Positions 1 through 45,193 of a stretch of DNA of 45,193 nt are shown here, one piece after another; within the stretch, counting starts at the first letter, position 1, and each line of letters begins with the position of its first letter. Source of the DNA: Candidatus Saccharimonadota bacterium (GTDB lineage Bacteria > Patescibacteriota > Saccharimonadia > CAILAD01 > BJGX01); the NCBI GenBank assembly GCA_037133995.1, contig JBAXNA010000002.1:1-45193 (forward strand), in the 5' to 3' direction. The notes under the pieces are model-generated. The model was not told the DNA's origin. It made no database searches and saw only the letters and a program-made list of their open reading frames with translations. The position numbers and the translations under genes were made by a program.

Positions 1-82
1 GCTCGTCTGCTATGCCTGATTTAGTTTCTGGTCTTGATGCCTCAAGATCCTCTGGGTTTGATTGGCCGACTGTTTCTTTCAT
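1..82 (-). CDS. 5' end of an unidentified CDS running off the left edge (MKETVGQSNPEDLEASRPETKSGIADE...)
   Basis: The ATG at 82..80 opens a frame that stays open to position 1. A TATGAT box at 89..94 lies 6 nt upstream, the same geometry seen at other operon-first genes here. Only 27 codons are visible. Confidence 0.3.
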   Translation of the reverse strand, partial: MKETVGQSNPEDLEASRPETKSGIADE

Positions 83-452
83 GAGTACATCATACCAATA
101 AAAGACCGAGTGGGCTACTTAGTTCATAACCCCTGCTCAGATCAGCCTCTAGAAGGTGGTATCGAGCTAAAACTTCCAGAAAAAGCTGATCTCTAAGTAT
201 TGTTTTAGTGACTACTTATTTTGTTCATACTAGACTTATTTGTTGTCTACCGAGAGATTAGCGCACTATAATATTTATCAAAAAAAACAATGCTAGACAG
301 TACTAAACGCTTGCGGTAGTATTGGTATTAAGTTTTGTTTTTGAGGGAGTACTAAAAGTCATATGTGGCTCAGTCTACGCTTGACACGCAGGGGGTATTT
401 TCGTATTATGTTCGTAGTGTGGTTTGTTTTTGGCGCTTAAGCCATTTTTTTG

Positions 453-480
453 TTGACATTGGGATATAACCCCATATATA
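453..480 (+). promoter_or_regulatory. Candidate sigma70-type promoter of nrdA-nrdB
   Basis: TTGACA at 453..458, a 16-nt spacer, then TATATA at 475..480, about 75 nt upstream of the nrdA ATG. Confidence 0.5.
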
Positions 481-517
481 GTGTAGTAACGTATAGCATA
501 AGCACTATATACAGTTT
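469..517 (+). promoter_or_regulatory. Two tandem NrdR-box-like palindromes
   Basis: 469..484 (accccatatatagtgt) and 502..517 (gcactatatacagttt) match the remembered NrdR box consensus acaCwAtATaTwgtgt at about 14/16 and 13/16 positions. Box 1 overlaps the -10 element. The box starts are 33 bp apart. Confidence 0.5.
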
Positions 518-553
518 CCAAAAAATAAATACAGTCTTTAAAAGGAGGGTGAG

Positions 554-3343
554 ATGACTTTTTCAAGTATAAAAAAACGCAACGGCCAAGTAGCAGATTT
601 TGATGCAGGCCATATTATAATAGCTATTCAGAAGGCAAGTGATTCTGCAGGCAGCGAAATAGCTGCTGAGGTTATTCCAGAGCTAGTTGAGCAAATAGTT
701 TCCCATTTGGAGGCTGTCATTGGTGATGGCGTTCCAGACGTCGAAATTATTCAAGATTTAGTTGAGCAAGAGCTTATGCGAGCCGACTACTTCAAGACTG
801 CCAGAAGCTATATTCTCTATCGCGAGGAGCATAAGGCTTTGCGAGAAGTAGAAGCAAGTCGTTCTGCCAGTAAGCTAGAGCACAACGCCCTAAAAGTCAC
901 TCTTGCAGACGGCAGTATTGATCACTTTAGCTATACTCGCCTAGTCAAAGACTTAGTTAGCGCCTCAGAAGGTCTTGAAGATTCTGTCGACATAGACGAG
1001 CTTGCTCAGCTCACCAAGAGTAGTCTATATGACGGCATTACAATAGAAGAGCTTCAAGACGCCCTAATCATGTCGGCCAGCTCTAGTATCGAAAAAGATA
1101 GCGCCTACTCCACTCTTGCCGCCAGGCTGCTACTCAAAAAAATATATCGTGAAGTGCTAGACACAGACAAAGTCACAGAGCTTGATTCGGTATACCAAGA
1201 TGTATTCAAGAATTTTGTAAAAACCACCGTCAAAGAAGGCCGACTAGACAAGCGCCTGCTTGATTTTGATCTTGATGATTTGGCTAGCTACATTAAGCCC
1301 GAACGCGATAAGCTGTTCGACTACATGGGTCTAGACATGCTGCACGATAGGTATTTCATTCAAAACGAAGGCCGTGGTGTAAGGCTTGAGACTCCACAGG
1401 TATTCTGGATGCGTATTGCAATGGGGCTGTCTATACTAGAGAAGAAAACAGAAAAAAACGCCTGGGCTAAGAAATTTTACGACATCTTGTCTACTCTTCG
1501 CTACGTGCCTTCTACCCCTACCCTATTTCACTCTGGTACAACCTTCGCTCAGCTCAGCTCTTGTTTCTTGAACACCGTTGAAGACGATCTTAAGCACATT
1601 TTCAAAGTCTACCTAGATACCGCCCTAATGAGTAAGTTTTCTGGCGGCATAGCTACTGACTGGACAAACATTCGCGGCACAGGCTCGCTGATAAAAACAG
1701 TCAACATCCCCTCTCAAGGCGTTATACCATTTCTAAAAATAGCCAACGACACCACTGTGGCTATATCGCGGTCTGGTAAGCGTAAGGGTGCTACCTGTGT
1801 GTACCTAGAGACATGGCACTTAGATATTGAAGACTTTCTAGAGCTACGTAAAAACACTGGTGACGAGCGCCGTCGTACTCACGACATGAATACCGCCAAC
1901 TGGATTCCAGATCTATTTATGAAGCGAGTTGAGGCCGAAGGTCAATGGACTCTATTTTCGCCCAATGAAGTGCCCGAGCTCCACCACCTGTACGGAGCCG
2001 AGTTTGAGAAAAAATATGAAGAATATGAACAGCTAGCAGATGAAGGCAAAATAGAAGCTTTTCGTAGAGTACCTGCAGCTCAGCTATGGCGCAAGATGCT
2101 AACTATGCTGTTTGAGACTGGCCACCCCTGGATAAACTTCAAAGACGCTTGTAATGTTCGTTCGCCACAAGACCACGCAGGAGTTATTCACAACTCCAAT
2201 CTCTGCACCGAGATTACCCTAAATAACTCAGCCGAAGAAACAGCTGTTTGCAATCTGGGCTCAGTAAATCTTGCCAGACATATTACCAAAGGCAAGCTAG
2301 ACAGAGATTTGGTCGCCGAAACGGTCGAGACAGGCATGCGAATGCTAGATAATGTAATAGATATTAACTATTACACGACTCCAGAGTGCGAGACCTCAAA
2401 TATGCGCCACAGACCAGTTGGAATGGGCATTATGGGCTTTCAAGATGCTCTCTATCTACTCGACATTCCATTTAACTCAGAAAAAGCCGTTACGTTTGGT
2501 GATGAAAGCATGGAACTAATTAGTTACTACGCGATTCTAGGCTCAAGCCAGCTAGCTCGAGAACGCGGCGCATACAAGTCTTACAAGGGCTCAAAGTGGG
2601 ATCGTGGAATATTCCCTGTTGACACTCTAGATCTGCTAGAAAAAGAACGTGGTATCAAAATAGATGTTAAGCGTAAAGGCAAGCTAGACTGGAAAGAAGT
2701 TCGTGCTCACGTCAAAAAGCACGGTATGCGCAACAGTAACACCATGGCTATAGCCCCAACCGCTTCAATATCAAACATCTCTGGCTGTTACCCTTGCATT
2801 GAGCCAATCTACAAAAATCTTTATGTAAAATCAAACATGAGTGGCGAGTTTACCGTGATCAACTCTTACTTGATAGATGATTTGAAAAAATCTAATCTCT
2901 GGACAAAAGTGATTATGGACAAAATAAAGTTCCACGACGGCTCTCTTCAGAAAGTTACAGAGATTCCAGCAGATCTAAGAGAAAAATACCAAGAGGTATT
3001 TGAAATAGATGCTGAATGGCTAGTAAAAATTGCTGCACACCGCGGTAAATGGATAGATCAAAGCCAGAGTCTAAATATTTTTGTACAGGGCGTATCTGGT
3101 AAAAAGCTCTCAGACATCTACACATATGCCTGGAAAATGGGCCTAAAGACAACTTACTACCTTAGATCTCTAGCTGCCTCTCAAGTGGAAAAATCTACCG
3201 TAGATACAGCCGAATTTGGCTCAACTCACAAGCGTGAATTCTCTACAGTTGCCCAAGACGCGCCACTACCCTCAAATAAAGCCAGTGATAAAACTAGTAA
3301 GACATGTGCTATTAGTGACCCTGAGTGTGAAGCCTACCAATAA
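554..3343 (+). CDS. nrdA: Ribonucleoside-diphosphate reductase, class Ia alpha subunit, with N-terminal ATP-cone
   Basis: 929-aa ORF with SD aaaggaggg upstream. It has an ATP-cone-like N-terminus (KKRNGQVADFDAGHIIIAIQKA), the NLCTEI active-site motif and a C-terminal Cys pair (CAISDPEC). nrdB lies immediately downstream. Confidence 0.95.
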   Translation: MTFSSIKKRNGQVADFDAGHIIIAIQKASDSAGSEIAAEVIPELVEQIVSHLEAVIGDGVPDVEIIQDLVEQELMRADYFKTARSYILYREEHKALREVEASRSASKLEHNALKVTLADGSIDHFSYTRLVKDLVSASEGLEDSVDIDELAQLTKSSLYDGITIEELQDALIMSASSSIEKDSAYSTLAARLLLKKIYREVLDTDKVTELDSVYQDVFKNFVKTTVKEGRLDKRLLDFDLDDLASYIKPERDKLFDYMGLDMLHDRYFIQNEGRGVRLETPQVFWMRIAMGLSILEKKTEKNAWAKKFYDILSTLRYVPSTPTLFHSGTTFAQLSSCFLNTVEDDLKHIFKVYLDTALMSKFSGGIATDWTNIRGTGSLIKTVNIPSQGVIPFLKIANDTTVAISRSGKRKGATCVYLETWHLDIEDFLELRKNTGDERRRTHDMNTANWIPDLFMKRVEAEGQWTLFSPNEVPELHHLYGAEFEKKYEEYEQLADEGKIEAFRRVPAAQLWRKMLTMLFETGHPWINFKDACNVRSPQDHAGVIHNSNLCTEITLNNSAEETAVCNLGSVNLARHITKGKLDRDLVAETVETGMRMLDNVIDINYYTTPECETSNMRHRPVGMGIMGFQDALYLLDIPFNSEKAVTFGDESMELISYYAILGSSQLARERGAYKSYKGSKWDRGIFPVDTLDLLEKERGIKIDVKRKGKLDWKEVRAHVKKHGMRNSNTMAIAPTASISNISGCYPCIEPIYKNLYVKSNMSGEFTVINSYLIDDLKKSNLWTKVIMDKIKFHDGSLQKVTEIPADLREKYQEVFEIDAEWLVKIAAHRGKWIDQSQSLNIFVQGVSGKKLSDIYTYAWKMGLKTTYYLRSLAASQVEKSTVDTAEFGSTHKREFSTVAQDAPLPSNKASDKTSKTCAISDPECEAYQ

Positions 3344-3362
3344 AAATAAAGGAGTAAATATT

Positions 3363-4394
3363 ATGCCAATAAAAATGAGCAAAAAAAGACCAAATGTTAA
3401 CAAGCGACGTATCATAAACGGCGAAGATGCCGATGTTATTCAGCTTCATCCTATGAAGCACACCTTTGCATGGGATGCCTACCTAGCCGGAAACGCCAAT
3501 CACTGGCTACCTACGGAGATAGCCATGCAAGACGATATTGAGCTATGGAAGTCACCTCGCCTATCAGATGATGAGCGCTTGGCTTTCAAGACAGCACTAG
3601 GATTTTTTACCACAGCAGACTCAATAGCTGCCAACAACATTGTGCTAGGCCTGTATGAACACGTTAGCTCTCCGGAGTGCCGCATGTACCTACTGCGTCA
3701 GGCCTATGAAGAAGCAATTCACACCCATGCTTATCAGTACATTGTAGAAAGTCTTGGCCTTGATGGCGGTGAAATATTTAATATGTATCGTGAAAACTCT
3801 GCCCATCACAGTAAGGCCGACTTTATTCTTGGCTTCAATGATGGTATTTTTGCAGACGGCTTTCATACTGGCACATTCAAAAATGACCAAAAATTTTTAG
3901 AGAACCTGTGTATTTTCTCTCTTATCTTAGAAGGTATCTTCTTCTACTCAAGCTTTGCGGTAATATTTGGTTTTCAGCGTCAAAACAAATTGGTGGGCAG
4001 TGCTGAGCAGATTCAATATATAATGCGTGATGAGTCTCAGCATCTTAATTTTGGTATAAATATGATTAATGCCATAAAAGAAGAACAGCCTGAGCTGTGG
4101 GACGATAAGTTTCAAAAACACATGATCGATCTTGTAAAGCAGGCCACTAAGCTAGAGTATGAATATGCTCAGGCAGTGTTTCCTCGTGGTATTTTTGGCA
4201 TGAATGCAGATGGCTTTAAGCAGTATATTGAATACATCGCAGACAGAAGACTGGGCGCAGTTGGGCTGCCCAAACAGTTCAACGTCAAAAATCCATTCCC
4301 ATGGATGAGCGAAGCTGTAGATCTTTCAAAAGAAAAGAACTTTTTTGAAACTCGAGTAACTGAGTATCAGACCGGTGGCACTCTTGACTGGTAA
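3363..4394 (+). CDS. nrdB: Ribonucleoside-diphosphate reductase beta subunit (diiron-tyrosyl type)
   Basis: Two ExxH iron-ligand motifs (EEAIHTHAY with Tyr at H+4, and RDESQHLNF). The ATG at 3363 is preceded by aaggag at 3349..3354. The longer ORF starting at 3216 overlaps the nrdA 3' end and is rejected. Confidence 0.93.
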   Translation: MPIKMSKKRPNVNKRRIINGEDADVIQLHPMKHTFAWDAYLAGNANHWLPTEIAMQDDIELWKSPRLSDDERLAFKTALGFFTTADSIAANNIVLGLYEHVSSPECRMYLLRQAYEEAIHTHAYQYIVESLGLDGGEIFNMYRENSAHHSKADFILGFNDGIFADGFHTGTFKNDQKFLENLCIFSLILEGIFFYSSFAVIFGFQRQNKLVGSAEQIQYIMRDESQHLNFGINMINAIKEEQPELWDDKFQKHMIDLVKQATKLEYEYAQAVFPRGIFGMNADGFKQYIEYIADRRLGAVGLPKQFNVKNPFPWMSEAVDLSKEKNFFETRVTEYQTGGTLDW

Positions 4395-4405
4395 AATATA
4401 AAATA

Positions 4406-5053
4406 CTAATTTAGTATCTTAGAAAGGGCCTCAATGAGGTCCTTTCTTGATGTGCCTGTAAAATTATGGTCGCCGTCGATTTTAATAACCTCGGCACTAT
4501 CTAGCTTGGTAAATTCCGAATTATCTAGCAGTTCATCTTGCCGTGCCACGACTATTGAGACCGGTACTTTTGAGGCAAGTGATTTATATATTTTAATAGG
4601 GTTGGTATTTTTAAGACCAACTATAAAGCCTAGACTGAGGATAATTTTAGTACCATTTTTTCGATTTATTGTCACCGAACCGTCATTGTTAATAACTCTA
4701 TCTGGCCTAATTTTAGATTTACGGGCCGAAACGCTTAATGGAGGGGCTAGAAGTACAGCCCTAGATACAGCTTGATGGTTAGCAAGCCCTATTATAATAC
4801 AGCCTTGAGAGTGACCAATCAGAGTAATATCTGCATGTGGATCGCGTTTTGTAATAGCTTGCAACTGGTGATTCAAGATAGTAGACTGCTTTTTATAGCT
4901 AGCAACTTTAGTGATAGTTTTATCTTGAGTGATCTCATTGTAGTCAAATAGTACAGAATTATACTCGCTAAAAGCCTTTGATATTTCTGAGAATAGCCCC
5001 TTGCTATCCTTCTTCACTCCAAAGCCATGTGAGAAGAGTAAATATTTACTCAT
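4406..5053 (-). CDS. Small alpha/beta-fold serine hydrolase
   Basis: GHSQG nucleophile-elbow motif, and late Asp and His residues (ARQDE, GDHNF). Its start overlaps the gltX stop by 4 bp. Confidence 0.7.
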   Translation of the reverse strand: MSKYLLFSHGFGVKKDSKGLFSEISKAFSEYNSVLFDYNEITQDKTITKVASYKKQSTILNHQLQAITKRDPHADITLIGHSQGCIIIGLANHQAVSRAVLLAPPLSVSARKSKIRPDRVINNDGSVTINRKNGTKIILSLGFIVGLKNTNPIKIYKSLASKVPVSIVVARQDELLDNSEFTKLDSAEVIKIDGDHNFTGTSRKDLIEALSKILN

Positions 5054-6474
5054 ATTTTAAGATCAAGTCTAGCAAGAGTTTCATCTTTGCCTAGAGCTAC
5101 CATGATATCAAAAAGTCCTGGTGCCTTGGTACGGCCGGTCAGGCTAATTCTGAGAGCATAAAAAAGCTGGCCGGTATCGATATCATGCTCAAGTGCCGTG
5201 TCTCGAACTACCTTTTCTAGCTTGTCGTGGATAAATTCTGCAGAGTTAATTAGAGAGATTGACTCTGAAATATCCTTTAGCCACAGCTTGATTGTCTCAA
5301 GATTGGTTTTTTGCGTTAGCAGCTTTATATCAATACTAGGCTGCTCAAAAAATATTTCCATAATGTATTTGGCTTCATCGAGCTTTTTTAATCTATCTGA
5401 ATCCAGCAACAAGACTTTGTTGAAATATTCCATGTCACCAAGCCACTGGGCTGGAACAAAAGGCTTAATGACTTCTGCTAGCTGATCAACAGAAAGAGAC
5501 CTAATATATTCGCCGTTCATCCAGTCTAGTCTTTGCAAATCAAATCCTGCTGGGCTTTTCTGCACCCTATCTAGACTAAACTTTTCTATAAGCTCATCGA
5601 TATTAAATATCTCTTGCTCAGTGCCATCGTTCCAGCCTAGCAAGGCCAAGAAGTTTAGTAAGGCCTCTTTTAAGTAGCCTTTAGCCTGGTAGTCTAGAAC
5701 ATCCACATCGCCATCACGCTTACTTAGCTTGTGTTTGCCATCTGGGCCAAGTATTGGGGGTAAATGAGCCCATTTTGGTCTTGCAAAGCCCAAGACATCA
5801 TACAGATAGGCGTGTTTGGCGGTAGTGCTTATAAACTCGTCACCACGAATAACATGGCTTATCTGCATTAGCTGATCATCTACAACGTTTGCAAAATTAT
5901 AGGTAGGAAAGCCATCGGCTTTGATGATAATAAAATCATCCAATAAGTCATTACTTGTTTCAAAATCGCCTCTTACTTCATCATTCCAGATTGTCTTGCC
6001 AGAACCTATCTTGAGCCTTATTGGCAGGCCCTCAGTGCTGCTATTTGCTTGCACAGGCTCCATAGATTGCTTATATACAAAAGGCACTTTATTTTTTATG
6101 GCTTCTTCTCTAAGGCTAGCCATGGCCTCAGGGGTGATATGCGAATAGTATGCTTGGCCTTTTTCAATTAGTTCTAAGGCGTACTTTTTATAGTGAGGTA
6201 GGCGCTTAGACTGAACATAGGGCCCGTGCTCACCTGGCTTTTCTTCATACCAAACGCCTTCATCGGGGTGAATTCCAAGCCAATCAAGGCTTTTGATGAT
6301 TTGCTCAACGCCATTTTCTACAAATCTTTCACGGTCTGTATCTTCGAGTCTTAGTACAAAAACACCGTCATTAGCCTTGGCGTACAAATAAGCGAACAGA
6401 GCCGTTCGCACACCACCTATGTGTAACAGGCCTGTGGGGCTGGGCGCAAAACGGGTTCTTACTACTTGTTTCAT
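5050..6474 (-). CDS. gltX: Glutamyl-tRNA synthetase
   Basis: PSPTGLLHIGGVRTAL (HIGH motif), KLSKR (KMSKS motif), 474 aa. Confidence 0.95.
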   Translation of the reverse strand: MKQVVRTRFAPSPTGLLHIGGVRTALFAYLYAKANDGVFVLRLEDTDRERFVENGVEQIIKSLDWLGIHPDEGVWYEEKPGEHGPYVQSKRLPHYKKYALELIEKGQAYYSHITPEAMASLREEAIKNKVPFVYKQSMEPVQANSSTEGLPIRLKIGSGKTIWNDEVRGDFETSNDLLDDFIIIKADGFPTYNFANVVDDQLMQISHVIRGDEFISTTAKHAYLYDVLGFARPKWAHLPPILGPDGKHKLSKRDGDVDVLDYQAKGYLKEALLNFLALLGWNDGTEQEIFNIDELIEKFSLDRVQKSPAGFDLQRLDWMNGEYIRSLSVDQLAEVIKPFVPAQWLGDMEYFNKVLLLDSDRLKKLDEAKYIMEIFFEQPSIDIKLLTQKTNLETIKLWLKDISESISLINSAEFIHDKLEKVVRDTALEHDIDTGQLFYALRISLTGRTKAPGLFDIMVALGKDETLARLDLKI

Positions 6475-6480
6475 ACCAAG

Positions 6481-6486
6481 ATTATA
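6481..6486 (-). promoter_or_regulatory. -10 box (TATAAT) 6 nt upstream of the gltX ATG; candidate leaderless promoter
   Basis: The reverse complement of 6475..6486 reads TATAATcttggt followed directly by ATG. No SD is present. Confidence 0.4.
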
Positions 6487-6506
6487 CCTGAAATAGACAC
6501 TCTAGC

Positions 6507-6842
6507 CTAGCTAAGCATATCTTCTGGTGAAATTTCGTTGTAGTTAGAATCTGCAAGCTGCTTATAAAACAGCACCTTTGAGGTGGTCTCTTCTGGGTCA
6601 TACACATACTGCACTCTATCAGCACTGCCCTTTTGGTGGTAGTGGGTTTTTTTATCAATAATTGCTGGGCTAGTAACTCTTTCTATGCGGTATTTTATAT
6701 TGTCTTTTTCAAAATCTATTCTTTCAATCGTCTTTTTTAGTGCACCATCATCTTCTAGTTTTTCGCTCAAGCGGTCGCTTGAGTCTATTCCATACTTTTC
6801 GTCTATTAGGTTTATTAGATCGTCCCAGCCTTTATCGCTCAT
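6507..6842 (-). CDS. Hypothetical acidic protein (111 aa)
   Basis: ORF with strong SD (agggggaag), tightly coupled to the upstream gene. No recognisable motif. Confidence 0.6.
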   Translation of the reverse strand: MSDKGWDDLINLIDEKYGIDSSDRLSEKLEDDGALKKTIERIDFEKDNIKYRIERVTSPAIIDKKTHYHQKGSADRVQYVYDPEETTSKVLFYKQLADSNYNEISPEDMLS

Positions 6843-6852
6843 ACTTCCCCCT

Positions 6853-8676
6853 TTATATACTTGTGGCCATTTTAATAATCTGATCTTTGGTTAGCCCGTT
6901 GTTTTCACCTTCTATTCTATACCATGTACCTTGATTTACCCAGCTGGCCTGATTGTCATACATATAAATAGTTAGACCCTGTGATTGCAAAGCGGTATAG
7001 CTACTGACCTTGCTCTGTAGATAGTTTTCAGCTAGAGCTTGTGAGTCCCAGTCAGTGCGGCTTTCGCTAATAGATACTTTTTTACTTCCATCTTGAGAGC
7101 TTAAGTCATAGCTTACACTGCCAGGGTTGGCAGTAACATCGCCAGATACCTTCCATCCACTGGGCATATAGCTAGGTAGTGAAGCATTTATTCCAGCTTT
7201 AGAGCTGGCTACTTTTAGGGCTAAATTAGGAAAATTAATTTGCCAAACGTAAAAACCAAGCAAGGCAACGCCGGCCATACTTGCAGTGATACTGGCTATT
7301 TTTCCAGCCGTTTTCTTTGTGCTTGAGTTGGCTTTGTCAGCTGCTATATCGGCGGGTGCCGGGCCAGGAATTGGCTGGGCTTGAGGTTGAGGGGCCTGTG
7401 CTTTGGGTATACTAGGTGCTTCAGCTGTAGCTGTGTTAATATTTGGGTCTGACAAAGCAGAGGCTGCAGGTGCAGGTGCAGTTATGCCGTTTATACTAAG
7501 ACTAGAGCCGGCATTGTTTTTAATAATAGCATCTATTTGTTCAGGACTGCTTGGCTTGCCATCTGGGCCAACCAAGCGCTTTGTAAATGGGTTCATGGTA
7601 GCTCCACTATCGTCATGCAGAGGCTGAATAACTTTCATTGTTGAGCCAGTAACAATTGAGTCTTGCTCTGGATCTGTAGAGGTGGCTGTAGGTATATCTG
7701 ACGGTACTGCACCAGAAGTAGGCTCGTCTTGGGAAGAAAGCTCTTTGAGCTGCTCATCACTAAAAATTCCTTCATCTCTACTATCTAGTGATGACATTTC
7801 ACTGCCCAGTGTTTCTGCTGCATTTGATTTTTTATTGTCCGGAGCACTATTGGCAACTTTTTGCTTATCTTGACTTGGTTTGCTTATTACTTTTGCTTCT
7901 GCTTCTGGCTCTGGGTTTTTGGCTGTATCAGTTTTTGGGCCGTGCATACTAGTTATTTTTGGCGCTATAGAGCCTTGGGAGTTTGCCGCAGTGTTAGCTT
8001 CATTAGCCGCTGAGCTTATTTGGTCAGTAGGCTTTTGTACGGTTTTTGCTATTTCTAATGCCGGCTTAGCTTCTGAGCTGGCTGGTGATGCGCTTGTGGC
8101 AGTAACTGGCGGCACCGGGGCTTGGCTCGCCTGAGGCTGTGGCATAGGTGGGGTAGCTACTGGTGGCTTGGGTTGCACGGGAGCTTGATTTATTTGAGGC
8201 ATCAGCACTGGCTGCACAGGTGGTAATGACTGCACTGGGGCTTGGCCCACCTGAGACTGTGGCATAGGCGGCGTTGGTGGTAATGGTTGCACTGGAGCTT
8301 GGTTCATCTGAGACTGTGGCACAGGCGGCGTTGGTGGTAATGACTGAACTGGAGCTTGGTTCATCTGAGGCGGCGGCATGGGTGGGGCAGGTGCTCGTAC
8401 CGTCATTTGAGCTTGCTGAACTGGCGCAGGTGGCATTGGTGGCTGCGGTGCTGGATAAAGCTGCTGGTTTTGAATTGGTGCTTGCATAACAGGCTCAGCA
8501 ACATTAACAGGTGCAACAGAAACGGTTCTATAATCTTGGCTCGCTGGCTGGTTTACTTTGGCAATTGGCGAAGCACTAACTTGTGCGAACCCTTGGTCAG
8601 AAGTTCCGCAATTTGCACAAAAAGTCTTGCCAGCTACGGTTACTTTGAATTTATCTTCACAATCGGGGCACTGCAT
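6853..8676 (-). CDS. Membrane protein with N-terminal zinc ribbon, long Pro/Gln-rich repeats, one TM segment and a C-terminal extracytoplasmic domain
   Basis: CPDCx14CANCG at the N-terminus, 19-aa PPTPPxPQSQxxQAPVQxL repeats, a TM segment (IASITASMAGVALLGFYVW) and a folded C-terminal region of about 130 aa. Confidence 0.75.
   Translation of the reverse strand: MQCPDCEDKFKVTVAGKTFCANCGTSDQGFAQVSASPIAKVNQPASQDYRTVSVAPVNVAEPVMQAPIQNQQLYPAPQPPMPPAPVQQAQMTVRAPAPPMPPPQMNQAPVQSLPPTPPVPQSQMNQAPVQPLPPTPPMPQSQVGQAPVQSLPPVQPVLMPQINQAPVQPKPPVATPPMPQPQASQAPVPPVTATSASPASSEAKPALEIAKTVQKPTDQISSAANEANTAANSQGSIAPKITSMHGPKTDTAKNPEPEAEAKVISKPSQDKQKVANSAPDNKKSNAAETLGSEMSSLDSRDEGIFSDEQLKELSSQDEPTSGAVPSDIPTATSTDPEQDSIVTGSTMKVIQPLHDDSGATMNPFTKRLVGPDGKPSSPEQIDAIIKNNAGSSLSINGITAPAPAASALSDPNINTATAEAPSIPKAQAPQPQAQPIPGPAPADIAADKANSSTKKTAGKIASITASMAGVALLGFYVWQINFPNLALKVASSKAGINASLPSYMPSGWKVSGDVTANPGSVSYDLSSQDGSKKVSISESRTDWDSQALAENYLQSKVSSYTALQSQGLTIYMYDNQASWVNQGTWYRIEGENNGLTKDQIIKMATSI
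8219..8389. repeat. 57-bp in-frame tandem repeat, three well-conserved copies
   Basis: Units start at 8219, 8276 and 8333 (ggtggtaatg...). Two degenerate copies lie upstream, from about 8103. The repeat encodes the 19-aa Pro-rich units of the 6853..8676 protein. Confidence 0.85.
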
Positions 8677-8748
8677 AAATGAAACTACCTTTATAATAAA
8701 TGGTTGTTTCTATTGTAATCTAAATGGGCTGAAGCGTAAACAGTTTAG

Positions 8749-9564
8749 CTAAAGCTTTTTGGCCTGTTTCTGCACCCTGTAAATAAACTTTGGGACAGCC
8801 ACTTGTCTAGTAATTCTAGAGGGCTGAATAATAAGGCGCCACAGCCACTCTAGGCCAATTTTCTGAGCCCAAACCGGGGCTCTTTTGATGTCACCACCAA
8901 ACTCTTTGTAGTCAAATGTACCACCCTCGCCTATCAAGACATAAGCGAGATTTTCCTTTATATATTTTGCTATAAACAGTTCTTGCTTAGCAAAACCTGT
9001 CGCAACAAATAAAATATCAAGCTTGGCGGCCTTAATCTCAGCAACAAGCTTGGGCTCATCAGTTTCGTTATAATATCCACTCCAAACCTTTAGCCCAGAA
9101 AGCTTAGGAAATATCTTCATGATACTTTTTTTTCTCCCAACAGCATCTTTGCCGCCAATAATACCAACTTTCCAGCCCTTTTGCTCGGCAATTTTAAAAA
9201 GTGGAAAAGTCTGATTGGCGCCAGCCATTTTAGCTGGAATTATGCCGTTGCGCCAGCTGTCGTTTTGAATCCAAAAAAGTAAGCTGGCAAGTAGTTTAAA
9301 ATATTTACCACGCGGCTTGGCATACAGATAGCTAGCCGCCCACTGTACAGACGTACCATCTGCCAGAACCAGATCGGCATCATTTAGTACTTGCTGTAGC
9401 TTTTTATCATCTTGAGCCTTTACTAAGAATTCTACGTAGGGCTTTACTACATAGTGTGATTTATCTCTTGTGCCCGAAATAAAGCTGGAGATTTTACTAT
9501 TAGCCTCGCTGATTTCTAGCTTATCTATCATTGTACCAAGAACATTGATTCTGTTATTTTGCAT
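8749..9564 (-). CDS. WecG/TagA/CpsF-family glycosyltransferase
   Basis: Family-typical DGTSVQWA and IGEGGTFDY segments, 271 aa. Overlaps the upstream GT gene by 11 bp. Confidence 0.8.
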   Translation of the reverse strand: MQNNRINVLGTMIDKLEISEANSKISSFISGTRDKSHYVVKPYVEFLVKAQDDKKLQQVLNDADLVLADGTSVQWAASYLYAKPRGKYFKLLASLLFWIQNDSWRNGIIPAKMAGANQTFPLFKIAEQKGWKVGIIGGKDAVGRKKSIMKIFPKLSGLKVWSGYYNETDEPKLVAEIKAAKLDILFVATGFAKQELFIAKYIKENLAYVLIGEGGTFDYKEFGGDIKRAPVWAQKIGLEWLWRLIIQPSRITRQVAVPKFIYRVQKQAKKL

Positions 9565-10678
9565 TTGGGCTACCTTTCAGGGTCTCGTCTACTACTTCAG
9601 AAAAATTCTTAGCAAAGCTTGATGTAGAAAAACTTTGTGCTGACAATTCTATTTTATGAGTATCAAAACTAGTCTTCTCAAGTTTTTTAATAGCACCATC
9701 TAGACTTTCGGCTGTAGGCTTGTCAAAAAATAGGCCATTTTTTGAATTAATTGTCTCAGTAAGACCACCGCCATTAAGAGCTACCACGGGTGTACCCACG
9801 CTCAGTGCTTCTACGGGAGTAATTCCAAAGTCTTCTATAGACACAAATACTAGAGCTTTAGCACCTGCGAGCAGCTGCCATTTTTGCTCATCATTCACTC
9901 GACCCTTAAGGGTAATGTTTTTGAATTCTCTAGCCAGACTAGCTAGTCTGGCGCTATCTGGGCCATCACCGGCAATAATGAGTTTATGACCATTTTTAGA
10001 AAAAGCATCAATCGCTAGGTCAATATTTTTATATTGGCTCAATACAGAAAGCACCAGGTAATAGTCTTTAGCGCCCTTTTCCTTAGTAGCTACCGTATCT
10101 ACAGGTGGGTAAACTAGCTGACTATCTCGGCCATAATATTTTTTTATTCTCTTACCAATGTATTTACTAATTGCTACAAACTCATCTACGCCGCCGCTGT
10201 GGTAGTAATCCCATAGTCTTATTTTAGATACTTTTTTGGTAATAAAAAATTTACTAATCGGGCCAATCTTTAACGGACCTATTTTTTGGCTATCTAAATA
10301 CTCAGGCCAGCTGTCCCAAATCATTCTGGCTGGGCTAAAACAATAGCAGATATGTTTTGTATTTATGGGAACAGTAATATTTTTTACCCAAGCACTAGAT
10401 ACTGAGATTACCAGATCGTAGCCCTCAAAACTCATGGCATCTACCGCGCCACTAATAAACGGCAAGAGCAGATTTGGGTTTTTTTTCATAAAACCAGGAA
10501 ATTTTTGTAGTCTACTAGTCACTACTTTATGTCCGCGAGTAATATTTGAAAATTTCTTTGAGTTGTATATTAGACAGTGCAGGTCTGCGCTGGGGTATAT
10601 TTTAAGTATTTGTTCTAGAGTAGCCTCACCGCCACCACTTTTGATATTTAGCCAGTCATAAGCTATAGCAATTTTCAT
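9554..10678 (-). CDS. GT4-family (GT-B fold) glycosyltransferase
   Basis: C-terminal EDFGITPVEAL (E-x7-E) motif, 374 aa. Confidence 0.8.
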   Translation of the reverse strand: MKIAIAYDWLNIKSGGGEATLEQILKIYPSADLHCLIYNSKKFSNITRGHKVVTSRLQKFPGFMKKNPNLLLPFISGAVDAMSFEGYDLVISVSSAWVKNITVPINTKHICYCFSPARMIWDSWPEYLDSQKIGPLKIGPISKFFITKKVSKIRLWDYYHSGGVDEFVAISKYIGKRIKKYYGRDSQLVYPPVDTVATKEKGAKDYYLVLSVLSQYKNIDLAIDAFSKNGHKLIIAGDGPDSARLASLAREFKNITLKGRVNDEQKWQLLAGAKALVFVSIEDFGITPVEALSVGTPVVALNGGGLTETINSKNGLFFDKPTAESLDGAIKKLEKTSFDTHKIELSAQSFSTSSFAKNFSEVVDETLKGSPNAK

Positions 10679-11952
10679 TTCGTAATCCTGGCCTTCTGGA
10701 TACCTAAAAGACCGAAAAGCAAAATACTTAGAGTGCTATCGGCCAGGGTGTGTAAGAAAAGACTACTTATCGCTAGCCCACCAATTATTGCAAATAAGCA
10801 GGCTGATATTATTGAGTCGGCAGAGTTAGCTTGAGAAGAAACGTACAGTTTAGAGGCAATCAGTGCAATAAATGCAATGTACAGGCCCAGACCAACAAGG
10901 CCAATCTCAATAGCTATTTGTAAGTACCAGTTCTCTGTGATTAGGGGTCTGCTACCAAAAAAACTAGCAGGGCCAGCACTACCTAGGCCTTGGCCGGCAG
11001 GATTGGCTAGCGCTGAATCAAGACCAGTCTTTTGTGAAGTGAGCCTCTGAAAGTCTGACCCTGTAAGAGTTCCGCTAGAGCAGTCGCCGTGTAGCAAAAG
11101 TGTATTTATAGTGCTGAATTGGCTGCATATATTTACTTGGCTTACAAAAATAATTCCACTCAGACCAATAATTATAGCTGATGCAAGAACAGCTAGCTGA
11201 ATTTTTTTATTGAAACAAATTAGTACGGCTACAAGACAGCCAGCTACGGCACCTAGCCAGGCACTTCTAGAAAATGTCATGTACAAGGGCCAGCAGAAGC
11301 CTACAAAGCCAATAAGCCACAGCCAGTTTTTCTGTCTTAATGCTAGAGTAAGGCAAAGTATTAGCGGTATCAGTAAGTATGCCCCTAGCTGATTGGGGCC
11401 ACCTAGAGTAGAAAAAACTCGCACCATAGCCTGAGAGGCCTCTATATATTGGCCAGCCTCTATTGAGCTAGTGCCGTAGCCAATGCGGGTAAGTATTGCC
11501 GGGATGAAGATTAAGGGTTGAAGAATTGCTATTACGCCAACAAGTGCTGCTGGAATTAAAATAATTCGTTCCAGCTTATCCCTGCCGAACTGTTTTGCCA
11601 CGGTCTGAGTAGATAAAAATAAAAACAGCACAACAAGATTAGTTTTGATGCCCGCCAAAAGAGCCGAGGCTTGAGGGCGAGCAAAGGCTGAGACTATTAG
11701 ACTTAGAGCTATGATACCAATTGCCAAAATATTGACTCTATCAAAAGCAAAAATAGTCTTATCTCGCAAATAAGCCACAAATCCAAGTACTACTATTACT
11801 GCGATAAGTAGCTCTTTCCAAATCTGTAAAACAGGCTTAAAGTCTATTTGTGAACCCACAATAGTCACGAAAGCCGCATGAAAAGGCACTAGAACAAAAA
11901 GAGCCGATAATAGTATAGCTATAATTTTAAGCTGGTTATTTTTAGTAGTCAT
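10675..11952 (-). CDS. O-antigen ligase/polymerase-like (Wzy_C-type) polytopic membrane protein
   Basis: About 10-12 predicted TM helices with a central loop, sitting in a GT operon. The family call is by architecture only. Confidence 0.6.
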   Translation of the reverse strand: MTTKNNQLKIIAILLSALFVLVPFHAAFVTIVGSQIDFKPVLQIWKELLIAVIVVLGFVAYLRDKTIFAFDRVNILAIGIIALSLIVSAFARPQASALLAGIKTNLVVLFLFLSTQTVAKQFGRDKLERIILIPAALVGVIAILQPLIFIPAILTRIGYGTSSIEAGQYIEASQAMVRVFSTLGGPNQLGAYLLIPLILCLTLALRQKNWLWLIGFVGFCWPLYMTFSRSAWLGAVAGCLVAVLICFNKKIQLAVLASAIIIGLSGIIFVSQVNICSQFSTINTLLLHGDCSSGTLTGSDFQRLTSQKTGLDSALANPAGQGLGSAGPASFFGSRPLITENWYLQIAIEIGLVGLGLYIAFIALIASKLYVSSQANSADSIISACLFAIIGGLAISSLFLHTLADSTLSILLFGLLGIQKARITK

Positions 11953-11955
11953 AAT

Positions 11956-12963
11956 CTAGCGGTTAGATATCACCGAGCGCATATAGTCATCGAGATTTTC
12001 AAGAGCTATACCAGTACCTTTTGCAACGCATAGCAGGGGCTCCTCTGCTACGTAGCTAGGCACTCCAGTGACTTTAGTCATAAGTTTGTCAATATTTCTT
12101 AGCAAGCTACCGCCACCAGTCATAATCATTCCTCTATCAATAATATCGCTAGAAAGTTCGGGCGGAGTCTGCTCAAGCACTGCCTTAACAGCAAGAATAA
12201 TGTCATCTAGTCTTTCACTTATGGCCTCTGTCACGTCTGTTGAGTTGAGCTCGATTGTTTTAGGAAGCCCGGCTACAACGTCTCGACCGCGAATTTGCAT
12301 TTTCATAGGCTTATCAAGAGGTAGGGCTGAGCCAATTTCTTTTTTGATATCTTCGGCGGTACGAGCACCAATGACCAGGCCGTATTTTTTACGAATAAAA
12401 TCTGATATTGCTATATCAATTTTTCCACCTGCCACTCTAACGCTGTGCTGGGCGACAATCCCACCAAGGCTAATAATAGCCACCTCGGTAGTTCCTTCAC
12501 CGATATCAACAATAAGATTACCCGCCGGGGCAGCAATTGGCACGTTAGCTCCAATAGCGGCTGCAACAGGGGCTCTTACTATATATACGCGCTTAGCACC
12601 TGCACTCATAGCCGCATCTATCACAGCTCGCCTCTCTGTTGAGGTGATACCGGTTGGTACGCTTATCATTAGCTCAGGTCTACGCAGCCGAATACGACCT
12701 GCAATATTGTTTATGAGGTATTTGAGTAGTGCCTGAGTAATGCGGTAGTCTGCAATAACACCATCTTTGTAGGGCCGTGAGGCCATAATAATGTCTGGAG
12801 TTCGCCCTAGCATCTCTCTAGCTTCATTACCTATCGCCACAATTCTGTTGTCGTCTACACTCACAGCAACAACTGAAGGCTCATTGGCAACAATGCCCTT
12901 TTTGGGCAAATACACTCTTGTGTTGGCGGTACCGAGATCTATGGCAATTCTTTTTGATAGCAT
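11956..12963 (-). CDS. mreB: Rod-shape-determining actin homologue MreB
   Basis: IDLGTANT, DIGEGTTEVA and MTGGGSLL actin-fold phosphate and adenosine motifs, 335 aa. Confidence 0.95.
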   Translation of the reverse strand: MLSKRIAIDLGTANTRVYLPKKGIVANEPSVVAVSVDDNRIVAIGNEAREMLGRTPDIIMASRPYKDGVIADYRITQALLKYLINNIAGRIRLRRPELMISVPTGITSTERRAVIDAAMSAGAKRVYIVRAPVAAAIGANVPIAAPAGNLIVDIGEGTTEVAIISLGGIVAQHSVRVAGGKIDIAISDFIRKKYGLVIGARTAEDIKKEIGSALPLDKPMKMQIRGRDVVAGLPKTIELNSTDVTEAISERLDDIILAVKAVLEQTPPELSSDIIDRGMIMTGGGSLLRNIDKLMTKVTGVPSYVAEEPLLCVAKGTGIALENLDDYMRSVISNR

Positions 12964-12969
12964 TTTACT

Positions 12970-12978
12970 ATTTTAGCA
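12970..12978 (-). promoter_or_regulatory. Extended -10 (TGCTAAAAT) 6 nt upstream of the mreB ATG; candidate leaderless promoter
   Basis: The reverse complement of 12964..12978 reads TGCTAAAATagtaaa followed by ATG. No SD is present. Confidence 0.4.
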
Positions 12979-13068
12979 AATCTTTAGGCTACATGCCAAA
13001 GCTGCGCTTAACAAATTGACCATATAGAAGTATAATATGAGCAAATAAAGTATAATAAGTATAAGTAT

Positions 13069-14487
13069 ATGATAAAAAAAATCAAAAAAACTAAATCGTT
13101 ATTTCTACCACTCGTCGCCATAATATTTGTTATTGGTGGCACTATTTTGCTTGTGGCCTTTGCTCAAGGCTATACATTTGACCCAGCTAGCCGCAAGATA
13201 AGCACTACCGGACTTGTTCTTATTGATTCTAGTCCAAATGACGCCTTTATAACTCTAAACAATAAGTCCCTGAACAAAAAAACGCCTTATCGGTATGCAG
13301 GCTTGCCAGCTGGAGACATCACAATAGGTCTAAAAAAAGATCAGTATCGCAGCTGGTTTTCTAAGCAGAAAGTCGTTGCCGGTGAGGTAACTTTTGCAAA
13401 TTATGCCTTACTTCTTCCTGAAGTCTTATACCAAGAGTCAGTTGCTGCAGCTGGCGAGTATTCACAAGTATTACAGTCTAGCAGCCTTAACAGAACCCTA
13501 GCGCTATCTAAAGACAGCCTAACTATCTATTCGCTAAATAATGACGGTGAAAATAAGCTTTTATACAGACCGGTTGTGCCTGGCGAAGCCACAAAAGTAG
13601 TAGTTGGGCTAGAGAAACTACAAGTTTCTGCAAATGGCGAGAGAGCTTTATTTACGCAAGTACTGGCAGGTGGCGAGCGCCAGAGTATATTTTTACATAC
13701 CGGTGATGGCAAGTTTGACAATCTAACAGCAGAGTACGGGTTTGTTTTTTCAGACCTTAGATTTAGTCCCGCTGATTCAAATGAGCTATTTTGGTTAGAT
13801 GCTGGAGTACTTAAGAAAATTAAAGTTTCTGAAAAAAGTATATCTTCAAATCTAATGAGCTCTGTGGCCTCGCTTGCTGTGACAGGCGACCGACTTCTTG
13901 TTGTAGCCCAGCCAGACATTAGTCAAGCTAGCCTAGTTGCGACAGCCCAAGTCCAAAAGCTTTCAAGCTATAGCTTTTCTGGCACTGATGAAAAAGAAAT
14001 CGCTAAAGTTACTGCAGACACTGTGGGCTATCAAATGGGCTATATCAAATCTCGCTATAACGACTATGTTTCAGTAATTCATTCGGGTAGCGGGCTGCTT
14101 GAGCTTATACGCGACCCCTACGCAGATGGTGGCCAGTCAAAGACCAGTCGTTATGATGGCGTCAAGCAAATATTTGTTAGCCCAAACTCAAGATTCGTAG
14201 TTTTAGACCAGCTAGACACAATGCACACGCTAGATCTTGAGTATGACCGCCAGTATGATTCACAGGCATCAACCGTAAAATTACAAAGCTTGGCTTGGCT
14301 GGATAGCTACCATTTAGTGCTTTTGCAAGACAGCCAGCTAAGACTTGTTGACTTTGATGGTCAAAATAACCAGCTGCTAACTCCAATTAATGACGTTTCA
14401 TCGGCATCTATTAGTCCTGGCAGTAAAACACTAATGCCACTTAATTCTGCAGGCGAGCTATTTAAACTCTGGCTAGTTAAAAAGTAG
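13069..14487 (+). CDS. PEGA-domain membrane-anchored protein with a probable beta-propeller-like C-terminal region
   Basis: N-terminal TM segment and a PEGA-like segment (LIDSSPNDAFITLNNKSLNKKTPYRYAGLPAGDITIGLKKDQY). Confidence 0.65.
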   Translation: MIKKIKKTKSLFLPLVAIIFVIGGTILLVAFAQGYTFDPASRKISTTGLVLIDSSPNDAFITLNNKSLNKKTPYRYAGLPAGDITIGLKKDQYRSWFSKQKVVAGEVTFANYALLLPEVLYQESVAAAGEYSQVLQSSSLNRTLALSKDSLTIYSLNNDGENKLLYRPVVPGEATKVVVGLEKLQVSANGERALFTQVLAGGERQSIFLHTGDGKFDNLTAEYGFVFSDLRFSPADSNELFWLDAGVLKKIKVSEKSISSNLMSSVASLAVTGDRLLVVAQPDISQASLVATAQVQKLSSYSFSGTDEKEIAKVTADTVGYQMGYIKSRYNDYVSVIHSGSGLLELIRDPYADGGQSKTSRYDGVKQIFVSPNSRFVVLDQLDTMHTLDLEYDRQYDSQASTVKLQSLAWLDSYHLVLLQDSQLRLVDFDGQNNQLLTPINDVSSASISPGSKTLMPLNSAGELFKLWLVKK

Positions 14488-15646
14488 TTGGCATTTTTAT
14501 CTGACTACTTACTTCTGGTAGTCTATTTACGGGGTCATTAGAGGGGTTTTCATCTGAAGGTTTTAGTTCATTTGGTCTGCCAAGCAGTGAATTCACCAAA
14601 GCCTGAAAGCCAATTACTAATTGCTCAAAAATTGATGGTGCCGCACTTGGTAAGACGGTTTTTCCTGAAGGGATATCCCCTGCAGTATTATTTGCGAGCT
14701 TTGTAGCCGCTACGTTAGAAGAAGGTAGTATTTGGCGAGCTTTAACAATAAACCTTCTCCAGCTAGTTCCTGGCGGTGTACAGGTAATAAGTGTTGAGTA
14801 CGGGGTGTCTGTTTGGGCGAGTACTGTAAGGTCGTTAGCTTCTACTATCTTTGTGGACTCTACTTTATAGACGTACTTGCGAGATTGATAGTGTATCGCG
14901 TATTCATCGCCAGGCGCTAGTTTTTCAAGCAGTACAAATACAAATTTATAATTACCTTTTTCCCAAATATCATTACTAGAATGACCAAAAAATACTGCAT
15001 TACCATTGTCTCCAGGATTGGCTGTGCCGGCGTAATGCACCACCCCATCCTGCAAGGCCCGCAAGACATCTTGCTCTTTTAAAGAATCAGTAAATACTAG
15101 TGGTGCAGAAACATTGATCTTTGGTATTATTATTAGATTTTCAGTACCCACGACCTCTGCTTGGGCGGCAATAGGATTTGGCTCTACTGGTTCAGGAATT
15201 ACAGCTGACTGATTGGCTGGTTTGGGAGTGATTCGGTATATAACCTGACTATAGATAAACTGAAAATTGAATAGTAATATAAAAAAACAGAAACTAACAA
15301 ACGCAAATCTAAAAGTTTTGAAATGTTTAGTTTTACGAAGCTTAGTAAGCTTTGCTTTGGCATTAGCCTGCTTATCTGGCGGCAAAGTCTGACTGTGACC
15401 AGCAGTCTTTGGTGAAAGATTGATCTTAGCATGTACGTGGTGAGCTTTTGGTGGCTGAAGATGCACTGGCTGAGCACTGGCTTCGGCTGGCTTAGTCACC
15501 TCTTTCGCGTGGTGAGAAGCAGTTTGGCTATTGGGGTTGTGAAAACGTGGTATCGAATCTAGACTGAAGTTGCCAGCAGAGTTTGGCTGGTGACTATGAT
15601 TGTTTTGAGGTATTTGATATGATGAATCAGGTTTTTTGGGGGGCAT
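14477..15646 (-). CDS. Sortase (transpeptidase) with a long His/Pro-rich N-terminal extension
   Basis: Catalytic TLITCTP motif, an upstream His (FFGHSS), a downstream Arg (WRRFIVKA) and a TM anchor (FAFVSFCFFILLFNF). Confidence 0.85.
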   Translation of the reverse strand: MPPKKPDSSYQIPQNNHSHQPNSAGNFSLDSIPRFHNPNSQTASHHAKEVTKPAEASAQPVHLQPPKAHHVHAKINLSPKTAGHSQTLPPDKQANAKAKLTKLRKTKHFKTFRFAFVSFCFFILLFNFQFIYSQVIYRITPKPANQSAVIPEPVEPNPIAAQAEVVGTENLIIIPKINVSAPLVFTDSLKEQDVLRALQDGVVHYAGTANPGDNGNAVFFGHSSNDIWEKGNYKFVFVLLEKLAPGDEYAIHYQSRKYVYKVESTKIVEANDLTVLAQTDTPYSTLITCTPPGTSWRRFIVKARQILPSSNVAATKLANNTAGDIPSGKTVLPSAAPSIFEQLVIGFQALVNSLLGRPNELKPSDENPSNDPVNRLPEVSSQIKMPTTF

Positions 15647-15723
15647 AATTGGTTTTTTAGACTTATATTTATTATAATACAGATAGATACCAAAATGTCA
15701 CATTAGTTATGTTCAAATTTTAA

Positions 15724-15808
15724 GCCGCTGTGGTGGAATTGGTAGACACGCACGACTCAAAATCGTGTGCCTTACAGCATGTCGGTTCGATTCCGACCAG
15801 CGGCACCA
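15724..15808 (+). tRNA. tRNA-Leu (anticodon CAA), long variable arm, CCA encoded
   Basis: The acceptor stem GCCGCTG pairs with CAGCGGC. The anticodon stem-loop is CACGA-CTCAAAA-TCGTG and the T-arm is GTCGG-TTCGATT-CCGAC. The 3' end is ACCA. Confidence 0.9.
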
Positions 15809-15817
15809 TATTGTTTT

Positions 15818-16678
15818 TTATGCTCCCAGGGCTTTTCGTAGGCTGTCTGGGAGTTTTGTATTTGGCGCAATTATTGATCGCAATAGCCAGCTAGCAGTTA
15901 CTACCCTTTCTAAAATATCTGAGCTAGGGTTTGGGGTATCGCTAAGTAGACTGGCCAGTAGTGCTGTCAACAGTAGGTCTACTCTACTACTGGTGTGTTC
16001 GCTATAGTTTGATATCACGGCCCTAGCTGGCTCATGGTGACTAATTGCCAGCAATTGTTGTTGCTCAACGCAGACCACTAGAGAGTTTAGGGCTGTTGAT
16101 ATTTCGGCAATCAAGCTAAGTTTTTGAGCTACTCCAGCGTCTTTTGGCATAGCACTGTTCACACCAATATGCTTTGCTAAGGTTGTGAGGTGGCGCATGT
16201 CACAGACATATGTATCGTCGCTCCGGCCAGAAAAAATATCAGCAGAAGTTTTGCTGATATCTATTGATTCATTTGTAAATATAATTGGTGCTGTACGAAA
16301 CTTTACGAGCTTTTCTATAAAAAGCTGAAATTGAGCTGATATTTCTAGATCCATTCCGGCGACAACATAGCCACACTCAGATAGCATCTCAAAAGCTTGA
16401 TCTGTATTAGTGAAACCAAAACTTTGATTTTTGCCACTTTCTAAAAAAATATCTGCAGAAAAAATATGTTGCTTTAGAGCTGACTCAGCCACTAGAATGG
16501 CGTCATGATTGAGGGTGGTTATTATTTGGTGCACATCGCTTATTGTCTTGAGCCTGACGTGCCTACCCGCAAGCAAGCCGATTTTGCGGGCGTGCAAACG
16601 GCTTATAGGGCGCTCAAATAGTATTTTTGAGACAATATCGCCTTGCTCACCGTCACGAAGAATATCTAGTTTTTGCAT
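15818..16678 (-). CDS. Hypothetical protein (286 aa)
   Basis: Long ORF with no confident motif. Confidence 0.55.
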   Translation of the reverse strand: MQKLDILRDGEQGDIVSKILFERPISRLHARKIGLLAGRHVRLKTISDVHQIITTLNHDAILVAESALKQHIFSADIFLESGKNQSFGFTNTDQAFEMLSECGYVVAGMDLEISAQFQLFIEKLVKFRTAPIIFTNESIDISKTSADIFSGRSDDTYVCDMRHLTTLAKHIGVNSAMPKDAGVAQKLSLIAEISTALNSLVVCVEQQQLLAISHHEPARAVISNYSEHTSSRVDLLLTALLASLLSDTPNPSSDILERVVTASWLLRSIIAPNTKLPDSLRKALGA

Positions 16679-16684
16679 AGCTAT

Positions 16685-16690
16685 AGTATA
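16685..16690 (-). promoter_or_regulatory. -10 box (TATACT) 6 nt upstream of the ATG at 16678; candidate leaderless promoter
   Basis: The reverse complement of 16679..16690 reads TATACTatagct followed by ATG. No SD is present. Confidence 0.35.
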
Positions 16691-16716
16691 GGCCTTATGA
16701 TTAAGTAAATAAAATT

Positions 16717-17100
16717 TTAGTTGAGTACTGATTTTAGTTTGGCGGGCAATACTGAAGAAATATTTCTAAAAGATTTATCACTAGAAACAATCTTGATGGC
16801 CGTAAAGTAGGCTCTAAGTCTGTTTTCTGCTTCAACATCATCTGTTAGATTTTGCATGATCTTGATTCTCTGTATCAAGGCCATGTGCTGGTAGGGTCTA
16901 TTCCAGTCAAACATTTTAGAATAAAAACGAGATTTCTTTGGCTCTAGGTAGTCTGGAGCGTACACAAAAAACAGCTTACTTTGATCTTCACTTAGAGTTA
17001 GCTGCAGGCCTTCGCTTATTTCCTCTGCTACTCGTCTGGCTTGTTCATTGTTATTAAGATTTGCATATTGCTTTATAAGGGCAACAAAATGTTCTGGCAT
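16717..17100 (-). CDS. Hypothetical protein (127 aa)
   Basis: The ATG at 17100 is preceded by ggag. The longer ORF reaching 17133 lacks an RBS. Confidence 0.5.
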   Translation of the reverse strand: MPEHFVALIKQYANLNNNEQARRVAEEISEGLQLTLSEDQSKLFFVYAPDYLEPKKSRFYSKMFDWNRPYQHMALIQRIKIMQNLTDDVEAENRLRAYFTAIKIVSSDKSFRNISSVLPAKLKSVLN

Positions 17101-17187
17101 AGAAACTCCGTAAAATATACAGTATTCTAACATAAATAAGTGATAATGTCTATATTATTGAGGCAAACAGTTGGCTTATTTCTGGTA

Positions 17188-17397
17188 CTATTTTAGAGCC
17201 GATTTAATTGTTGCTATCTTGTTTTCTGCAGTCTTGAGGTAGTCTGATATTTGCTGAGCCAGTAAGCTGCCGCGCTCGTATTTTTGCATTGCAATGTCAA
17301 TTTTTACATCTTCACCTTCCAGATAGTCGGTGATATCTTGAAGCTCAAGCATGGCTTTTGTAAAATCTAATTCTTCTGTTTTTATGCCTTTGGCCAT
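17188..17397 (-). CDS. xseB: Exodeoxyribonuclease VII small subunit
   Basis: 69-aa helical protein (FTKAMLELQDITDYLEG...) immediately downstream of xseA. Confidence 0.85.
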   Translation of the reverse strand: MAKGIKTEELDFTKAMLELQDITDYLEGEDVKIDIAMQKYERGSLLAQQISDYLKTAENKIATIKSALK

Positions 17398-17409
17398 AGC
17401 TTGTACTTT

Positions 17410-18582
17410 CTATTTAGGGTCAATTTCTATAATTTTTGCGGTTAGCTTTCCTTGTGCTAATTGTACCATAATATTATCATTATTTTTAAGAGTCGAAGTT
17501 CTACTCACGCTACGGCCTTCATAGCTCACTACGGCATAGCCTCTGTCTAAAACAGACTGGGGGCTGAGACTAGTGAGCTTTTGAGATAAGACTGCAAATT
17601 CAGAATGGCTACTATTTATTGCTGTGCTTATTGCTGAATTGAGTCGGTATTGCTTAGAGGATAGGTCAGATACTGCAGAATCAATGACAAATTTCAGAGA
17701 ATTGTGAAATCTAGTAAGCTTGTCTGATTCACGCTGAAGTATTTTTAGAGTAAGCTCAGATTGTAAAGAGATGCTGGCTTCAAGCTGACTAATTACAGAT
17801 TTTTTATCTGGCACCAAAAGTCTTGCTGCATCTGTTGGGGTGGCTGCCCGAAGGTCTGCCACAAGCTCGGCAAGGCTTATGTCGTCTTCATGACCTATGG
17901 CAACTAGTGTGGCAATTTCTGATGAATAAATAGCTCGTGCTACGGGCTCAGTCTGAAAAGCCTGCAAGTCTTCTGCGCTACCACCTCCCCGAATAATGAC
18001 TAGGGCGTCATAGTCTGCTGCCTGCAAGTTAAAGTATTCTATAGCTTCTACAATCTGTTGCGGTGCAGAGCTACCCTGAACTTGAACCTGCAAATGATCA
18101 ACCACCACTCCGCCCCAGCGATCTTGCAAAATAGTCACGAAGTCGTTGAATGCCGCCGCTTGCTTAGAGGTAACTAGAGCCACTTTTTTGGGGTATTGTG
18201 GTAGCTGTCTTTTACGGTCAAGGGCAAAAAGTCCTTCTTTTTCGAGCTTTAGTTTGAGTAGCTCAAAAGCTTTCTTAACACTGCCCTCACCCGCCAGCTC
18301 AACAGATTTAACAGTCAGAGAAAACTTGCCCCAGGTGGTAAGCTTGGGCTGAGCCACCACCCTTACCAGCATGCCGTCTTCTAGCGGCGTGTTGAGCTGG
18401 TATATCGACATAAAACAGCCAAGTGTGGTTTGGCTATCTTTGATATCAAAAAAAACCCACTTACCTTGGCTGATCTTAAAACTAGACACTTCTCCCTCTA
18501 CTACAACGCTTGGGTAGGCGTATTCTAGGGTTTGGTTGATATAGTCACTTAGCTCACTTACAGATAATATTTGGTCGTTCAT
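17410..18582 (-). CDS. xseA: Exodeoxyribonuclease VII large subunit
   Basis: N-terminal OB-fold region and the IIRGGGSAEDLQAF motif, 390 aa. Confidence 0.9.
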   Translation of the reverse strand: MNDQILSVSELSDYINQTLEYAYPSVVVEGEVSSFKISQGKWVFFDIKDSQTTLGCFMSIYQLNTPLEDGMLVRVVAQPKLTTWGKFSLTVKSVELAGEGSVKKAFELLKLKLEKEGLFALDRKRQLPQYPKKVALVTSKQAAAFNDFVTILQDRWGGVVVDHLQVQVQGSSAPQQIVEAIEYFNLQAADYDALVIIRGGGSAEDLQAFQTEPVARAIYSSEIATLVAIGHEDDISLAELVADLRAATPTDAARLLVPDKKSVISQLEASISLQSELTLKILQRESDKLTRFHNSLKFVIDSAVSDLSSKQYRLNSAISTAINSSHSEFAVLSQKLTSLSPQSVLDRGYAVVSYEGRSVSRTSTLKNNDNIMVQLAQGKLTAKIIEIDPK

Positions 18583-19649
18583 TGCTTAATATTTTTTTTA
18601 TTATCCAGCATCGTTCGCTTGTAAAAAAACAGCCCAATTGGCATAAACAGCCAGAGCGCGATTGTTCGATAAATAATAGTTACGGCAAAAGCAACATCAA
18701 AAGGAATATTTAAACCCACAAATGTTGCGACCATCCCCGCTTCATATACACCTATACCCGCTGTAATTACACTCACTAGAGATGTAATAAGAGCTATCAC
18801 ATAAGCCGCAATAACGATTCCAGGGTTTATAATCTCACCAAAAGCTAAAAATACTAAATATATTGTGGCTATGTCCCAGACGATCATCATGCAGGTGTAG
18901 AAAAAAGGCCTTCCAAGCGACTTATAGTTATGTCTTAAAAAAATTATAGAAGAGTGCATTTTTTCTATAAAATCTTTTATTCTCTTACGACCAAAAACTC
19001 TCTTGCGAATTAGCTTCATGAATCGGTTGATTGGCTTCGCGGCAACAATGGCCACATCTTCTATTGTGCCGGGGCTAAAAATAAATACTAAGAAAGCTAT
19101 ACTAATGGCAATAATAATAATTAAAACCAAAATAATAATCCTTGAGCTCACTCTTATGACTTGGTTCGAAAGCAGCAACATTACAACACCAATAAGTAAA
19201 AAAAGTAGATAAGCTGCAAAACTTAATAAATACCAGCTCAGCTGGGCTAAGGTTGTATTTGACGAGTCTACCTCGTCTTCTAGAGACTTTCGAATGTAAG
19301 AAATCCCAGACAGCCCGCCAGAAGGAAAAACAATATTTACAAAATTCATGGTAACTGTTGCTTCTACTAGATGGCTAAACTTCGCTTTTTGCTTAAAAAT
19401 TGCAAAGAAACTCTCAAAATACTTGGCGTTTGCTCGGTAATATAGATAGCGTAGCGGTATCGCCAAAAGTAGTAGCCACCAGTTTACTTGAGATAGTAGT
19501 TCTCTAAAGGACTGCAGCTGATTAAACTGATTGTAGGCCAGTACAACAATTATAATTAGGGCTATAAAAAATACAAAATGACGTAATCTCATTTGATAAT
19601 AACTTTTAGCATAATATTTATTGTACCGTATTTGTTGAGATAAAGTCAC
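18579..19649 (-). CDS. Polytopic membrane protein, UPF0104/LPG-synthase-TM-like (flippase-like)
   Basis: About 8 TM helices. The start is uncertain: either GTG at 19649 or ATG at 19592 (MRLRHFVFF...). Confidence 0.6.
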   Translation of the reverse strand: MTLSQQIRYNKYYAKSYYQMRLRHFVFFIALIIIVVLAYNQFNQLQSFRELLSQVNWWLLLLAIPLRYLYYRANAKYFESFFAIFKQKAKFSHLVEATVTMNFVNIVFPSGGLSGISYIRKSLEDEVDSSNTTLAQLSWYLLSFAAYLLFLLIGVVMLLLSNQVIRVSSRIIILVLIIIIAISIAFLVFIFSPGTIEDVAIVAAKPINRFMKLIRKRVFGRKRIKDFIEKMHSSIIFLRHNYKSLGRPFFYTCMMIVWDIATIYLVFLAFGEIINPGIVIAAYVIALITSLVSVITAGIGVYEAGMVATFVGLNIPFDVAFAVTIIYRTIALWLFMPIGLFFYKRTMLDNKKNIKQ

Positions 19650-19659
19650 ATTTTTGGGC

Positions 19660-19665
19660 TATAAT
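19660..19665 (+). promoter_or_regulatory. -10 box (TATAAT) 6 nt upstream of the ATG at 19672; candidate leaderless promoter
   Basis: The sequence reads gggcTATAATaagcccATG. No SD is present. Confidence 0.4.
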
Positions 19666-19671
19666 AAGCCC

Positions 19672-20820
19672 ATGCAATATCTAGCAATAATTGGCCGAGA
19701 AAAATCACTAGCATACGCTGAGCTTGAATCAGAGTTTAGTGCTATTGAAAAAATCGGCACCGAGGCGGTTACTTTTGACCAACTCAAGCAGCCTACAATT
19801 AGTAGCCTCGGCTCTGTTATCAAGCTGGGCGAAGTATTTGACGAGACTCAAATATCTGCTAATTACTTGGCCAAAATTATTGCAAGAGTGGCCGCTCATT
19901 TTGAATCTTCAAGTGTTAAGTCTGTTGATTATGGCGTCAGTGTATATGGTAATGGCCTAAGTCAGGGTGCCTATAAAAATATTCTCATTCAAATCAAAAA
20001 AGGCCTGCGCCAGCGCAATATCAAAAGTCGTTTTGTAACCCCAAAAGGCTTTGATCTCAACTCTGCGCAGGTAAAACACAATAAGCTAATTGGCACTGGT
20101 ATTGAGATTATTTTAGTTATGGATGGCTCAAAAGTTATATTGGCCCAGACTACAGAGGTACAAGACGTAGATAGCTATAGCTTGCGCGATTTTGGTAGAC
20201 CAAGTAGAGATATGAAAGTTGGTATGTTTCCCCCAAAGCTCGCCCAAACCATGATTAGCCTAGCCTGCATTGACCCCCAGTCTGTCGTTTATGACCCGTT
20301 CTGTGGTAGTGGAGTTGTCTTGCAAGAAGCTATGCTTAGAGGTAATACAGCCTGGGGTTCAGATATTTCAGAGCCAATGGTTCGTTCTACAACAGAAAAT
20401 ATCAATTGGCTCACCAATCAGTACAATCTAGCAATTCCCTTCAAAGTTTATGAGGCAGACGCCACAACAATTACTACCGTGCCTGATACTGGCTATAGCA
20501 TTGTTACTGAAGGCTACCTGGGTACGATGCTTTCAAACAGCCCTACGGCAGATCAGCTATCATCACTTAGGGCTGAGCTATCTGAGCTCTATCTTAGATT
20601 TCTGAAAAATATTATGTCACTACGCAACAAGCCAAATAGCGTCGTGGTAAGCCTTCCCTGCTGGCAGACAAATAATGGCTTAGAAATGCTAGAAATCATT
20701 GACCAAATCAAGAAACTAGGCTATACTGTAAAGCAGTTCAAGTCTGTAGACACTACCAGTCTCGTCTATAAGCGAGAAGAACAAATAGTAGGCAGACAAA
20801 TATTAGCTCTAGAGCTATAG
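19672..20820 (+). CDS. SAM-dependent RNA/DNA methyltransferase (UPF0020/Trm11-like)
   Basis: Motif I VYDPFCGSGVVLQEA. The ATG at 19672 is preferred over the TTG at 19654. Confidence 0.7.
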   Translation: MQYLAIIGREKSLAYAELESEFSAIEKIGTEAVTFDQLKQPTISSLGSVIKLGEVFDETQISANYLAKIIARVAAHFESSSVKSVDYGVSVYGNGLSQGAYKNILIQIKKGLRQRNIKSRFVTPKGFDLNSAQVKHNKLIGTGIEIILVMDGSKVILAQTTEVQDVDSYSLRDFGRPSRDMKVGMFPPKLAQTMISLACIDPQSVVYDPFCGSGVVLQEAMLRGNTAWGSDISEPMVRSTTENINWLTNQYNLAIPFKVYEADATTITTVPDTGYSIVTEGYLGTMLSNSPTADQLSSLRAELSELYLRFLKNIMSLRNKPNSVVVSLPCWQTNNGLEMLEIIDQIKKLGYTVKQFKSVDTTSLVYKREEQIVGRQILALEL

Positions 20821-20844
20821 CATCAAAATTAAGAAAGGTTAAAT

Positions 20845-21123
20845 ATGTCACATACCAAAGCCGGCGGTTCGTCAAAGAACGGCCGCGATTCACAATCAAA
20901 AAGACTAGGAGTTAAGCTTTTTGGTGGTCAAGAAGCAAAATCTGGTGATATTATCTTGCGTCAGCGTGGTACAAAATTCGAACCAGGTACTGGCGTGGGT
21001 ACTGGCAAAGATTTTACTATCTATGCTTTGCAACCCGGTGTTGTTAAGTTCTCTCAGATCCGTAAAAAAGCTTTTACTGGCTCAAAACACCGCAAGACAG
21101 TTGTAAGCGTTACTCAGTCTTAA
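20845..21123 (+). CDS. rpmA: 50S ribosomal protein L27
   Basis: The N-terminal half ([27 protein letters not shown]) is the canonical L27 sequence. Confidence 0.95.
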
Positions 21124-21147
21124 GTTTTTAGCTTAATTAGCCAATTT

Positions 21148-21181
21148 AAAAAGCACCACCTCTCTCAGGCGGTGCTTTTTA
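21148..21181. terminator. Bidirectional intrinsic terminator between rpmA and pyrG
   Basis: aaaaaGCACCaCC-tctctca-GGcGGTGCttttt, an A-run/T-run flanked hairpin. The pyrG stop codon lies inside it. Confidence 0.7.
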
Positions 21182-22811
21182 AATTGGCGCTAGATTTTAG
21201 CTTACTTTTGGCTGCGTGGTGCAAGCTAGAGCCTACAAAATCTTTAAAAAGTGGATGGGCAAAATCTGGTCTGGATTTATACTCTGGGTGAAACTGGCTA
21301 GCAACAAAAAACGGGTGATTTTTGAGCTCTACTATCTCTACTAGTTTCTTGTCTGGGCTGAGGCCACTAATTACCAGCCCGTTGGTTGTCAGTATTTCAC
21401 GGTACTCGTTGTTGAACTCATAGCGATGTCTATGTCTTTCGTGAACGCTTGACTTGCCATAGGCCAGAAAGGCTCTTGAGTTCTTGTCTAGCACACATTC
21501 ATAGTTGCCCAGTCTCATGCTGCCACCAAGCTCGAGCCCTACTTGGCTGGGCATGATATGCACGACGTGGTGCTTGGCATTTGGAGCCACTTCTGCAGAA
21601 TTAACGCTCTTAGATTTGAGTACATGTCTTGCAAATTCTATTACAGCTACCTGCATACCAAGACATAGCCCTAGATATGGTAAATTGTTTTCTCGGGCAT
21701 ATTTCGCGGCCATAATTTTGCCTTCTATTCCCCTACTACCAAAGCCACCCGGCACAACAATACCATCAACTTTTTTTAGCTCAGAGACTATTTGGTCTTC
21801 ATTTTCAGCATTTATCCAGTTGATCACAACATTTGTGTTGTGATGCCAGCCAGCCGAACGAAGGGCTTCAAATACACTCATATAGGTATCTTCGTGGCTC
21901 ATATATTTTGCAATCACACCGACTACGACCTTTTTTTGAGAATTTTTGATCTTTTCTACTAAGTGAGACCAGTCTTTTAGTTGAGGTGTCGTCTTGCCTA
22001 GGGCAAGCTTTTTGGTTATATAGTGACCTATTCCGGCTTCTTCCATACGCAAAGGCACCTCATAGACTGTTTTGGCTGTTTCTAGAGCAACTATTGCGTC
22101 TTTGTCTACGTCACAGTACAAGCTTAGCTTTTCTAGTGCACCGGCGGTGATATGGTGATCGGTGCGCACAAATAGTACATCGGGCTGAATACCTGCTTCT
22201 CGCAAGTCACGCACGCTATTTTGAGCTGGCTTAGTCTTGACCTCTTTGCTGGTTTCTAGGTATGGCAAAAAAACTAAATGGGCGTAGAGCACGTTTTCTG
22301 CACCTACTTTACGCTTCATTTGTCTTATGGCTTCTATAAATGCCATTGCCTCATAGTCTCCTACAGTTCCACCAATCTCGACAATATGAATATCACTGCC
22401 CTTGCCGGCCTCAATTATTCGACGCTGAATCTCGGTGGTGACATGGGGAATTATCTGCACTGATTTGCCCAAATAAAGACCTTTTCTTTCGTTAGCTATG
22501 ACTTGTGAAAAAACTTGGCCAGATATTACCGAGCTACTTCTCTCTAGCTCTCTGTCAATAAATCTTTCGTAGTGACCAAGGTCGAGGTCTGTTTCAGCAC
22601 CATCGTGTGTTACAAAGACTTCACCATGCTCGGCTGGGTTTAGGGTGCCGGCATCGGTATTAAGATAGGGATCGCACTTCTGCATATTTACTAAAAAGCC
22701 TCGGCTAGAGAGAATTCTACCAAGGCTTGCTGCGGTGATGCCTTTACCGAGTCCTGAAACAACTCCACCTGTAACAAAAATATACTTTGTATTGTTTGTT
22801 TTACTTTTCAT
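21165..22811 (-). CDS. pyrG: CTP synthase
   Basis: GGVVSGLGKGI at the N-terminus and the GLCLGMQ glutaminase Cys motif, 548 aa. Confidence 0.95.
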   Translation of the reverse strand: MKSKTNNTKYIFVTGGVVSGLGKGITAASLGRILSSRGFLVNMQKCDPYLNTDAGTLNPAEHGEVFVTHDGAETDLDLGHYERFIDRELERSSSVISGQVFSQVIANERKGLYLGKSVQIIPHVTTEIQRRIIEAGKGSDIHIVEIGGTVGDYEAMAFIEAIRQMKRKVGAENVLYAHLVFLPYLETSKEVKTKPAQNSVRDLREAGIQPDVLFVRTDHHITAGALEKLSLYCDVDKDAIVALETAKTVYEVPLRMEEAGIGHYITKKLALGKTTPQLKDWSHLVEKIKNSQKKVVVGVIAKYMSHEDTYMSVFEALRSAGWHHNTNVVINWINAENEDQIVSELKKVDGIVVPGGFGSRGIEGKIMAAKYARENNLPYLGLCLGMQVAVIEFARHVLKSKSVNSAEVAPNAKHHVVHIMPSQVGLELGGSMRLGNYECVLDKNSRAFLAYGKSSVHERHRHRYEFNNEYREILTTNGLVISGLSPDKKLVEIVELKNHPFFVASQFHPEYKSRPDFAHPLFKDFVGSSLHHAAKSKLKSSANLKSTA

Positions 22812-22905
22812 AATAACTAAAACTCCCCCTCTTTCTTACATACTATCATAGCGCTTACGTAATACTTAGCGCAAGCTATTTGCTAATAATTATTTATAAA
22901 AATTG

Positions 22906-24171
22906 TTATTGGGCGGCTTTTTGAGCAGCCAGTTCTAGAGCCTTTACTAGTTGAGGGTCGGTATTTGAATTGTAGTCTTGGGTAGTTAGCTTGACCTCTA
23001 CGTCAGGCTTAATACCTTCTTTAGAAATGTTTATGCCTTTTGGTGTATACCAGTGAGCCACGGTTACTTTTAAAGAGTCGGTTTTACAGTCGGCGCCAAT
23101 ATTAAGACTACTTAGGCAGATTATTTCTTGTACACTACCCTTACCATAGGTTTTCTCACCAACCAGTACGGCCCGGCCGTTGTCATGAAGGGCACCAGCC
23201 ATAATTTCACTGGCACTGGCTGAGCCTTCATTTACCAAGATAACAACAGGAACTTTGGTGAGGCTACCACCACTCTGTGCATTTATAACTTTATTTTTTT
23301 CATTTCGCGAGCGTTCTTCTACCACAACCCCACTACTCATAAATTCAGAGCTTATTTTGACAGAAGCATCTAAGTAGCCGCCGGGGTTGTCGCGCACATC
23401 AATTACCACGGCCTTGACGCCGGCGTTAGCAAACTCTTGGGCAGCCTTGCTTACGTCATTTGCAGTTTCGGCTCCAAAAGTACGTATTTTGATATAGCCA
23501 ATGTTTCCTGGCTTGATCTCTGTAGTTACACTAGGCACACTTATGTCGTCTCTTATTATTTTTATGTCTTGTGGGGCCGCACCGTCACGCATAATTGTCA
23601 GAGTAACTTCTGTACCTTTGTCGCCACGAATTTTTTTGACAGCTTCGTCTGTAGAGAGGCCACTAGTGTCTTGACCATCTATTGCCACAATCACGTCACC
23701 AGCCCTAATGCCGGCTTTACTGGCAGGAGTACCATCTATTGGGGCAATAACAGTCAATCTATCGTTTTTTGTGCCTATTTCAATACCCACGCCACTTAGC
23801 TTGCCAGTAAGCTGGTCTGAGAGCTCCTTGTTGTCTTTAGCTGTTAAGTAAGTAGTGTAGGGGTCACCAAGGCTGGCTACCATTCCCTCTGTAGCTCCTT
23901 GGCTTTGTTTTTCGCTGTTTATGTCTCCATCAAATTTTTTGTGTAAGATTTCATTTACTTGCCAGAATTTATCAAGATTTATACTGTTTTTTGACCTAGC
24001 TATAGAGTTTGGGCCAATTTGCAGACGTGGGCCGTAGGCATTAAATACAAAACCTATAGCAAAAAATACCACTGCAGTAGCAGCTATTTGCCATATTCTA
24101 ATATGGTTACTAGAATTCGTTGCGGGGGGAGCTTGTTGTGGCGTATTTTTTGGTTCTTGCTGATTATTCAT
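22906..24171 (-). CDS. ctpA: Carboxy-terminal processing (S41) protease with PDZ domain and N-terminal TM anchor
   Basis: PDZ-like segment GIRAGDVIVAIDG, the GSASASEI serine motif and TYGKGS. Confidence 0.85.
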   Translation of the reverse strand: MNNQQEPKNTPQQAPPATNSSNHIRIWQIAATAVVFFAIGFVFNAYGPRLQIGPNSIARSKNSINLDKFWQVNEILHKKFDGDINSEKQSQGATEGMVASLGDPYTTYLTAKDNKELSDQLTGKLSGVGIEIGTKNDRLTVIAPIDGTPASKAGIRAGDVIVAIDGQDTSGLSTDEAVKKIRGDKGTEVTLTIMRDGAAPQDIKIIRDDISVPSVTTEIKPGNIGYIKIRTFGAETANDVSKAAQEFANAGVKAVVIDVRDNPGGYLDASVKISSEFMSSGVVVEERSRNEKNKVINAQSGGSLTKVPVVILVNEGSASASEIMAGALHDNGRAVLVGEKTYGKGSVQEIICLSSLNIGADCKTDSLKVTVAHWYTPKGINISKEGIKPDVEVKLTTQDYNSNTDPQLVKALELAAQKAAQ

Positions 24172-24180
24172 AAGTGTTAA

Positions 24181-24553
24181 GCTATCTTAGCAGATGACCG
24201 TACAGTGTTACAAGACCATTATTGTGCAAGATCATTACCTTGTGGCCAAAACCGTAGCTGTCCCAGCCGTTAAATATTATCTGCCCAGCATCTGCTGCAC
24301 GTACTGGTGGGCTACTGGGGTTAGCGATATCTATGCCATTATGAAATGAGTAGCCACAGACTGTACAAGTAGCTGGCCCGTAGTTTTGAGTCATTATGCC
24401 GTTTGTTACCGAGCGATAGTCAAAAGGCGAACCATTTGGATTAATAAAACTACCTCCATTCAGCACAGAAAAATGCAGGTGAGTTCCGGTTGAGTTGCCG
24501 GTGCTGCCCATGTAGCCAATAATATCACCTTTGTTGACTGAGCCTAGGCTGAC
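24181..24553. repeat. Copy 1 of a 373-bp near-identical direct repeat (M23 module)
   Basis: Aligns base-for-base with 25172..25544 (offset 991) with about 4 mismatches by eye. Confidence 0.9.
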
Positions 24554-25162
24554 GAGACCACCAGAAGTATTCTGGGCGATCATGCTTGTAGCTAAGACGT
24601 TACTGCTCAGGCCAGAATCAACAGGGGGAACAACTAGCGGATTGTCTGGGTTGGTCTGGCCTGCTGAGTCTTGTGGCAAAGTCACTGTACTTTGATTGCT
24701 CAAATCTGTAGTATTAGCTGGCAGACTTGGGCCTGAATCTAATGTTTGCGGATAGTCTGAGGGTGTACTAGAGTATTCTTGCTGTGGCCCCACAGCAGCA
24801 GTCAGCTGGAGTGGTTGATTAGGTTGTTTTGGCAGCTGGGCGAGCTGCGATGCAGCTGTGTCTGTAGCTGGCTGGGGCTGTGGGTAAATTGGCGGCGTAG
24901 GCTTAGCAGTATTGGGGTCGTAGACTGGCTGAGTCTCTGAGTAAACAGTGCTTGCAGGTGTTTCTGCATAGGGCTGTGGTGCAGCTGTAGCTTGAGGCCG
25001 AGCTACAATATTCGGGTAAGCGTAGGATAAGGCAAGACATATCACAGAAAATACCACTGCGGTAGCGGCTACTTGCCTTATCCGGTTTCTAGAACTAGCG
25101 GGCGCTGGAGGTGTCTGCGCTTCGGGTGAGGATGATTTTTCGTGATCTTGTATAGGCTGCAT
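24182..25162 (-). CDS. Membrane-anchored M23 (LytM-type) peptidase with a Pro/Gln-rich linker; catalytic motifs in permuted order
   Basis: TM anchor (AATAVVFSVICLAL). HxH (THLHF) comes before HxxxD (HNGID), and the protein ends at LYGHLLR. Confidence 0.8.
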   Translation of the reverse strand: MQPIQDHEKSSSPEAQTPPAPASSRNRIRQVAATAVVFSVICLALSYAYPNIVARPQATAAPQPYAETPASTVYSETQPVYDPNTAKPTPPIYPQPQPATDTAASQLAQLPKQPNQPLQLTAAVGPQQEYSSTPSDYPQTLDSGPSLPANTTDLSNQSTVTLPQDSAGQTNPDNPLVVPPVDSGLSSNVLATSMIAQNTSGGLVSLGSVNKGDIIGYMGSTGNSTGTHLHFSVLNGGSFINPNGSPFDYRSVTNGIMTQNYGPATCTVCGYSFHNGIDIANPSSPPVRAADAGQIIFNGWDSYGFGHKVMILHNNGLVTLYGHLLR

Positions 25163-25171
25163 AACTTATAA

Positions 25172-25544
25172 GCTATCTTAGCAGATGACCATATAGTGTC
25201 ACAAGACCATTATTGTGCAAGATCATTACCTTGTGGCCAAAACCGTAGCTGTCCCAGCCGTTAAATATTATCTGCCCAGCATCTGCTGCACGTACTGGTG
25301 GGCTACTGGGGTTAGCGATATCTATGCCATTATGAAATGAGTAGCCACAGACTGTACAAGTAGCTGGCCCGTAGTTTTGAGTCATTATGCCGTTTGTTAC
25401 CGAGCGATAGTCAAAAGGCGAACCATTTGGATTAATAAAACTACCTCCATTCAGCACAGAAAAATGCAGGTGAGTTCCGGTTGAGTTGCCGGTGCTGCCC
25501 ATGTAGCCAATAATATCACCCTTGTTGACTGAGCCTAGGCTGAC
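25172..25544. repeat. Copy 2 of a 373-bp near-identical direct repeat (M23 module)
   Basis: See copy 1. Similarity ends abruptly at 25545. Confidence 0.9.
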
Positions 25545-26246
25545 TAAGTTTCCTGACCTAAAAGATTGAAGTGCAGCCGCTGCCTGAGCTGCCACCTGAG
25601 CCTCAGCTTGCTTTCGCTGACCAGAAAGATCAGATACAACTTTCTGGAATTGGGCCTCTTCGCCCTTAGTTTGAGCTAGTAAAGTAGCCTTCTGAGCACG
25701 TTGCCCAGCAATACTATCAACCTGGGCTTTTTGCTGCGCGCTCAGTGTAGTAAGTTCAGTCTTTTTGGCTTCAAGATCTACCTTGATTGCAGCAATCTTA
25801 ACAAGATTATCATCTATTTTTTTCTTGATGGCGGAGAGATACTGCTGCTGGGCCACAAAGTCACTTAAGTTTTTACTAGATGCCACTACCTCTATCGGGG
25901 TAGTTTCTCCCTGCTTATAGACTATCTTGAGATTGTCTTTTAGAATCAATTTTTGCTTTTCTAGCTCAGCATTCTGGGCGTTGATTTTTTCAGTCGTTTG
26001 ATTGAACTGAAGAGTGGTAAGATCTAGTGAGTCTTGGGCTGCATCTATACTACCATTTAGCTCATTTATTGCGCCCTGCAAGGTACTGGCTTCACCTTTT
26101 TTAGCATTAACTGCTTGCTGGTTTTGTTTAATCTGAGTATTGAGAGTATTTATTTTATCTTGTAGTGTTTGTGCAAAAACAGTGCTCGGCGCGAGTAGTA
26201 GTAGTAGAGCAGATATTGAAAGTAGTAATTTTTTAGTGTTTTTCAT
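25173..26246 (-). CDS. Secreted coiled-coil M23 (LytM-type) peptidase (EnvC-like architecture); catalytic motifs in permuted order
   Basis: Signal peptide (LLLLAPSTVFA), about 220 aa of coiled coil, and the same C-terminal 124 aa as the 24182..25162 protein. Confidence 0.8.
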   Translation of the reverse strand: MKNTKKLLLSISALLLLLAPSTVFAQTLQDKINTLNTQIKQNQQAVNAKKGEASTLQGAINELNGSIDAAQDSLDLTTLQFNQTTEKINAQNAELEKQKLILKDNLKIVYKQGETTPIEVVASSKNLSDFVAQQQYLSAIKKKIDDNLVKIAAIKVDLEAKKTELTTLSAQQKAQVDSIAGQRAQKATLLAQTKGEEAQFQKVVSDLSGQRKQAEAQVAAQAAAALQSFRSGNLVSLGSVNKGDIIGYMGSTGNSTGTHLHFSVLNGGSFINPNGSPFDYRSVTNGIMTQNYGPATCTVCGYSFHNGIDIANPSSPPVRAADAGQIIFNGWDSYGFGHKVMILHNNGLVTLYGHLLR

Positions 26247-26252
26247 AATATT

Positions 26253-27356
26253 TTAAAAGTGTAAAAACTGAAGCCCAGCTATATTTACGTCACTTGTTGA
26301 GTAAGATCCTTCCCAGTTAGCATTATATTGACTGACGTGTACTGTGCCATTGCCATTGACCTTCTCGACATACATGGCATGCCCGTATTCACCAGCTGTG
26401 CTAATAGCAATGTCGCCGGGTCTGGGGCTGTTGTCTACAGGTATATCGTAGGCCACAGCGTTGCCAGGCCACTGCTTGGCATTGCCTATACCGCCCCAGT
26501 AAGGCATGCGCCTGCCAGATGCCGCCACTCGCCAAGCAGTGTAGCTTACGCACTGACGCTGAAACATACCCCAGGGGTCGGCAATCAAATTAGGCCAAGG
26601 TGAAGTTGCCCAGGGGTAGCCGCCAGTGCCACCATAAACTACATTGGTGGAATAACCACCAATAATAGCGGCTTGTTGCATTCTAAGCTCATTAATTTTT
26701 GCTGTGTCTTCACCAGCTACTCTGCGATAGTTGGCTTCATCACCTTGAGTTCTTTGAAGTAAGCTCTGCTGTTGGGATCTCTGAGTGGCAATTTGTTCAT
26801 AGGTATTTTTTTGTTGGGTAGACAGCGCAGTAAGTTGTGACTTCTTTTCATCTAAGGCTTTTTTGATAAGTCTTATTTTTTCGAGATTATTATCAATCTT
26901 TTCTCTTATGGCCGAAAGATATTGTTGTTTAGCTACAAAATCACTGAGATTTACGCTAGATGCAATTATTTCAAGCGGGCTAACATAGCCTTCTTTATAA
27001 ATAAGCCTCAGATTGTCTTTTAGAATGCTTCGCTGGTGGTCAAGCTCTCTGTTGGTTGCATTTATATCAGATTGAGTTTCAGAAATTTTGGTATTTGTGA
27101 TGTCGAGTTGGGTTTGTGCAACATTGATTTGGGCCTCTATTGCCGAAAGAGCAGACTTTAGGCTGTCGGCTTCAGCAGTCTTGGCGTTAGCGGCATTTTG
27201 ACTATCGGCCACCTTCTTATTTAAAACTTTGATTTGATCGTCAAATTTGTCTGCCGAAACAACTTTTGGCAACAACAAAATAGCAACTACTCCGAGTGTT
27301 GCCAGTAGTTTTGTTTTTGTCATATTAAGATTTAAAGACTTGACTCTTGAAGACAT
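26253..27356 (-). CDS. Secreted coiled-coil CHAP-domain peptidoglycan hydrolase (PcsB-like architecture)
   Basis: Signal peptide, and a coiled coil homologous to that of the 25173..26246 protein. The C-terminal CHAP domain has Cys (QRQCVSYTAW) and His (GHAMYVEKV). Confidence 0.8.
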   Translation of the reverse strand: MSSRVKSLNLNMTKTKLLATLGVVAILLLPKVVSADKFDDQIKVLNKKVADSQNAANAKTAEADSLKSALSAIEAQINVAQTQLDITNTKISETQSDINATNRELDHQRSILKDNLRLIYKEGYVSPLEIIASSVNLSDFVAKQQYLSAIREKIDNNLEKIRLIKKALDEKKSQLTALSTQQKNTYEQIATQRSQQQSLLQRTQGDEANYRRVAGEDTAKINELRMQQAAIIGGYSTNVVYGGTGGYPWATSPWPNLIADPWGMFQRQCVSYTAWRVAASGRRMPYWGGIGNAKQWPGNAVAYDIPVDNSPRPGDIAISTAGEYGHAMYVEKVNGNGTVHVSQYNANWEGSYSTSDVNIAGLQFLHF

Positions 27357-27392
27357 TGAGTTCTGTCACCCTCCCAAGAGACATTAGATATA

Positions 27393-27420
27393 TTATAACA
27401 AAAAAAGTGCTTATGTTCAA
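27393..27420 (-). promoter_or_regulatory. Sigma70-type promoter of the CHAP/M23/ctpA genes
   Basis: On the minus strand: TTGAAC (27420..27415), a 16-nt spacer, then TATAAT (27398..27393). SD gggaggg lies downstream. Confidence 0.6.
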
Positions 27421-27458
27421 GCTTTATGAGCGGTAATTAGTCGGTTTCTGAGTAAAAA

Positions 27459-28376
27459 CTATATTTTTAAGTATCTTATTAGAGCCAACCAGCTAGAAAT
27501 AATACCTATCAGTATTCCTATGGCAAACATACTGCCAGATACAGCCAAGAAGTGAGAAGCAAAATAGTCTAGGGTTGAGCCAGCACCAAGCTTGTCGGTT
27601 AGAAATGGGCTAACAGCCCGGGTAAATGGAATCAAAATAGCCAGTGAAAGTATAGCTCCAAAAATACCGTATAGAGTACCTTCCACCAAAAATGGGCCGC
27701 GAATAAACCACTTTGTAGCACCTACCAGCTTCATAATTTCTACTTCTTCTCGACGGGTAAAAATAGCCATTCTAATAGTATTAAAAATTATCATCAAAGC
27801 GACTATCAAGAATAAAATACTCAAAATAGCACCTATCCTGCTCACCGAATTACTTATAGATATGACATTCTCTACTACCCCTTGTCGATTGTCGTCTCTG
27901 TTGTCTAGGCTGGTATCGGTAATAATAGTGGCCTCCTCTAGGCTTTTAATATTCCCATTAGAGCTACTTATTTGATCGATATTTGTGAGTTTGACCTCAA
28001 AACTAGCCGGCAGCGGGTTGCCAATCTCTTGAGCAGACTTAGCTAGCTTTTCTCCCTCTGTACTTGAGTTCTTGAGTCTCTCAAGAGCGTCAGTTTTACT
28101 TACGTAGTTCACCGCTGAGACATTTTCAATACCGCCTATCTTGCTTTGCAAAGCTTGTATTTGGTCTTTAGTGGCGTCATCACTCAAAAATATACTCAAG
28201 TCAATCTTGCTTCTAACCTGAGTAAGCTGGGAGCGTACAAAAATACTCGAAAAAGCAAAAAATGTCATTATAAGAATTGTAACCACCATAATTGATGTAG
28301 CAGCTGTACTCAGCCAGGCGTTACGAAAGATATTTTTGAAACCAGCTCGCCAAATTCTTAGAAAAGTTGTCATCAT
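27459..28376 (-). CDS. ftsX: Cell-division ABC transporter permease-like protein FtsX
   Basis: TM1, an extracellular domain and three C-terminal TM helices. The start overlaps the ftsE stop by 4 bp. Confidence 0.88.
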   Translation of the reverse strand: MMTTFLRIWRAGFKNIFRNAWLSTAATSIMVVTILIMTFFAFSSIFVRSQLTQVRSKIDLSIFLSDDATKDQIQALQSKIGGIENVSAVNYVSKTDALERLKNSSTEGEKLAKSAQEIGNPLPASFEVKLTNIDQISSSNGNIKSLEEATIITDTSLDNRDDNRQGVVENVISISNSVSRIGAILSILFLIVALMIIFNTIRMAIFTRREEVEIMKLVGATKWFIRGPFLVEGTLYGIFGAILSLAILIPFTRAVSPFLTDKLGAGSTLDYFASHFLAVSGSMFAIGILIGIISSWLALIRYLKI

Positions 28377-29053
28377 AGTGAGTATTTCCCTACTTTTTCG
28401 TCTTTTACAATTCGGCCACGATTGATTGTTATTACGCGCTTCTTGAGAGCATCTACAATGTCTTTGTTGTGGGTGGTGAGAAGCACGGTGGTTCCAAATC
28501 GATTGATTTTGAGCAGTAGCTCAATGATGTCCCAGGAATTTTTGGGGTCGAGGTTGCCAGTAGGCTCATCTGCAATCAAAATCTTGGGATTGCGCACCAA
28601 GGCCCTGGCTATTGCGGTACGTTGCTTTTCACCACCAGAAAGTTCACCTGGGTAATTGTTCATTTTTTCACTCAAGCCCACGAGCTGAAGTATTTTTGGT
28701 ACAGCTCTTTTGATCTCTTTAGTTTTTACTCCAGAAACTTCTAGTGCAAAGGCCACATTTTCATAAACTGTAAGATTTGGCAAAAGCTTGAAGTCTTGAA
28801 AGACCACTCCAATACGTCTTCGCAAATGAGGGATATTGGCCTTGTCTATACTGTCATAGTCGATACTACCTACAATAATTTTGCCGCTAGTAGGCACCTC
28901 TTCTTTTATAAGTAGCCGTATAAGGGTACTTTTGCCGGCACCAGATGAGCCGACAATAGTTACAAATTCTTTGGGGTTGATGTGAAGCGAGACGCCAGAT
29001 AGTGCCACCGTTTTGTTGGGGTACATAACTGACACTCTATCGAGCAAAATCAT
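28373..29053 (-). CDS. ftsE: Cell-division ATP-binding protein FtsE
   Basis: Walker A GSSGAGKST, signature LSGGEKQR and Walker B LIADEPTGNLD, 226 aa. Confidence 0.92.
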   Translation of the reverse strand: MILLDRVSVMYPNKTVALSGVSLHINPKEFVTIVGSSGAGKSTLIRLLIKEEVPTSGKIIVGSIDYDSIDKANIPHLRRRIGVVFQDFKLLPNLTVYENVAFALEVSGVKTKEIKRAVPKILQLVGLSEKMNNYPGELSGGEKQRTAIARALVRNPKILIADEPTGNLDPKNSWDIIELLLKINRFGTTVLLTTHNKDIVDALKKRVITINRGRIVKDEKVGKYSL

Positions 29054-29060
29054 ATTACCT

Positions 29061-29066
29061 ATTGTA
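29061..29066 (-). promoter_or_regulatory. -10 box (TACAAT) 7 nt upstream of the ftsE ATG; candidate leaderless promoter
   Basis: The reverse complement of 29054..29066 reads TACAATaggtaat followed by ATG. Confidence 0.35.
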
Positions 29067-29119
29067 GCCTATATTTAGCGTTAGCGCAAAACGCTTGTGC
29101 GTAATTTTTTGCCAAGTAC

Positions 29120-29128
29120 TGCTATAAT
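29120..29128 (+). promoter_or_regulatory. Extended -10 (TGCTATAAT) 6 nt upstream of the prfB ATG; candidate leaderless promoter
   Basis: The sequence reads tactGCTATAATagtaatATG. No SD is present. Confidence 0.45.
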
Positions 29129-29134
29129 AGTAAT

Positions 29135-30241
29135 ATGTCAGAAAACAACCTTAGTTTAAAAAATACTATCAGCCAGCTTGCCAGCCTCTTAGAGTCTGTA
29201 GATTTGGCTATTTCAAGTCTAGATCTTGCCCACGATGAAAAAAAGCTACTAGCCGACGAAGACCAAATGTCTAGCCCAGACTTTTGGCTTAATTCACAAA
29301 AAGCCGAAGCTCACAGTAAACAAACAGCAGAGCTTAGGCGCTACGTTTCCAGCTGGCAAGAATTGCGCTCAGACCTACAGACTACATTAGAGCTAGCCCA
29401 GCTAGAAACTGGCGAAGAAGCATCAAGCCAATTTGCTGGGCTACTAAAAGACTTGCAGGCTCGCTCAAATGAGGCTCTTGTAGCAGTCAGGCTCTCAGGC
29501 GAGTTTGATAGAAGTAACGCAATTCTGCAGATATCTGCAGGTGTTGGCGGCACAGATGCTCAAGACTGGGCTCAAATGCTACAAGAAATGTATATTAAAT
29601 ACGCCAACACACACGGCCTGAGTGTAGACATTTTAGACACTTCATATGGTGAAGAAGCCGGAATCAAGTCAACCACTCTAAGAATCTCTGGGCCATTTGC
29701 CTATGGCAAACTAAAAGCCGAAAAAGGCACTCACCGTCTAGTAAGACTTTCGCCATTTAATAGCGACAATCTAAGACAAACTTCTTTTGCACTTGTCGAC
29801 ACCGTGCCAGAAATAGCTCAGGCTGAAGTCAAGCTAGACGAAAAAGACTTGCGAATAGATGTTTATAGAGCTGGCGGTAATGGCGGCCAAAGCGTCAACA
29901 CTACAGATAGCGCAGTGCGAATCACTCATTTACCCACCGGCACAACTGTAGCTATCCAAAACGAGCGCTCACAGCTCAAAAACAAAGCTGTAGCTATGTC
30001 GGTATTGTTCGCCCGCCTCAGCGAGCTGGCTAGAGAACAAAAGCTCAAAGACGTAGCTGAGCTCAGAGGTAGCGTTAGGTCTGCAGACTGGGGTTCGCAA
30101 ATAAGAAGCTATGTTCTCCACCCCTACACCAAAGTCAAAGATCACCGCACCGGCTATGAGACCAGTGATACTAGTGCTGTATTAGGCGGTGAAATTGAGC
30201 CTTTCATACAGGCTTATCTAGATCAAAATATAGTCAAGTAA
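29135..30241 (+). CDS. prfB: Peptide chain release factor 2, encoded in one uninterrupted frame
   Basis: SPF tripeptide (RLSPFNS) and GGQ motif (GGNGGQSVN). The 368-aa ORF is continuous from the ATG. Confidence 0.93.
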   Translation: MSENNLSLKNTISQLASLLESVDLAISSLDLAHDEKKLLADEDQMSSPDFWLNSQKAEAHSKQTAELRRYVSSWQELRSDLQTTLELAQLETGEEASSQFAGLLKDLQARSNEALVAVRLSGEFDRSNAILQISAGVGGTDAQDWAQMLQEMYIKYANTHGLSVDILDTSYGEEAGIKSTTLRISGPFAYGKLKAEKGTHRLVRLSPFNSDNLRQTSFALVDTVPEIAQAEVKLDEKDLRIDVYRAGGNGGQSVNTTDSAVRITHLPTGTTVAIQNERSQLKNKAVAMSVLFARLSELAREQKLKDVAELRGSVRSADWGSQIRSYVLHPYTKVKDHRTGYETSDTSAVLGGEIEPFIQAYLDQNIVK

Positions 30242-30280
30242 ATATATAGCCCGCGGGCTTAGAGTATTTTTTAGGTAAAC

Positions 30281-30318
30281 AAAAAGACCCAAGAGATAAA
30301 TCTCAGAGGGTCTTTTTG
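30281..30318. terminator. Bidirectional terminator between prfB and the LPQTG gene
   Basis: aaaaaGACCC..GAGAtaaaTCTC..GGGTCttttt, a hairpin with an internal loop, flanked by an A-run and a T-run. Confidence 0.6.
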
Positions 30319-30348
30319 TGTAGTAGCTTAGCTAAATTAGCCTTATGC

Positions 30349-31602
30349 TTACTTCTTACCTACAGCATGCTTGGCATCACTAATAGATTTTTTGCTTTTT
30401 TGATAAGCATACACACTTGCACTAATTCCTGTCATACCTAGTATTCCAGCAAGACCAGATTCAATACCTGTTTGAGGTAGTGAGCTAGTTGGAGTTACAG
30501 GAGTGATAGGTGTTGGAGGAGTTGGACCTTTTGGGGTCACAATCTGAGCATCATCACAGCTTAGGTATGGTACTTCGGTAGAACGTACACAGCCTATGTT
30601 TGTAAGGGTGTCAACAGCAGTGTCTTTGACCGTTACTTGGTACAAGACGTAGCCATTTACTCCACCGGCGTAGTCACCTACGTTTTGGCCACCAGCTGAA
30701 AACAAGCTGTTGTCAGATAGAGCCATACCGTTAGGGTCGGTGCCGTTATATAGTTTTACAGTGCCAGGAATCAGTTTTAGCTGTTCTGGAAGCTTATCTG
30801 TAAGAGCCATATTGGTCTGGGTAGTTGTGCCTGTGTTTTTAAACGAAAGTCTAAAATACAGTCTTTCACCTGGCTTAGCTTCTAGTTTTTCAACAAAAGC
30901 TTGGCTTGGGCGGGCTACAGTCTTTTCAATAGTGATAGGGGCTGCTTCTACTTTGACCTTAACAATAACGTACATGTCGTTTTCAAAACATCCAGGTACG
31001 TTGCCGTCTTGTGCGTTTTCGCCAATATTGGCGCCAGCTCCAACAATACTGTCAGATACCGGTATCCCAACGCCAGTGTGAGTGTCAGCGTAAGCTGAAC
31101 CAGCTACATAGCTCAAACGATACGGAGTACCGTCTGCACTGGTGAAGTTGGTAGTGTCAAAGACACTACCAGGTTTGGCGTTGTCAGCCGAAATTTGGCT
31201 AACCGCGTTCATTTGTGTGCCAACTCCGTTAGGCAGAGTTATTTTAACTTTTGTGTTTTTGGCGATACCCACATAGTTGTGAGCGGCGTCATTTAGGGCT
31301 GAGTCAGCGTTATTGTGTATGTAAGTACGCAATTTAATTTCATCGCCAACTTTTACTTTGATAGGGTCTTGAAAACCACCTGGTGTGGTGTTCCACTGCT
31401 TACCATCAAAGAACTGTTGTTCGTTACCGTCTGGAACATTGGTAAACGAGTTGAAGGTTACATAGTCGAAGCCTGTTGTATTTGGGCCTGTCCAGGCTTT
31501 TAGCGGACGGTCAGGGTACCATCCAGCAACGGTCATAACAGGTACTAGCACTGCAATAGCAGTAGCCAAGACACCTAGACCAATTTTACTAATTAGTTTC
31601 AT
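30349..31602 (-). CDS. Sortase-anchored surface protein (LPQTG sorting signal, DUF11/CARDB-like repeat region)
   Basis: The C-terminus has LPQTG, a hydrophobic stretch (IESGLAGILGMTGISASVYAY) and a basic tail. An N-terminal signal or TM segment is present. The ATG at 31602 follows aaaaaggaga; the longer ORF reaching 31704 is rejected. Confidence 0.85.
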   Translation of the reverse strand: MKLISKIGLGVLATAIAVLVPVMTVAGWYPDRPLKAWTGPNTTGFDYVTFNSFTNVPDGNEQQFFDGKQWNTTPGGFQDPIKVKVGDEIKLRTYIHNNADSALNDAAHNYVGIAKNTKVKITLPNGVGTQMNAVSQISADNAKPGSVFDTTNFTSADGTPYRLSYVAGSAYADTHTGVGIPVSDSIVGAGANIGENAQDGNVPGCFENDMYVIVKVKVEAAPITIEKTVARPSQAFVEKLEAKPGERLYFRLSFKNTGTTTQTNMALTDKLPEQLKLIPGTVKLYNGTDPNGMALSDNSLFSAGGQNVGDYAGGVNGYVLYQVTVKDTAVDTLTNIGCVRSTEVPYLSCDDAQIVTPKGPTPPTPITPVTPTSSLPQTGIESGLAGILGMTGISASVYAYQKSKKSISDAKHAVGKK

Positions 31603-31994
31603 ATAAATATTCTCCTTTTTGAGATATTTTAGGTTTAATGTGATATTTAAAGTCAGAGATAAGTAGTATGTATTGGGGGGCCGCGAATACAGCTCGCAAG
31701 ACATGCTTTATTATCTAGACATTTGGGGTCTTTTGGAATTGTGCAAATATGATAATATCAAGGGGCATTTACAGTATTCGAACGAAACTCCGAATCAGCA
31801 CTTATAATAGCATATGATTATTCTTATGTCAATACTTTTGCATAACATTTATGTATCGAGAGATGGGTTCAAAAACAGGCAATATAGTAAGGATTATAGT
31901 ATATAGGCATATTTAGCTTTATAACTCTTATGTATATATGTCAAACAGCTCACTTTGTAGCTCTATACTTTTTATCTGGTGGCTCTTCTATTAA

Positions 31995-32041
31995 TAAAAA
32001 AAGACCCCCGTCTCTAGAGCTAAGTGCTCTAGAGACGGGGG
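31995..32041 (-). terminator. Intrinsic terminator after the 32048..33004 gene
   Basis: Perfect 16-bp stem (32005..32020 pairs with 32026..32041), a 5-nt loop, and a minus-strand U-run (31995..32004). Confidence 0.8.
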
Positions 32042-32047
32042 TAAATG

Positions 32048-33004
32048 TTAGCCAGGTGCCGTTTGCGGTACAGTCACTGGTATGGTCTGAACCGGTCTGG
32101 GCTCTGGCAAAGGTGCTGGCGGCGGTAGCGTCACAGGAGGTGGCGCAACAGTCGCGGTAGGCTCCACTTTATCAGGTGGCGGAGGCGTTGGGTTTACAGG
32201 CCTAGGCCCGCAATCTCCCAGCGCACAGGCTGCAGGGTCGTTGCCGATTGAACGACTCGGATCCTTGCAGTTATACCCTGGTGGGCAGCCTCCCGTTGTT
32301 GTGGGCGGTGCCTTTGGGGTAGTTACCACTGGCGGTGAGATTGGCCTTGGCTTGCTTGGTGTGCTTGGTGCTGGCTGGTCTAGCGTGGGAACCCCCACAA
32401 AACTAGTAGCAACCGGCTGAAATCCGCAGTCCAGCTTGTAATTAAGCTGAGTGCCAGCGCAGTCGAAGCGCAAAACACTGTAGCTGGGCTTTTCAGGGCT
32501 AGCCTGAAAAATACCAGGAATGTCAGAGGAGCTCGCGCCCTTCCGCATCCACAATGTTTGGTAATTACCAGACATTGTCTGCAGGCTTGCACTGCAGCTA
32601 CTCTCTCGAGTCTCAAGACTCATGACAGTGAGGCGCCAGGCCTCTTTATTGTCAATAAGTGTTTGGGTTTTAGCCAAACGCTCTTGAGGGCTGGTATAAA
32701 CACCAGCCTGGTACTCTTGGTGAGCCACGGCCAAGGCCGGGTCACTACAGCGGCGATTATGCAGCTCGCTTTTTTGAGCTTCAACATCAGCACTAGCTGA
32801 GGCCGGGCCAAAAAAGTTTGCAGCAACATCATAGGCAAAAAAGTGTACACTGTCAGCGCAATTGGCACTGGCATTCACTACCAGGGTCGTGCTTGGTGGC
32901 ACGGCTGTAATGGGGTTCGCCAGTAAGACGAACCCAAACAATAGTAGCACTACAGTTGAGGCAGCTGCCCCAACGAGCGCCCGCTTCTTATTTTCATTAA
33001 CCAT
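32048..33004 (-). CDS. GC-rich ORFan: signal-anchored secreted protein with a Cys-containing domain and a Pro-rich tail
   Basis: SD aaggggag, an N-terminal TM segment (VVLLLFGFVLLA), 10 Cys residues and a PPPP-rich C-terminus. GC content is visibly higher than the flanks. Confidence 0.7.
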   Translation of the reverse strand: MVNENKKRALVGAAASTVVLLLFGFVLLANPITAVPPSTTLVVNASANCADSVHFFAYDVAANFFGPASASADVEAQKSELHNRRCSDPALAVAHQEYQAGVYTSPQERLAKTQTLIDNKEAWRLTVMSLETRESSCSASLQTMSGNYQTLWMRKGASSSDIPGIFQASPEKPSYSVLRFDCAGTQLNYKLDCGFQPVATSFVGVPTLDQPAPSTPSKPRPISPPVVTTPKAPPTTTGGCPPGYNCKDPSRSIGNDPAACALGDCGPRPVNPTPPPPDKVEPTATVAPPPVTLPPPAPLPEPRPVQTIPVTVPQTAPG

Positions 33005-33104
33005 TAGGTGCTCCCCTTTCAGGGCCTCTGCCTTTCGAATTTATCTACCTTCTCACACAGGCTCATATGAGAAGATGTCAAAACTTGAATTGTAAATGTA
33101 TTGG

Positions 33105-33140
33105 TTTTGGTTGGGGAGATTAATCTCTCCCCAACCAAAA
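33105..33140. other. 15-bp stem-loop downstream of the 33159..33890 gene
   Basis: 33105..33119 pairs with 33126..33140 (ttttggttggggaga / tctccccaaccaaaa). There is no clear U-tract. Confidence 0.5.
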
Positions 33141-33158
33141 CAACTGGCTCCCGCGAGC

Positions 33159-33890
33159 TTACTGGCTCTGGCCAAATCTTTCGGCCCACCAGGCCTCAGA
33201 CGTGGTCTGGGGTGGCGGCGTAGGTGCACCAACAGAAGTTGGCACTAGCACCTGTGTGCGGGTTGGCTGTTGAGCAACAACCACAGCTGCAGGCTGCACA
33301 ACCTCTACCACTTGCACAACCTCAGTTGGCTCTTGAGCCGGTGCTGGGGCTGTAGTGGTGCTGGTAGGCCTACTAGCTGGCTTGCGCTTGCCAAGAAGAC
33401 AAACACAGGCCGCAAATGTAAATGCCATTGCAACAAAAGTATAGGCCACAACGTGGTAGTTCATAATGCTGCGAGCAGCACTAGAAATTACACCGTTGTT
33501 GCCACCTTCCACTGCTAAGAACGGATCCCAGCGGGCTGAGAACACCAGAATGTGAAAACAAACTGCTGAAATCAAACCTACAACAGCCGTGATGACTGTT
33601 GAGCCCAACCAGTCAATCTCGTGATTGAGGGCTTCGAGCCCCGTCACACGCTCATCAAGACCAGCCTGGTTGTCACCAAGCTGAGTGATTCGGCCTTGCT
33701 GGACAGCCAACTGTGTACCTTGAGCTGCTACAACTGTAGCAGTGTCGTCAACGTCGGTTCTGAGGCCGACAATACTTGAGTCGTGGTTAGCAAGCCTTGT
33801 GTCTACTACATCGTTCACTTCTGCTTGTGCAGCTAGCATCTCAGATAGCTGTCTCTTGGCCTTGTCTAGGTTGACTTGTGCTGAGGGCAT
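33159..33890 (-). CDS. GC-rich ORFan: N-terminal coiled coil, two TM helices and a Pro/Thr-rich tail
   Basis: SD aagggggg. TM segments VITAVVGLISAVCFHILVF and VVAYTFVAMAFTFAACVCLL. Confidence 0.7.
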   Translation of the reverse strand: MPSAQVNLDKAKRQLSEMLAAQAEVNDVVDTRLANHDSSIVGLRTDVDDTATVVAAQGTQLAVQQGRITQLGDNQAGLDERVTGLEALNHEIDWLGSTVITAVVGLISAVCFHILVFSARWDPFLAVEGGNNGVISSAARSIMNYHVVAYTFVAMAFTFAACVCLLGKRKPASRPTSTTTAPAPAQEPTEVVQVVEVVQPAAVVVAQQPTRTQVLVPTSVGAPTPPPQTTSEAWWAERFGQSQ

Positions 33891-34005
33891 TACGCCCCCC
33901 TTTCTGTGTTGTTTCGGATATTAGGTACTGGTCACTGGTGAAATAAGTCTTTTACGAATCTCACCAGAGTGCAAAACCTGTGGTTGAAATATGGGTTTAA
34001 ATTGT

Positions 34006-34042
34006 GTCACCAGAGAGTCTCGCAATGAGACCCTCTGGTGAC
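34006..34042. terminator. 16-bp stem-loop (one mismatch) just after the 34060..35178 gene
   Basis: gtcaccagagagtctc-gcaat-gagaccctctggtgac. Confidence 0.5.
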
Positions 34043-34059
34043 ATAGAACTACAAAAAGG

Positions 34060-35178
34060 CTAGGCCAGGCTTTCTATCCGCATAATAACAGATCGGGCCC
34101 GATCAAGAAACTTCTGGGTGAATTCGTCAAAATCTACTGTGCCTTCTGGCTCGGTATCATTCGGTGGAATTTCCTCTGGAGTATCTTTGAGCTGTGGTGC
34201 CTCTGGAGCCTCAGGCTCCTCGGCCTTAGGGCCGCAGACAATGTACGGCACTGGAGGCTGTTCATCTTTGGCTTCCACTTTGGTTTCAGCTTTGGCGCTA
34301 GCCTCAACTTCAACTTCAGTTTCTTGCTGTGAATTAGACTCAGTCTCAGCCTCTTTCTTGATGCGTGCAATGGCTTCGGCAATATCAGCCTCAGACTTGG
34401 CTTCTGCTTCAGCCTTGGCTTTAGCATTTTCCATTCGCCTGATTCTATCAATTTGATCGGCCATGTTGGGCACATCTTGATGCTCAGCATCAGCTACTGG
34501 AGCTTCTGCTACAGACTGCTGCTTCTGCTTAGCCTTAGCTTCAGCGTCTGCCTTAGCATTGGCTTTAGCCTTGGCTTCAGCATCTGTCTTGGCTTTCGCT
34601 TCAGCATTAGCCTTGACGATAGCATCAAATTCACAGGCCTCTTGAAAAAGTCGCTCGGCCTCAAACGCGTCTAGCAACTTTAGCCCATTGGCTTGGTTAT
34701 TAAACATCTTGAACTTGATGCCAAACAGCGAAAGTAAGTCCTTCACCTTGATGCCCAAGCGGGCTGCAATGGTAGAGGCTGGCTCAACAACTGAAGTGTT
34801 GCTGTCGTCAGCTTCTTGCTCTGCCCAAACATCATTGCTTGGTGGTGCCGGCTCGCCCTCAAAAAACTCTTCATTGAGCAGGGTCTTTGTGCCAGGCTCT
34901 GCCTTGTCATCTTCGGCTTTCGCTTCAGCTTTTGCAGCCTTTGCAGAAACTCCAAGGACTTTCCTGACCCTAGTCATAGAGACAAGATCGCTGCCCTTCT
35001 TGGCCTTACCATCTGCCTTAAGCACCTGCTTGAGAGTTACCTCAAGCTCTTTTGCTGCTTCAGATGCAGTTGAACGCTTCCGATTTTTTCGGGCGGGTTT
35101 CTCTGGTACATCAGTGCTTGAGAAATCAATCTCAAGCTCACCAATATCTTTCAATGACTTAACAACTTTTGCGGCCAT
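34060..35178 (-). CDS. Highly charged ORFan with (A/E)AKAK repeats (TolA-like helical low complexity)
   Basis: Strong SD aaggagg before the ATG at 35178. Shadow ORFs occur in several other frames because of the low-complexity sequence. Confidence 0.65.
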   Translation of the reverse strand: MAAKVVKSLKDIGELEIDFSSTDVPEKPARKNRKRSTASEAAKELEVTLKQVLKADGKAKKGSDLVSMTRVRKVLGVSAKAAKAEAKAEDDKAEPGTKTLLNEEFFEGEPAPPSNDVWAEQEADDSNTSVVEPASTIAARLGIKVKDLLSLFGIKFKMFNNQANGLKLLDAFEAERLFQEACEFDAIVKANAEAKAKTDAEAKAKANAKADAEAKAKQKQQSVAEAPVADAEHQDVPNMADQIDRIRRMENAKAKAEAEAKSEADIAEAIARIKKEAETESNSQQETEVEVEASAKAETKVEAKDEQPPVPYIVCGPKAEEPEAPEAPQLKDTPEEIPPNDTEPEGTVDFDEFTQKFLDRARSVIMRIESLA

Positions 35179-35258
35179 TTAGGCCTCCTTCTTTTTGTAG
35201 TAGTGTGAAGATACAACATGAGCTTGAGGTGTTTTAAAATCTCAAGCCGTCGCAAAAG

Positions 35259-35287
35259 AGCATACTACAACTTTGGGCAAATGTCAA
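35259..35287 (-). promoter_or_regulatory. Sigma70-type promoter of the 34060..35178 gene
   Basis: On the minus strand: TTGACA (35287..35282), a 17-nt spacer, then TATGCT (35264..35259). Confidence 0.5.
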
Positions 35288-35359
35288 TACTTTTAAACGC
35301 TTATACTTGGGCTCTCAACCCTACAGTAATGATAAAAAAAGCGATCTAAAACCAAAATA

Positions 35360-35373
35360 GGGCTATACAGCCC
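35360..35373 (-). terminator. Short hairpin plus U-rich tract after the 35404..35742 gene
   Basis: gggct-atac-agccc, followed on the minus strand by tattttggtttt. Confidence 0.35.
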
Positions 35374-35403
35374 CGTGTTATGGTTGACGTATCCTTCTAT
35401 AAA

Positions 35404-35742
35404 CTACTCTACAGATAGAGACTCAAGTTTTTTTGCAGCCACAACATCGTCTATGGCTTTTGAATTGTTAGAGATTTCTTCAATAGTTTCGGTCTCTATT
35501 TTGGTCTTGAAAGCTTCATAGTCGTCGAATTTAGAGATAATATACGGCTCTATTTTATCATCTTTGCCGCCGTCGATAAGTACTTCTAGCTCTGCTAGGT
35601 CATCTTCACTAAGAGTTTCAGCGACTTTTAGCATTATTCTGGTACTCACAGAGTTAGCAAGCTTTTGCAAGAGCTCATCTTGGTCGCTTGGGGGTAAGTT
35701 TTCTATTTGTAGTTTTTTGACAATGTCATCTCGTGTAAGCAT
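35404..35742 (-). CDS. Small acidic hypothetical protein (112 aa)
   Basis: SD aaggaa, starting 18 bp after the stop of the 35761..37944 gene. Probably co-transcribed with it. Confidence 0.6.
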   Translation of the reverse strand: MLTRDDIVKKLQIENLPPSDQDELLQKLANSVSTRIMLKVAETLSEDDLAELEVLIDGGKDDKIEPYIISKFDDYEAFKTKIETETIEEISNNSKAIDDVVAAKKLESLSVE

Positions 35743-35760
35743 AGTGTTCCTTTATGGTGG

Positions 35761-37944
35761 TTATAATGGTGGCAGTATAGGTGTGGCGTTAATTCCATCT
35801 AGTGCAGCGTTAATACCCGCGTTAGTTGTGTATACTATTCCGCCTGGGCTTGTCATAGATTCTATTGCGCCATCACCGCCGCTCAAGCCGTTACCAACAA
35901 CTTTCCAGCCCATAGAAGTGGCCTTATTACCCAGTTCCATAATTTTTGGCGTGGCATCGCCACGACCCACTAGGCGTGCGAAATGTGTCCATGGGTAGCT
36001 ATTGTCAGTTCCAGTAAACGGTATCTCAGTTGGTGGTACATCAACATGTGGTGGTACATCAACATGTGGTGGTACATCAACATGTGGTGGTTCATCAACA
36101 TGTATCGGAGGCTTCGGTGGCTCTGGATGATCAACCAAAGCATGGGCTACAAAAGGTGCTGCAGCTAGGGCTGCACCTGCCACAAGCCCACCACGCTTGC
36201 TTCTACGTCTAGTGGTTGAGCCTTTTATGGCAGACTCAGTGTAGTCTTCTATGCTGGTATCTGCGCCGTGCTTGGCCAGGTCTCTGTTGACCTTCCACTC
36301 ACCACCGGCTCTTACGGCGTTGTAGCCACCAATTCCTCTTAGGGCTGTCTTGCCCGCTATAGCGATACCAATAAGAGGTGGGTTGGCAGTAAGAGTACCA
36401 ATTATGCCTAGGCCAATCATGCCTGCACTGGCAATAAGTCTAGCTTTAGGGTGTTTTTTGAGCCAGTTAGACATTTTGGCTAGTCTTGGGTGGTTTTTCT
36501 CACGCTCAGCAAGCATTGTAGCGTCTACACGAGTACGTACTTCAATAAGTTTTTCGGCTTTTTCTCTTTCAAATTTTTCATGTAGGGCGACTTTTTCATT
36601 AGCTATTAAGTCTTTATAGTTATTCATAAAAGCAATGTAGTCTTGCTGTTCTTGGATATCTGCTTCAAGCATTGGAGGTATTTGGTCTGCTGGTAGGCTA
36701 CGCATAGCAATAAGGGTTGCTAGCTTGTTGTTTGCCTGTGCAATGTATTGGTCTGCTGTTGCACTCCACTGGTCTAGCTCCCGCTCTCTATGCGCCATTA
36801 CTTCTGCCAATGCTTCAGACCACTGCTCGAATCTTTCGTGCAGCTCTTGCTGTTGTAATCTAAGCTGGGTTTCTTCTGCTCCACCAGAAAGCATCTTTTC
36901 TCGGCTGACTCTCGCTACAGCAAAGGCTTCAATAGAAAAGTCTAAATCTCGGGTGCTCATCTCAAAAGCAATTTCGGCAGGGTTTCTAGGCTCACCGTCT
37001 TGTGGTGGTTCTAAGACTTCTGGCGGGCCTGGAGGTGTAGGTGTTTCATCATCTATTCTGTAGGGTTCTTGCCCCATGCCACCAGGAAGGTCTGGGTCTT
37101 CTGGTAAAGCAGGTCTGTAGCCAGGGCCTGGTTCTGGTGTAGCAGGCGGATTTACAGTGGTAGGCTCAACCGGGCCAGGCTCAACAGGAACTGGCTCAAC
37201 CGGGCCAGGCCCAACAGGAGTTGGCTCAACCGGCGGCAAGTCTTGTGGGCCGTGTACAACATTAGATGGTGTGTTATCGCCGCCCTCTTGGCTTTGTGTC
37301 CCACCGTTTAGATGAATGTTAATCTCGGAGCTATTTGTATTAGTACTAGTAGGGCCACCAACAGATACAGTTGGGCTTGAAGTAGAAGTAGAGCTAGATG
37401 TAGATGTAGTAGAAGAGTTGCTAGTAGTACCGGCCTTAGCTGTTTTAGTGGTAGCATCAACATCATCTTTTTCTTCGGTATCGTTGGTGGTTTCTACCAA
37501 TGGCTGTGGTGGTAGATTGTCTCGAATATCACTAGCATTGGCAGCAATAACGTCCATATTGTCTTTAGAGATAAATTGACCGCCAGATCTTTTGCCAGAA
37601 ACATTAAGTTGCTTGGGTTCGTGACCACGGCCGTTTTTGTCTATATCTACTAAGTCTTCTATGCCTTGAGGGTCTTTATCTGGAGTGGTGGAGTCTTGCT
37701 TAACAAGCTCAGCAATACGTGCGTCTTTGGTAAAACTCTCGGCCGCAGCAACTACAGCAGCCGCTTTTAGATCTGCTACCTCGCGTGTGAGCTCAGCAAT
37801 GGTTGCTTTGTCACCCGACTCAACAGCTTCTTTTGATTTACCGCCCTCTATTATGTCTTTGAGTTCTTTATTTAGTGAAGATGCTTCTGGTGGAGGTGGT
37901 GGTGGGCCTTGTACTTCTGGAGATGCTGTATTTACTGTTGTCAT
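35761..37944 (-). CDS. Large ORFan membrane protein with Ser/Thr-rich, Pro-rich, coiled-coil, TM, PPHVDV-repeat and C-terminal globular regions
   Basis: The ATG at 37944 is preceded by aaggaaaact. The longer ORF reaching 38031 would begin inside the predicted -35 box. TM segments include LIASAGMIGLGIIGTL and GGLVAGAALAAAPFVAHALV. Confidence 0.7.
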   Translation of the reverse strand: MTTVNTASPEVQGPPPPPPEASSLNKELKDIIEGGKSKEAVESGDKATIAELTREVADLKAAAVVAAAESFTKDARIAELVKQDSTTPDKDPQGIEDLVDIDKNGRGHEPKQLNVSGKRSGGQFISKDNMDVIAANASDIRDNLPPQPLVETTNDTEEKDDVDATTKTAKAGTTSNSSTTSTSSSTSTSSPTVSVGGPTSTNTNSSEINIHLNGGTQSQEGGDNTPSNVVHGPQDLPPVEPTPVGPGPVEPVPVEPGPVEPTTVNPPATPEPGPGYRPALPEDPDLPGGMGQEPYRIDDETPTPPGPPEVLEPPQDGEPRNPAEIAFEMSTRDLDFSIEAFAVARVSREKMLSGGAEETQLRLQQQELHERFEQWSEALAEVMAHRERELDQWSATADQYIAQANNKLATLIAMRSLPADQIPPMLEADIQEQQDYIAFMNNYKDLIANEKVALHEKFEREKAEKLIEVRTRVDATMLAEREKNHPRLAKMSNWLKKHPKARLIASAGMIGLGIIGTLTANPPLIGIAIAGKTALRGIGGYNAVRAGGEWKVNRDLAKHGADTSIEDYTESAIKGSTTRRRSKRGGLVAGAALAAAPFVAHALVDHPEPPKPPIHVDEPPHVDVPPHVDVPPHVDVPPTEIPFTGTDNSYPWTHFARLVGRGDATPKIMELGNKATSMGWKVVGNGLSGGDGAIESMTSPGGIVYTTNAGINAALDGINATPILPPL
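36031..36102. repeat. 18-bp in-frame tandem repeat, 4 copies (tggtggtacatcaacatg)
   Basis: Three identical copies plus one with a single substitution, encoding (PPHVDV)x4. Confidence 0.9.
37163..37234. repeat. 30-bp in-frame tandem repeat, about 2.4 copies
   Basis: ggctcaaccgggccaggcYcaacaggaRYt, encoding PVEPGPVEP-type units. Confidence 0.75.
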
Positions 37945-38001
37945 AGTTTTCCTTATGTGGCGTGAACTTACACTAATTAGATATTTAAGCTTATGCTTAG
38001 T

Positions 38002-38031
38002 AGTATAAATGAGAAAGTGGTATAGCGTCAA
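38002..38031 (-). promoter_or_regulatory. Candidate promoter of the 35761..37944 gene
   Basis: On the minus strand: TTGACG (38031..38026), an 18-nt spacer, then TATACT (38007..38002). Confidence 0.4.
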
Positions 38032-38146
38032 GAGTTATAGGAAATAAAAATATGTGTCATAGAATAGTGAGAGAAAATACTTCATAACGTAATTATTTTT
38101 GTGGTAGTCAGCGTAGAAAAAAACTATCTATAGTGCAAGTGCAGCT

Positions 38147-40762
38147 CTAGCGTTTCTTCTTCTTTTTAGATTTTGACTTTCTAATTGGCGCTAGCTTAAC
38201 AGGTCCTCTGGCATCAAGGCCAGATGCTTTAGTTTTCCTAGACTTACTAGACTTCTTGGTAGTTACTGCTGGCCCTTCTGAGGCGCCCATACTTGTAGCG
38301 TACTTAGCACCTTCTGTGATCTCAGTTTTTGGGGCTTCTATAGGGGTTTCTTCTTGAAACTGCACCTTAAATATCGTGGTGGCTATTTCTGCAGACATAC
38401 CGGCCTGAAGCTGCTTGAAAAGTCTAAATGCTTCAGATTTGTATTCTACTAGCGGGTCACGCTGGCCATAGCCACGCAGACCTATGCCATCACGCAAATG
38501 ATCCATTGTTTCTAGGTGTTGTAGCCAAGCTGAATCAACTACCTTAAGACTCACTAGCTTGTCTATAAGACGCATTGTTTCGCTACCAAAATGTTTTTCA
38601 CGGGCCTCGTATTCGCTAGTTGCTAGCTCCACAAGATTGCGCACCAGCTCTTCTGGGGCTTTAATTTTGAGATTTTTTGCCCAATCACTTGGCAAAGGCA
38701 AGACAGTATGGGCAGACTTCTCGACTTCTTCTAGCTCTACGGAGCCGGTGCTTGAGTTGGTATGGCTACTCACAATAAGCCCAAATTCTTGTTTAATTGA
38801 GTCTAAAACTTCTTCGCGTAGTAGCTTAGACTGCAAGAAATTGCGTCTTTTGGTGTATATTATCTCTCGCTGTGAGTTCATTACATCGTCATACTCGACT
38901 AAGTGCTTGCGAATATCAAAATTATGACCTTCTACTCGCTTTTGGGCTGTTTCTAGAGAGCGAGTTATCATTTTGTTCTCTATTGGGGTGTCTTCTGGAA
39001 CGTTTAGGGTGTTCATGAGGCTGGCAATTCTATCACCACCAAAAACTCTCATAAGATCATCTTCTACACTTACATAAAACTGCGTTGAGCCTTCGTCGCC
39101 CTGTCTACCAGCTCTACCTCGCAACTGATTGTCTATACGTCGAGACTCGTGACGCTCGGTACCCACCACGTGCAAGCCACCTAGCTTCTTGGCTTCATCA
39201 TCTAACACGATGTCCGTACCGCGCCCAGCGATATTTGTAGCAAGAGTGACGGCACCTTTTGAGCCCGCAGCAGCAACTATCTCGGCTTCTGTCTCGTTAT
39301 TTTTGGCATTTAGTAGCTGATGGTTGATTCCAGCTTTTCTAAGCATTGCACTAAGCTGTTCGTTTTTATCAATGCTTACGGTACCTATTAAGATAGGCTG
39401 GCCTTTGCTATGACGCTCTGCGACATCTGCAACAACAGCTTGGAATTTACCAATTTCAGACTGATAAATACGGTCTGGCAAATCTTTTCTAACCATTGGC
39501 ATGTGAGTAGGAACTTGAGTAACTTCAAGCTCGTAAATCTTAGCAAATTCTTCGGCTTCTGTTAGGGCTGTACCTGTCATACCAGCTAGCTTAGTGTAGA
39601 GTCGAAACAGATTTTGAAAAGTTATTGTTGCTAGAGTTTGGCTTTCAGCTTGAATCTGAACTCCTTCTTTGGCTTCTATGGCCTGGTGGAGGCCCTCAGA
39701 ATAGCGGCGGCCTGGCAACATTCTACCTGTGAATTCGTCTACAATCACAATCTCGCCTTCTGGCGTCACAACGTAGTCACGATCTCGCAAAAAAAGTGCC
39801 TCAGCCTTTAGGGCGGCTTCTACGTGGTGAACATCTTCTATTTGCCCGGCTTCATAGATATTTTCAAGGCCTAGGGCTTTTTCTACCTTGGTGATTCCTT
39901 CTTCATTGAGGCTGACTGATTTTTGTTTGTCATCTACCGCGTAGTCTTTTTCGGCCACTAGAGTCTTGGCGATTGTTGCAAAATTATAGTAGCGATCGGT
40001 GCTTTTGCCAGCTGGCTGAGAGATAATAAGTGGCGTTCGAGCCTCGTCAATTAAAATAGAGTCAACTTCATCAACAATTGCAAAGTTTAGGCCGCGCTGT
40101 ACCATTTGTTCGTATTCTTGCACCATGTTGTCACGCAAGTAGTCAAAACCAAATTCGTTATTTGTGCCATAGGTGATGTCTGCTTGGTAGGCTTCTTTGC
40201 GGGTAACTGGCTTAAGATGCTTAAGCCTTTTGTCGTGATGTGAGTCATCTACAAAATCTGGGTCAAATATAAATGCCGAATCATGCATAATCACGCCTGT
40301 TGAGAGGCCAAGAAAATGATAAATCTGAGCCATCCAGCCGGCATCACGACGAGCTAGATAGTCGTTGACTGTGATTAGGTGAGTGCCCTTACCGGTAAGA
40401 GCATTTAGATATAGGGGAGCAGTAGCCACTAAGGTTTTGCCTTCACCAGTGCGCATTTCTGCAATTGCGCCACCGTGCAATACAACACCACCAACCAGCT
40501 GAACATCAAAATGGCGCATTTTAAGAACCCTTTTACTCGCTTCACGCACAACCGCAAAGGCTTCTTCTAGTAGGCTGTCGACAGTCTCTGGCTTGGTCTT
40601 GCTACTAAGTCGCTTTTTAAACTCTTGGGTCTTGGCTTGCAGCTGAGCATCACTAAGCCCGGCCACTGAATCTTCAAGTGAGTTGATACGGTCTACTCTA
40701 AGCTGAGCTTTTTTTACTTCGCGAGTGTTTGGGTCGCCAAAAATTTTGGTTATAAATGACAT
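38147..40762 (-). CDS. secA: Preprotein translocase ATPase SecA
   Basis: MRTGEGKTL Walker A and [17 protein letters not shown]. The start at 40762 (MSFITKIFG) is preferred because the alternative ATG at 40771 lies inside a TATAAT box. Confidence 0.95.
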
Positions 40763-40769
40763 AATTATC

Positions 40770-40778
40770 ATTATAGCA
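40770..40778 (-). promoter_or_regulatory. Extended -10 (TGCTATAAT) 7 nt upstream of the secA ATG; candidate leaderless promoter
   Basis: The reverse complement of 40763..40778 reads TGCTATAATgataatt followed by ATG. Confidence 0.4.
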
Positions 40779-40831
40779 GAAAAAAGTCTTATTTTTGGGG
40801 TATTTTTAAGCCCTAGCTAGCAAATAACTTA

Positions 40832-41194
40832 CTAGATCTCATCTGTTCTTACACGAGACCAGAGCTCTTTGACTCGGTTCCTCTTGGGAGTATGCTTGTC
40901 TTTGTACTTTCTAATTTGAAGCTTAAGCTTTTGCTCAACAATATCAACTGCTGAATGAGCGTTAATGGTGGCAGTTTCGGCTACTATTTCGGCCTTAGGT
41001 ACTTCTAGAACTGCAGTGACCTTGTATCTGTTGTCTTCTTTGCCCGAAGGGTCTCTAAAAATTTCCACATTCATACCCACTGCCTTGTGCTGTCGTGGTA
41101 GGTATTTATCAAGAGTGCCTAGCTTGCGCTCGACATACTTTTTGAGCTCGTTATCTATTTCTAGCTTTCTACCGGTGAGTTGAATTTTTATCAT
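40832..41194 (-). CDS. hpf: Ribosome hibernation promoting factor / RaiA family (short form)
   Basis: 120 aa with sigma54-modulation/S30AE-type sequence (IQLTGRKLEIDNELKKYVERKL). SD ggagg. Confidence 0.8.
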   Translation of the reverse strand: MIKIQLTGRKLEIDNELKKYVERKLGTLDKYLPRQHKAVGMNVEIFRDPSGKEDNRYKVTAVLEVPKAEIVAETATINAHSAVDIVEQKLKLQIRKYKDKHTPKRNRVKELWSRVRTDEI

Positions 41195-41244
41195 CTTTTA
41201 GTTGGCCTCCATAGTTATTTTTTATAGGGTTGGGTTGTCAAAAA

Positions 41245-42468
41245 TTATAGCTTTTCTGAGCCATAGTAGCTCTGCAGGGCAGTTGGTAGATTAATGCTAC
41301 CGTCTGGCTGCTGGTGGTTTTCTAGAATTGCTATAAGAGTACGGCTACTGGTGGCCGCAGTGCCATTTAAGGTATGCACAAAATCAAGCTTTTTGTCATT
41401 ATTACGATAGCGAATATTGAGATTGCGCGCCTGATAGCTAGTACAGTCGCTACAGCTGGTAAGCTCACGGTACTGATCTGCCACTGGGCTATAATACTCA
41501 ATATCATATTTTTTGTAAGCAGGTGCGCTCAAGTCGCCGCTGGCTATTCTTACTACTCTGTAAGGTATCTCTAGGGCCTGACAAATTTTTTCTTCTAGGG
41601 CAAGTATTTTTTCAAGCTCGGCCTCACTATTGCTTGGTGAAGTGTAGCTATACATCTCTATTTTTTCAAATTGGTGAACTCGGTAGAGACCACTACTAAA
41701 TTTTCCATAAGCTCCCGCTTCGAGTCTGTAGCAGGGGCTAATACCAGCGTAGCGAAGTGGCTTTGAGACATCAATCTCGTCGTCTTTGTGGTAGCCAGTG
41801 AGCGGTAGCTCTGCAGTTGCAATCATCACTAAGTCTTGTTTGCTGTCTACGTAGTTTTGGCTTTCTTCGCCCTTTGGTAAAAAACCAGTGCCTTCGGCTA
41901 CACTAGAAGAGACCATATGCGGTACCATCATTAGCTCATGGCCAGAGTCGAGTAATATATCTTCTACTAAGTGGCTTACCGCTCGCCATAGTAGTACAGC
42001 CTTAGTTTTTAGAAAATAAAACTTAGCACCAGAAACCTTGGCTCCAGCTTCAAAATTTATAAGATCATGTAGGTCTGAGAGCTCAACGTGGTCTTTGGCT
42101 TCAAAGTCTAGGCCTGGCTTGCCCCAGTTTTTTTCCTCGCGACTGTTCTCTTCGCCGCCATCTGGAGTATCGGGAGCTATAAAATTTGGTACTTGCGATA
42201 AGAGGTCTTGGTACTGGACTGTTATAGCGCTTAGTTCGGCACTAACTTTTTCAAACTCTTTTTTGGTGGCCTGAAGTGCTTCTAGCTCTTGATCGGTAGG
42301 CTTACCTGCAGGCTTTAGTTTAGATCTGAGGGCTTCGGCCTGCTGAGCAAGAACAATTCTTTTTTGATCTAGAGAGCTAAGACTATTTATGTCTATCTTG
42401 AGCCCCCGCCGAGTTATACTGTCTTCTACAGCAGTAGGGTTTTCGCGCAGCAGCTTAATGTCTATCAT
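41245..42468 (-). CDS. serS: Seryl-tRNA synthetase
   Basis: N-terminal coiled-coil arm and class II motif 2 (GLYRVHQFEKIE), 407 aa. Confidence 0.93.
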   Translation of the reverse strand: MIDIKLLRENPTAVEDSITRRGLKIDINSLSSLDQKRIVLAQQAEALRSKLKPAGKPTDQELEALQATKKEFEKVSAELSAITVQYQDLLSQVPNFIAPDTPDGGEENSREEKNWGKPGLDFEAKDHVELSDLHDLINFEAGAKVSGAKFYFLKTKAVLLWRAVSHLVEDILLDSGHELMMVPHMVSSSVAEGTGFLPKGEESQNYVDSKQDLVMIATAELPLTGYHKDDEIDVSKPLRYAGISPCYRLEAGAYGKFSSGLYRVHQFEKIEMYSYTSPSNSEAELEKILALEEKICQALEIPYRVVRIASGDLSAPAYKKYDIEYYSPVADQYRELTSCSDCTSYQARNLNIRYRNNDKKLDFVHTLNGTAATSSRTLIAILENHQQPDGSINLPTALQSYYGSEKL

Positions 42469-43991
42469 TTGCTGTCCTCACTTGAGATTTCAAACTCTTG
42501 AGAGTCTATTTCTTCTGGTCTTAGGGTAGGAAAAAGTATCACGTCTTTAATGGCGGGCTGATCACACAAAAATGACACAAATCTGTCTATGCCCATACCC
42601 CAGCCAGCTGTAGGCGGCATACCAATCTCTAGGGCTCTAATAAAATCATAGTCTACTGGCTGGGCTTCATCGCTTTGACCACTTTCTAGTACAGCTTGTT
42701 CGACCTGCATTCTCTCTAGCTGGTCAATTGGGTCATTGACTTCGTTATAGGCTTTTATTAACTCAAAACCAGCACAAACCAGCTGCATGCTAGCTATCAA
42801 ATGAGGCGAGTTGGCTTTTCTTTTGGCTAGTGGAATCATTTCGGCCGGGTAGTCTGTCAAGAAAATAGGTGCAACAATACCAACTCTACAGGTCTCTTTG
42901 TAGAATTCGTCTAGCAAGTCTTTCATAGGTGGGTCGTTTTTGAGCTCTATCTTGAGTTTACGATTTTTGATTTCTTCAATAAGCTGAGACTTAGAAACTT
43001 TTTCAATGTCTACGCTAGTCTCGCGAAGTACTAAATCACGCAAAGTAATGCGCTCATAAGGCGGCGTGAAGTCTAGCTCTTGGCCTTGGTAGGTTATTTT
43101 GAGCTGGCCATGAGTGGCCATGAGAACTTCTGAGATAAGCTGTTCGGTGAGTGTCATTAGATCTTCATAGTCGGCGTAGGCCCAATAAAATTCCAGCATA
43201 GTAAACTCTGGGTTATGACTTCTGTCTATTCCTTCGTTGCGAAAGTCTCTGGCAAATTCAAAAACGCGCTCAAAGCCGGCTACCACGGCTCGCTTAAGAT
43301 AAAGCTCGTTGCTAATACGCAAGTACAAATCAGACTCTAGCTTGTGGTGATAAGTAGTAAAAGGTCTAGCACTGCCACCTCCGTAGAGGGGCTGCAATAC
43401 GGGCGTTTCAAGCTCAATAAAACCTCTGCCTATCATAAACTGACGCATAGCCTCAGTGACTTTTGAGCGCAGCTCTATGTGGGCTTTCACCTGTGGATTG
43501 ATATGTAGGTCTATATAGCGCTGTCGGTAGCGTTTTTCAACGTCTTTGAAGCCGTCATGCACATCTGGCAATGGACGCAGACTTTTACTTAGAAGCATTA
43601 GCTCAGTTGTGAATACACTAGCCTCGCCCCTCTGGGTTTTACCAAGAGTACCGTTTATCTGCACAAAATCACCGGCGTCTAGCAATCTAAGCTGCTTGAA
43701 GTCTAGCTGATTTAGCTTGGGGTCTGCTGTGAAAGATTTTTTGTTAATTACAGCTTGAATCTTGCCAGATTCGTCAGTAACATCAATAAAACACATTCCG
43801 CCCATTAGTCTAATGCTAGTGATTCTACCTAGGGCAGAGACATTTGACTCGGCTTTTGATTCGGCATTATCTACCAAGACTTTGTTGGTATCTGTTCGCT
43901 TGGCCGATTGCGGGTAGGGGTCTATACCAGCTTGCCTTAGGGCTGTTAGTTTACGGATTCTCTCATCTCTTAGTTCTTTTATGTTTGCCAT
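42465..43991 (-). CDS. lysS: Lysyl-tRNA synthetase (class II)
   Basis: OB-fold N-terminus and FRNEGIDRSHNPEFTMLEFY motif 2. The stop overlaps the serS start by 4 bp. Confidence 0.93.
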   Translation of the reverse strand: MANIKELRDERIRKLTALRQAGIDPYPQSAKRTDTNKVLVDNAESKAESNVSALGRITSIRLMGGMCFIDVTDESGKIQAVINKKSFTADPKLNQLDFKQLRLLDAGDFVQINGTLGKTQRGEASVFTTELMLLSKSLRPLPDVHDGFKDVEKRYRQRYIDLHINPQVKAHIELRSKVTEAMRQFMIGRGFIELETPVLQPLYGGGSARPFTTYHHKLESDLYLRISNELYLKRAVVAGFERVFEFARDFRNEGIDRSHNPEFTMLEFYWAYADYEDLMTLTEQLISEVLMATHGQLKITYQGQELDFTPPYERITLRDLVLRETSVDIEKVSKSQLIEEIKNRKLKIELKNDPPMKDLLDEFYKETCRVGIVAPIFLTDYPAEMIPLAKRKANSPHLIASMQLVCAGFELIKAYNEVNDPIDQLERMQVEQAVLESGQSDEAQPVDYDFIRALEIGMPPTAGWGMGIDRFVSFLCDQPAIKDVILFPTLRPEEIDSQEFEISSEDSK

Positions 43992-43998
43992 TGAGCTT

Positions 43999-44004
43999 AT
44001 TATA
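43999..44004 (-). promoter_or_regulatory. -10 box (TATAAT) 7 nt upstream of the lysS ATG; candidate leaderless promoter
   Basis: The reverse complement of 43992..44004 reads TATAATaagctca followed by ATG. No SD is present. Confidence 0.4.
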
Positions 44005-44079
44005 CTAGGAAAATGCCAAAAACTACACTATATTTGCATGAAGTAAGTAGACTTTCTAAGTGGTGTCACTCTAGCACTA

Positions 44080-44132
44080 AAAAAGCACTCGCGCTGCATT
44101 GCCGATAAGCAGCAAAATAGTGAGTGCTTTTT
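44080..44132 (-). terminator. Intrinsic terminator after greA
   Basis: aaaaaGCACTC...GCTGC-loop-GCAGC...GAGTGCttttt, a long composite hairpin with a U-run on the minus strand. Confidence 0.7.
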
Positions 44133-44138
44133 AAAAAA

Positions 44139-44600
44139 CTAAACTAGTTTTGTGATCTTGTAAGTAATGGTACCAGCTGGTACTTCAACGCTTGCAGTAT
44201 CGCCAACTTTTTTGCCAAGAAGAGCCTTACCAATAGGTGATTCGTCTGATATCTTACCGGCATCAGGGTTTGCTTCAGTGCTACCGACGATTTGAAAAAC
44301 TTGATTACCATCATCTAGATCGACATATACCTGAGAACCAACGCTTACAGACTGGCCATCGCCTTTTTTGATAGGCTTAGCTCTTTTTAGAATATTATCT
44401 ATTTCAGTGATGCGACCTTCTATGAAAGCCTGTCTAGATTTAGCGTCATCCCAGCTAGAGTTCTCGCTTAAATCACCAAAATCTTTTGCTTCTTTTAGGG
44501 CGCTGGCAACTTGCTTGCGCTTGTTGGTTTTAAGATCTTCAAGCTCTGCCTGAAGGTCTTTAATACCTTCTGGTGTTAGGTAAAAATCGTTTTGTGTCAT
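44139..44600 (-). CDS. greA: Transcription elongation factor GreA
   Basis: 153 aa with an N-terminal coiled coil carrying the acidic tip (DLSENSSWDDAK) and a C-terminal FKBP-like domain. Confidence 0.92.
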   Translation of the reverse strand: MTQNDFYLTPEGIKDLQAELEDLKTNKRKQVASALKEAKDFGDLSENSSWDDAKSRQAFIEGRITEIDNILKRAKPIKKGDGQSVSVGSQVYVDLDDGNQVFQIVGSTEANPDAGKISDESPIGKALLGKKVGDTASVEVPAGTITYKITKLV

Positions 44601-44797
44601 TGTGTTAAATTGCCTTATATTATTGTTATATTCTCAAGAAAAATGACCCGCAACTTATGAAGCTTCATAAGGGCTTAGGTCGTTCTCAAGCGATAGACGG
44701 TAAATGTCATTCGTTTGTTTTTATTCTCTCAAATACGCGAGCTAGTGTCAAGCCTTGTTGGGCTAATTATTGTGCTTTTTTGCAGACTTTCAGCTAC

Positions 44798-45193
44798 TTA
44801 GTTTCTTGGAGTACTAAAGTACCATTTTAGTATCTCTTTGCTAGCCGGCACCGCAAACTCTGAGCCCTCGCCAGAGTTCTCAATAAGAACAACTAGAGCA
44901 ATCTTGGGGTTGTCTGCAGGTGCATATGAACTAAACCAGGCGTGGGCTTTGGTACGAGGATTTTTACCATCAAAACCCTCTGAGCTAGTTTCGGCTGTAC
45001 CGGTTTTGCCGGCAACCTTGACTGGCACTTCACGCTTGAGATTGCAGCAGGCTGTACCAGACTCTACCGCACCTTCCATTCCCTGCTGAACTAGTTTTAT
45101 GGTTTCGGCAGAAGCAATAGAGGTAATAACTGCTTCTGGCGATATATTTCTTACTAGCTCACCCTGATCATTTTGAACCTTTGAGGCAAATCT
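44798..45193 (-). CDS. Penicillin-binding protein transpeptidase domain, C-terminal part (partial, continues past the right edge)
   Basis: KTGTAE (KTG motif) and HAWFSSYAP. I translated the frame by hand from 45193 down to the stop at 44798 and found no stop codon, so the annotated Met at 45079 is internal. Confidence 0.85.
   Translation of the reverse strand, partial: RFASKVQNDQGELVRNISPEAVITSIASAETIKLVQQGMEGAVESGTACCNLKREVPVKVAGKTGTAETSSEGFDGKNPRTKAHAWFSSYAPADNPKIALVVLIENSGEGSEFAVPASKEILKWYFSTPRN

Follow-up and report, generated by a model that had tools for sequence, protein, structure and literature searches.

Several described systems pair FtsE and FtsX with a coiled-coil partner. In the FtsEX-EnvC system of E. 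coli, P. aeruginosa, and V. cholerae (PDB 6tpi, 8hd0, 8i6o, 8tzl), ftsE-ftsX is accompanied by a secreted two-helix hairpin with a C-terminal M23/LytM-type domain; EnvC has a degenerate LytM domain and activates amidases via a restraining arm. The zinc ligands are missing from both EnvC and DipM (PMC11627006). In the FtsEX-PcsB system of Streptococcus pneumoniae (PDB 4cgk), found in a Gram-positive-type envelope, a coiled coil is joined to a CHAP domain with Cys/His. The coiled-coil partners in M. tuberculosis (FtsEX-RipC) and B. subtilis (FtsEX-CwlO) bear NlpC/P60 catalytic domains, while Clostridia, Paenibacillus, Parvimonas, and other Bacillota have the order ftsE-ftsX-(coiled-coil) M23-S41. 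S41/PDZ proteases are known to control peptidoglycan hydrolases of the M23 and NlpC/P60 types, as in the CtpA-LbcA system of P. aeruginosa and the Prc-NlpI system of E. coli.

In a Saccharibacteria (TM7) genome, of which we analyzed a stretch of 45,193 nucleotides (the window), a gene cluster is fairly likely to form a cell-separation hydrolase module in which FtsEX would drive two coiled-coil clients. Open reading frames and Pfam give six minus-strand genes in the order ftsE, ftsX, cc-CHAP, cc-M23 (hereafter cc-M23perm), TM-M23, and an S41/PDZ protease gene, exactly where the original prediction had placed them and with domains on which Pfam agrees; no amidase gene was found in the cluster by either approach. 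The ABC ATPase gene ftsE (28373..29053, 226 aa; Pfam ABC_tran, E=1e-37) encodes Walker A (GSSGAGKS), signature (LSGGE), and Walker B (ILIADEP) motifs, and overlaps ftsX by 4 nt. The latter (27459..28376, 305 aa) encodes a permease with four hydrophobic segments and an extracellular domain (Pfam FtsX_ECD at aa 60-147, FtsX at aa 184-304), matching the solved FtsX chains 8ymc_C and 8hd0_C with E about 1e-21 (phmmer). Directly downstream, cc-CHAP (26253..27356, 367 aa) combines a signal peptide, a two-helix coiled coil, and a CHAP domain (aa 261-345, E=2.5e-16) with Cys269 (QRQCV) and His326 (YGHA). Its aa 158-348 match S. pneumoniae PcsB (4cgk_A, E=1.8e-5), and Pfam CC_PcsB scores 21.4 bits, below the cut-off of 27; by sequence, the protein appears PcsB-like, and a Gram-positive-type envelope is common to the two systems. 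Unlike in the streptococcal system, the gene adjoins ftsX and lies next to a paralogue whose catalytic domain differs. This paralogue, cc-M23perm (25173..26246, 357 aa), was assigned a signal peptide, a two-helix coiled coil, and a circularly permuted M23 domain from Pfam, phmmer, and an AlphaFold2 (AF2) model. TM-M23 (24182..25162) and the ctpA-like S41 protease gene (22906..24171, 421 aa) complete the cluster; gaps of 6-10 nt separate the hydrolase genes and ctpA, which together follow a conserved promoter-like site. The protease has an N-terminal transmembrane (TM) anchor (aa 24-47), PDZ and CtpB_N-like domains, a Peptidase_S41 domain (E=1e-51), and Ser (GSASASE at 316) and Lys (TYGKG at 341) motifs.

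The coiled coils of cc-CHAP and cc-M23perm share 89 identities over 187 positions (48%) without gaps (BLASTP, E=4e-57), in line with the earlier proposal that the two are collinear paralogues, one FtsX-type scaffold bearing two different catalytic domains. They agree most closely at the hairpin tip (13/15 identical at aa 125-139). In cc-M23perm this tip (aa 110-140, YKQGETTPIEVVASSKNLSDFVAQQQYLSAI; 25827..25919, minus strand) is, from its conservation between the paralogues, a proposed FtsX-binding site; Y110, E119, L127, S128, and Y136 vary little or not at all within the family. The alignment with EnvC is collinear and includes the tip motif (Y/F)(K/R)QGE, the tip aligning with EnvC 125-141, part of the EnvC region bound by the FtsX extracellular domains (PMC11627006). 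By itself, the coiled coil matches EnvC weakly (E=0.016). In the AF2 model of full-length cc-M23perm (mean pLDDT 82), helices at 28-113 and 127-230 precede a beta domain; its top Foldseek match is EnvC within the FtsE/FtsX/EnvC complex (8tzl_E, E=2.7e-5), and the RipA coiled coil (6ewy) gives a TMt of 0.69. We infer from these alignments that the tip may serve as the FtsX docking site.

The M23 domain of cc-M23perm is a circular permutant whose two halves are swapped in order, a rearrangement absent from the original prediction. The HxH motif lies in the first half and HxxxD...YGHL in the second, with three residues between YGHL, which holds the catalytic His354, and the C-terminus. In a phmmer search of the PDB, query residues 302-355 align with M23 peptidase 3slu 243-295 and residues 237-274 with 3slu 302-339, in reversed order. 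The "C-half", placed first (aa 234-275, GYMGSTGNSTGTHLHF, with H259 and H261; 25422..25547, minus strand), thus corresponds to 3slu_A 302-339, and the "N-half", placed last (aa 276-357, with H305 and D309 in HNGID and H354 in YGHL; 25176..25421, minus strand), to 3slu_A 243-295. Pfam Peptidase_M23 likewise matches in two stretches, the better being aa 304-355 on profile positions 2-52 of 96; when the halves were re-joined in silico as N-half plus C-half, a single match covered positions 2-96 of 96 and the score rose from 85.2 to 92.8 bits. None of H259, H261, H305, D309, and H354 is substituted in any of 27 homologues, the most distant at about 30% identity, and we assume that the five residues gather around one zinc site. 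What the original prediction described as an EnvC-like LytM domain with all catalytic residues does have those residues, but is a circular permutant and not a canonical LytM domain. Of the 120 matches listed, 44 have the permuted order of motifs, the more distant cc-M23 matches being canonical; about 29 of the best 150 clusters at 50% identity are permuted as well. A domain-only AF2 model was confident (pLDDT 91, pTM 0.85); its top Foldseek matches are lysostaphin M23 domains (prob 0.96, TM 0.53), not significant by E-value (0.54), though an aligner bound to sequence order would be expected to handle permutants poorly. We found no description of this conserved circular permutation of M23/LytM in the searchable literature; the cluster is otherwise mostly ordinary. 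Circular permutation of a catalytic domain is on record for a peptidoglycan-hydrolase superfamily, in the NlpC/P60 families YaeF/poxvirus G6R and LRAT-like (PMC6403190), but their fold and chemistry are different.

Among relatives, the order prfB-ftsE-ftsX-[hydrolase slot]-ctpA-pyrG is kept from 92% down to 31% identity. In Saccharibacteria the slot holds cc-CHAP alone, cc-M23perm alone, or both, and this variation supports a single scaffold carrying two catalytic domains. The hydrolases thus remain linked to ftsEX and the S41 protease, and the scattering that the original prediction had named as evidence against it is not seen; the order of six genes that it gave is not, however, the one conserved, relatives having five. 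Nor is the arrangement as novel as had been implied: about 24 of 80 retrieved loci from other phyla, mostly Bacillota, have ftsE-ftsX-M23-S41 in the same order and orientation, but with a canonical M23 domain and without a CHAP paralogue. The order is ancient, and the module as such is no novelty.

The gene that makes six is TM-M23, which encodes an N-terminal tail and TM anchor (hydrophobic at aa 27-54) whose paralogue is the ctpA 5′ end, a P/T/Q/S-rich linker of ~145 aa, and a permuted M23 copy recognized by Pfam Peptidase_M23. Its 5′ end and the spacer before it align with their ctpA counterparts, and a search of the window revealed no source of the linker. Just two assemblies have the gene (the window and L085; 2 of some 13 non-redundant related loci), so the three hydrolases first described are not a conserved set. 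That the two M23 genes are nearly identical over their final ~370 nt had not been noticed earlier: a direct repeat at 24182..24553 (3′ end of TM-M23) and 25173..25544 (3′ end of cc-M23perm), offset by 991 nt, is 100% identical over 330 nt and 98.9% over the last 372 nt, with 4 of 366 nt differing, and a 123-aa stretch is the same in both proteins. TM-M23 thus appears, from sequence comparison, to be a recent strain-level chimera that arose when the segment [M23 domain, stop, spacer, ctpA 5′ end] was duplicated. Copies from different genomes show 40-45 nt differences, those of one genome 3-4; gene conversion apparently keeps the TM-M23 copy homogenized with that of cc-M23perm.

In the mechanism we favor, FtsE and FtsX would form the usual type VII ABC mechanotransmitter, with FtsE as ATPase and FtsX as permease with an extracellular domain. 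The conserved tip of the antiparallel two-helix hairpin common to the two secreted paralogues would dock on the FtsX extracellular domains, and ATP-driven FtsX movement would pass through the hairpin to release or activate the catalytic domain at its far end. Since both the PcsB-like CHAP client and the client with the M23 zinc endopeptidase domain have this hairpin, they would compete for, or alternate on, one FtsEX. TM-M23, which lacks a coiled coil, would therefore supply the same enzyme in a membrane-tethered form independent of FtsX. The gene for the S41/PDZ protease follows after 10 nt, and the most likely role of its product is to trim or degrade the hydrolases, as judged from adjacency and from CtpA/Prc systems elsewhere; unlike in those systems, the protease is membrane-anchored and adjoins its presumed substrates, with no adaptor identified.

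Because all five catalytic residues are kept, cc-M23perm is probably an enzyme. That it instead activates another hydrolase, such as an amidase, without cutting peptidoglycan itself is suggested by its overall architecture, by EnvC being its best structural match, and by the JGI annotation of some homologues as "septal ring factor EnvC (AmiA/AmiB activator)". However, EnvC and DipM are without zinc ligands (PMC11627006), the catalytic residues here are invariant across homologues, and the cluster holds no amidase gene, all of which makes an EnvC-type regulator improbable. In the AF2 model the coiled coil leads directly into the strand before the HxH motif, and no EnvC-like restraining helix lies between the coiled coil and the M23 domain. 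Equally improbable is that the hydrolases are epibiotic tools that remodel or attack a host wall, with ftsEX adjacency merely inherited. Saccharibacteria are known as epibionts, the flexible TM-M23 tether could reach past the cell's own wall, and slot content differs between lineages; yet free-living Bacillota share the ftsE-ftsX-M23-S41 order, and conservation is highest at the coiled-coil tip, the presumed FtsX contact.

A permuted order or third hydrolase gene created by misassembly or gene calling at the ~370-nt repeat is highly improbable. The repeat exceeds typical assembly k-mers, and L081, the nearest relative of L085, is without TM-M23. Against this, permuted order is found within single intact reading frames in dozens of independent clusters and assemblies without any repeat, and some 600 nt of TM-M23 are unique, the gene having one and the same location in two assemblies with flanking genes only about 89-93% identical; that assembly collapse removed it from some relatives is more plausible than that misassembly created it here. 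We also think it unlikely that the cluster is a conserved neighborhood only, with FtsEX serving divisome assembly while the two coiled-coil hydrolases act independently. RipA is reported to be controlled independently of FtsEX in Corynebacteriales (PMC9897464), and the hydrolases here have their own promoter-like site, but the linkage outlasts very deep divergence and swaps of catalytic domain, and the hairpin tip is conserved and EnvC-like.

This putative promoter, TTGAAC-17-TGnTATAAT with an extended -10 (27392..27420, minus strand; 10/12 consensus matches, with TG), sits in the 102-nt gap between ftsX and cc-CHAP, where an internal promoter had been predicted. Its -35, spacing, and -10, along with the downstream leader and a GGGAGGG ribosome-binding site, are invariant in the relatives L081, L083, and L085, despite divergence of the upstream spacer.

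The six-gene minus-strand array described in the original prediction was recovered as six head-to-tail open reading frames, with every domain backed by Pfam. On that strand, ftsE (28373-29053; ABC_tran, E=1e-37) is followed by ftsX (27459-28376; FtsX_ECD at aa 60-147, FtsX at aa 184-304), the coiled-coil CHAP gene (cc-CHAP, 26253-27356; CHAP, E=2.5e-16), the coiled-coil M23 gene (cc-M23, 25173-26246; M23, in two stretches), a membrane-anchored M23 gene (TM-M23, 24182-25162; M23) and the S41/PDZ protease gene ctpA (22906-24171; S41, E=1e-51, with PDZ and CtpB_N-like matches), at intergenic spacings of -4, 102, 6, 10, and 10 nt. FtsE carries Walker A (GSSGAGKS), ABC signature (LSGGE), and Walker B (ILIADEP) motifs. 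FtsX has four hydrophobic segments (~19-49, 171-208, 229-260, and 272-305), the first two of which flank its extracellular domain, and matches solved FtsX chains with E of ~1e-21. By their sequence features, the two proteins appear to form FtsEX, a type VII ABC mechanotransmitter. The proposed internal promoter was likewise found, at 27420..27392 on the minus strand, with 10 of 12 consensus positions and an extended -10, in an AT-rich window where promoter-type matches are frequent (22 observed vs. 11.7 expected). Three relatives keep its -35, spacing, -10, leader, and ribosome-binding site unchanged but have diverged in the upstream half of the spacer, so that the predicted site can be considered a reasonable phylogenetic footprint.

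The cc-CHAP protein retains the catalytic Cys269 and His326 and matches S. pneumoniae PcsB (4cgk_A, E=1.8e-5); its score against the CC_PcsB profile is 21.4 bits, under the cut-off of 27. A CHAP domain with the Cys/His pair on a PcsB-type coiled coil is consistent with a PcsB-like hydrolase. The protease has a single N-terminal membrane anchor, and its PDZ and S41 domains, with a predicted Ser/Lys dyad (Ser motif GSASASE, Lys motif TYGKG), point to the CtpA/CtpB/Prc group; its gene adjoins the hydrolases across a 10-nt gap, an order kept in relatives. The gene cluster is a conserved, largely ordinary FtsEX-hydrolase-CtpA module. What sets it apart is the combination of a conserved M23 permutation and interchangeable catalytic domains in one slot between ftsX and ctpA; the observations first made on this cluster stand, and their interpretation as a division module with two alternative FtsX clients is supported in part.

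The coiled coils of the CHAP and M23 proteins had been proposed to be collinear paralogues, and indeed align with 89 identities over 187 positions and zero gaps (E=4e-57). Both proteins begin with a hydrophobic segment compatible with a signal peptide. In the AF2 model of full-length cc-M23, helices 28-113 and 127-230 are joined at aa 114-126 and followed by a beta domain, a predicted architecture that is shared with FtsEX-controlled hydrolases (secreted, with a long antiparallel two-helix coiled coil and a C-terminal catalytic or LytM domain). The top Foldseek match of this model was EnvC bound to FtsEX (E=2.7e-5) and RipA was also matched, a result governed by the coiled coil and little informative on the catalytic domain. 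Identity between the paralogues is highest at the hairpin tip (13/15 at aa 125-139), where the motif YKQGETTPIEVVASS aligns to FRQGEHTGIQLILSG of EnvC, residues 125-139. EnvC residues 114-160 contact the two FtsX extracellular domains (PMC11627006). In a neighbour-joining tree restricted to the coiled-coil region, built without support values, the CHAP- and M23-bearing scaffolds of Saccharibacteria form adjacent groups and more distant permuted-M23 scaffolds fall outside both, which is only suggestive of domain replacement following duplication as the source of the two scaffold types.

The M23 domain of cc-M23 has its halves in swapped order, a circular permutation that had been overlooked previously. 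Pfam splits the domain in two, the best stretch (aa 304-355) covering profile positions 2-52 of 96, and in an alignment to the M23 peptidase structure 3slu, query 302-355 corresponds to residues 243-295 and query 237-274 to residues 302-339, in reversed order. The coiled coil is followed by GDIIGYMGSTGNSTGTHLHF (HxH), SFHNGIDIA (HxxxD), TLYGHLLR, and the stop, giving the order HxH, HxxxD, xxHL in place of the canonical HxxxD, xxHL, HxH. When aa 276-357 were placed before aa 231-275 in silico, a single Pfam match at 2-96/96 was obtained, with 92.8 bits (native 85.2). Only with the halves re-joined was there a single full-length profile match, and its being uninterrupted indicates a junction without insertion or deletion. 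The M23 domain alone was modeled by AF2 with a pLDDT of 91 and pTM of 0.85; its top Foldseek matches were lysostaphin M23 domains (prob 0.96, TM 0.53, 81 columns), with a non-significant E-value (0.54), as can be expected when a sequence-ordered aligner is applied to a permutant; the result is compatible with the M23 fold but not decisive for it. Permutation as an assembly artefact was considered and rejected. The permuted order occurs in 44 of 120 homologues among the matches listed, the weaker matches being canonical coiled-coil M23 proteins, and H259, H261, H305, D309, and H354 (cc-M23 numbering) are invariant in 27 aligned permuted members with identity down to ~30%. No description of a permuted M23/LytM domain was found in the literature searched, where subscription journals were thinly covered and an earlier report may exist; the permuted peptidoglycan-hydrolase domains in that literature belonged to NlpC/P60 families only. 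A conserved, apparently active permuted M23 would add a topology to the family that includes lysostaphin and LytM. For annotation, the consequence is that profile searches return two partial M23 matches, and some proteins are mislabelled as EnvC activators.

EnvC and other LytM factors have degenerate active sites without zinc ligands, whereas the permuted protein keeps them all, invariant across the 27 sequences, in agreement with the earlier claim of a LytM domain with all catalytic residues, unlike EnvC. The zinc and catalytic motifs of M23 peptidases (HxxxD, HxH, and the catalytic His of xxHL) are recognizable in cc-M23 in an order other than the canonical linear one, which by sequence makes it a family homologue with a permuted topology. 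Since the catalytic residues are intact, the protein is not classed with EnvC, a non-catalytic activator; it is probably an active permuted M23 enzyme that works like an FtsEX client. Its activity may also be gated differently from EnvC. In the AF2 model, DSSP assigns helix 127-230 as entering the beta domain directly, with no intervening helix, and the permuted proteins, at ~355 aa, fall ~50 aa short of the canonical coiled-coil M23 matches listed (~410 aa); a restraining arm of the EnvC type is thus not apparent.

The permutation shifts the point at which the coiled coil enters the M23 fold, so that the coupling mechanism becomes directly testable. It could be a neutral rearrangement, or it could couple FtsEX in an alternative way to an M23 active site that is itself functional, a reading we regard as unlikely. 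For the latter, the second coiled-coil helix is fused straight to the HxH strand-loop and the chain stops three residues past YGHL (catalytic His354), such that an FtsX-driven movement of the hairpin could assemble or distort the zinc site; such a mechanism would take the place of occlusion by a restraining arm, as in EnvC. If alternative coupling were true, the slot series of CHAP, permuted M23, and canonical M23 would represent a natural set of different ways to gate activity on a single scaffold.

In fold classification, LytM is a "duplicated hybrid motif" whose structure is internally pseudo-symmetric, and a cut at the half-domain boundary is therefore presumably tolerable structurally. 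A 126-aa domain query was searched against 1.84 billion cluster representatives, and among the best 150, which were examined, ~29 were permuted (25 by motif order and 4 with a variant HxxxD motif), 60 were canonical, and ~45 were tandem M23 proteins (N-C-N-C or N-C-N). If the permutation arose by duplication and trimming, intermediates with tandem domains would be expected. Among proteins P0134-P0278, many of the top domain matches are tandem N-C-N-C proteins (e.g., P0135, P0144, and P0163). The 237-aa P0163 has N-C-N order and a C-terminus three residues past xGHL; it looks like a duplication-and-trimming intermediate, or may be a fragment. In the permuted domain, the loop that bridges the former C- and N-termini contains a CxxC pair (ATCTVCGY; window 25350-25361, cc-M23 aa 296-299) that could be a disulfide or metal staple. 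It is identical in TM-M23 and also present in the distant homologues P0037, P0056, and P0070, with Trp/Tyr instead in others.

Whether related genomes keep the hydrolases linked to ftsEX had been set beforehand as a check, and the outcome favors linkage. Named homologues come from Candidatus Saccharibacteria, and contigs encoding homologues of the cc-M23 protein share the order prfB-ftsE-ftsX-[hydrolase slot]-ctpA-pyrG-rpmA, with variable slot content. Both cc-CHAP and cc-M23 are found in relatives of 92% to 58% identity (loci L081-L085 and L092-L097) and in L089 (31% identity), where the M23 gene has relocated upstream of ftsE; L086 and L088 have cc-M23 alone, L090 and L091 have cc-CHAP alone, and L087 has a permuted followed by a canonical cc-M23. 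This natural variation agrees with the proposal of one scaffold carrying two catalytic domains. The slot amounts to a natural domain-swap experiment (CHAP, permuted M23, or, in L087, canonical beside permuted), and as the same scaffold and slot hold differing domains, the scaffold is independent of the catalytic domain that it carries. Genome contigs were also searched with a profile from the family alignment, in which the pattern was HxH, common to all M23 enzymes; the matches listed were mostly distant canonical M23 proteins of other phyla, with no close relatives. Among these, ~24 of 80 loci showed the array ftsE-ftsX-M23-S41, with matching order and orientation, mainly in Clostridia, Paenibacillus, and other Bacillota, and the module itself is therefore not new. 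In L087 (7001-9415, a "bacterium CG2_30_37_16"-type contig), ftsX is followed by the permuted cc-M23 (373 aa) and then the canonical cc-M23 (408 aa), which gives a single Pfam match at 2-89/96; these adjacent topologies are possibly a clue to the permutation's origin. In L089 (11014-12181 and 12721-14341 of a 405-kb contig), ctpA is broken into two parts, one with PDZ (188 aa) and one with S41 (192 aa), and pyrG is split too, probably owing to long-read-assembly frameshift errors rather than real pseudogenes.

The third hydrolase, TM-M23, is by sequence comparison a young chimera. Its last ~370 nt are near-identical to those of cc-M23 (330 nt at 100%; 4 differences per 366 nt), and the four differences are all synonymous, as the proteins are identical across 123 aa. 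The stop codon, the spacer, and the N-terminal tail and single N-terminal membrane anchor of TM-M23 align with those of ctpA at nearly the same offset (985 vs. 991 nt). In between lies a linker of ~145 aa (window 24550-25012) rich in P, T, Q, A, and S, for which blastn and tblastx comparisons with the remainder of the window yielded chance-level matches only. A simple 991-nt tandem duplication was ruled out, the linker being only ~25% identical to the coiled coil at that offset, and the third gene as an assembly artefact was considered and rejected. Among the related loci compared, TM-M23 is present only in the window and L085. The linker appears well conserved between the two, the figure behind this being the 94% nucleotide identity of the whole gene, and the unique part is clearly orthologous. 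The M23 domains of the window and L085 differ by 40-45 nt per 366, and the two copies inside each genome by 3-4 nt; copies that are alike within a genome and diverged between genomes, beside an orthologous unique part, point to gene conversion after the strain split. The M23 domain of L081, which has no TM-M23, is 9 nt from that of L085, and the absence could reflect either direct-repeat recombination or repeat collapse by the assembler.

Wall hydrolysis under FtsEX control is central to bacterial division and the subject of active study, in which a standing question is how a single mechanotransmitter can switch on such dissimilar enzymes. In the proposed mechanism, both coiled-coil proteins would dock via the hairpin tip onto one FtsEX complex, whose ATP cycle would switch both hydrolases on, with CHAP and M23 cleaving different septal-wall bonds. 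Conservation of the tip, its alignment with EnvC, and synteny lend indirect support to such binding and activation. TM-M23, which has no coiled coil, would act independently of FtsX, and the membrane-anchored S41 protease would limit the lifetime of both hydrolases. In Saccharibacteria, which are ultrasmall epibionts, few division factors are known, and the module is therefore probably a major part of their cell-separation machinery; no FtsEX partners in Saccharibacteria were found in the literature searched, with its thin coverage of subscription journals.

Several neighboring features were also observed. In the window and close relatives, prfB (window 29135-30241) and ftsE are oriented divergently, and in the more distant Saccharibacteria L086, L087, and L089-L091 prfB is co-directional and upstream of ftsE, suggesting that prfB was inverted locally in the window's lineage. 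At window 30349-31704 (minus strand), a surface protein of 451 aa bears a sortase-type LPQTG signal and a C-terminal anchor, with weak DUF11/CLIPPER-like matches; its position upstream of prfB is conserved among relatives. G+C content reaches 52.6% at window 32001-34000, compared to 40-46% elsewhere in the window. The open reading frames at 32048-33004, 33159-33890, and 34060-35178 have no Pfam match, as is the case for their counterparts in relatives.

Follow-up and report, generated by a model that had tools for sequence, protein, structure and literature searches.

Permuted M23/LytM peptidase domains encoded beside ftsEX point to a conserved family in Patescibacteria

Few cell-wall hydrolase domains have been studied as much as M23/LytM, which is defined by the order of its motifs, HxxxD...HxH. 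Two adjacent genes of an ultrasmall Candidatus Saccharimonadota bacterium seem to carry these motifs the other way round. We asked whether they encode a circularly permuted peptidase domain or a degenerate one, and what such a domain would do at this locus. The window analysed, that is the whole stretch of DNA under study, comprises 45,193 nucleotides of contig JBAXNA010000002.1.

Both open reading frames were found on the minus strand, gene 1 at 24182-25162 (326 aa) and gene 2 at 25173-26246 (357 aa). They share a C-terminal module of about 125 aa in which the usual C-terminal half (C-half, GSTG..HLHF) comes first and the N-terminal half (N-half, HxxxD..YxH) second, and in both proteins the chain ends three residues past the catalytic histidine. 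In gene 2 the C-half, with GSTGNSTGTHLHF, H259 and H261, spans aa 238-274 (25425-25535, minus strand), and the N-half, with FHNGID (H305/D309) and LYGH (H354), spans aa 283-355 (25182-25400, minus strand). The collinear order H(x)nD...His...HxH is absent from the module, the order found being HxH...HxxxD...His.

An earlier note, made from the letters of the sequence, had claimed permuted halves in both frames and predicted two partial PF01551 matches with swapped coordinates, which is what we observed. Both proteins matched the Pfam profile significantly (81.5 bits, cut-off 28.7). The match was split: module residues 77-128 aligned to profile positions 2-52, while the first 49 residues of the module, searched alone, aligned to positions 62-96. 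Using phmmer, residues 302-355 of the query were aligned to residues 243-295 of the PDB chain 3slu_A and residues 237-274 to residues 302-339. The same swap was seen with our own canonical M23 HMM, built from 131 collinear domains, where aa 238-274 of gene 2 and aa 207-243 of gene 1 matched positions 90-126, and aa 283-355 and 252-324, respectively, matched positions 8-81. When the module was un-permuted into a synthetic sequence (N-half followed by C-half), a single collinear match was obtained with Pfam (2-96 of 96 positions, 90.5 bits) as well as with our HMM (8-126, 130 bits). The earlier note had also held that all catalytic residues are kept, which would make this a true permutant rather than a degenerate domain. 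All five are indeed present in gene 2 (H305-x3-D309, H259-x-H261 and the third histidine H354) and in gene 1 (H228, H230, H274, D278 and H323). In gene 2, H305, D309 and H261 would serve as zinc ligands and H259 and H354 as catalytic histidines. Judged from its sequence, the module represents an M23/LytM zinc endopeptidase domain in true circular permutation, referred to as pM23 below.

AlphaFold2 (AF2) modelled the module as one confident domain (pLDDT 88.8, pTM 0.84). Among PDB fold matches with a Foldseek probability of at least 0.9, only lysostaphin catalytic domains were found (probability 0.99). They covered 63-81 of 138 columns at a weak E-value of 0.19, and such a partial alignment is expected when a sequential aligner is applied to a permutant. 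The chain break lies in the loop just past the catalytic histidine of the Y-x-H strand, and a conserved linker connects the old C-terminus (..NP..YL) with the old N-terminus (WP..G.[IV]TQ.YG), giving the order [V..G..IG..GSTG.STG.HLHF] - linker - [H.G.D ... Y.H] - stop. This linker is short and carries the conserved motif NPxxYLxxGxxxWP. In the 'LYWHIP' subfamily, a cysteine of the C-half (GCSTG) co-occurs with a cysteine in a loop of the N-half (113 of 113 sequences, versus 0 of 79); these sequences represent a single subfamily, so the events are not independent, and the co-occurrence fits a predicted contact between the two halves. Most likely, pM23 folds as an ordinary M23 beta-core and would cleave peptide cross-links of peptidoglycan.

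The permuted order is not a peculiarity of the window. More than 170 homologues, at identities down to about 25%, share both the half order and the break point. The halves were swapped in all 57 proteins of a first set (the two window proteins and 55 family members, aligned to the canonical HMM) and in all 115 full-length homologues of a second set, and in both sets the break falls at HMM position 81-84. Among these 115 homologues the chain ends 0-3 residues beyond the aligned N-half, and HxGxD was found in 110, HxH in 112 and the C-terminal YxH in 114; in alignments of 30 and 116 sequences the zinc-ligand and third-histidine motifs were invariant or nearly so. About 45 permuted representatives of 50%-identity clusters were among the best 150 of an exhaustive search, and a full-length profile retrieved 668 90%-identity clusters at E<=1e-30. 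The members whose source is named belong to Saccharibacteria, Daviesbacteria, Woesebacteria and WWE3. Besides the forms with a coiled coil, stand-alone pM23 proteins of 130-154 aa exist, and two of these (P0206 and P0203) are encoded elsewhere in their genomes rather than beside ftsEX. When un-permuted units were placed with canonical and tandem units in a neighbour-joining tree (136 columns, with a biased canonical sample), 110 of the 111 non-redundant permuted units formed one pure clade. None of the 80 loci retrieved from genome contigs with a five-sequence profile was permuted, canonical M23 domains dominating the matches. Taken together, these comparisons describe pM23 as an old, conserved family of the Patescibacteria (CPR) that is not confined to one genome, so that the clade which the earlier note had proposed to look for exists and is large. 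The note was also not aware of any described permuted M23 family: in the literature and domain libraries searched for permuted M23, LytM or lysostaphin domains we found no description, and the family is apparently undescribed.

Gene 2 combines pM23 with parts known from division proteins. Its product is predicted to consist of a Sec signal peptide, an antiparallel coiled-coil hairpin of about 200 aa (EnvC/PcsB/RipA type) and the permuted domain. The full-length AF2 model (pLDDT 84.7) contains two helices, 28-112 and 127-230, which form the hairpin (aa 28-230; 25557-26165, minus strand). The N-terminus matched EnvC (NCBIfam PRK11637, aa 28-213, E 4.5e-7), PDB chains of EnvC were hit at E 3.7e-10 and 6e-9, and one of them, 8hd0_E, was aligned across aa 15-354. 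Foldseek paired the coiled coil with EnvC of the FtsEX-EnvC complex (8tzl_E, probability 0.99), with 6tpi_A and with the N-terminal domain of RipA (6ewy; target-normalised TM-score 0.86, rmsd 3.1 A, 201 columns), and the Pfam match to CC_PcsB was weak. That is, gene 2 has the signal peptide and the long EnvC-homologous hairpin of EnvC-type proteins.

The neighbouring genes, all on the minus strand, point in the same direction. Immediately upstream of gene 2 lies a PcsB-like paralogue with a coiled coil and a CHAP hydrolase domain (26253-27356; Pfam CHAP 2.5e-16, weak CC_PcsB, partial NCBIfam PcsB/ScrM), preceded by ftsX (27459-28376; Pfam FtsX_ECD 4.9e-20, FtsX 1.2e-15) and ftsE (28373-29053; Pfam ABC_tran 1e-37, with cluster members named FtsE from Ca. 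Saccharibacteria). Immediately downstream of gene 1, a ctpA-like S41 C-terminal processing protease is encoded (22906-24171; Pfam Peptidase_S41 1.1e-51, PDZ, CtpB_N-like). The apparent operon reads ftsE-ftsX-(CC-CHAP)-gene2-gene1-ctpA. The gene pair ftsE-ftsX was found directly upstream of a gene for coiled coil plus pM23 in the window and in loci L087, L089, L091, L092 and L093, and the synteny of ftsEX, this gene, ctpA and pyrG is retained in L092 and L093; the full-length member P0096 of locus L090 is located away from ftsEX. Given its domain architecture and its position in the ftsEX operon, gene 2 most likely encodes an FtsEX-controlled hydrolase, and from synteny and homology we infer that this is a septal endopeptidase. 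The FtsEX ABC complex would hold it via the coiled coil and turn it on at the septum.

Gene 1 has a different history. It encodes an N-terminus with a hydrophobic anchor (25013-25162), a P/Q-rich linker that, by its composition, is probably disordered (24560-25012) and a copy of the permuted module (24185-24556), all on the minus strand. The modules of genes 1 and 2 (repeat D1) differ at 4 nucleotides in about 375, while their flanks have diverged. The N-terminal part and that of the downstream ctpA are homologous, with a local protein alignment score of 73 (shuffle mean 22.5 +/- 4.2) and a DNA repeat, D2, of 82% identity. When the linker was compared with the coiled coil of gene 2 in any frame, scores stayed at shuffle level, and we rejected the idea that it is a degenerated or frame-shifted remnant of that coiled coil. 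Two relatives, L092 (86% identity) and L093 (54% identity), do not have gene 1. Since it is missing there and its module DNA is nearly identical to that of gene 2, the local duplication is a recent event that has nothing to do with how the permutation arose. The earlier note had taken the local tandem copies as a pointer to the permutation's origin, which we do not uphold: what was copied is an already permuted module, within a chimera with the ctpA anchor. The permutation is older than the split of several CPR lineages. Gene 1 itself is a recent, lineage-specific chimera in which a ctpA-like membrane anchor and a P/Q-rich tether were joined to a second pM23 copy by local duplication. This copy was probably kept near-identical by gene conversion, and its product probably acts as a membrane-tethered endopeptidase independent of FtsEX.

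Could the unusual order have a more trivial cause? A near-perfect repeat of about 375 nt is a classic assembly hazard, and an independent ENA contig of 2352 nt stops inside gene 1, which we take as a break at the repeat. On these grounds one might suspect a mis-assembly, a pseudogene or what is left of a tandem M23 gene after a frameshift. However, the same independent contig contains an identical gene 2, the six members of the 90% cluster of gene 1 come from several contigs, and the flanks of the two module copies differ. In addition, the more than 170 homologues, which stem from many different samples and assemblers, keep the order and stop 0-3 residues past the same position. Independent contigs and conserved termination led us to reject an artefact, the chance of which we regard as negligible.

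A second concern is that the halves do not meet within one chain. The C-half of one molecule might complete the N-half of another in a segment-swapped dimer; the coiled-coil region could mediate oligomerisation, and tandem M23 proteins with similarly short spacing between their first C-half and second N-half do exist (47-68 residues from HxH to the next HxxxD, versus 43-86 in permutants). Against this, the monomeric AF2 model is a compact single domain, as its pTM indicates, the linker between the halves is short with a conserved motif of its own, and the stand-alone proteins manage without any coiled coil, which makes such a dimer very unlikely. The domain might also be a catalytically silent LytM factor of the EnvC/NlpD kind, which would not cut peptidoglycan but switch on a different hydrolase, for example an amidase or the neighbouring CHAP protein. 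Architecture and ftsEX synteny copy EnvC, and some family members carry the JGI annotation 'septal ring factor EnvC'. EnvC-type factors, in contrast, lack metal ligands, whereas HxxxD, HxH and the third histidine of pM23 are kept in about 96% or more of the 115 homologues. Their retention across about 25-90% identity argues for selection on catalysis, and we consider a silent regulator unlikely. We favour as quite probable the reading of pM23 as a functional-type M23 permutant of a CPR-wide family, with gene 2 encoding an FtsEX-coupled hydrolase and gene 1 a recent chimera.

Compared with canonical M23B peptidases (LytM, lysostaphin, PF01551), pM23 has the same motifs (HxxxD, the third histidine in YxH, GxTGxSTGxHLHF), its AF2 model gives a local match to the catalytic domain of lysostaphin, and it is expected to share the zinc-dependent peptidoglycan endopeptidase chemistry. 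Its halves, however, are reversed and its chain ends 1-3 residues past the catalytic histidine, so collinear HMMs and sequential structure aligners catch half-domains only. The InterPro/Pfam definition, which runs 'from Hx3D up to HxH' (PMC9662197), does not describe it. Precedent for a natural permutant with swapped catalytic residues in a cell-wall peptidase superfamily comes from the NlpC/P60 families YaeF/poxvirus G6R and LRAT-like, described by Anantharaman and Aravind 2003 as cited in PMC6403190, although fold and catalytic type differ from M23; an M23 equivalent was not reported in the texts searched. Tandem M23 proteins (N-C-N-C) show the same junction from C-half to N-half at similar spacing, but every domain in them is whole and collinear. 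Such proteins are plausible candidates for duplication intermediates.

In EnvC, the LytM domain has the collinear order, is catalytically dead and serves to activate amidases. Gene 2 resembles EnvC of E. coli and V. cholerae in its signal peptide, its long antiparallel coiled-coil hairpin, the LytM-type domain at its C-terminus and its place next to ftsEX, but its domain is permuted and has all catalytic residues rather than being degenerate and ligand-less. As a result, the coiled coil leads into a different strand of the domain, beside the active-site histidine. PcsB (S. pneumoniae), CwlO (B. subtilis) and RipC/RipA (mycobacteria) follow the same logic of a coiled-coil adaptor and an active hydrolase under FtsEX; for catalysis they use CHAP or NlpC/P60 cysteine peptidase domains, whereas gene 2 has M23. 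A PcsB-like gene with coiled coil and CHAP domain lies directly upstream of gene 2.

A permuted topology of this kind, in which H-L-D replaces H-x-H, may also occur in virion lysins of phages, namely in tape-measure proteins of Acinetobacter phages and, by Foldseek and visual motifs only, in internal virion proteins of the cyanophages P60 and S-TIM5. An hhalign comparison of the pM23 profile with the C-terminus of P60 gp33 aligned only the GSTGPHL motif (probability 14%). A single-piece tblastn match in Clostridium phage phiCp-B was a canonical M23 domain and was rejected as a permutant.

We tentatively raise, as a possibility we would rather doubt than assert, that the permutation is functional and not neutral, the chain ends lying at the edge of the catalytic cleft, and that pM23 is a broad but overlooked M23 branch common to CPR and phages. 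The FtsEX-driven coiled coil would then feed straight into the strand beside the catalytic histidine, while the free C-terminus would lie 1-3 residues from the same residue. If true, CPR would gate an active M23 enzyme in a way distinct from the restraining arm of EnvC.

A conserved natural permutant implies that the M23 fold tolerates a break beside its active site, and pM23 may offer a template for engineered permuted enzybiotics of the lysostaphin type. Profile-based annotation splits or truncates pM23 domains, so surveys that use the InterPro definition miss them. The new chain topology alters how a regulatory coiled coil is wired to a catalytic domain. Saccharibacteria, Microgenomates and WWE3 have minimal genomes, are largely uncultured and have a poorly known division machinery; for these groups, our analysis identifies a likely FtsEX-coupled septal hydrolase.

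Both of two adjacent, complete ORFs on the minus strand of the window, gene 1 (24182-25162, 326 aa) and gene 2 (25173-26246, 357 aa), match the Pfam M23 profile PF01551 (81.5 bits, threshold 28.7), but the match is split into two stretches. Using phmmer against the PDB, aa 302-355 of gene 2 aligned with residues 243-295 of 3slu_A (HxxxD..YxHL), and the earlier aa 237-274 with the later residues 302-339 (GSTG..HLH). Our own canonical M23 HMM, built from 131 collinear M23 domains, put aa 238-274 of gene 2 at its positions 90-126 and the later aa 283-355 at 8-81; gene 1 behaved likewise. As a control, the two halves were rejoined in canonical order. This synthetic, un-permuted sequence yielded one collinear match with Pfam (profile 2-96 of 96, 90.5 bits) and with our HMM (8-126, 130 bits). 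At the sequence level the M23 permutation is real, as the earlier note had claimed for both ORFs from their motif order. The outcome is the one that the note had named in favour of a permutant, and it runs counter to the note's refuting case, a single collinear full-length M23 domain. Catalytic residues of M23 are defined as H(x)nD, HxH and a His about 30 residues before HxH (PMC9662197). All of them are present in gene 2 (H305/D309, H259/H261 and H354), which bears out the note's further claim that the zinc ligands and catalytic His residues are kept. The protein stops three residues past H354, and in the window's permuted proteins a CxxC stands just before HxxxD. The permuted module shares motifs and profile score with the M23 family, but not its defining motif order.

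AlphaFold2 modelling of the module (gene 2 aa 220-357; 31-sequence alignment of permuted members only) gave a mean pLDDT of 88.8 and a pTM of 0.84, with predicted strands that match the usual M23 strands. In a Foldseek search against the PDB, only lysostaphin catalytic domains were returned at a probability of at least 0.9 (0.90-0.99), aligned over 63-81 of 138 columns with an rmsd of 2.3-2.7 Å and an E value of only 0.19. About half coverage is expected when a sequential aligner meets a permutant. Neither by sequence (phmmer) nor by fold (Foldseek) was there a collinear match to the module among PDB chains, so that no solved structure with permuted M23 topology was found. In the literature, 'permut' does not occur in a review of the M23 family (PMC9662197), a review of cell-wall hydrolases covers permuted NlpC/P60 but no permuted M23 (PMC6403190), and the further full-text literature searched yielded no description either, in agreement with the earlier note, which was not aware of any such family having been described. 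Pfam and NCBIfam hold no collinear model for a permuted M23. Circular permutation has been noted within the group of hybrid-barrel (HABAS) domains, to which M23 belongs (PMC11515920), which makes a permutation event in M23 structurally plausible.

With the module as query, a word-indexed search returned almost exclusively canonical M23 proteins that covered half of it; one protein, P0016, was 40% identical and had the order and C-terminal end of the module. When 1.84 billion representatives were searched exhaustively with HMMER and a profile of two sequences, about 45 of the 150 best matches (50%-identity clusters) were full-length in a single stretch and extended to the final residues of proteins 340-420 aa long. 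With a full-length profile, 668 90%-identity clusters were recovered at E<=1e-30. Against the canonical HMM, the halves were swapped in 57/57 proteins of a first set, made up of 55 family members and the two proteins of the window, and in 115/115 homologues of a second. The N-half ended at HMM position 81-84 in every protein tested from both sets, and the proteins of the second set ended 0-3 residues later, retaining HxGxD in 110, HxH in 112 and the C-terminal YxH in 114 of the 115. Named sources are Saccharibacteria, Daviesbacteria, Woesebacteria and candidate division WWE3, besides one contig labelled Nanoarchaeia. Judged from these sequences, the permuted M23 is a conserved family with a constant break point and not a local accident.

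In a neighbour-joining tree of un-permuted, canonical and tandem units, 110 of the 111 non-redundant permuted units formed one pure clade, which, crude as the tree is, suggests a single origin. Two subfamilies are recognisable by their endings, LYWHIP and LYGHM. Members of the former (for example P0052, P0137 and P0143) carry one Cys in the C-half (GCSTGxHLH) and one in an N-half loop. Co-occurrence of the pair is perfect (113/113 versus 0/79), suggesting a putative disulfide that bridges C-half and N-half; the pair fits contact between the halves, but counts phylogenetically as a single event. As possible duplication intermediates we consider it plausible to name the many proteins in which collinear M23 domains stand two or three in tandem (among P0059-P0201, e.g. 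P0070, P0075 and P0099; 'FF' architecture in 46 of those fetched), and in which the spacing from C1 to N2 is equally short and overlaps that of the permutants.

P0203 (L085/L086), a short stand-alone permuted M23, is encoded beside toxin-antitoxin pairs and genes of the S12/S7/EF-G ribosomal cluster, on the contig deposited as 'Candidatus Nanoarchaeia archaeon'. Either a binning error may have produced this label, or the family may extend beyond CPR. A contig labelled Saccharibacteria (L021, 5173-6435) encodes a canonical, collinear coiled-coil and M23 protein away from ftsEX, so both forms are found in CPR. In sequential Foldseek comparison with BFVD, three phage virion proteins of about 1000 aa matched the module model almost end to end (134-163 columns): cyanophage S-TIM5 (H6WFX6), Synechococcus phage P60 and A0A510E7V3_3. 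The C-terminus of P60 gp33 (L096, 22777-25779) reads ...GYGSTGPHLD...SFGVDFA...YAFVHGTVPNA and stop, with half-order and end point as in the permuted family; HMMER and hhalign support is weak. The tape measure protein of Acinetobacter phage YMC11/11/R3177 (L095, NC_041866.1) contains an M23-like segment (aa 680-798) in permuted order, GQSGIGTGPHLD ... SFHKGIDFS ... LKLLHQ, with H-L-D for H-x-H. It is collinear with the permuted-family HMM (38.7 bits) and swapped against the canonical one, and such a segment occurs in 25 other Acinetobacter phage records. Thus, a permuted M23-like domain of the H-L-D type may also exist in phage virion-associated lysins.

In the window, both genes belong to a tight co-directional row on the minus strand: ftsE (28373-29053), ftsX (27459-28376), a PcsB-like coiled coil plus CHAP hydrolase (26253-27356), gene 2, gene 1, ctpA (22906-24171; S41/PDZ C-terminal processing protease) and pyrG, with prfB divergent upstream of ftsE. 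Clusters that match FtsE and PyrG exactly are named 'Candidatus Saccharibacteria' and 'Patescibacteria group', which assigns the window to a Saccharibacterium of the CPR. Elsewhere on the minus strand (30349-35178), four successive ORFs (451, 318, 243 and 372 aa) matched nothing in Pfam at E<=1e-4, and G+C is raised at 32-34 kb (0.526 versus about 0.43). The ftsE-ftsX pair is located immediately ahead of the permuted coiled-coil gene in the window and its Saccharibacteria relatives L092 and L093, as well as in the distant members L087, L089 and L091, which represent both subfamilies; in L090 the gene lies away from ftsEX. With the CHAP gene, which is present in L092 and absent from L093, the coiled-coil hydrolases downstream of ftsEX number two in the window genome.

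The earlier note hinted that the tandem copies at this locus show how the permutation came about, which did not hold. The two modules differ at 4 positions in about 375 nt (~99% identity; repeat 24146-24560 versus 25137-25551) between flanks that are about 65-80% identical or unrelated. The N-terminus of gene 1 and the hydrophobic anchor in it are homologous to that of ctpA (score 73 versus 22.5 +/- 4.2 for shuffles; DNA repeat 24048-24171 versus 25033-25162, about 70-82% identical). In no frame is the P/Q-rich middle of gene 1 similar to the coiled coil of gene 2. Gene 1 is lacking from an 86%-identical relative (ftsEX, CHAP gene, gene 2 homologue, ctpA) and from a 54%-identical one, which also lacks the CHAP gene. 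Gene 1 is conserved in six or more near-identical sequences that come from several assemblies. Read from these features, gene 1 is a young chimera that joins a copy of the module, through an unrelated P/Q-rich linker, to a ctpA-like anchor, and together with the relatives without it this rules out the local duplication as a model for the origin of the permutation. Gene 1 was made by duplication of a segment comprising the module and the start of ctpA, the modules being since homogenised or copied only recently; their identity, set against that of the anchors, suggests that gene conversion took place or that divergence was very uneven.

The full-length model of gene 2 (pLDDT 84.7) shows a signal-peptide helix, a hairpin of two long helices (28-112 and 127-230) and then the beta domain. 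Its top-ranking Foldseek match was EnvC of the FtsEX-EnvC complex (8tzl_E, 6tpi_A), and superposition of the hairpin on the N-terminal domain of RipA gave a TM-score of 0.86, normalised to the target. Sequence comparison also detected the EnvC N-terminal region (NCBIfam, E 4.5e-7) and EnvC chains in the PDB. EnvC, PcsB, CwlO and RipC are established partners of FtsEX (review: PMC11627006). By analogy with them, the coiled coil of gene 2 would dock on the extracellular domain of FtsX, and the FtsEX ATPase cycle would control the hydrolase, as in FtsEX-coupled coiled-coil hydrolases. Gene 2 is not an EnvC, as its ligands are kept; unlike in EnvC, every catalytic residue is retained, so we think a direct endopeptidase likelier than an activator. 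Given the break point, the last coiled-coil helix would run almost directly into the strand beside the catalytic His, with the free C-terminus at the cleft; that this alters regulation we offer as a hypothesis only. The proteins themselves are already public under generic names ('peptidoglycan DD-metalloendopeptidase family protein', 'Peptidase M23', 'CwlO-like', 'EnvC'); what is new is the recognition of their topology, of its conservation and of the link to ftsEX in CPR.

Follow-up and report, generated by a model that had tools for sequence, protein, structure and literature searches.

Three adjacent genes in a 45,193-nt stretch of Candidatus Saccharimonadota DNA (GCA_037133995.1 JBAXNA010000002.1:1-45193; the window, meaning the whole stretch analysed) are markedly richer in GC than their surroundings, which raises the question of where they came from and what keeps them so. 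The original prediction answered that they form a GC-rich ORFan block, inserted between prfB and secA and acquired horizontally as a candidate envelope module. Its three minus-strand open reading frames were placed exactly, namely g1 (32048-33004, 318 aa), g2 (33159-33890, 243 aa) and g3 (34060-35178, 372 aa). The supposition that the genome belongs to an epibiont-type CPR organism was likewise supported, homologues being named Candidatus Saccharibacteria.

The block carries predicted expression signals, all on the minus strand. A strong Shine-Dalgarno sequence precedes each gene, as had been proposed: GGAGG at 35184-35188 for g3, GGGGGG at 33895-33900 for g2 and GGGGAG at 33011-33016 for g1. 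Hairpins follow all three genes, again in line with expectation. The one 3' of g1 belongs to an intrinsic terminator (31995-32042), with a perfect 17-bp stem at 32004-32042 and then a T-run; that of g3 (34005-34043) has 17 bp at 94% complementarity and no T-run, and an additional perfect 16-bp stem lies 3' of g2 at 33104-33141. Judged by these signals, g1, g2 and g3 are separate expression units. Promoter-like sites were found upstream of g3 (TTGACA-17-TATGCT, 35259-35294) and of the DUF11 gene only. The former contains the 14-nt element AAAAGTATTGACAT, an exact second copy of which lies upstream of the DUF11 gene (31826-31839); this element is the block's sole border repeat. The motif AAAA[CG]TATTGACA/TTGCA also occurs in spacers at other loci. 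Integrase and transposase genes are absent from the window, as first noted; its only tRNA lies at 15724-15808, and the block borders carry neither a tRNA nor target-site repeats.

Directly downstream of g1 stands its conserved partner gene (30349-31704, minus strand; true start probably M35, near 31602), whose product is a surface protein with DUF11 repeats and the sortase signal LPQTG. This protein scores 46 bits for the DUF11 repeat and 16.3 bits for TIGR01167 (cut-off 15.9), and it shows the C-terminal LPXTG, hydrophobic segment and basic tail of a sortase-anchored protein; a sortase gene is present at 14477-15646 (domain match E 2e-23). Upstream of the block, the conserved neighbours in the secA context are a DUF5663 protein gene (35404-35742) and the gene for a 756-aa Pro-rich membrane protein, here called BIG (35761-38031), both on the minus strand.

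None of the three products contains a recognisable motif, as stated at the outset: no threshold-passing match was obtained in Pfam, NCBIfam, PHROGs or PADLOC, and no PDB family was matched. For g2, Pfam gave sub-threshold matches only (E 0.07 and 0.25), and PHROGs a weak match to a coiled coil (E 0.0015). The further claim that all three products are envelope-directed holds for g1 and g2, which have transmembrane (TM) segments and are predicted to be membrane or envelope proteins, but was not borne out for g3, which has neither a TM segment nor a signal peptide. The description of g1 as a signal-anchored, Cys-rich protein with a Pro-rich tail proved apt: it has a single N-terminal TM segment (8-38), 9 Cys, 14% Pro and 11% Ala, and its predicted N-in topology would face the protein outward. 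Alignment reveals an approximately 160-aa conserved extracytoplasmic alpha/beta domain in which the motif KLDCGFQPV is invariant and Cys residues are conserved; C.LGDCGPRPV forms a further Cys motif, and the Pro-rich tail ends in TAPG. The AF2 model places core residues ~46-205 at pLDDT >90, a fold without a structural match in PDB or BFVD, and Pfam matches numbered zero among 16 g1-family members. In g2, the coiled coil and two TM helices were correctly recognised (TM 92-121 and 145-168). The N-terminal coiled coil, predicted to be cytoplasmic, weakly resembles the P22 gp26 needle (E 1.4e-4) and VAMP2; the TM hairpin encloses a conserved 28-aa outer loop, ARWDP..EGG..AARSIMNYH, and is followed by KRK and a Pro/Ala/Val-rich tail.

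The third protein, g3, is an acidic Ala/Glu/Lys-repeat protein that is fast-evolving, with repeat indels, and has homologues in the nearest relatives only. Its N-terminal part contains a small HTH-like module (residues ~31-80) and its C-terminus a conserved amphipathic helix; it also has a PYIVCGP motif, and AF2 places helices at 171-218 and 239-285 at low pLDDT (~45-74). Its designation as TolA-like was not supported. Like TolA, g3 has a long repeat region rich in Ala, Lys and Glu, which in g3 may be helical; however, the resemblance is one of composition only, as g3 lacks an N-terminal TM anchor (maximum 19-residue hydropathy 1.12), a TolA/TonB-type C-terminal domain (Pfam, NCBIfam; a PDB profile search gave nothing relevant) and tolQRB-pal neighbours, carries a net charge of -19 and is probably cytoplasmic. 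Gram-positive sortase-dependent loci offer a parallel in the LPQTG-anchored DUF11 neighbour, the sortase gene in the window and the Pro-rich, wall-spanning type of tail in g1, but no LPXTG signal occurs in g1, g2 or g3, and none of them is a pilin, a sortase or a member of a known accessory family.

The compositional distinctness of the block was borne out. Gene GC is 0.548 in g1, 0.530 in g2 and 0.490 in g3, against a window mean of 0.433; the earlier hand counts of 58-67% (g1) and about 60% (g2) overshoot these gene means, although local 150-nt windows within the block do peak at 0.59-0.63. GC3 amounts to 0.495, 0.471 and 0.445, respectively, compared with 0.31-0.43 in other window genes. 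When GC3 was conditioned on amino-acid composition and on the codon use of flanking genes, the z-scores were +5.0 for g1, +3.0 for g2 and +2.7 for g3, with all 34 other window genes falling between -2.8 and +2.6. By tetranucleotide frequency, the block is the lowest-scoring 3.3-kb segment of the window (r 0.57-0.60 vs 0.88 +/- 0.07). The DUF5663 and BIG genes lie outside this island (z -0.3 and -2.6), and GC3 of the DUF11 gene is normal, at or below expectation. Coding-strand GC skew is approximately +0.1 in g3, approximately +0.03 in g2 and negative in g1, which is C-rich on the coding strand.

With 285 clusters at 50% identity, the g1 family is not that of an ORFan, and this part of the original prediction was dropped. 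In approximately 25 Saccharibacteria species, g1 and g2 adjoin a DUF11/LPXTG gene, most loci being ordered secA-BIG-DUF5663-block-DUF11-prfB, and the arrangement secA-BIG-DUF5663-[2-4 GC-rich genes]-g1-DUF11-prfB-ftsEX recurs down a range of g1 identity from 69% to ~32%. Nearly all related loci have the block in this place, with DUF5663/secA on one side and DUF11/prfB on the other. Each locus carries a single copy of g1, and the DUF11 gene lies directly downstream of it in every locus examined. A second context of the g2-g1-DUF11 trio (HisKA_7TM...PK-PGK-TIM) retains high GC3, at 0.94 in g2 and 0.75 in g1 vs ~0.43; thus, the anomaly belongs to the genes rather than to their place on the chromosome. 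Distances in g1 follow housekeeping distances (rho 0.71) at approximately 2.5 times their amino-acid magnitude, and the g1 and housekeeping trees contain the same terminal clades. On this comparative evidence, the block is an ancient, vertically inherited, syntenic module specific to Saccharibacteria.

Across these relatives, block GC3 reaches 0.75-0.94 vs 0.3-0.45 in the flanks, and the median z is close to +10. Of 25 loci, 22 have a conditioned z above 3.5 for g1 (median +10.6), and 21 do so for the gene in the g2 position (median +10.4); relative to most of the clade, the excess in this window is weak. Its strength differs widely even between sister clades (g1 GC3 0.45 vs 0.76 at equal flank GC). 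Strong loci follow the profile GC3 > GC1 > GC2, and the block is likewise elevated in GC1, GC2 and GARP amino acids (0.29-0.41 vs 0.24-0.26 for GARP). The edges are sharp, the outer spacers being AT-rich (0.29-0.39), and the inner spacers, each made up of a hairpin rich in GC and a promoter rich in AT, show moderately raised GC. GC3 of the ribosomal protein L27 gene, the sole highly expressed reference gene, is low (0.20-0.31); the block's bias is therefore not the translationally preferred codon set of the genome.

Substitution polarity was assessed in the one cleanly polarisable trio of loci (L017, L020 | L026). Third positions of the block there recorded 54 W>S and 55 S>W substitutions, with GC3 and GC3* both at 0.74, compared with 431 and 376 in the flanks (GC3 0.43, GC3* 0.46). 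Per site, the third-position rates were 0.342 for W>S and 0.122 for S>W in the block, against 0.234 and 0.271 in the flanks, and all sites gave the same picture as third positions. In this trio, the block is at substitution equilibrium and is not ameliorating; the window's own lineage supplied only 10 vs 14 substitutions, too few sites for an equilibrium test. A parallel is found in the Borrelia vls locus, where G+C of ~49% vs ~28.6% is kept high across species despite sequence divergence, leading its authors to infer strong pressure to maintain composition (PMC11499132). Block GC is likewise held far above that of the genome across species. Unlike vls, which lies on a telomeric plasmid and has a coding-strand GC skew of ~0.52 (PMC11499132), the block shows neither strong coding-strand GC skew nor G-runs, lacks a silent-cassette array (no such repeats in the window or the loci) and consists of three different single-copy genes that are chromosomal and syntenic.

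Further detail came from 4-fold sites and from predicted mRNA structure. At 4-fold sites of the window's subclade, coding-strand G rises from 0.10 to 0.20 and C goes from 0.24 to 0.21; in W, L001, L002, L021 and L022, the shifts are +0.10-0.14 for G and -0.03 to +0.02 for C, and in L023 and L024 they are roughly symmetric. G3 is up in every lineage, and in the strongest loci C3 and G3 are both up and T3 has collapsed to 0.13-0.19. Folding was evaluated as the MFE of the coding sequence against synonymous permutations, performed on the whole gene or locally. For g1, the whole-gene z-scores in five loci were -7.7, -7.9, -4.2, -2.6 and -4.7, and local permutation gave -6.4 and -6.9, the values for the window's own g1 being -7.7 and -6.4; control genes averaged approximately -1 to -2 under whole-gene permutation. 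Under local permutation in the window, g2 (-3.4) and g3 (-3.8) did not differ from the two controls treated in this way, prfB (-3.4) and DUF11 (-3.1). When UTR and terminator were included, the g2 transcript reached -8.9, vs -1.5 for ftsE and 0.0 for ftsX. Excess mRNA folding is robust for g1 only.

How such a composition arose can be explained in several ways, one being that GC is raised by the Pro, Ala and Gly content of low-complexity proteins alone, with no effect at the nucleotide level. The Pro and Ala content of g1 and its GC2 of 0.55 fit this idea, but it is refuted and has practically no chance of being correct: amino acids predict a GC3 of 0.35-0.37 for g1-g3, whereas about 0.43-0.49 was observed, the deviation persists after conditioning, and the excess runs evenly along g1, whose folded domain carries it equally. 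Moreover, the Pro/Ala-rich genes at 6853-8676, 24182-25162 and 35761-38031 combine raised GC with normal or low GC3 (low in BIG and in the gene for a 607-aa Pro-rich protein), and the block's excess is thus not an amino-acid artefact. Recent or repeated acquisition from a high-GC donor, such as an actinobacterial host, is largely refuted as well and must be considered very improbable. The Actinobacteria hosts of Saccharibacteria are GC-rich, and the GC3 > GC1 > GC2 profile of strong loci resembles that of a 60-70% GC organism. Cultivated Saccharibacteria do grow on Actinobacteria hosts (PMC10633639). The block also looks like a genomic island in being a discrete gene run with atypical GC, GC3 and tetranucleotides, unannotated surface-type products and AT-rich spacer borders. 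However, because it is conserved in place across the clade, the reading of the block as inserted and horizontally acquired fails. Unlike an island, it keeps its locus and gene order in approximately 25 species, its g1 clades mirror housekeeping clades and match the species phylogeny at clade level, mobility genes and border tRNA or repeats are absent, and the trio is at equilibrium instead of ameliorating. No donor homologue emerged either: the homologue matches that name a taxon are all Saccharibacteria or Patescibacteria, with none from other named genomes (four titles read 'bacterium' only), and none were found in the phage and plasmid collections IMG/VR, INPHARED and PLSDB. Finally, a high-GC actinobacterial donor is expected to give C3 at least as high as G3, whereas the window's shift is G-only.

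The main rival to RNA-level selection, which is favoured here, is a local recombination hot spot with GC-biased gene conversion (gBGC), whereby fast-evolving genes would often be exchanged among naturally competent Saccharibacteria and biased repair would fix W>S changes at all tract sites. We judge it unlikely. Natural competence is documented in Saccharibacteria (PMC10633639), and in bacteria GC3 is higher in genes that recombine (PMC4450053). As in the gBGC genes of Lassalle et al., 2015 (PMC4450053), GC3 in the block is up more than GC1 and GC2 via non-optimal GC-ending codons, spacers are slightly raised and a W>S fixation bias is found, with S>W changes in the block at below half the flank rate. 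The raised GC1, GC2 and GARP, the repeat indels in g3 and the fast evolution of g1 at the protein level also agree with gBGC, although nucleotide third positions are not faster (~0.24 substitutions per site in total vs ~0.28 in the flanks of the trio); the sole hint of an elevated recombination rate is a 90-nt piece of g1 found in frame inside g3 of the close relative L035, a g1-to-g3 transfer. However, gBGC is strand-symmetric, whereas at 4-fold sites the window's subclade gains only G on the coding strand, and gBGC leaves unexplained why g1 folds beyond its synonymous permutations. In the block, the effect is confined to 2-4 genes with very sharp boundaries, beyond which GC3 of the adjacent DUF11 surface-protein gene is at or below expectation. 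Effects in the earlier gBGC study are reportedly many times smaller than the block's, with GC3 differences said to be much smaller than the 0.3-0.5 gap here. Strand asymmetry could instead reflect transcription-associated mutation in extremely highly transcribed genes, which would enrich the coding strand in G and T and raise GC3. The coding-strand-specific G3 gain in L003, L004, L008 and L010 (G>C and T>A at 4-fold sites) points this way, as do the strong Shine-Dalgarno sequence and 3' hairpin of each gene, the promoter-like sites being those of g3 and the DUF11 gene only. This explanation is nevertheless improbable, as the joint rise of C3 and G3 and the collapse of T3 in the strongest loci are unlike known transcription skew; to our knowledge, no transcription effect approaches a GC3 of 0.8-0.94.

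We prefer, at even chances of being right, the view that the block is an ancient, vertically inherited, envelope-associated module whose GC-richness is actively maintained, preferably by selection on the nucleic acid itself. Its products may cooperate at the envelope: g1 would be the outward-facing, signal-anchored component, with an alpha/beta domain and a Pro-rich wall-spanning tail; g2 a coiled-coil component that its TM hairpin anchors in the membrane; g3 a component of the cytoplasm, strongly charged and evolving fast; and the sortase-anchored DUF11 surface protein the constant neighbour of g1. In this view, the GC-richness is no remnant of transfer but a base-composition regime intrinsic to the genes and actively upheld across most of the clade. 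The selection would most plausibly favour mRNAs of envelope proteins that are rich in GC and strongly folded, and would thereby yield long-lived (or slowly translated) messages. Conservation, vertical descent, a GC3 excess over what amino acids predict, the equilibrium of substitutions and the excess folding of g1 are demonstrated; the role in an envelope complex and the selective cause at the RNA level are inferred. Raised GC1, GC2 and GARP fit gBGC or mutation bias at least as well as RNA-level selection, a functional requirement that is constant sits uneasily with the variation in strength between sister clades, and the match of g2 and g3 to prfB and DUF11 under local permutation confines robust folding to g1.

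For the class Saccharimonadia, a more tentative suggestion, which we consider possible but less than probable, is that g2 and g1, usually with one or two upstream genes, are held at their own GC-rich equilibrium, with GC3 up to 0.94 in genomes of 0.3-0.45, by a mechanism particular to these genes and poorly covered by any current category. If so, these bacteria may require hyper-structured, hyper-stable mRNAs for envelope proteins relevant to their epibiotic life cycle, or a dedicated recombination or conversion process may act on this surface locus.

The three minus-strand ORFs of the GC-rich block, designated g1 (32048-33004, 318 aa), g2 (33159-33890, 243 aa), and g3 (34060-35178, 372 aa), were recovered at exactly the coordinates of the original prediction. 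Their GC contents of 0.548, 0.530, and 0.490, respectively, compare with 0.433 for the window, and their GC3 values of 0.495, 0.471, and 0.445 with 0.31-0.43 in the other window genes. An expected GC3 was computed for each gene from its amino-acid content and from codon usage in the remaining genes; the conditioned observed and expected values were 0.487 and 0.354 for g1, 0.455 and 0.364 for g2, and 0.433 and 0.365 for g3. The corresponding z-scores were +5.0, +3.0, and +2.7, against a range of -2.8 to +2.6 in the remaining 34 window genes. The proposal that the block is compositionally distinct thus holds with its Pro/Ala-rich composition accounted for, and an amino-acid artefact is excluded. 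As an internal control, the Pro-rich neighbours of 607, 326, and 756 aa have raised GC and normal or low GC3. By tetranucleotide frequencies the block is the most deviant 3.3 kb in the window (r of 0.57-0.60 vs 0.88 ± 0.07); after Markov normalisation its deviation is mild only. Two further GC-raised window segments, encoding a zinc-ribbon/DUF4367 protein (6853-8676, GC 0.475) and another M23 peptidase whose N-terminus is Pro-rich (24182-25162, GC 0.493), owe this to amino-acid composition alone (GC2 about 0.51, GC3 normal).

All three genes carry their own strong SD (GGAGG for g3, GGGGGG for g2, and GGGGAG for g1), and each is followed by a perfect or near-perfect hairpin with a stem of 16-17 bp: at 32004-32042 (with a T-run) for g1, 33104-33141 for g2, and 34005-34043 for g3, as had been claimed. 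A promoter-like site, TTGACA-17-TATGCT, lies upstream of g3. The 14-nt element AAAAGTATTGACAT (gene strand), present in exact copies at 31826-31839 and 35281-35294, makes up the -35 region of two promoter-like sites, one preceding g3 and one preceding the gene for an LPXTG surface protein with DUF11 domains (30349-31704, hereafter DUF11). The same AAAA[CG]TATTGACA/TTGCA element also occurs in spacers of the related loci L016, L017, and L024 and may be the strong-promoter consensus of the clade. A structured non-coding RNA inside the block was rejected, since Rfam gave only chance matches to the hairpins.

The description of these genes as ORFans and as a horizontal insertion did not survive comparison with related genomes. 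Homologues exist for g1, g2, and g3, and those carrying names are Candidatus Saccharibacteria. A profile of the g1 domain retrieved 285 clusters (50% identity) of unchanged architecture, 143 of them at E<=1e-10; the clusters of distant g1 relatives carried no organism names. Six contigs obtained via homologues of g1 or g2 (g1 identity 35-69%) share one gene order: secA-(BIG)-(DUF5663)-g3 position-g2-g1-DUF11/LPXTG-prfB-ftsE-ftsX-CHAP-(M23)-S41-pyrG, where BIG is the 756-aa Pro-rich membrane protein gene (35761-38031 in the window). A scan with the g1 alignment over one genome per GTDB species returned 25 loci, most of them in this arrangement; their titles name Saccharibacteria or Patescibacteria MAGs where they name a taxon, and four say only "bacterium". 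In a second subclade, g2-g1-DUF11 lies between a HisKA_7TM kinase and PK-PGK-TIM. The full second context, seen in L014, L015, L029, L030, and L033, comprises response regulators, the HisKA_7TM kinase, (DUF11), g2-g1-DUF11, and PK-PGK-TIM-UvrD; the neighbouring two-component system is a possible regulator of the module. The DUF11 gene is directly downstream of g1 in every locus. An iterated HMM found g2 in 16 of 26 loci, the others having a protein of the same architecture at its position, and g3 homology fades past the nearest relatives, with an acidic, cytoplasmic-type protein always at the g3 position. The prfB gene is one continuous ORF in the window (29135-30241), as in the other loci except L007 (CAILAD010000032.1), where it is split into ORFs of 179 and 167 aa, which could reflect an assembly error or a frameshift.

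By the refutation test originally proposed, this synteny, shared by most of the loci across the clade, refutes horizontal insertion. Distances of g1 correlate with those of housekeeping genes (Spearman 0.71), g1 evolving about 2.5 times faster, and neighbour-joining trees built from the g1 domain and from prfB+ftsE+ftsX+S41+secA agree in their terminal clades, their deep branch order being unresolved. These matching clades, together with the Saccharibacteria and Patescibacteria names of the homologues, speak against a high-GC donor. Such a donor is expected to show C3 at least equal to G3, and the G-only shift at the 4-fold sites of the window's subclade does not fit. The window contains no integrase or transposase, as originally noted. 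A phage, plasmid, or prophage origin was likewise rejected: the block proteins had no match in INPHARED or PLSDB, and none in IMG/VR except one weak coiled-coil match.

The compositional excess proved to be a property of the clade, of which the window represents the weak end. In the related loci, block genes have a GC3 of 0.44-0.94 vs 0.21-0.45 in flanking genes. The conditioned z exceeds 3.5 in 22 of 25 loci for g1 (median +10.6) and in 21 of 25 for the gene at the g2 position (median +10.4), and the difference between g1 and flank GC3 has a median of +0.25 and a maximum of +0.44. The excess is missing only from the most distant g1 relatives, one at 26% identity and one a 580-aa variant; the latter, a g1-like protein in L032, lies below expectation (z -7.8). 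The excess is even along g1, folded domain included, and stops sharply at the outer spacers (GC 0.29-0.39), while the inner spacers consist of a GC-rich hairpin and an AT-rich promoter. Both bordering genes tend to a GC3 under their amino-acid-conditioned expectation (window, L002, L007, L008, and L016), with z of -2.6 to -4 for BIG and of -0.8 in the window to -5 elsewhere for DUF11, which sharpens the contrast at the block edges. A positional effect, such as one of replication origin or terminus, was excluded, because the gene pair retains its GC3 in the second genomic context (in L033, 0.94 for g2 and 0.75 for g1 vs about 0.43).

Substitution counts indicate that this composition persists at equilibrium. 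The sole trio close enough for polarisation, L017 and L020 with L026, yielded 54 AT->GC (W>S) and 55 GC->AT (S>W) changes at block third positions, where GC3 is 0.74 and the equilibrium value is also 0.74. The flank third positions yielded 431 W>S and 376 S>W changes at a GC3 of 0.43 (equilibrium 0.46). The per-site S>W rate in the block is less than half of the flank rate, and all sites together give the same picture; more divergent trios were unreliable, with an implausible flank W>S excess or a block of <260 sites. The high GC of the block is thus maintained rather than decaying. Between the sister clades L021/L022 and L023/L024, both with a flank GC of 0.41-0.42, g1 GC3 differs (0.45-0.48 vs 0.76); the few polarisable block sites of L021 and L022 show 14 S>W vs 2 W>S changes, which hints that the GC bias can be lost in some lineages.

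As the cause, we favour selection on the nucleic acid for strongly folded, stable, GC-rich mRNAs. Each block gene would form a monocistronic mRNA with a strong SD and a 3' hairpin, and selection would favour those block mRNAs that are GC-rich, strongly folded, and stable. Indeed, the g1 coding sequence folds far more strongly than its synonymous-codon permutations in five loci (z of -7.7, -7.9, -4.2, -2.6, and -4.7), with controls averaging about -1 to -2; under permutation within 25-codon blocks, g1 gave -6.4 and -6.9, and the two controls run gave -3.4 (prfB) and -3.1 (DUF11). For g2 the folding z varies from -1.7 to -5.7, and g3 cannot be told apart from controls. Preference for translationally optimal codons is unlikely, because the L27 gene has a GC3 of 0.20-0.31, a weak test with one ribosomal gene only.

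GC-biased gene conversion (gBGC) maintaining GC at a recombination-prone locus is a serious rival. GC1, GC2, and GARP residues are likewise raised in the block, as is its W>S rate, as gBGC or a general GC pressure would have it. In the close relative L035 (Logan ERR14822391), moreover, a 90-nt g1 segment (5420-5509) lies in frame inside g3, with 90% identity to window 32792-32703 (L035 secA: 93% nucleotide identity). It encodes DVEAQKSELH.RRCSD.ALAVAHQEYQAG, replaces part of the Ala/Lys/Glu repeat region of g3, and has junctions at short similar sequences; it stems either from real ectopic conversion inside the block or from a chimeric assembly. Against gBGC, and for action on the coding strand or the RNA, stands the base asymmetry at 4-fold sites. 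G3 is up in all lineages (0.10 to 0.20-0.40), whereas C3 is up in the strong lineages only; in the window, G rises from 0.10 to 0.20 while C goes from 0.24 to 0.21. At the codon level, ATA drops from 38% to 7% and AAA from 63% to 34%. A strand-symmetric process, whether gBGC or symmetric mutation bias, would not yield such a G-only shift on the coding strand. Transcription-associated asymmetric mutation is a minor rival to selection on the mRNA.

The three proteins belong to no recognisable family, as had been noted: Pfam, NCBIfam, PHROGs, and PADLOC gave no significant or threshold-passing match. The predicted signal-anchored, Cys-rich character of g1 was borne out by a single N-terminal TM segment (residues 8-38), nine Cys, and 14% Pro, and the KKR ahead of the segment implies an N-in topology. 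In its alignment, the motif KLDCGFQPV is invariant, a further motif reads C.LGDCGPRPV, and the Pro-rich tail terminates in TAPG. AlphaFold2, run with the g1 alignment, predicts a confident core at residues ~46-205 (pLDDT mostly >90), in which four helices lie on a six-stranded sheet, with disorder outside it. In Foldseek searches of PDB and BFVD this model had no match (best E 0.41 and 0.095, TM <0.15), and the g1 profile matched no PDB sequence. In g2, the expected coiled coil and two TM helices were found: the N-terminal coiled coil precedes a TM hairpin (92-121 and 145-168) around a conserved 28-aa loop, followed by KRK and then a tail rich in Pro, Ala, and Val; the positive-inside rule would place both termini in the cytoplasm. 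PDB profile searches for the three proteins returned nothing beyond a coiled-coil resemblance of g2, to the P22 gp26 needle (E 1.4e-4) and VAMP2. The likeness of g3 to TolA is one of composition only: it is Ala/Glu/Lys-rich (net charge -19), with no predicted TM segment or signal peptide and no family match. Its AEAKAK-type repeats differ by indels among variants; it also has a PYIVCGP motif that is conserved and an amphipathic helix at the C-terminus. The g3 model (pLDDT 52) is too poor to rely on; its structure matches, none of them significant, lean to HTH domains, so that an HTH-like small N-terminal module is only a lead.

Judging from this anatomy and the conserved adjacency only, the module likely spans the membrane. 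The g3 protein and the g2 coiled coil would lie on the cytoplasmic side and the g2 hairpin in the membrane, with g1 facing outward and its Pro-rich tail spanning the wall; no enzymatic motif is evident in the three proteins. The g1 gene adjoins the sortase-anchored DUF11 surface-protein gene. The window's sortase gene (14477-15646) belongs to an upstream envelope-biogenesis cluster at 8749-15646 that also encodes a WecG/TagA glycosyltransferase, a GT4 glycosyltransferase, a Wzy_C O-antigen-ligase-like protein, MreB, and a PEGA-domain protein; tRNA-Leu(CAA) is located at 15724-15808. On the minus strand, the C-terminal part of BIG (about 36018-36100) contains tandem PPHVDV hexapeptide repeats, which account for odd repetitive plus-strand ORFs at 35983-36212. 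Elsewhere in the window, the ribonucleotide reductase small-subunit ORF (3216-4394) has a TTG start inside the large-subunit gene, with a 128-nt overlap; its Pfam match starts only at residue 75, which probably places the true start further downstream.

Among general processes, the GC3 elevation of recombining bacterial genes (PMC4450053) comes closest. The closest analogue is the Borrelia vls locus, likewise a surface-protein locus whose GC stays high across species within an AT-rich genome (about 49% vs about 28.6%; PMC11499132). Unlike vls, the block is without the defining silent cassettes and without strong GC skew. In the study of recombining bacterial genes, GC3 effects were reportedly far smaller than that of the block. 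Our literature searches found nothing on the block locus, or on GC-rich genes, codon usage, or anomalous GC3 in Saccharibacteria, and no paper on DUF5663; a Saccharibacteria Tn-seq paper does not mention the locus under the terms searched.

The block is a compositional island that is vertically inherited and at equilibrium, a clade-wide phenomenon reached from a mild instance in the window. Such islands in bacteria are routinely taken as horizontal transfer; here is one that is orthologous, syntenic, and at substitution equilibrium across a class of CPR bacteria, so the default reading would be systematically wrong for these genes in every Saccharibacteria genome. The locus is a clean natural system for telling selection on nucleic-acid composition or structure from bacterial gBGC: GC3 of the same genes spans 0.45-0.94 among sister lineages whose flanks are identical. 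Some Saccharibacteria are genetically tractable through natural transformation (PMC10633639). Three to four proteins of the module, clade-wide and unannotated, lie beside a sortase-anchored surface protein, and one of them has a domain that is predicted with confidence yet unmatched in PDB; they are candidate proteins of the little-understood envelope/host interface of Saccharibacteria.
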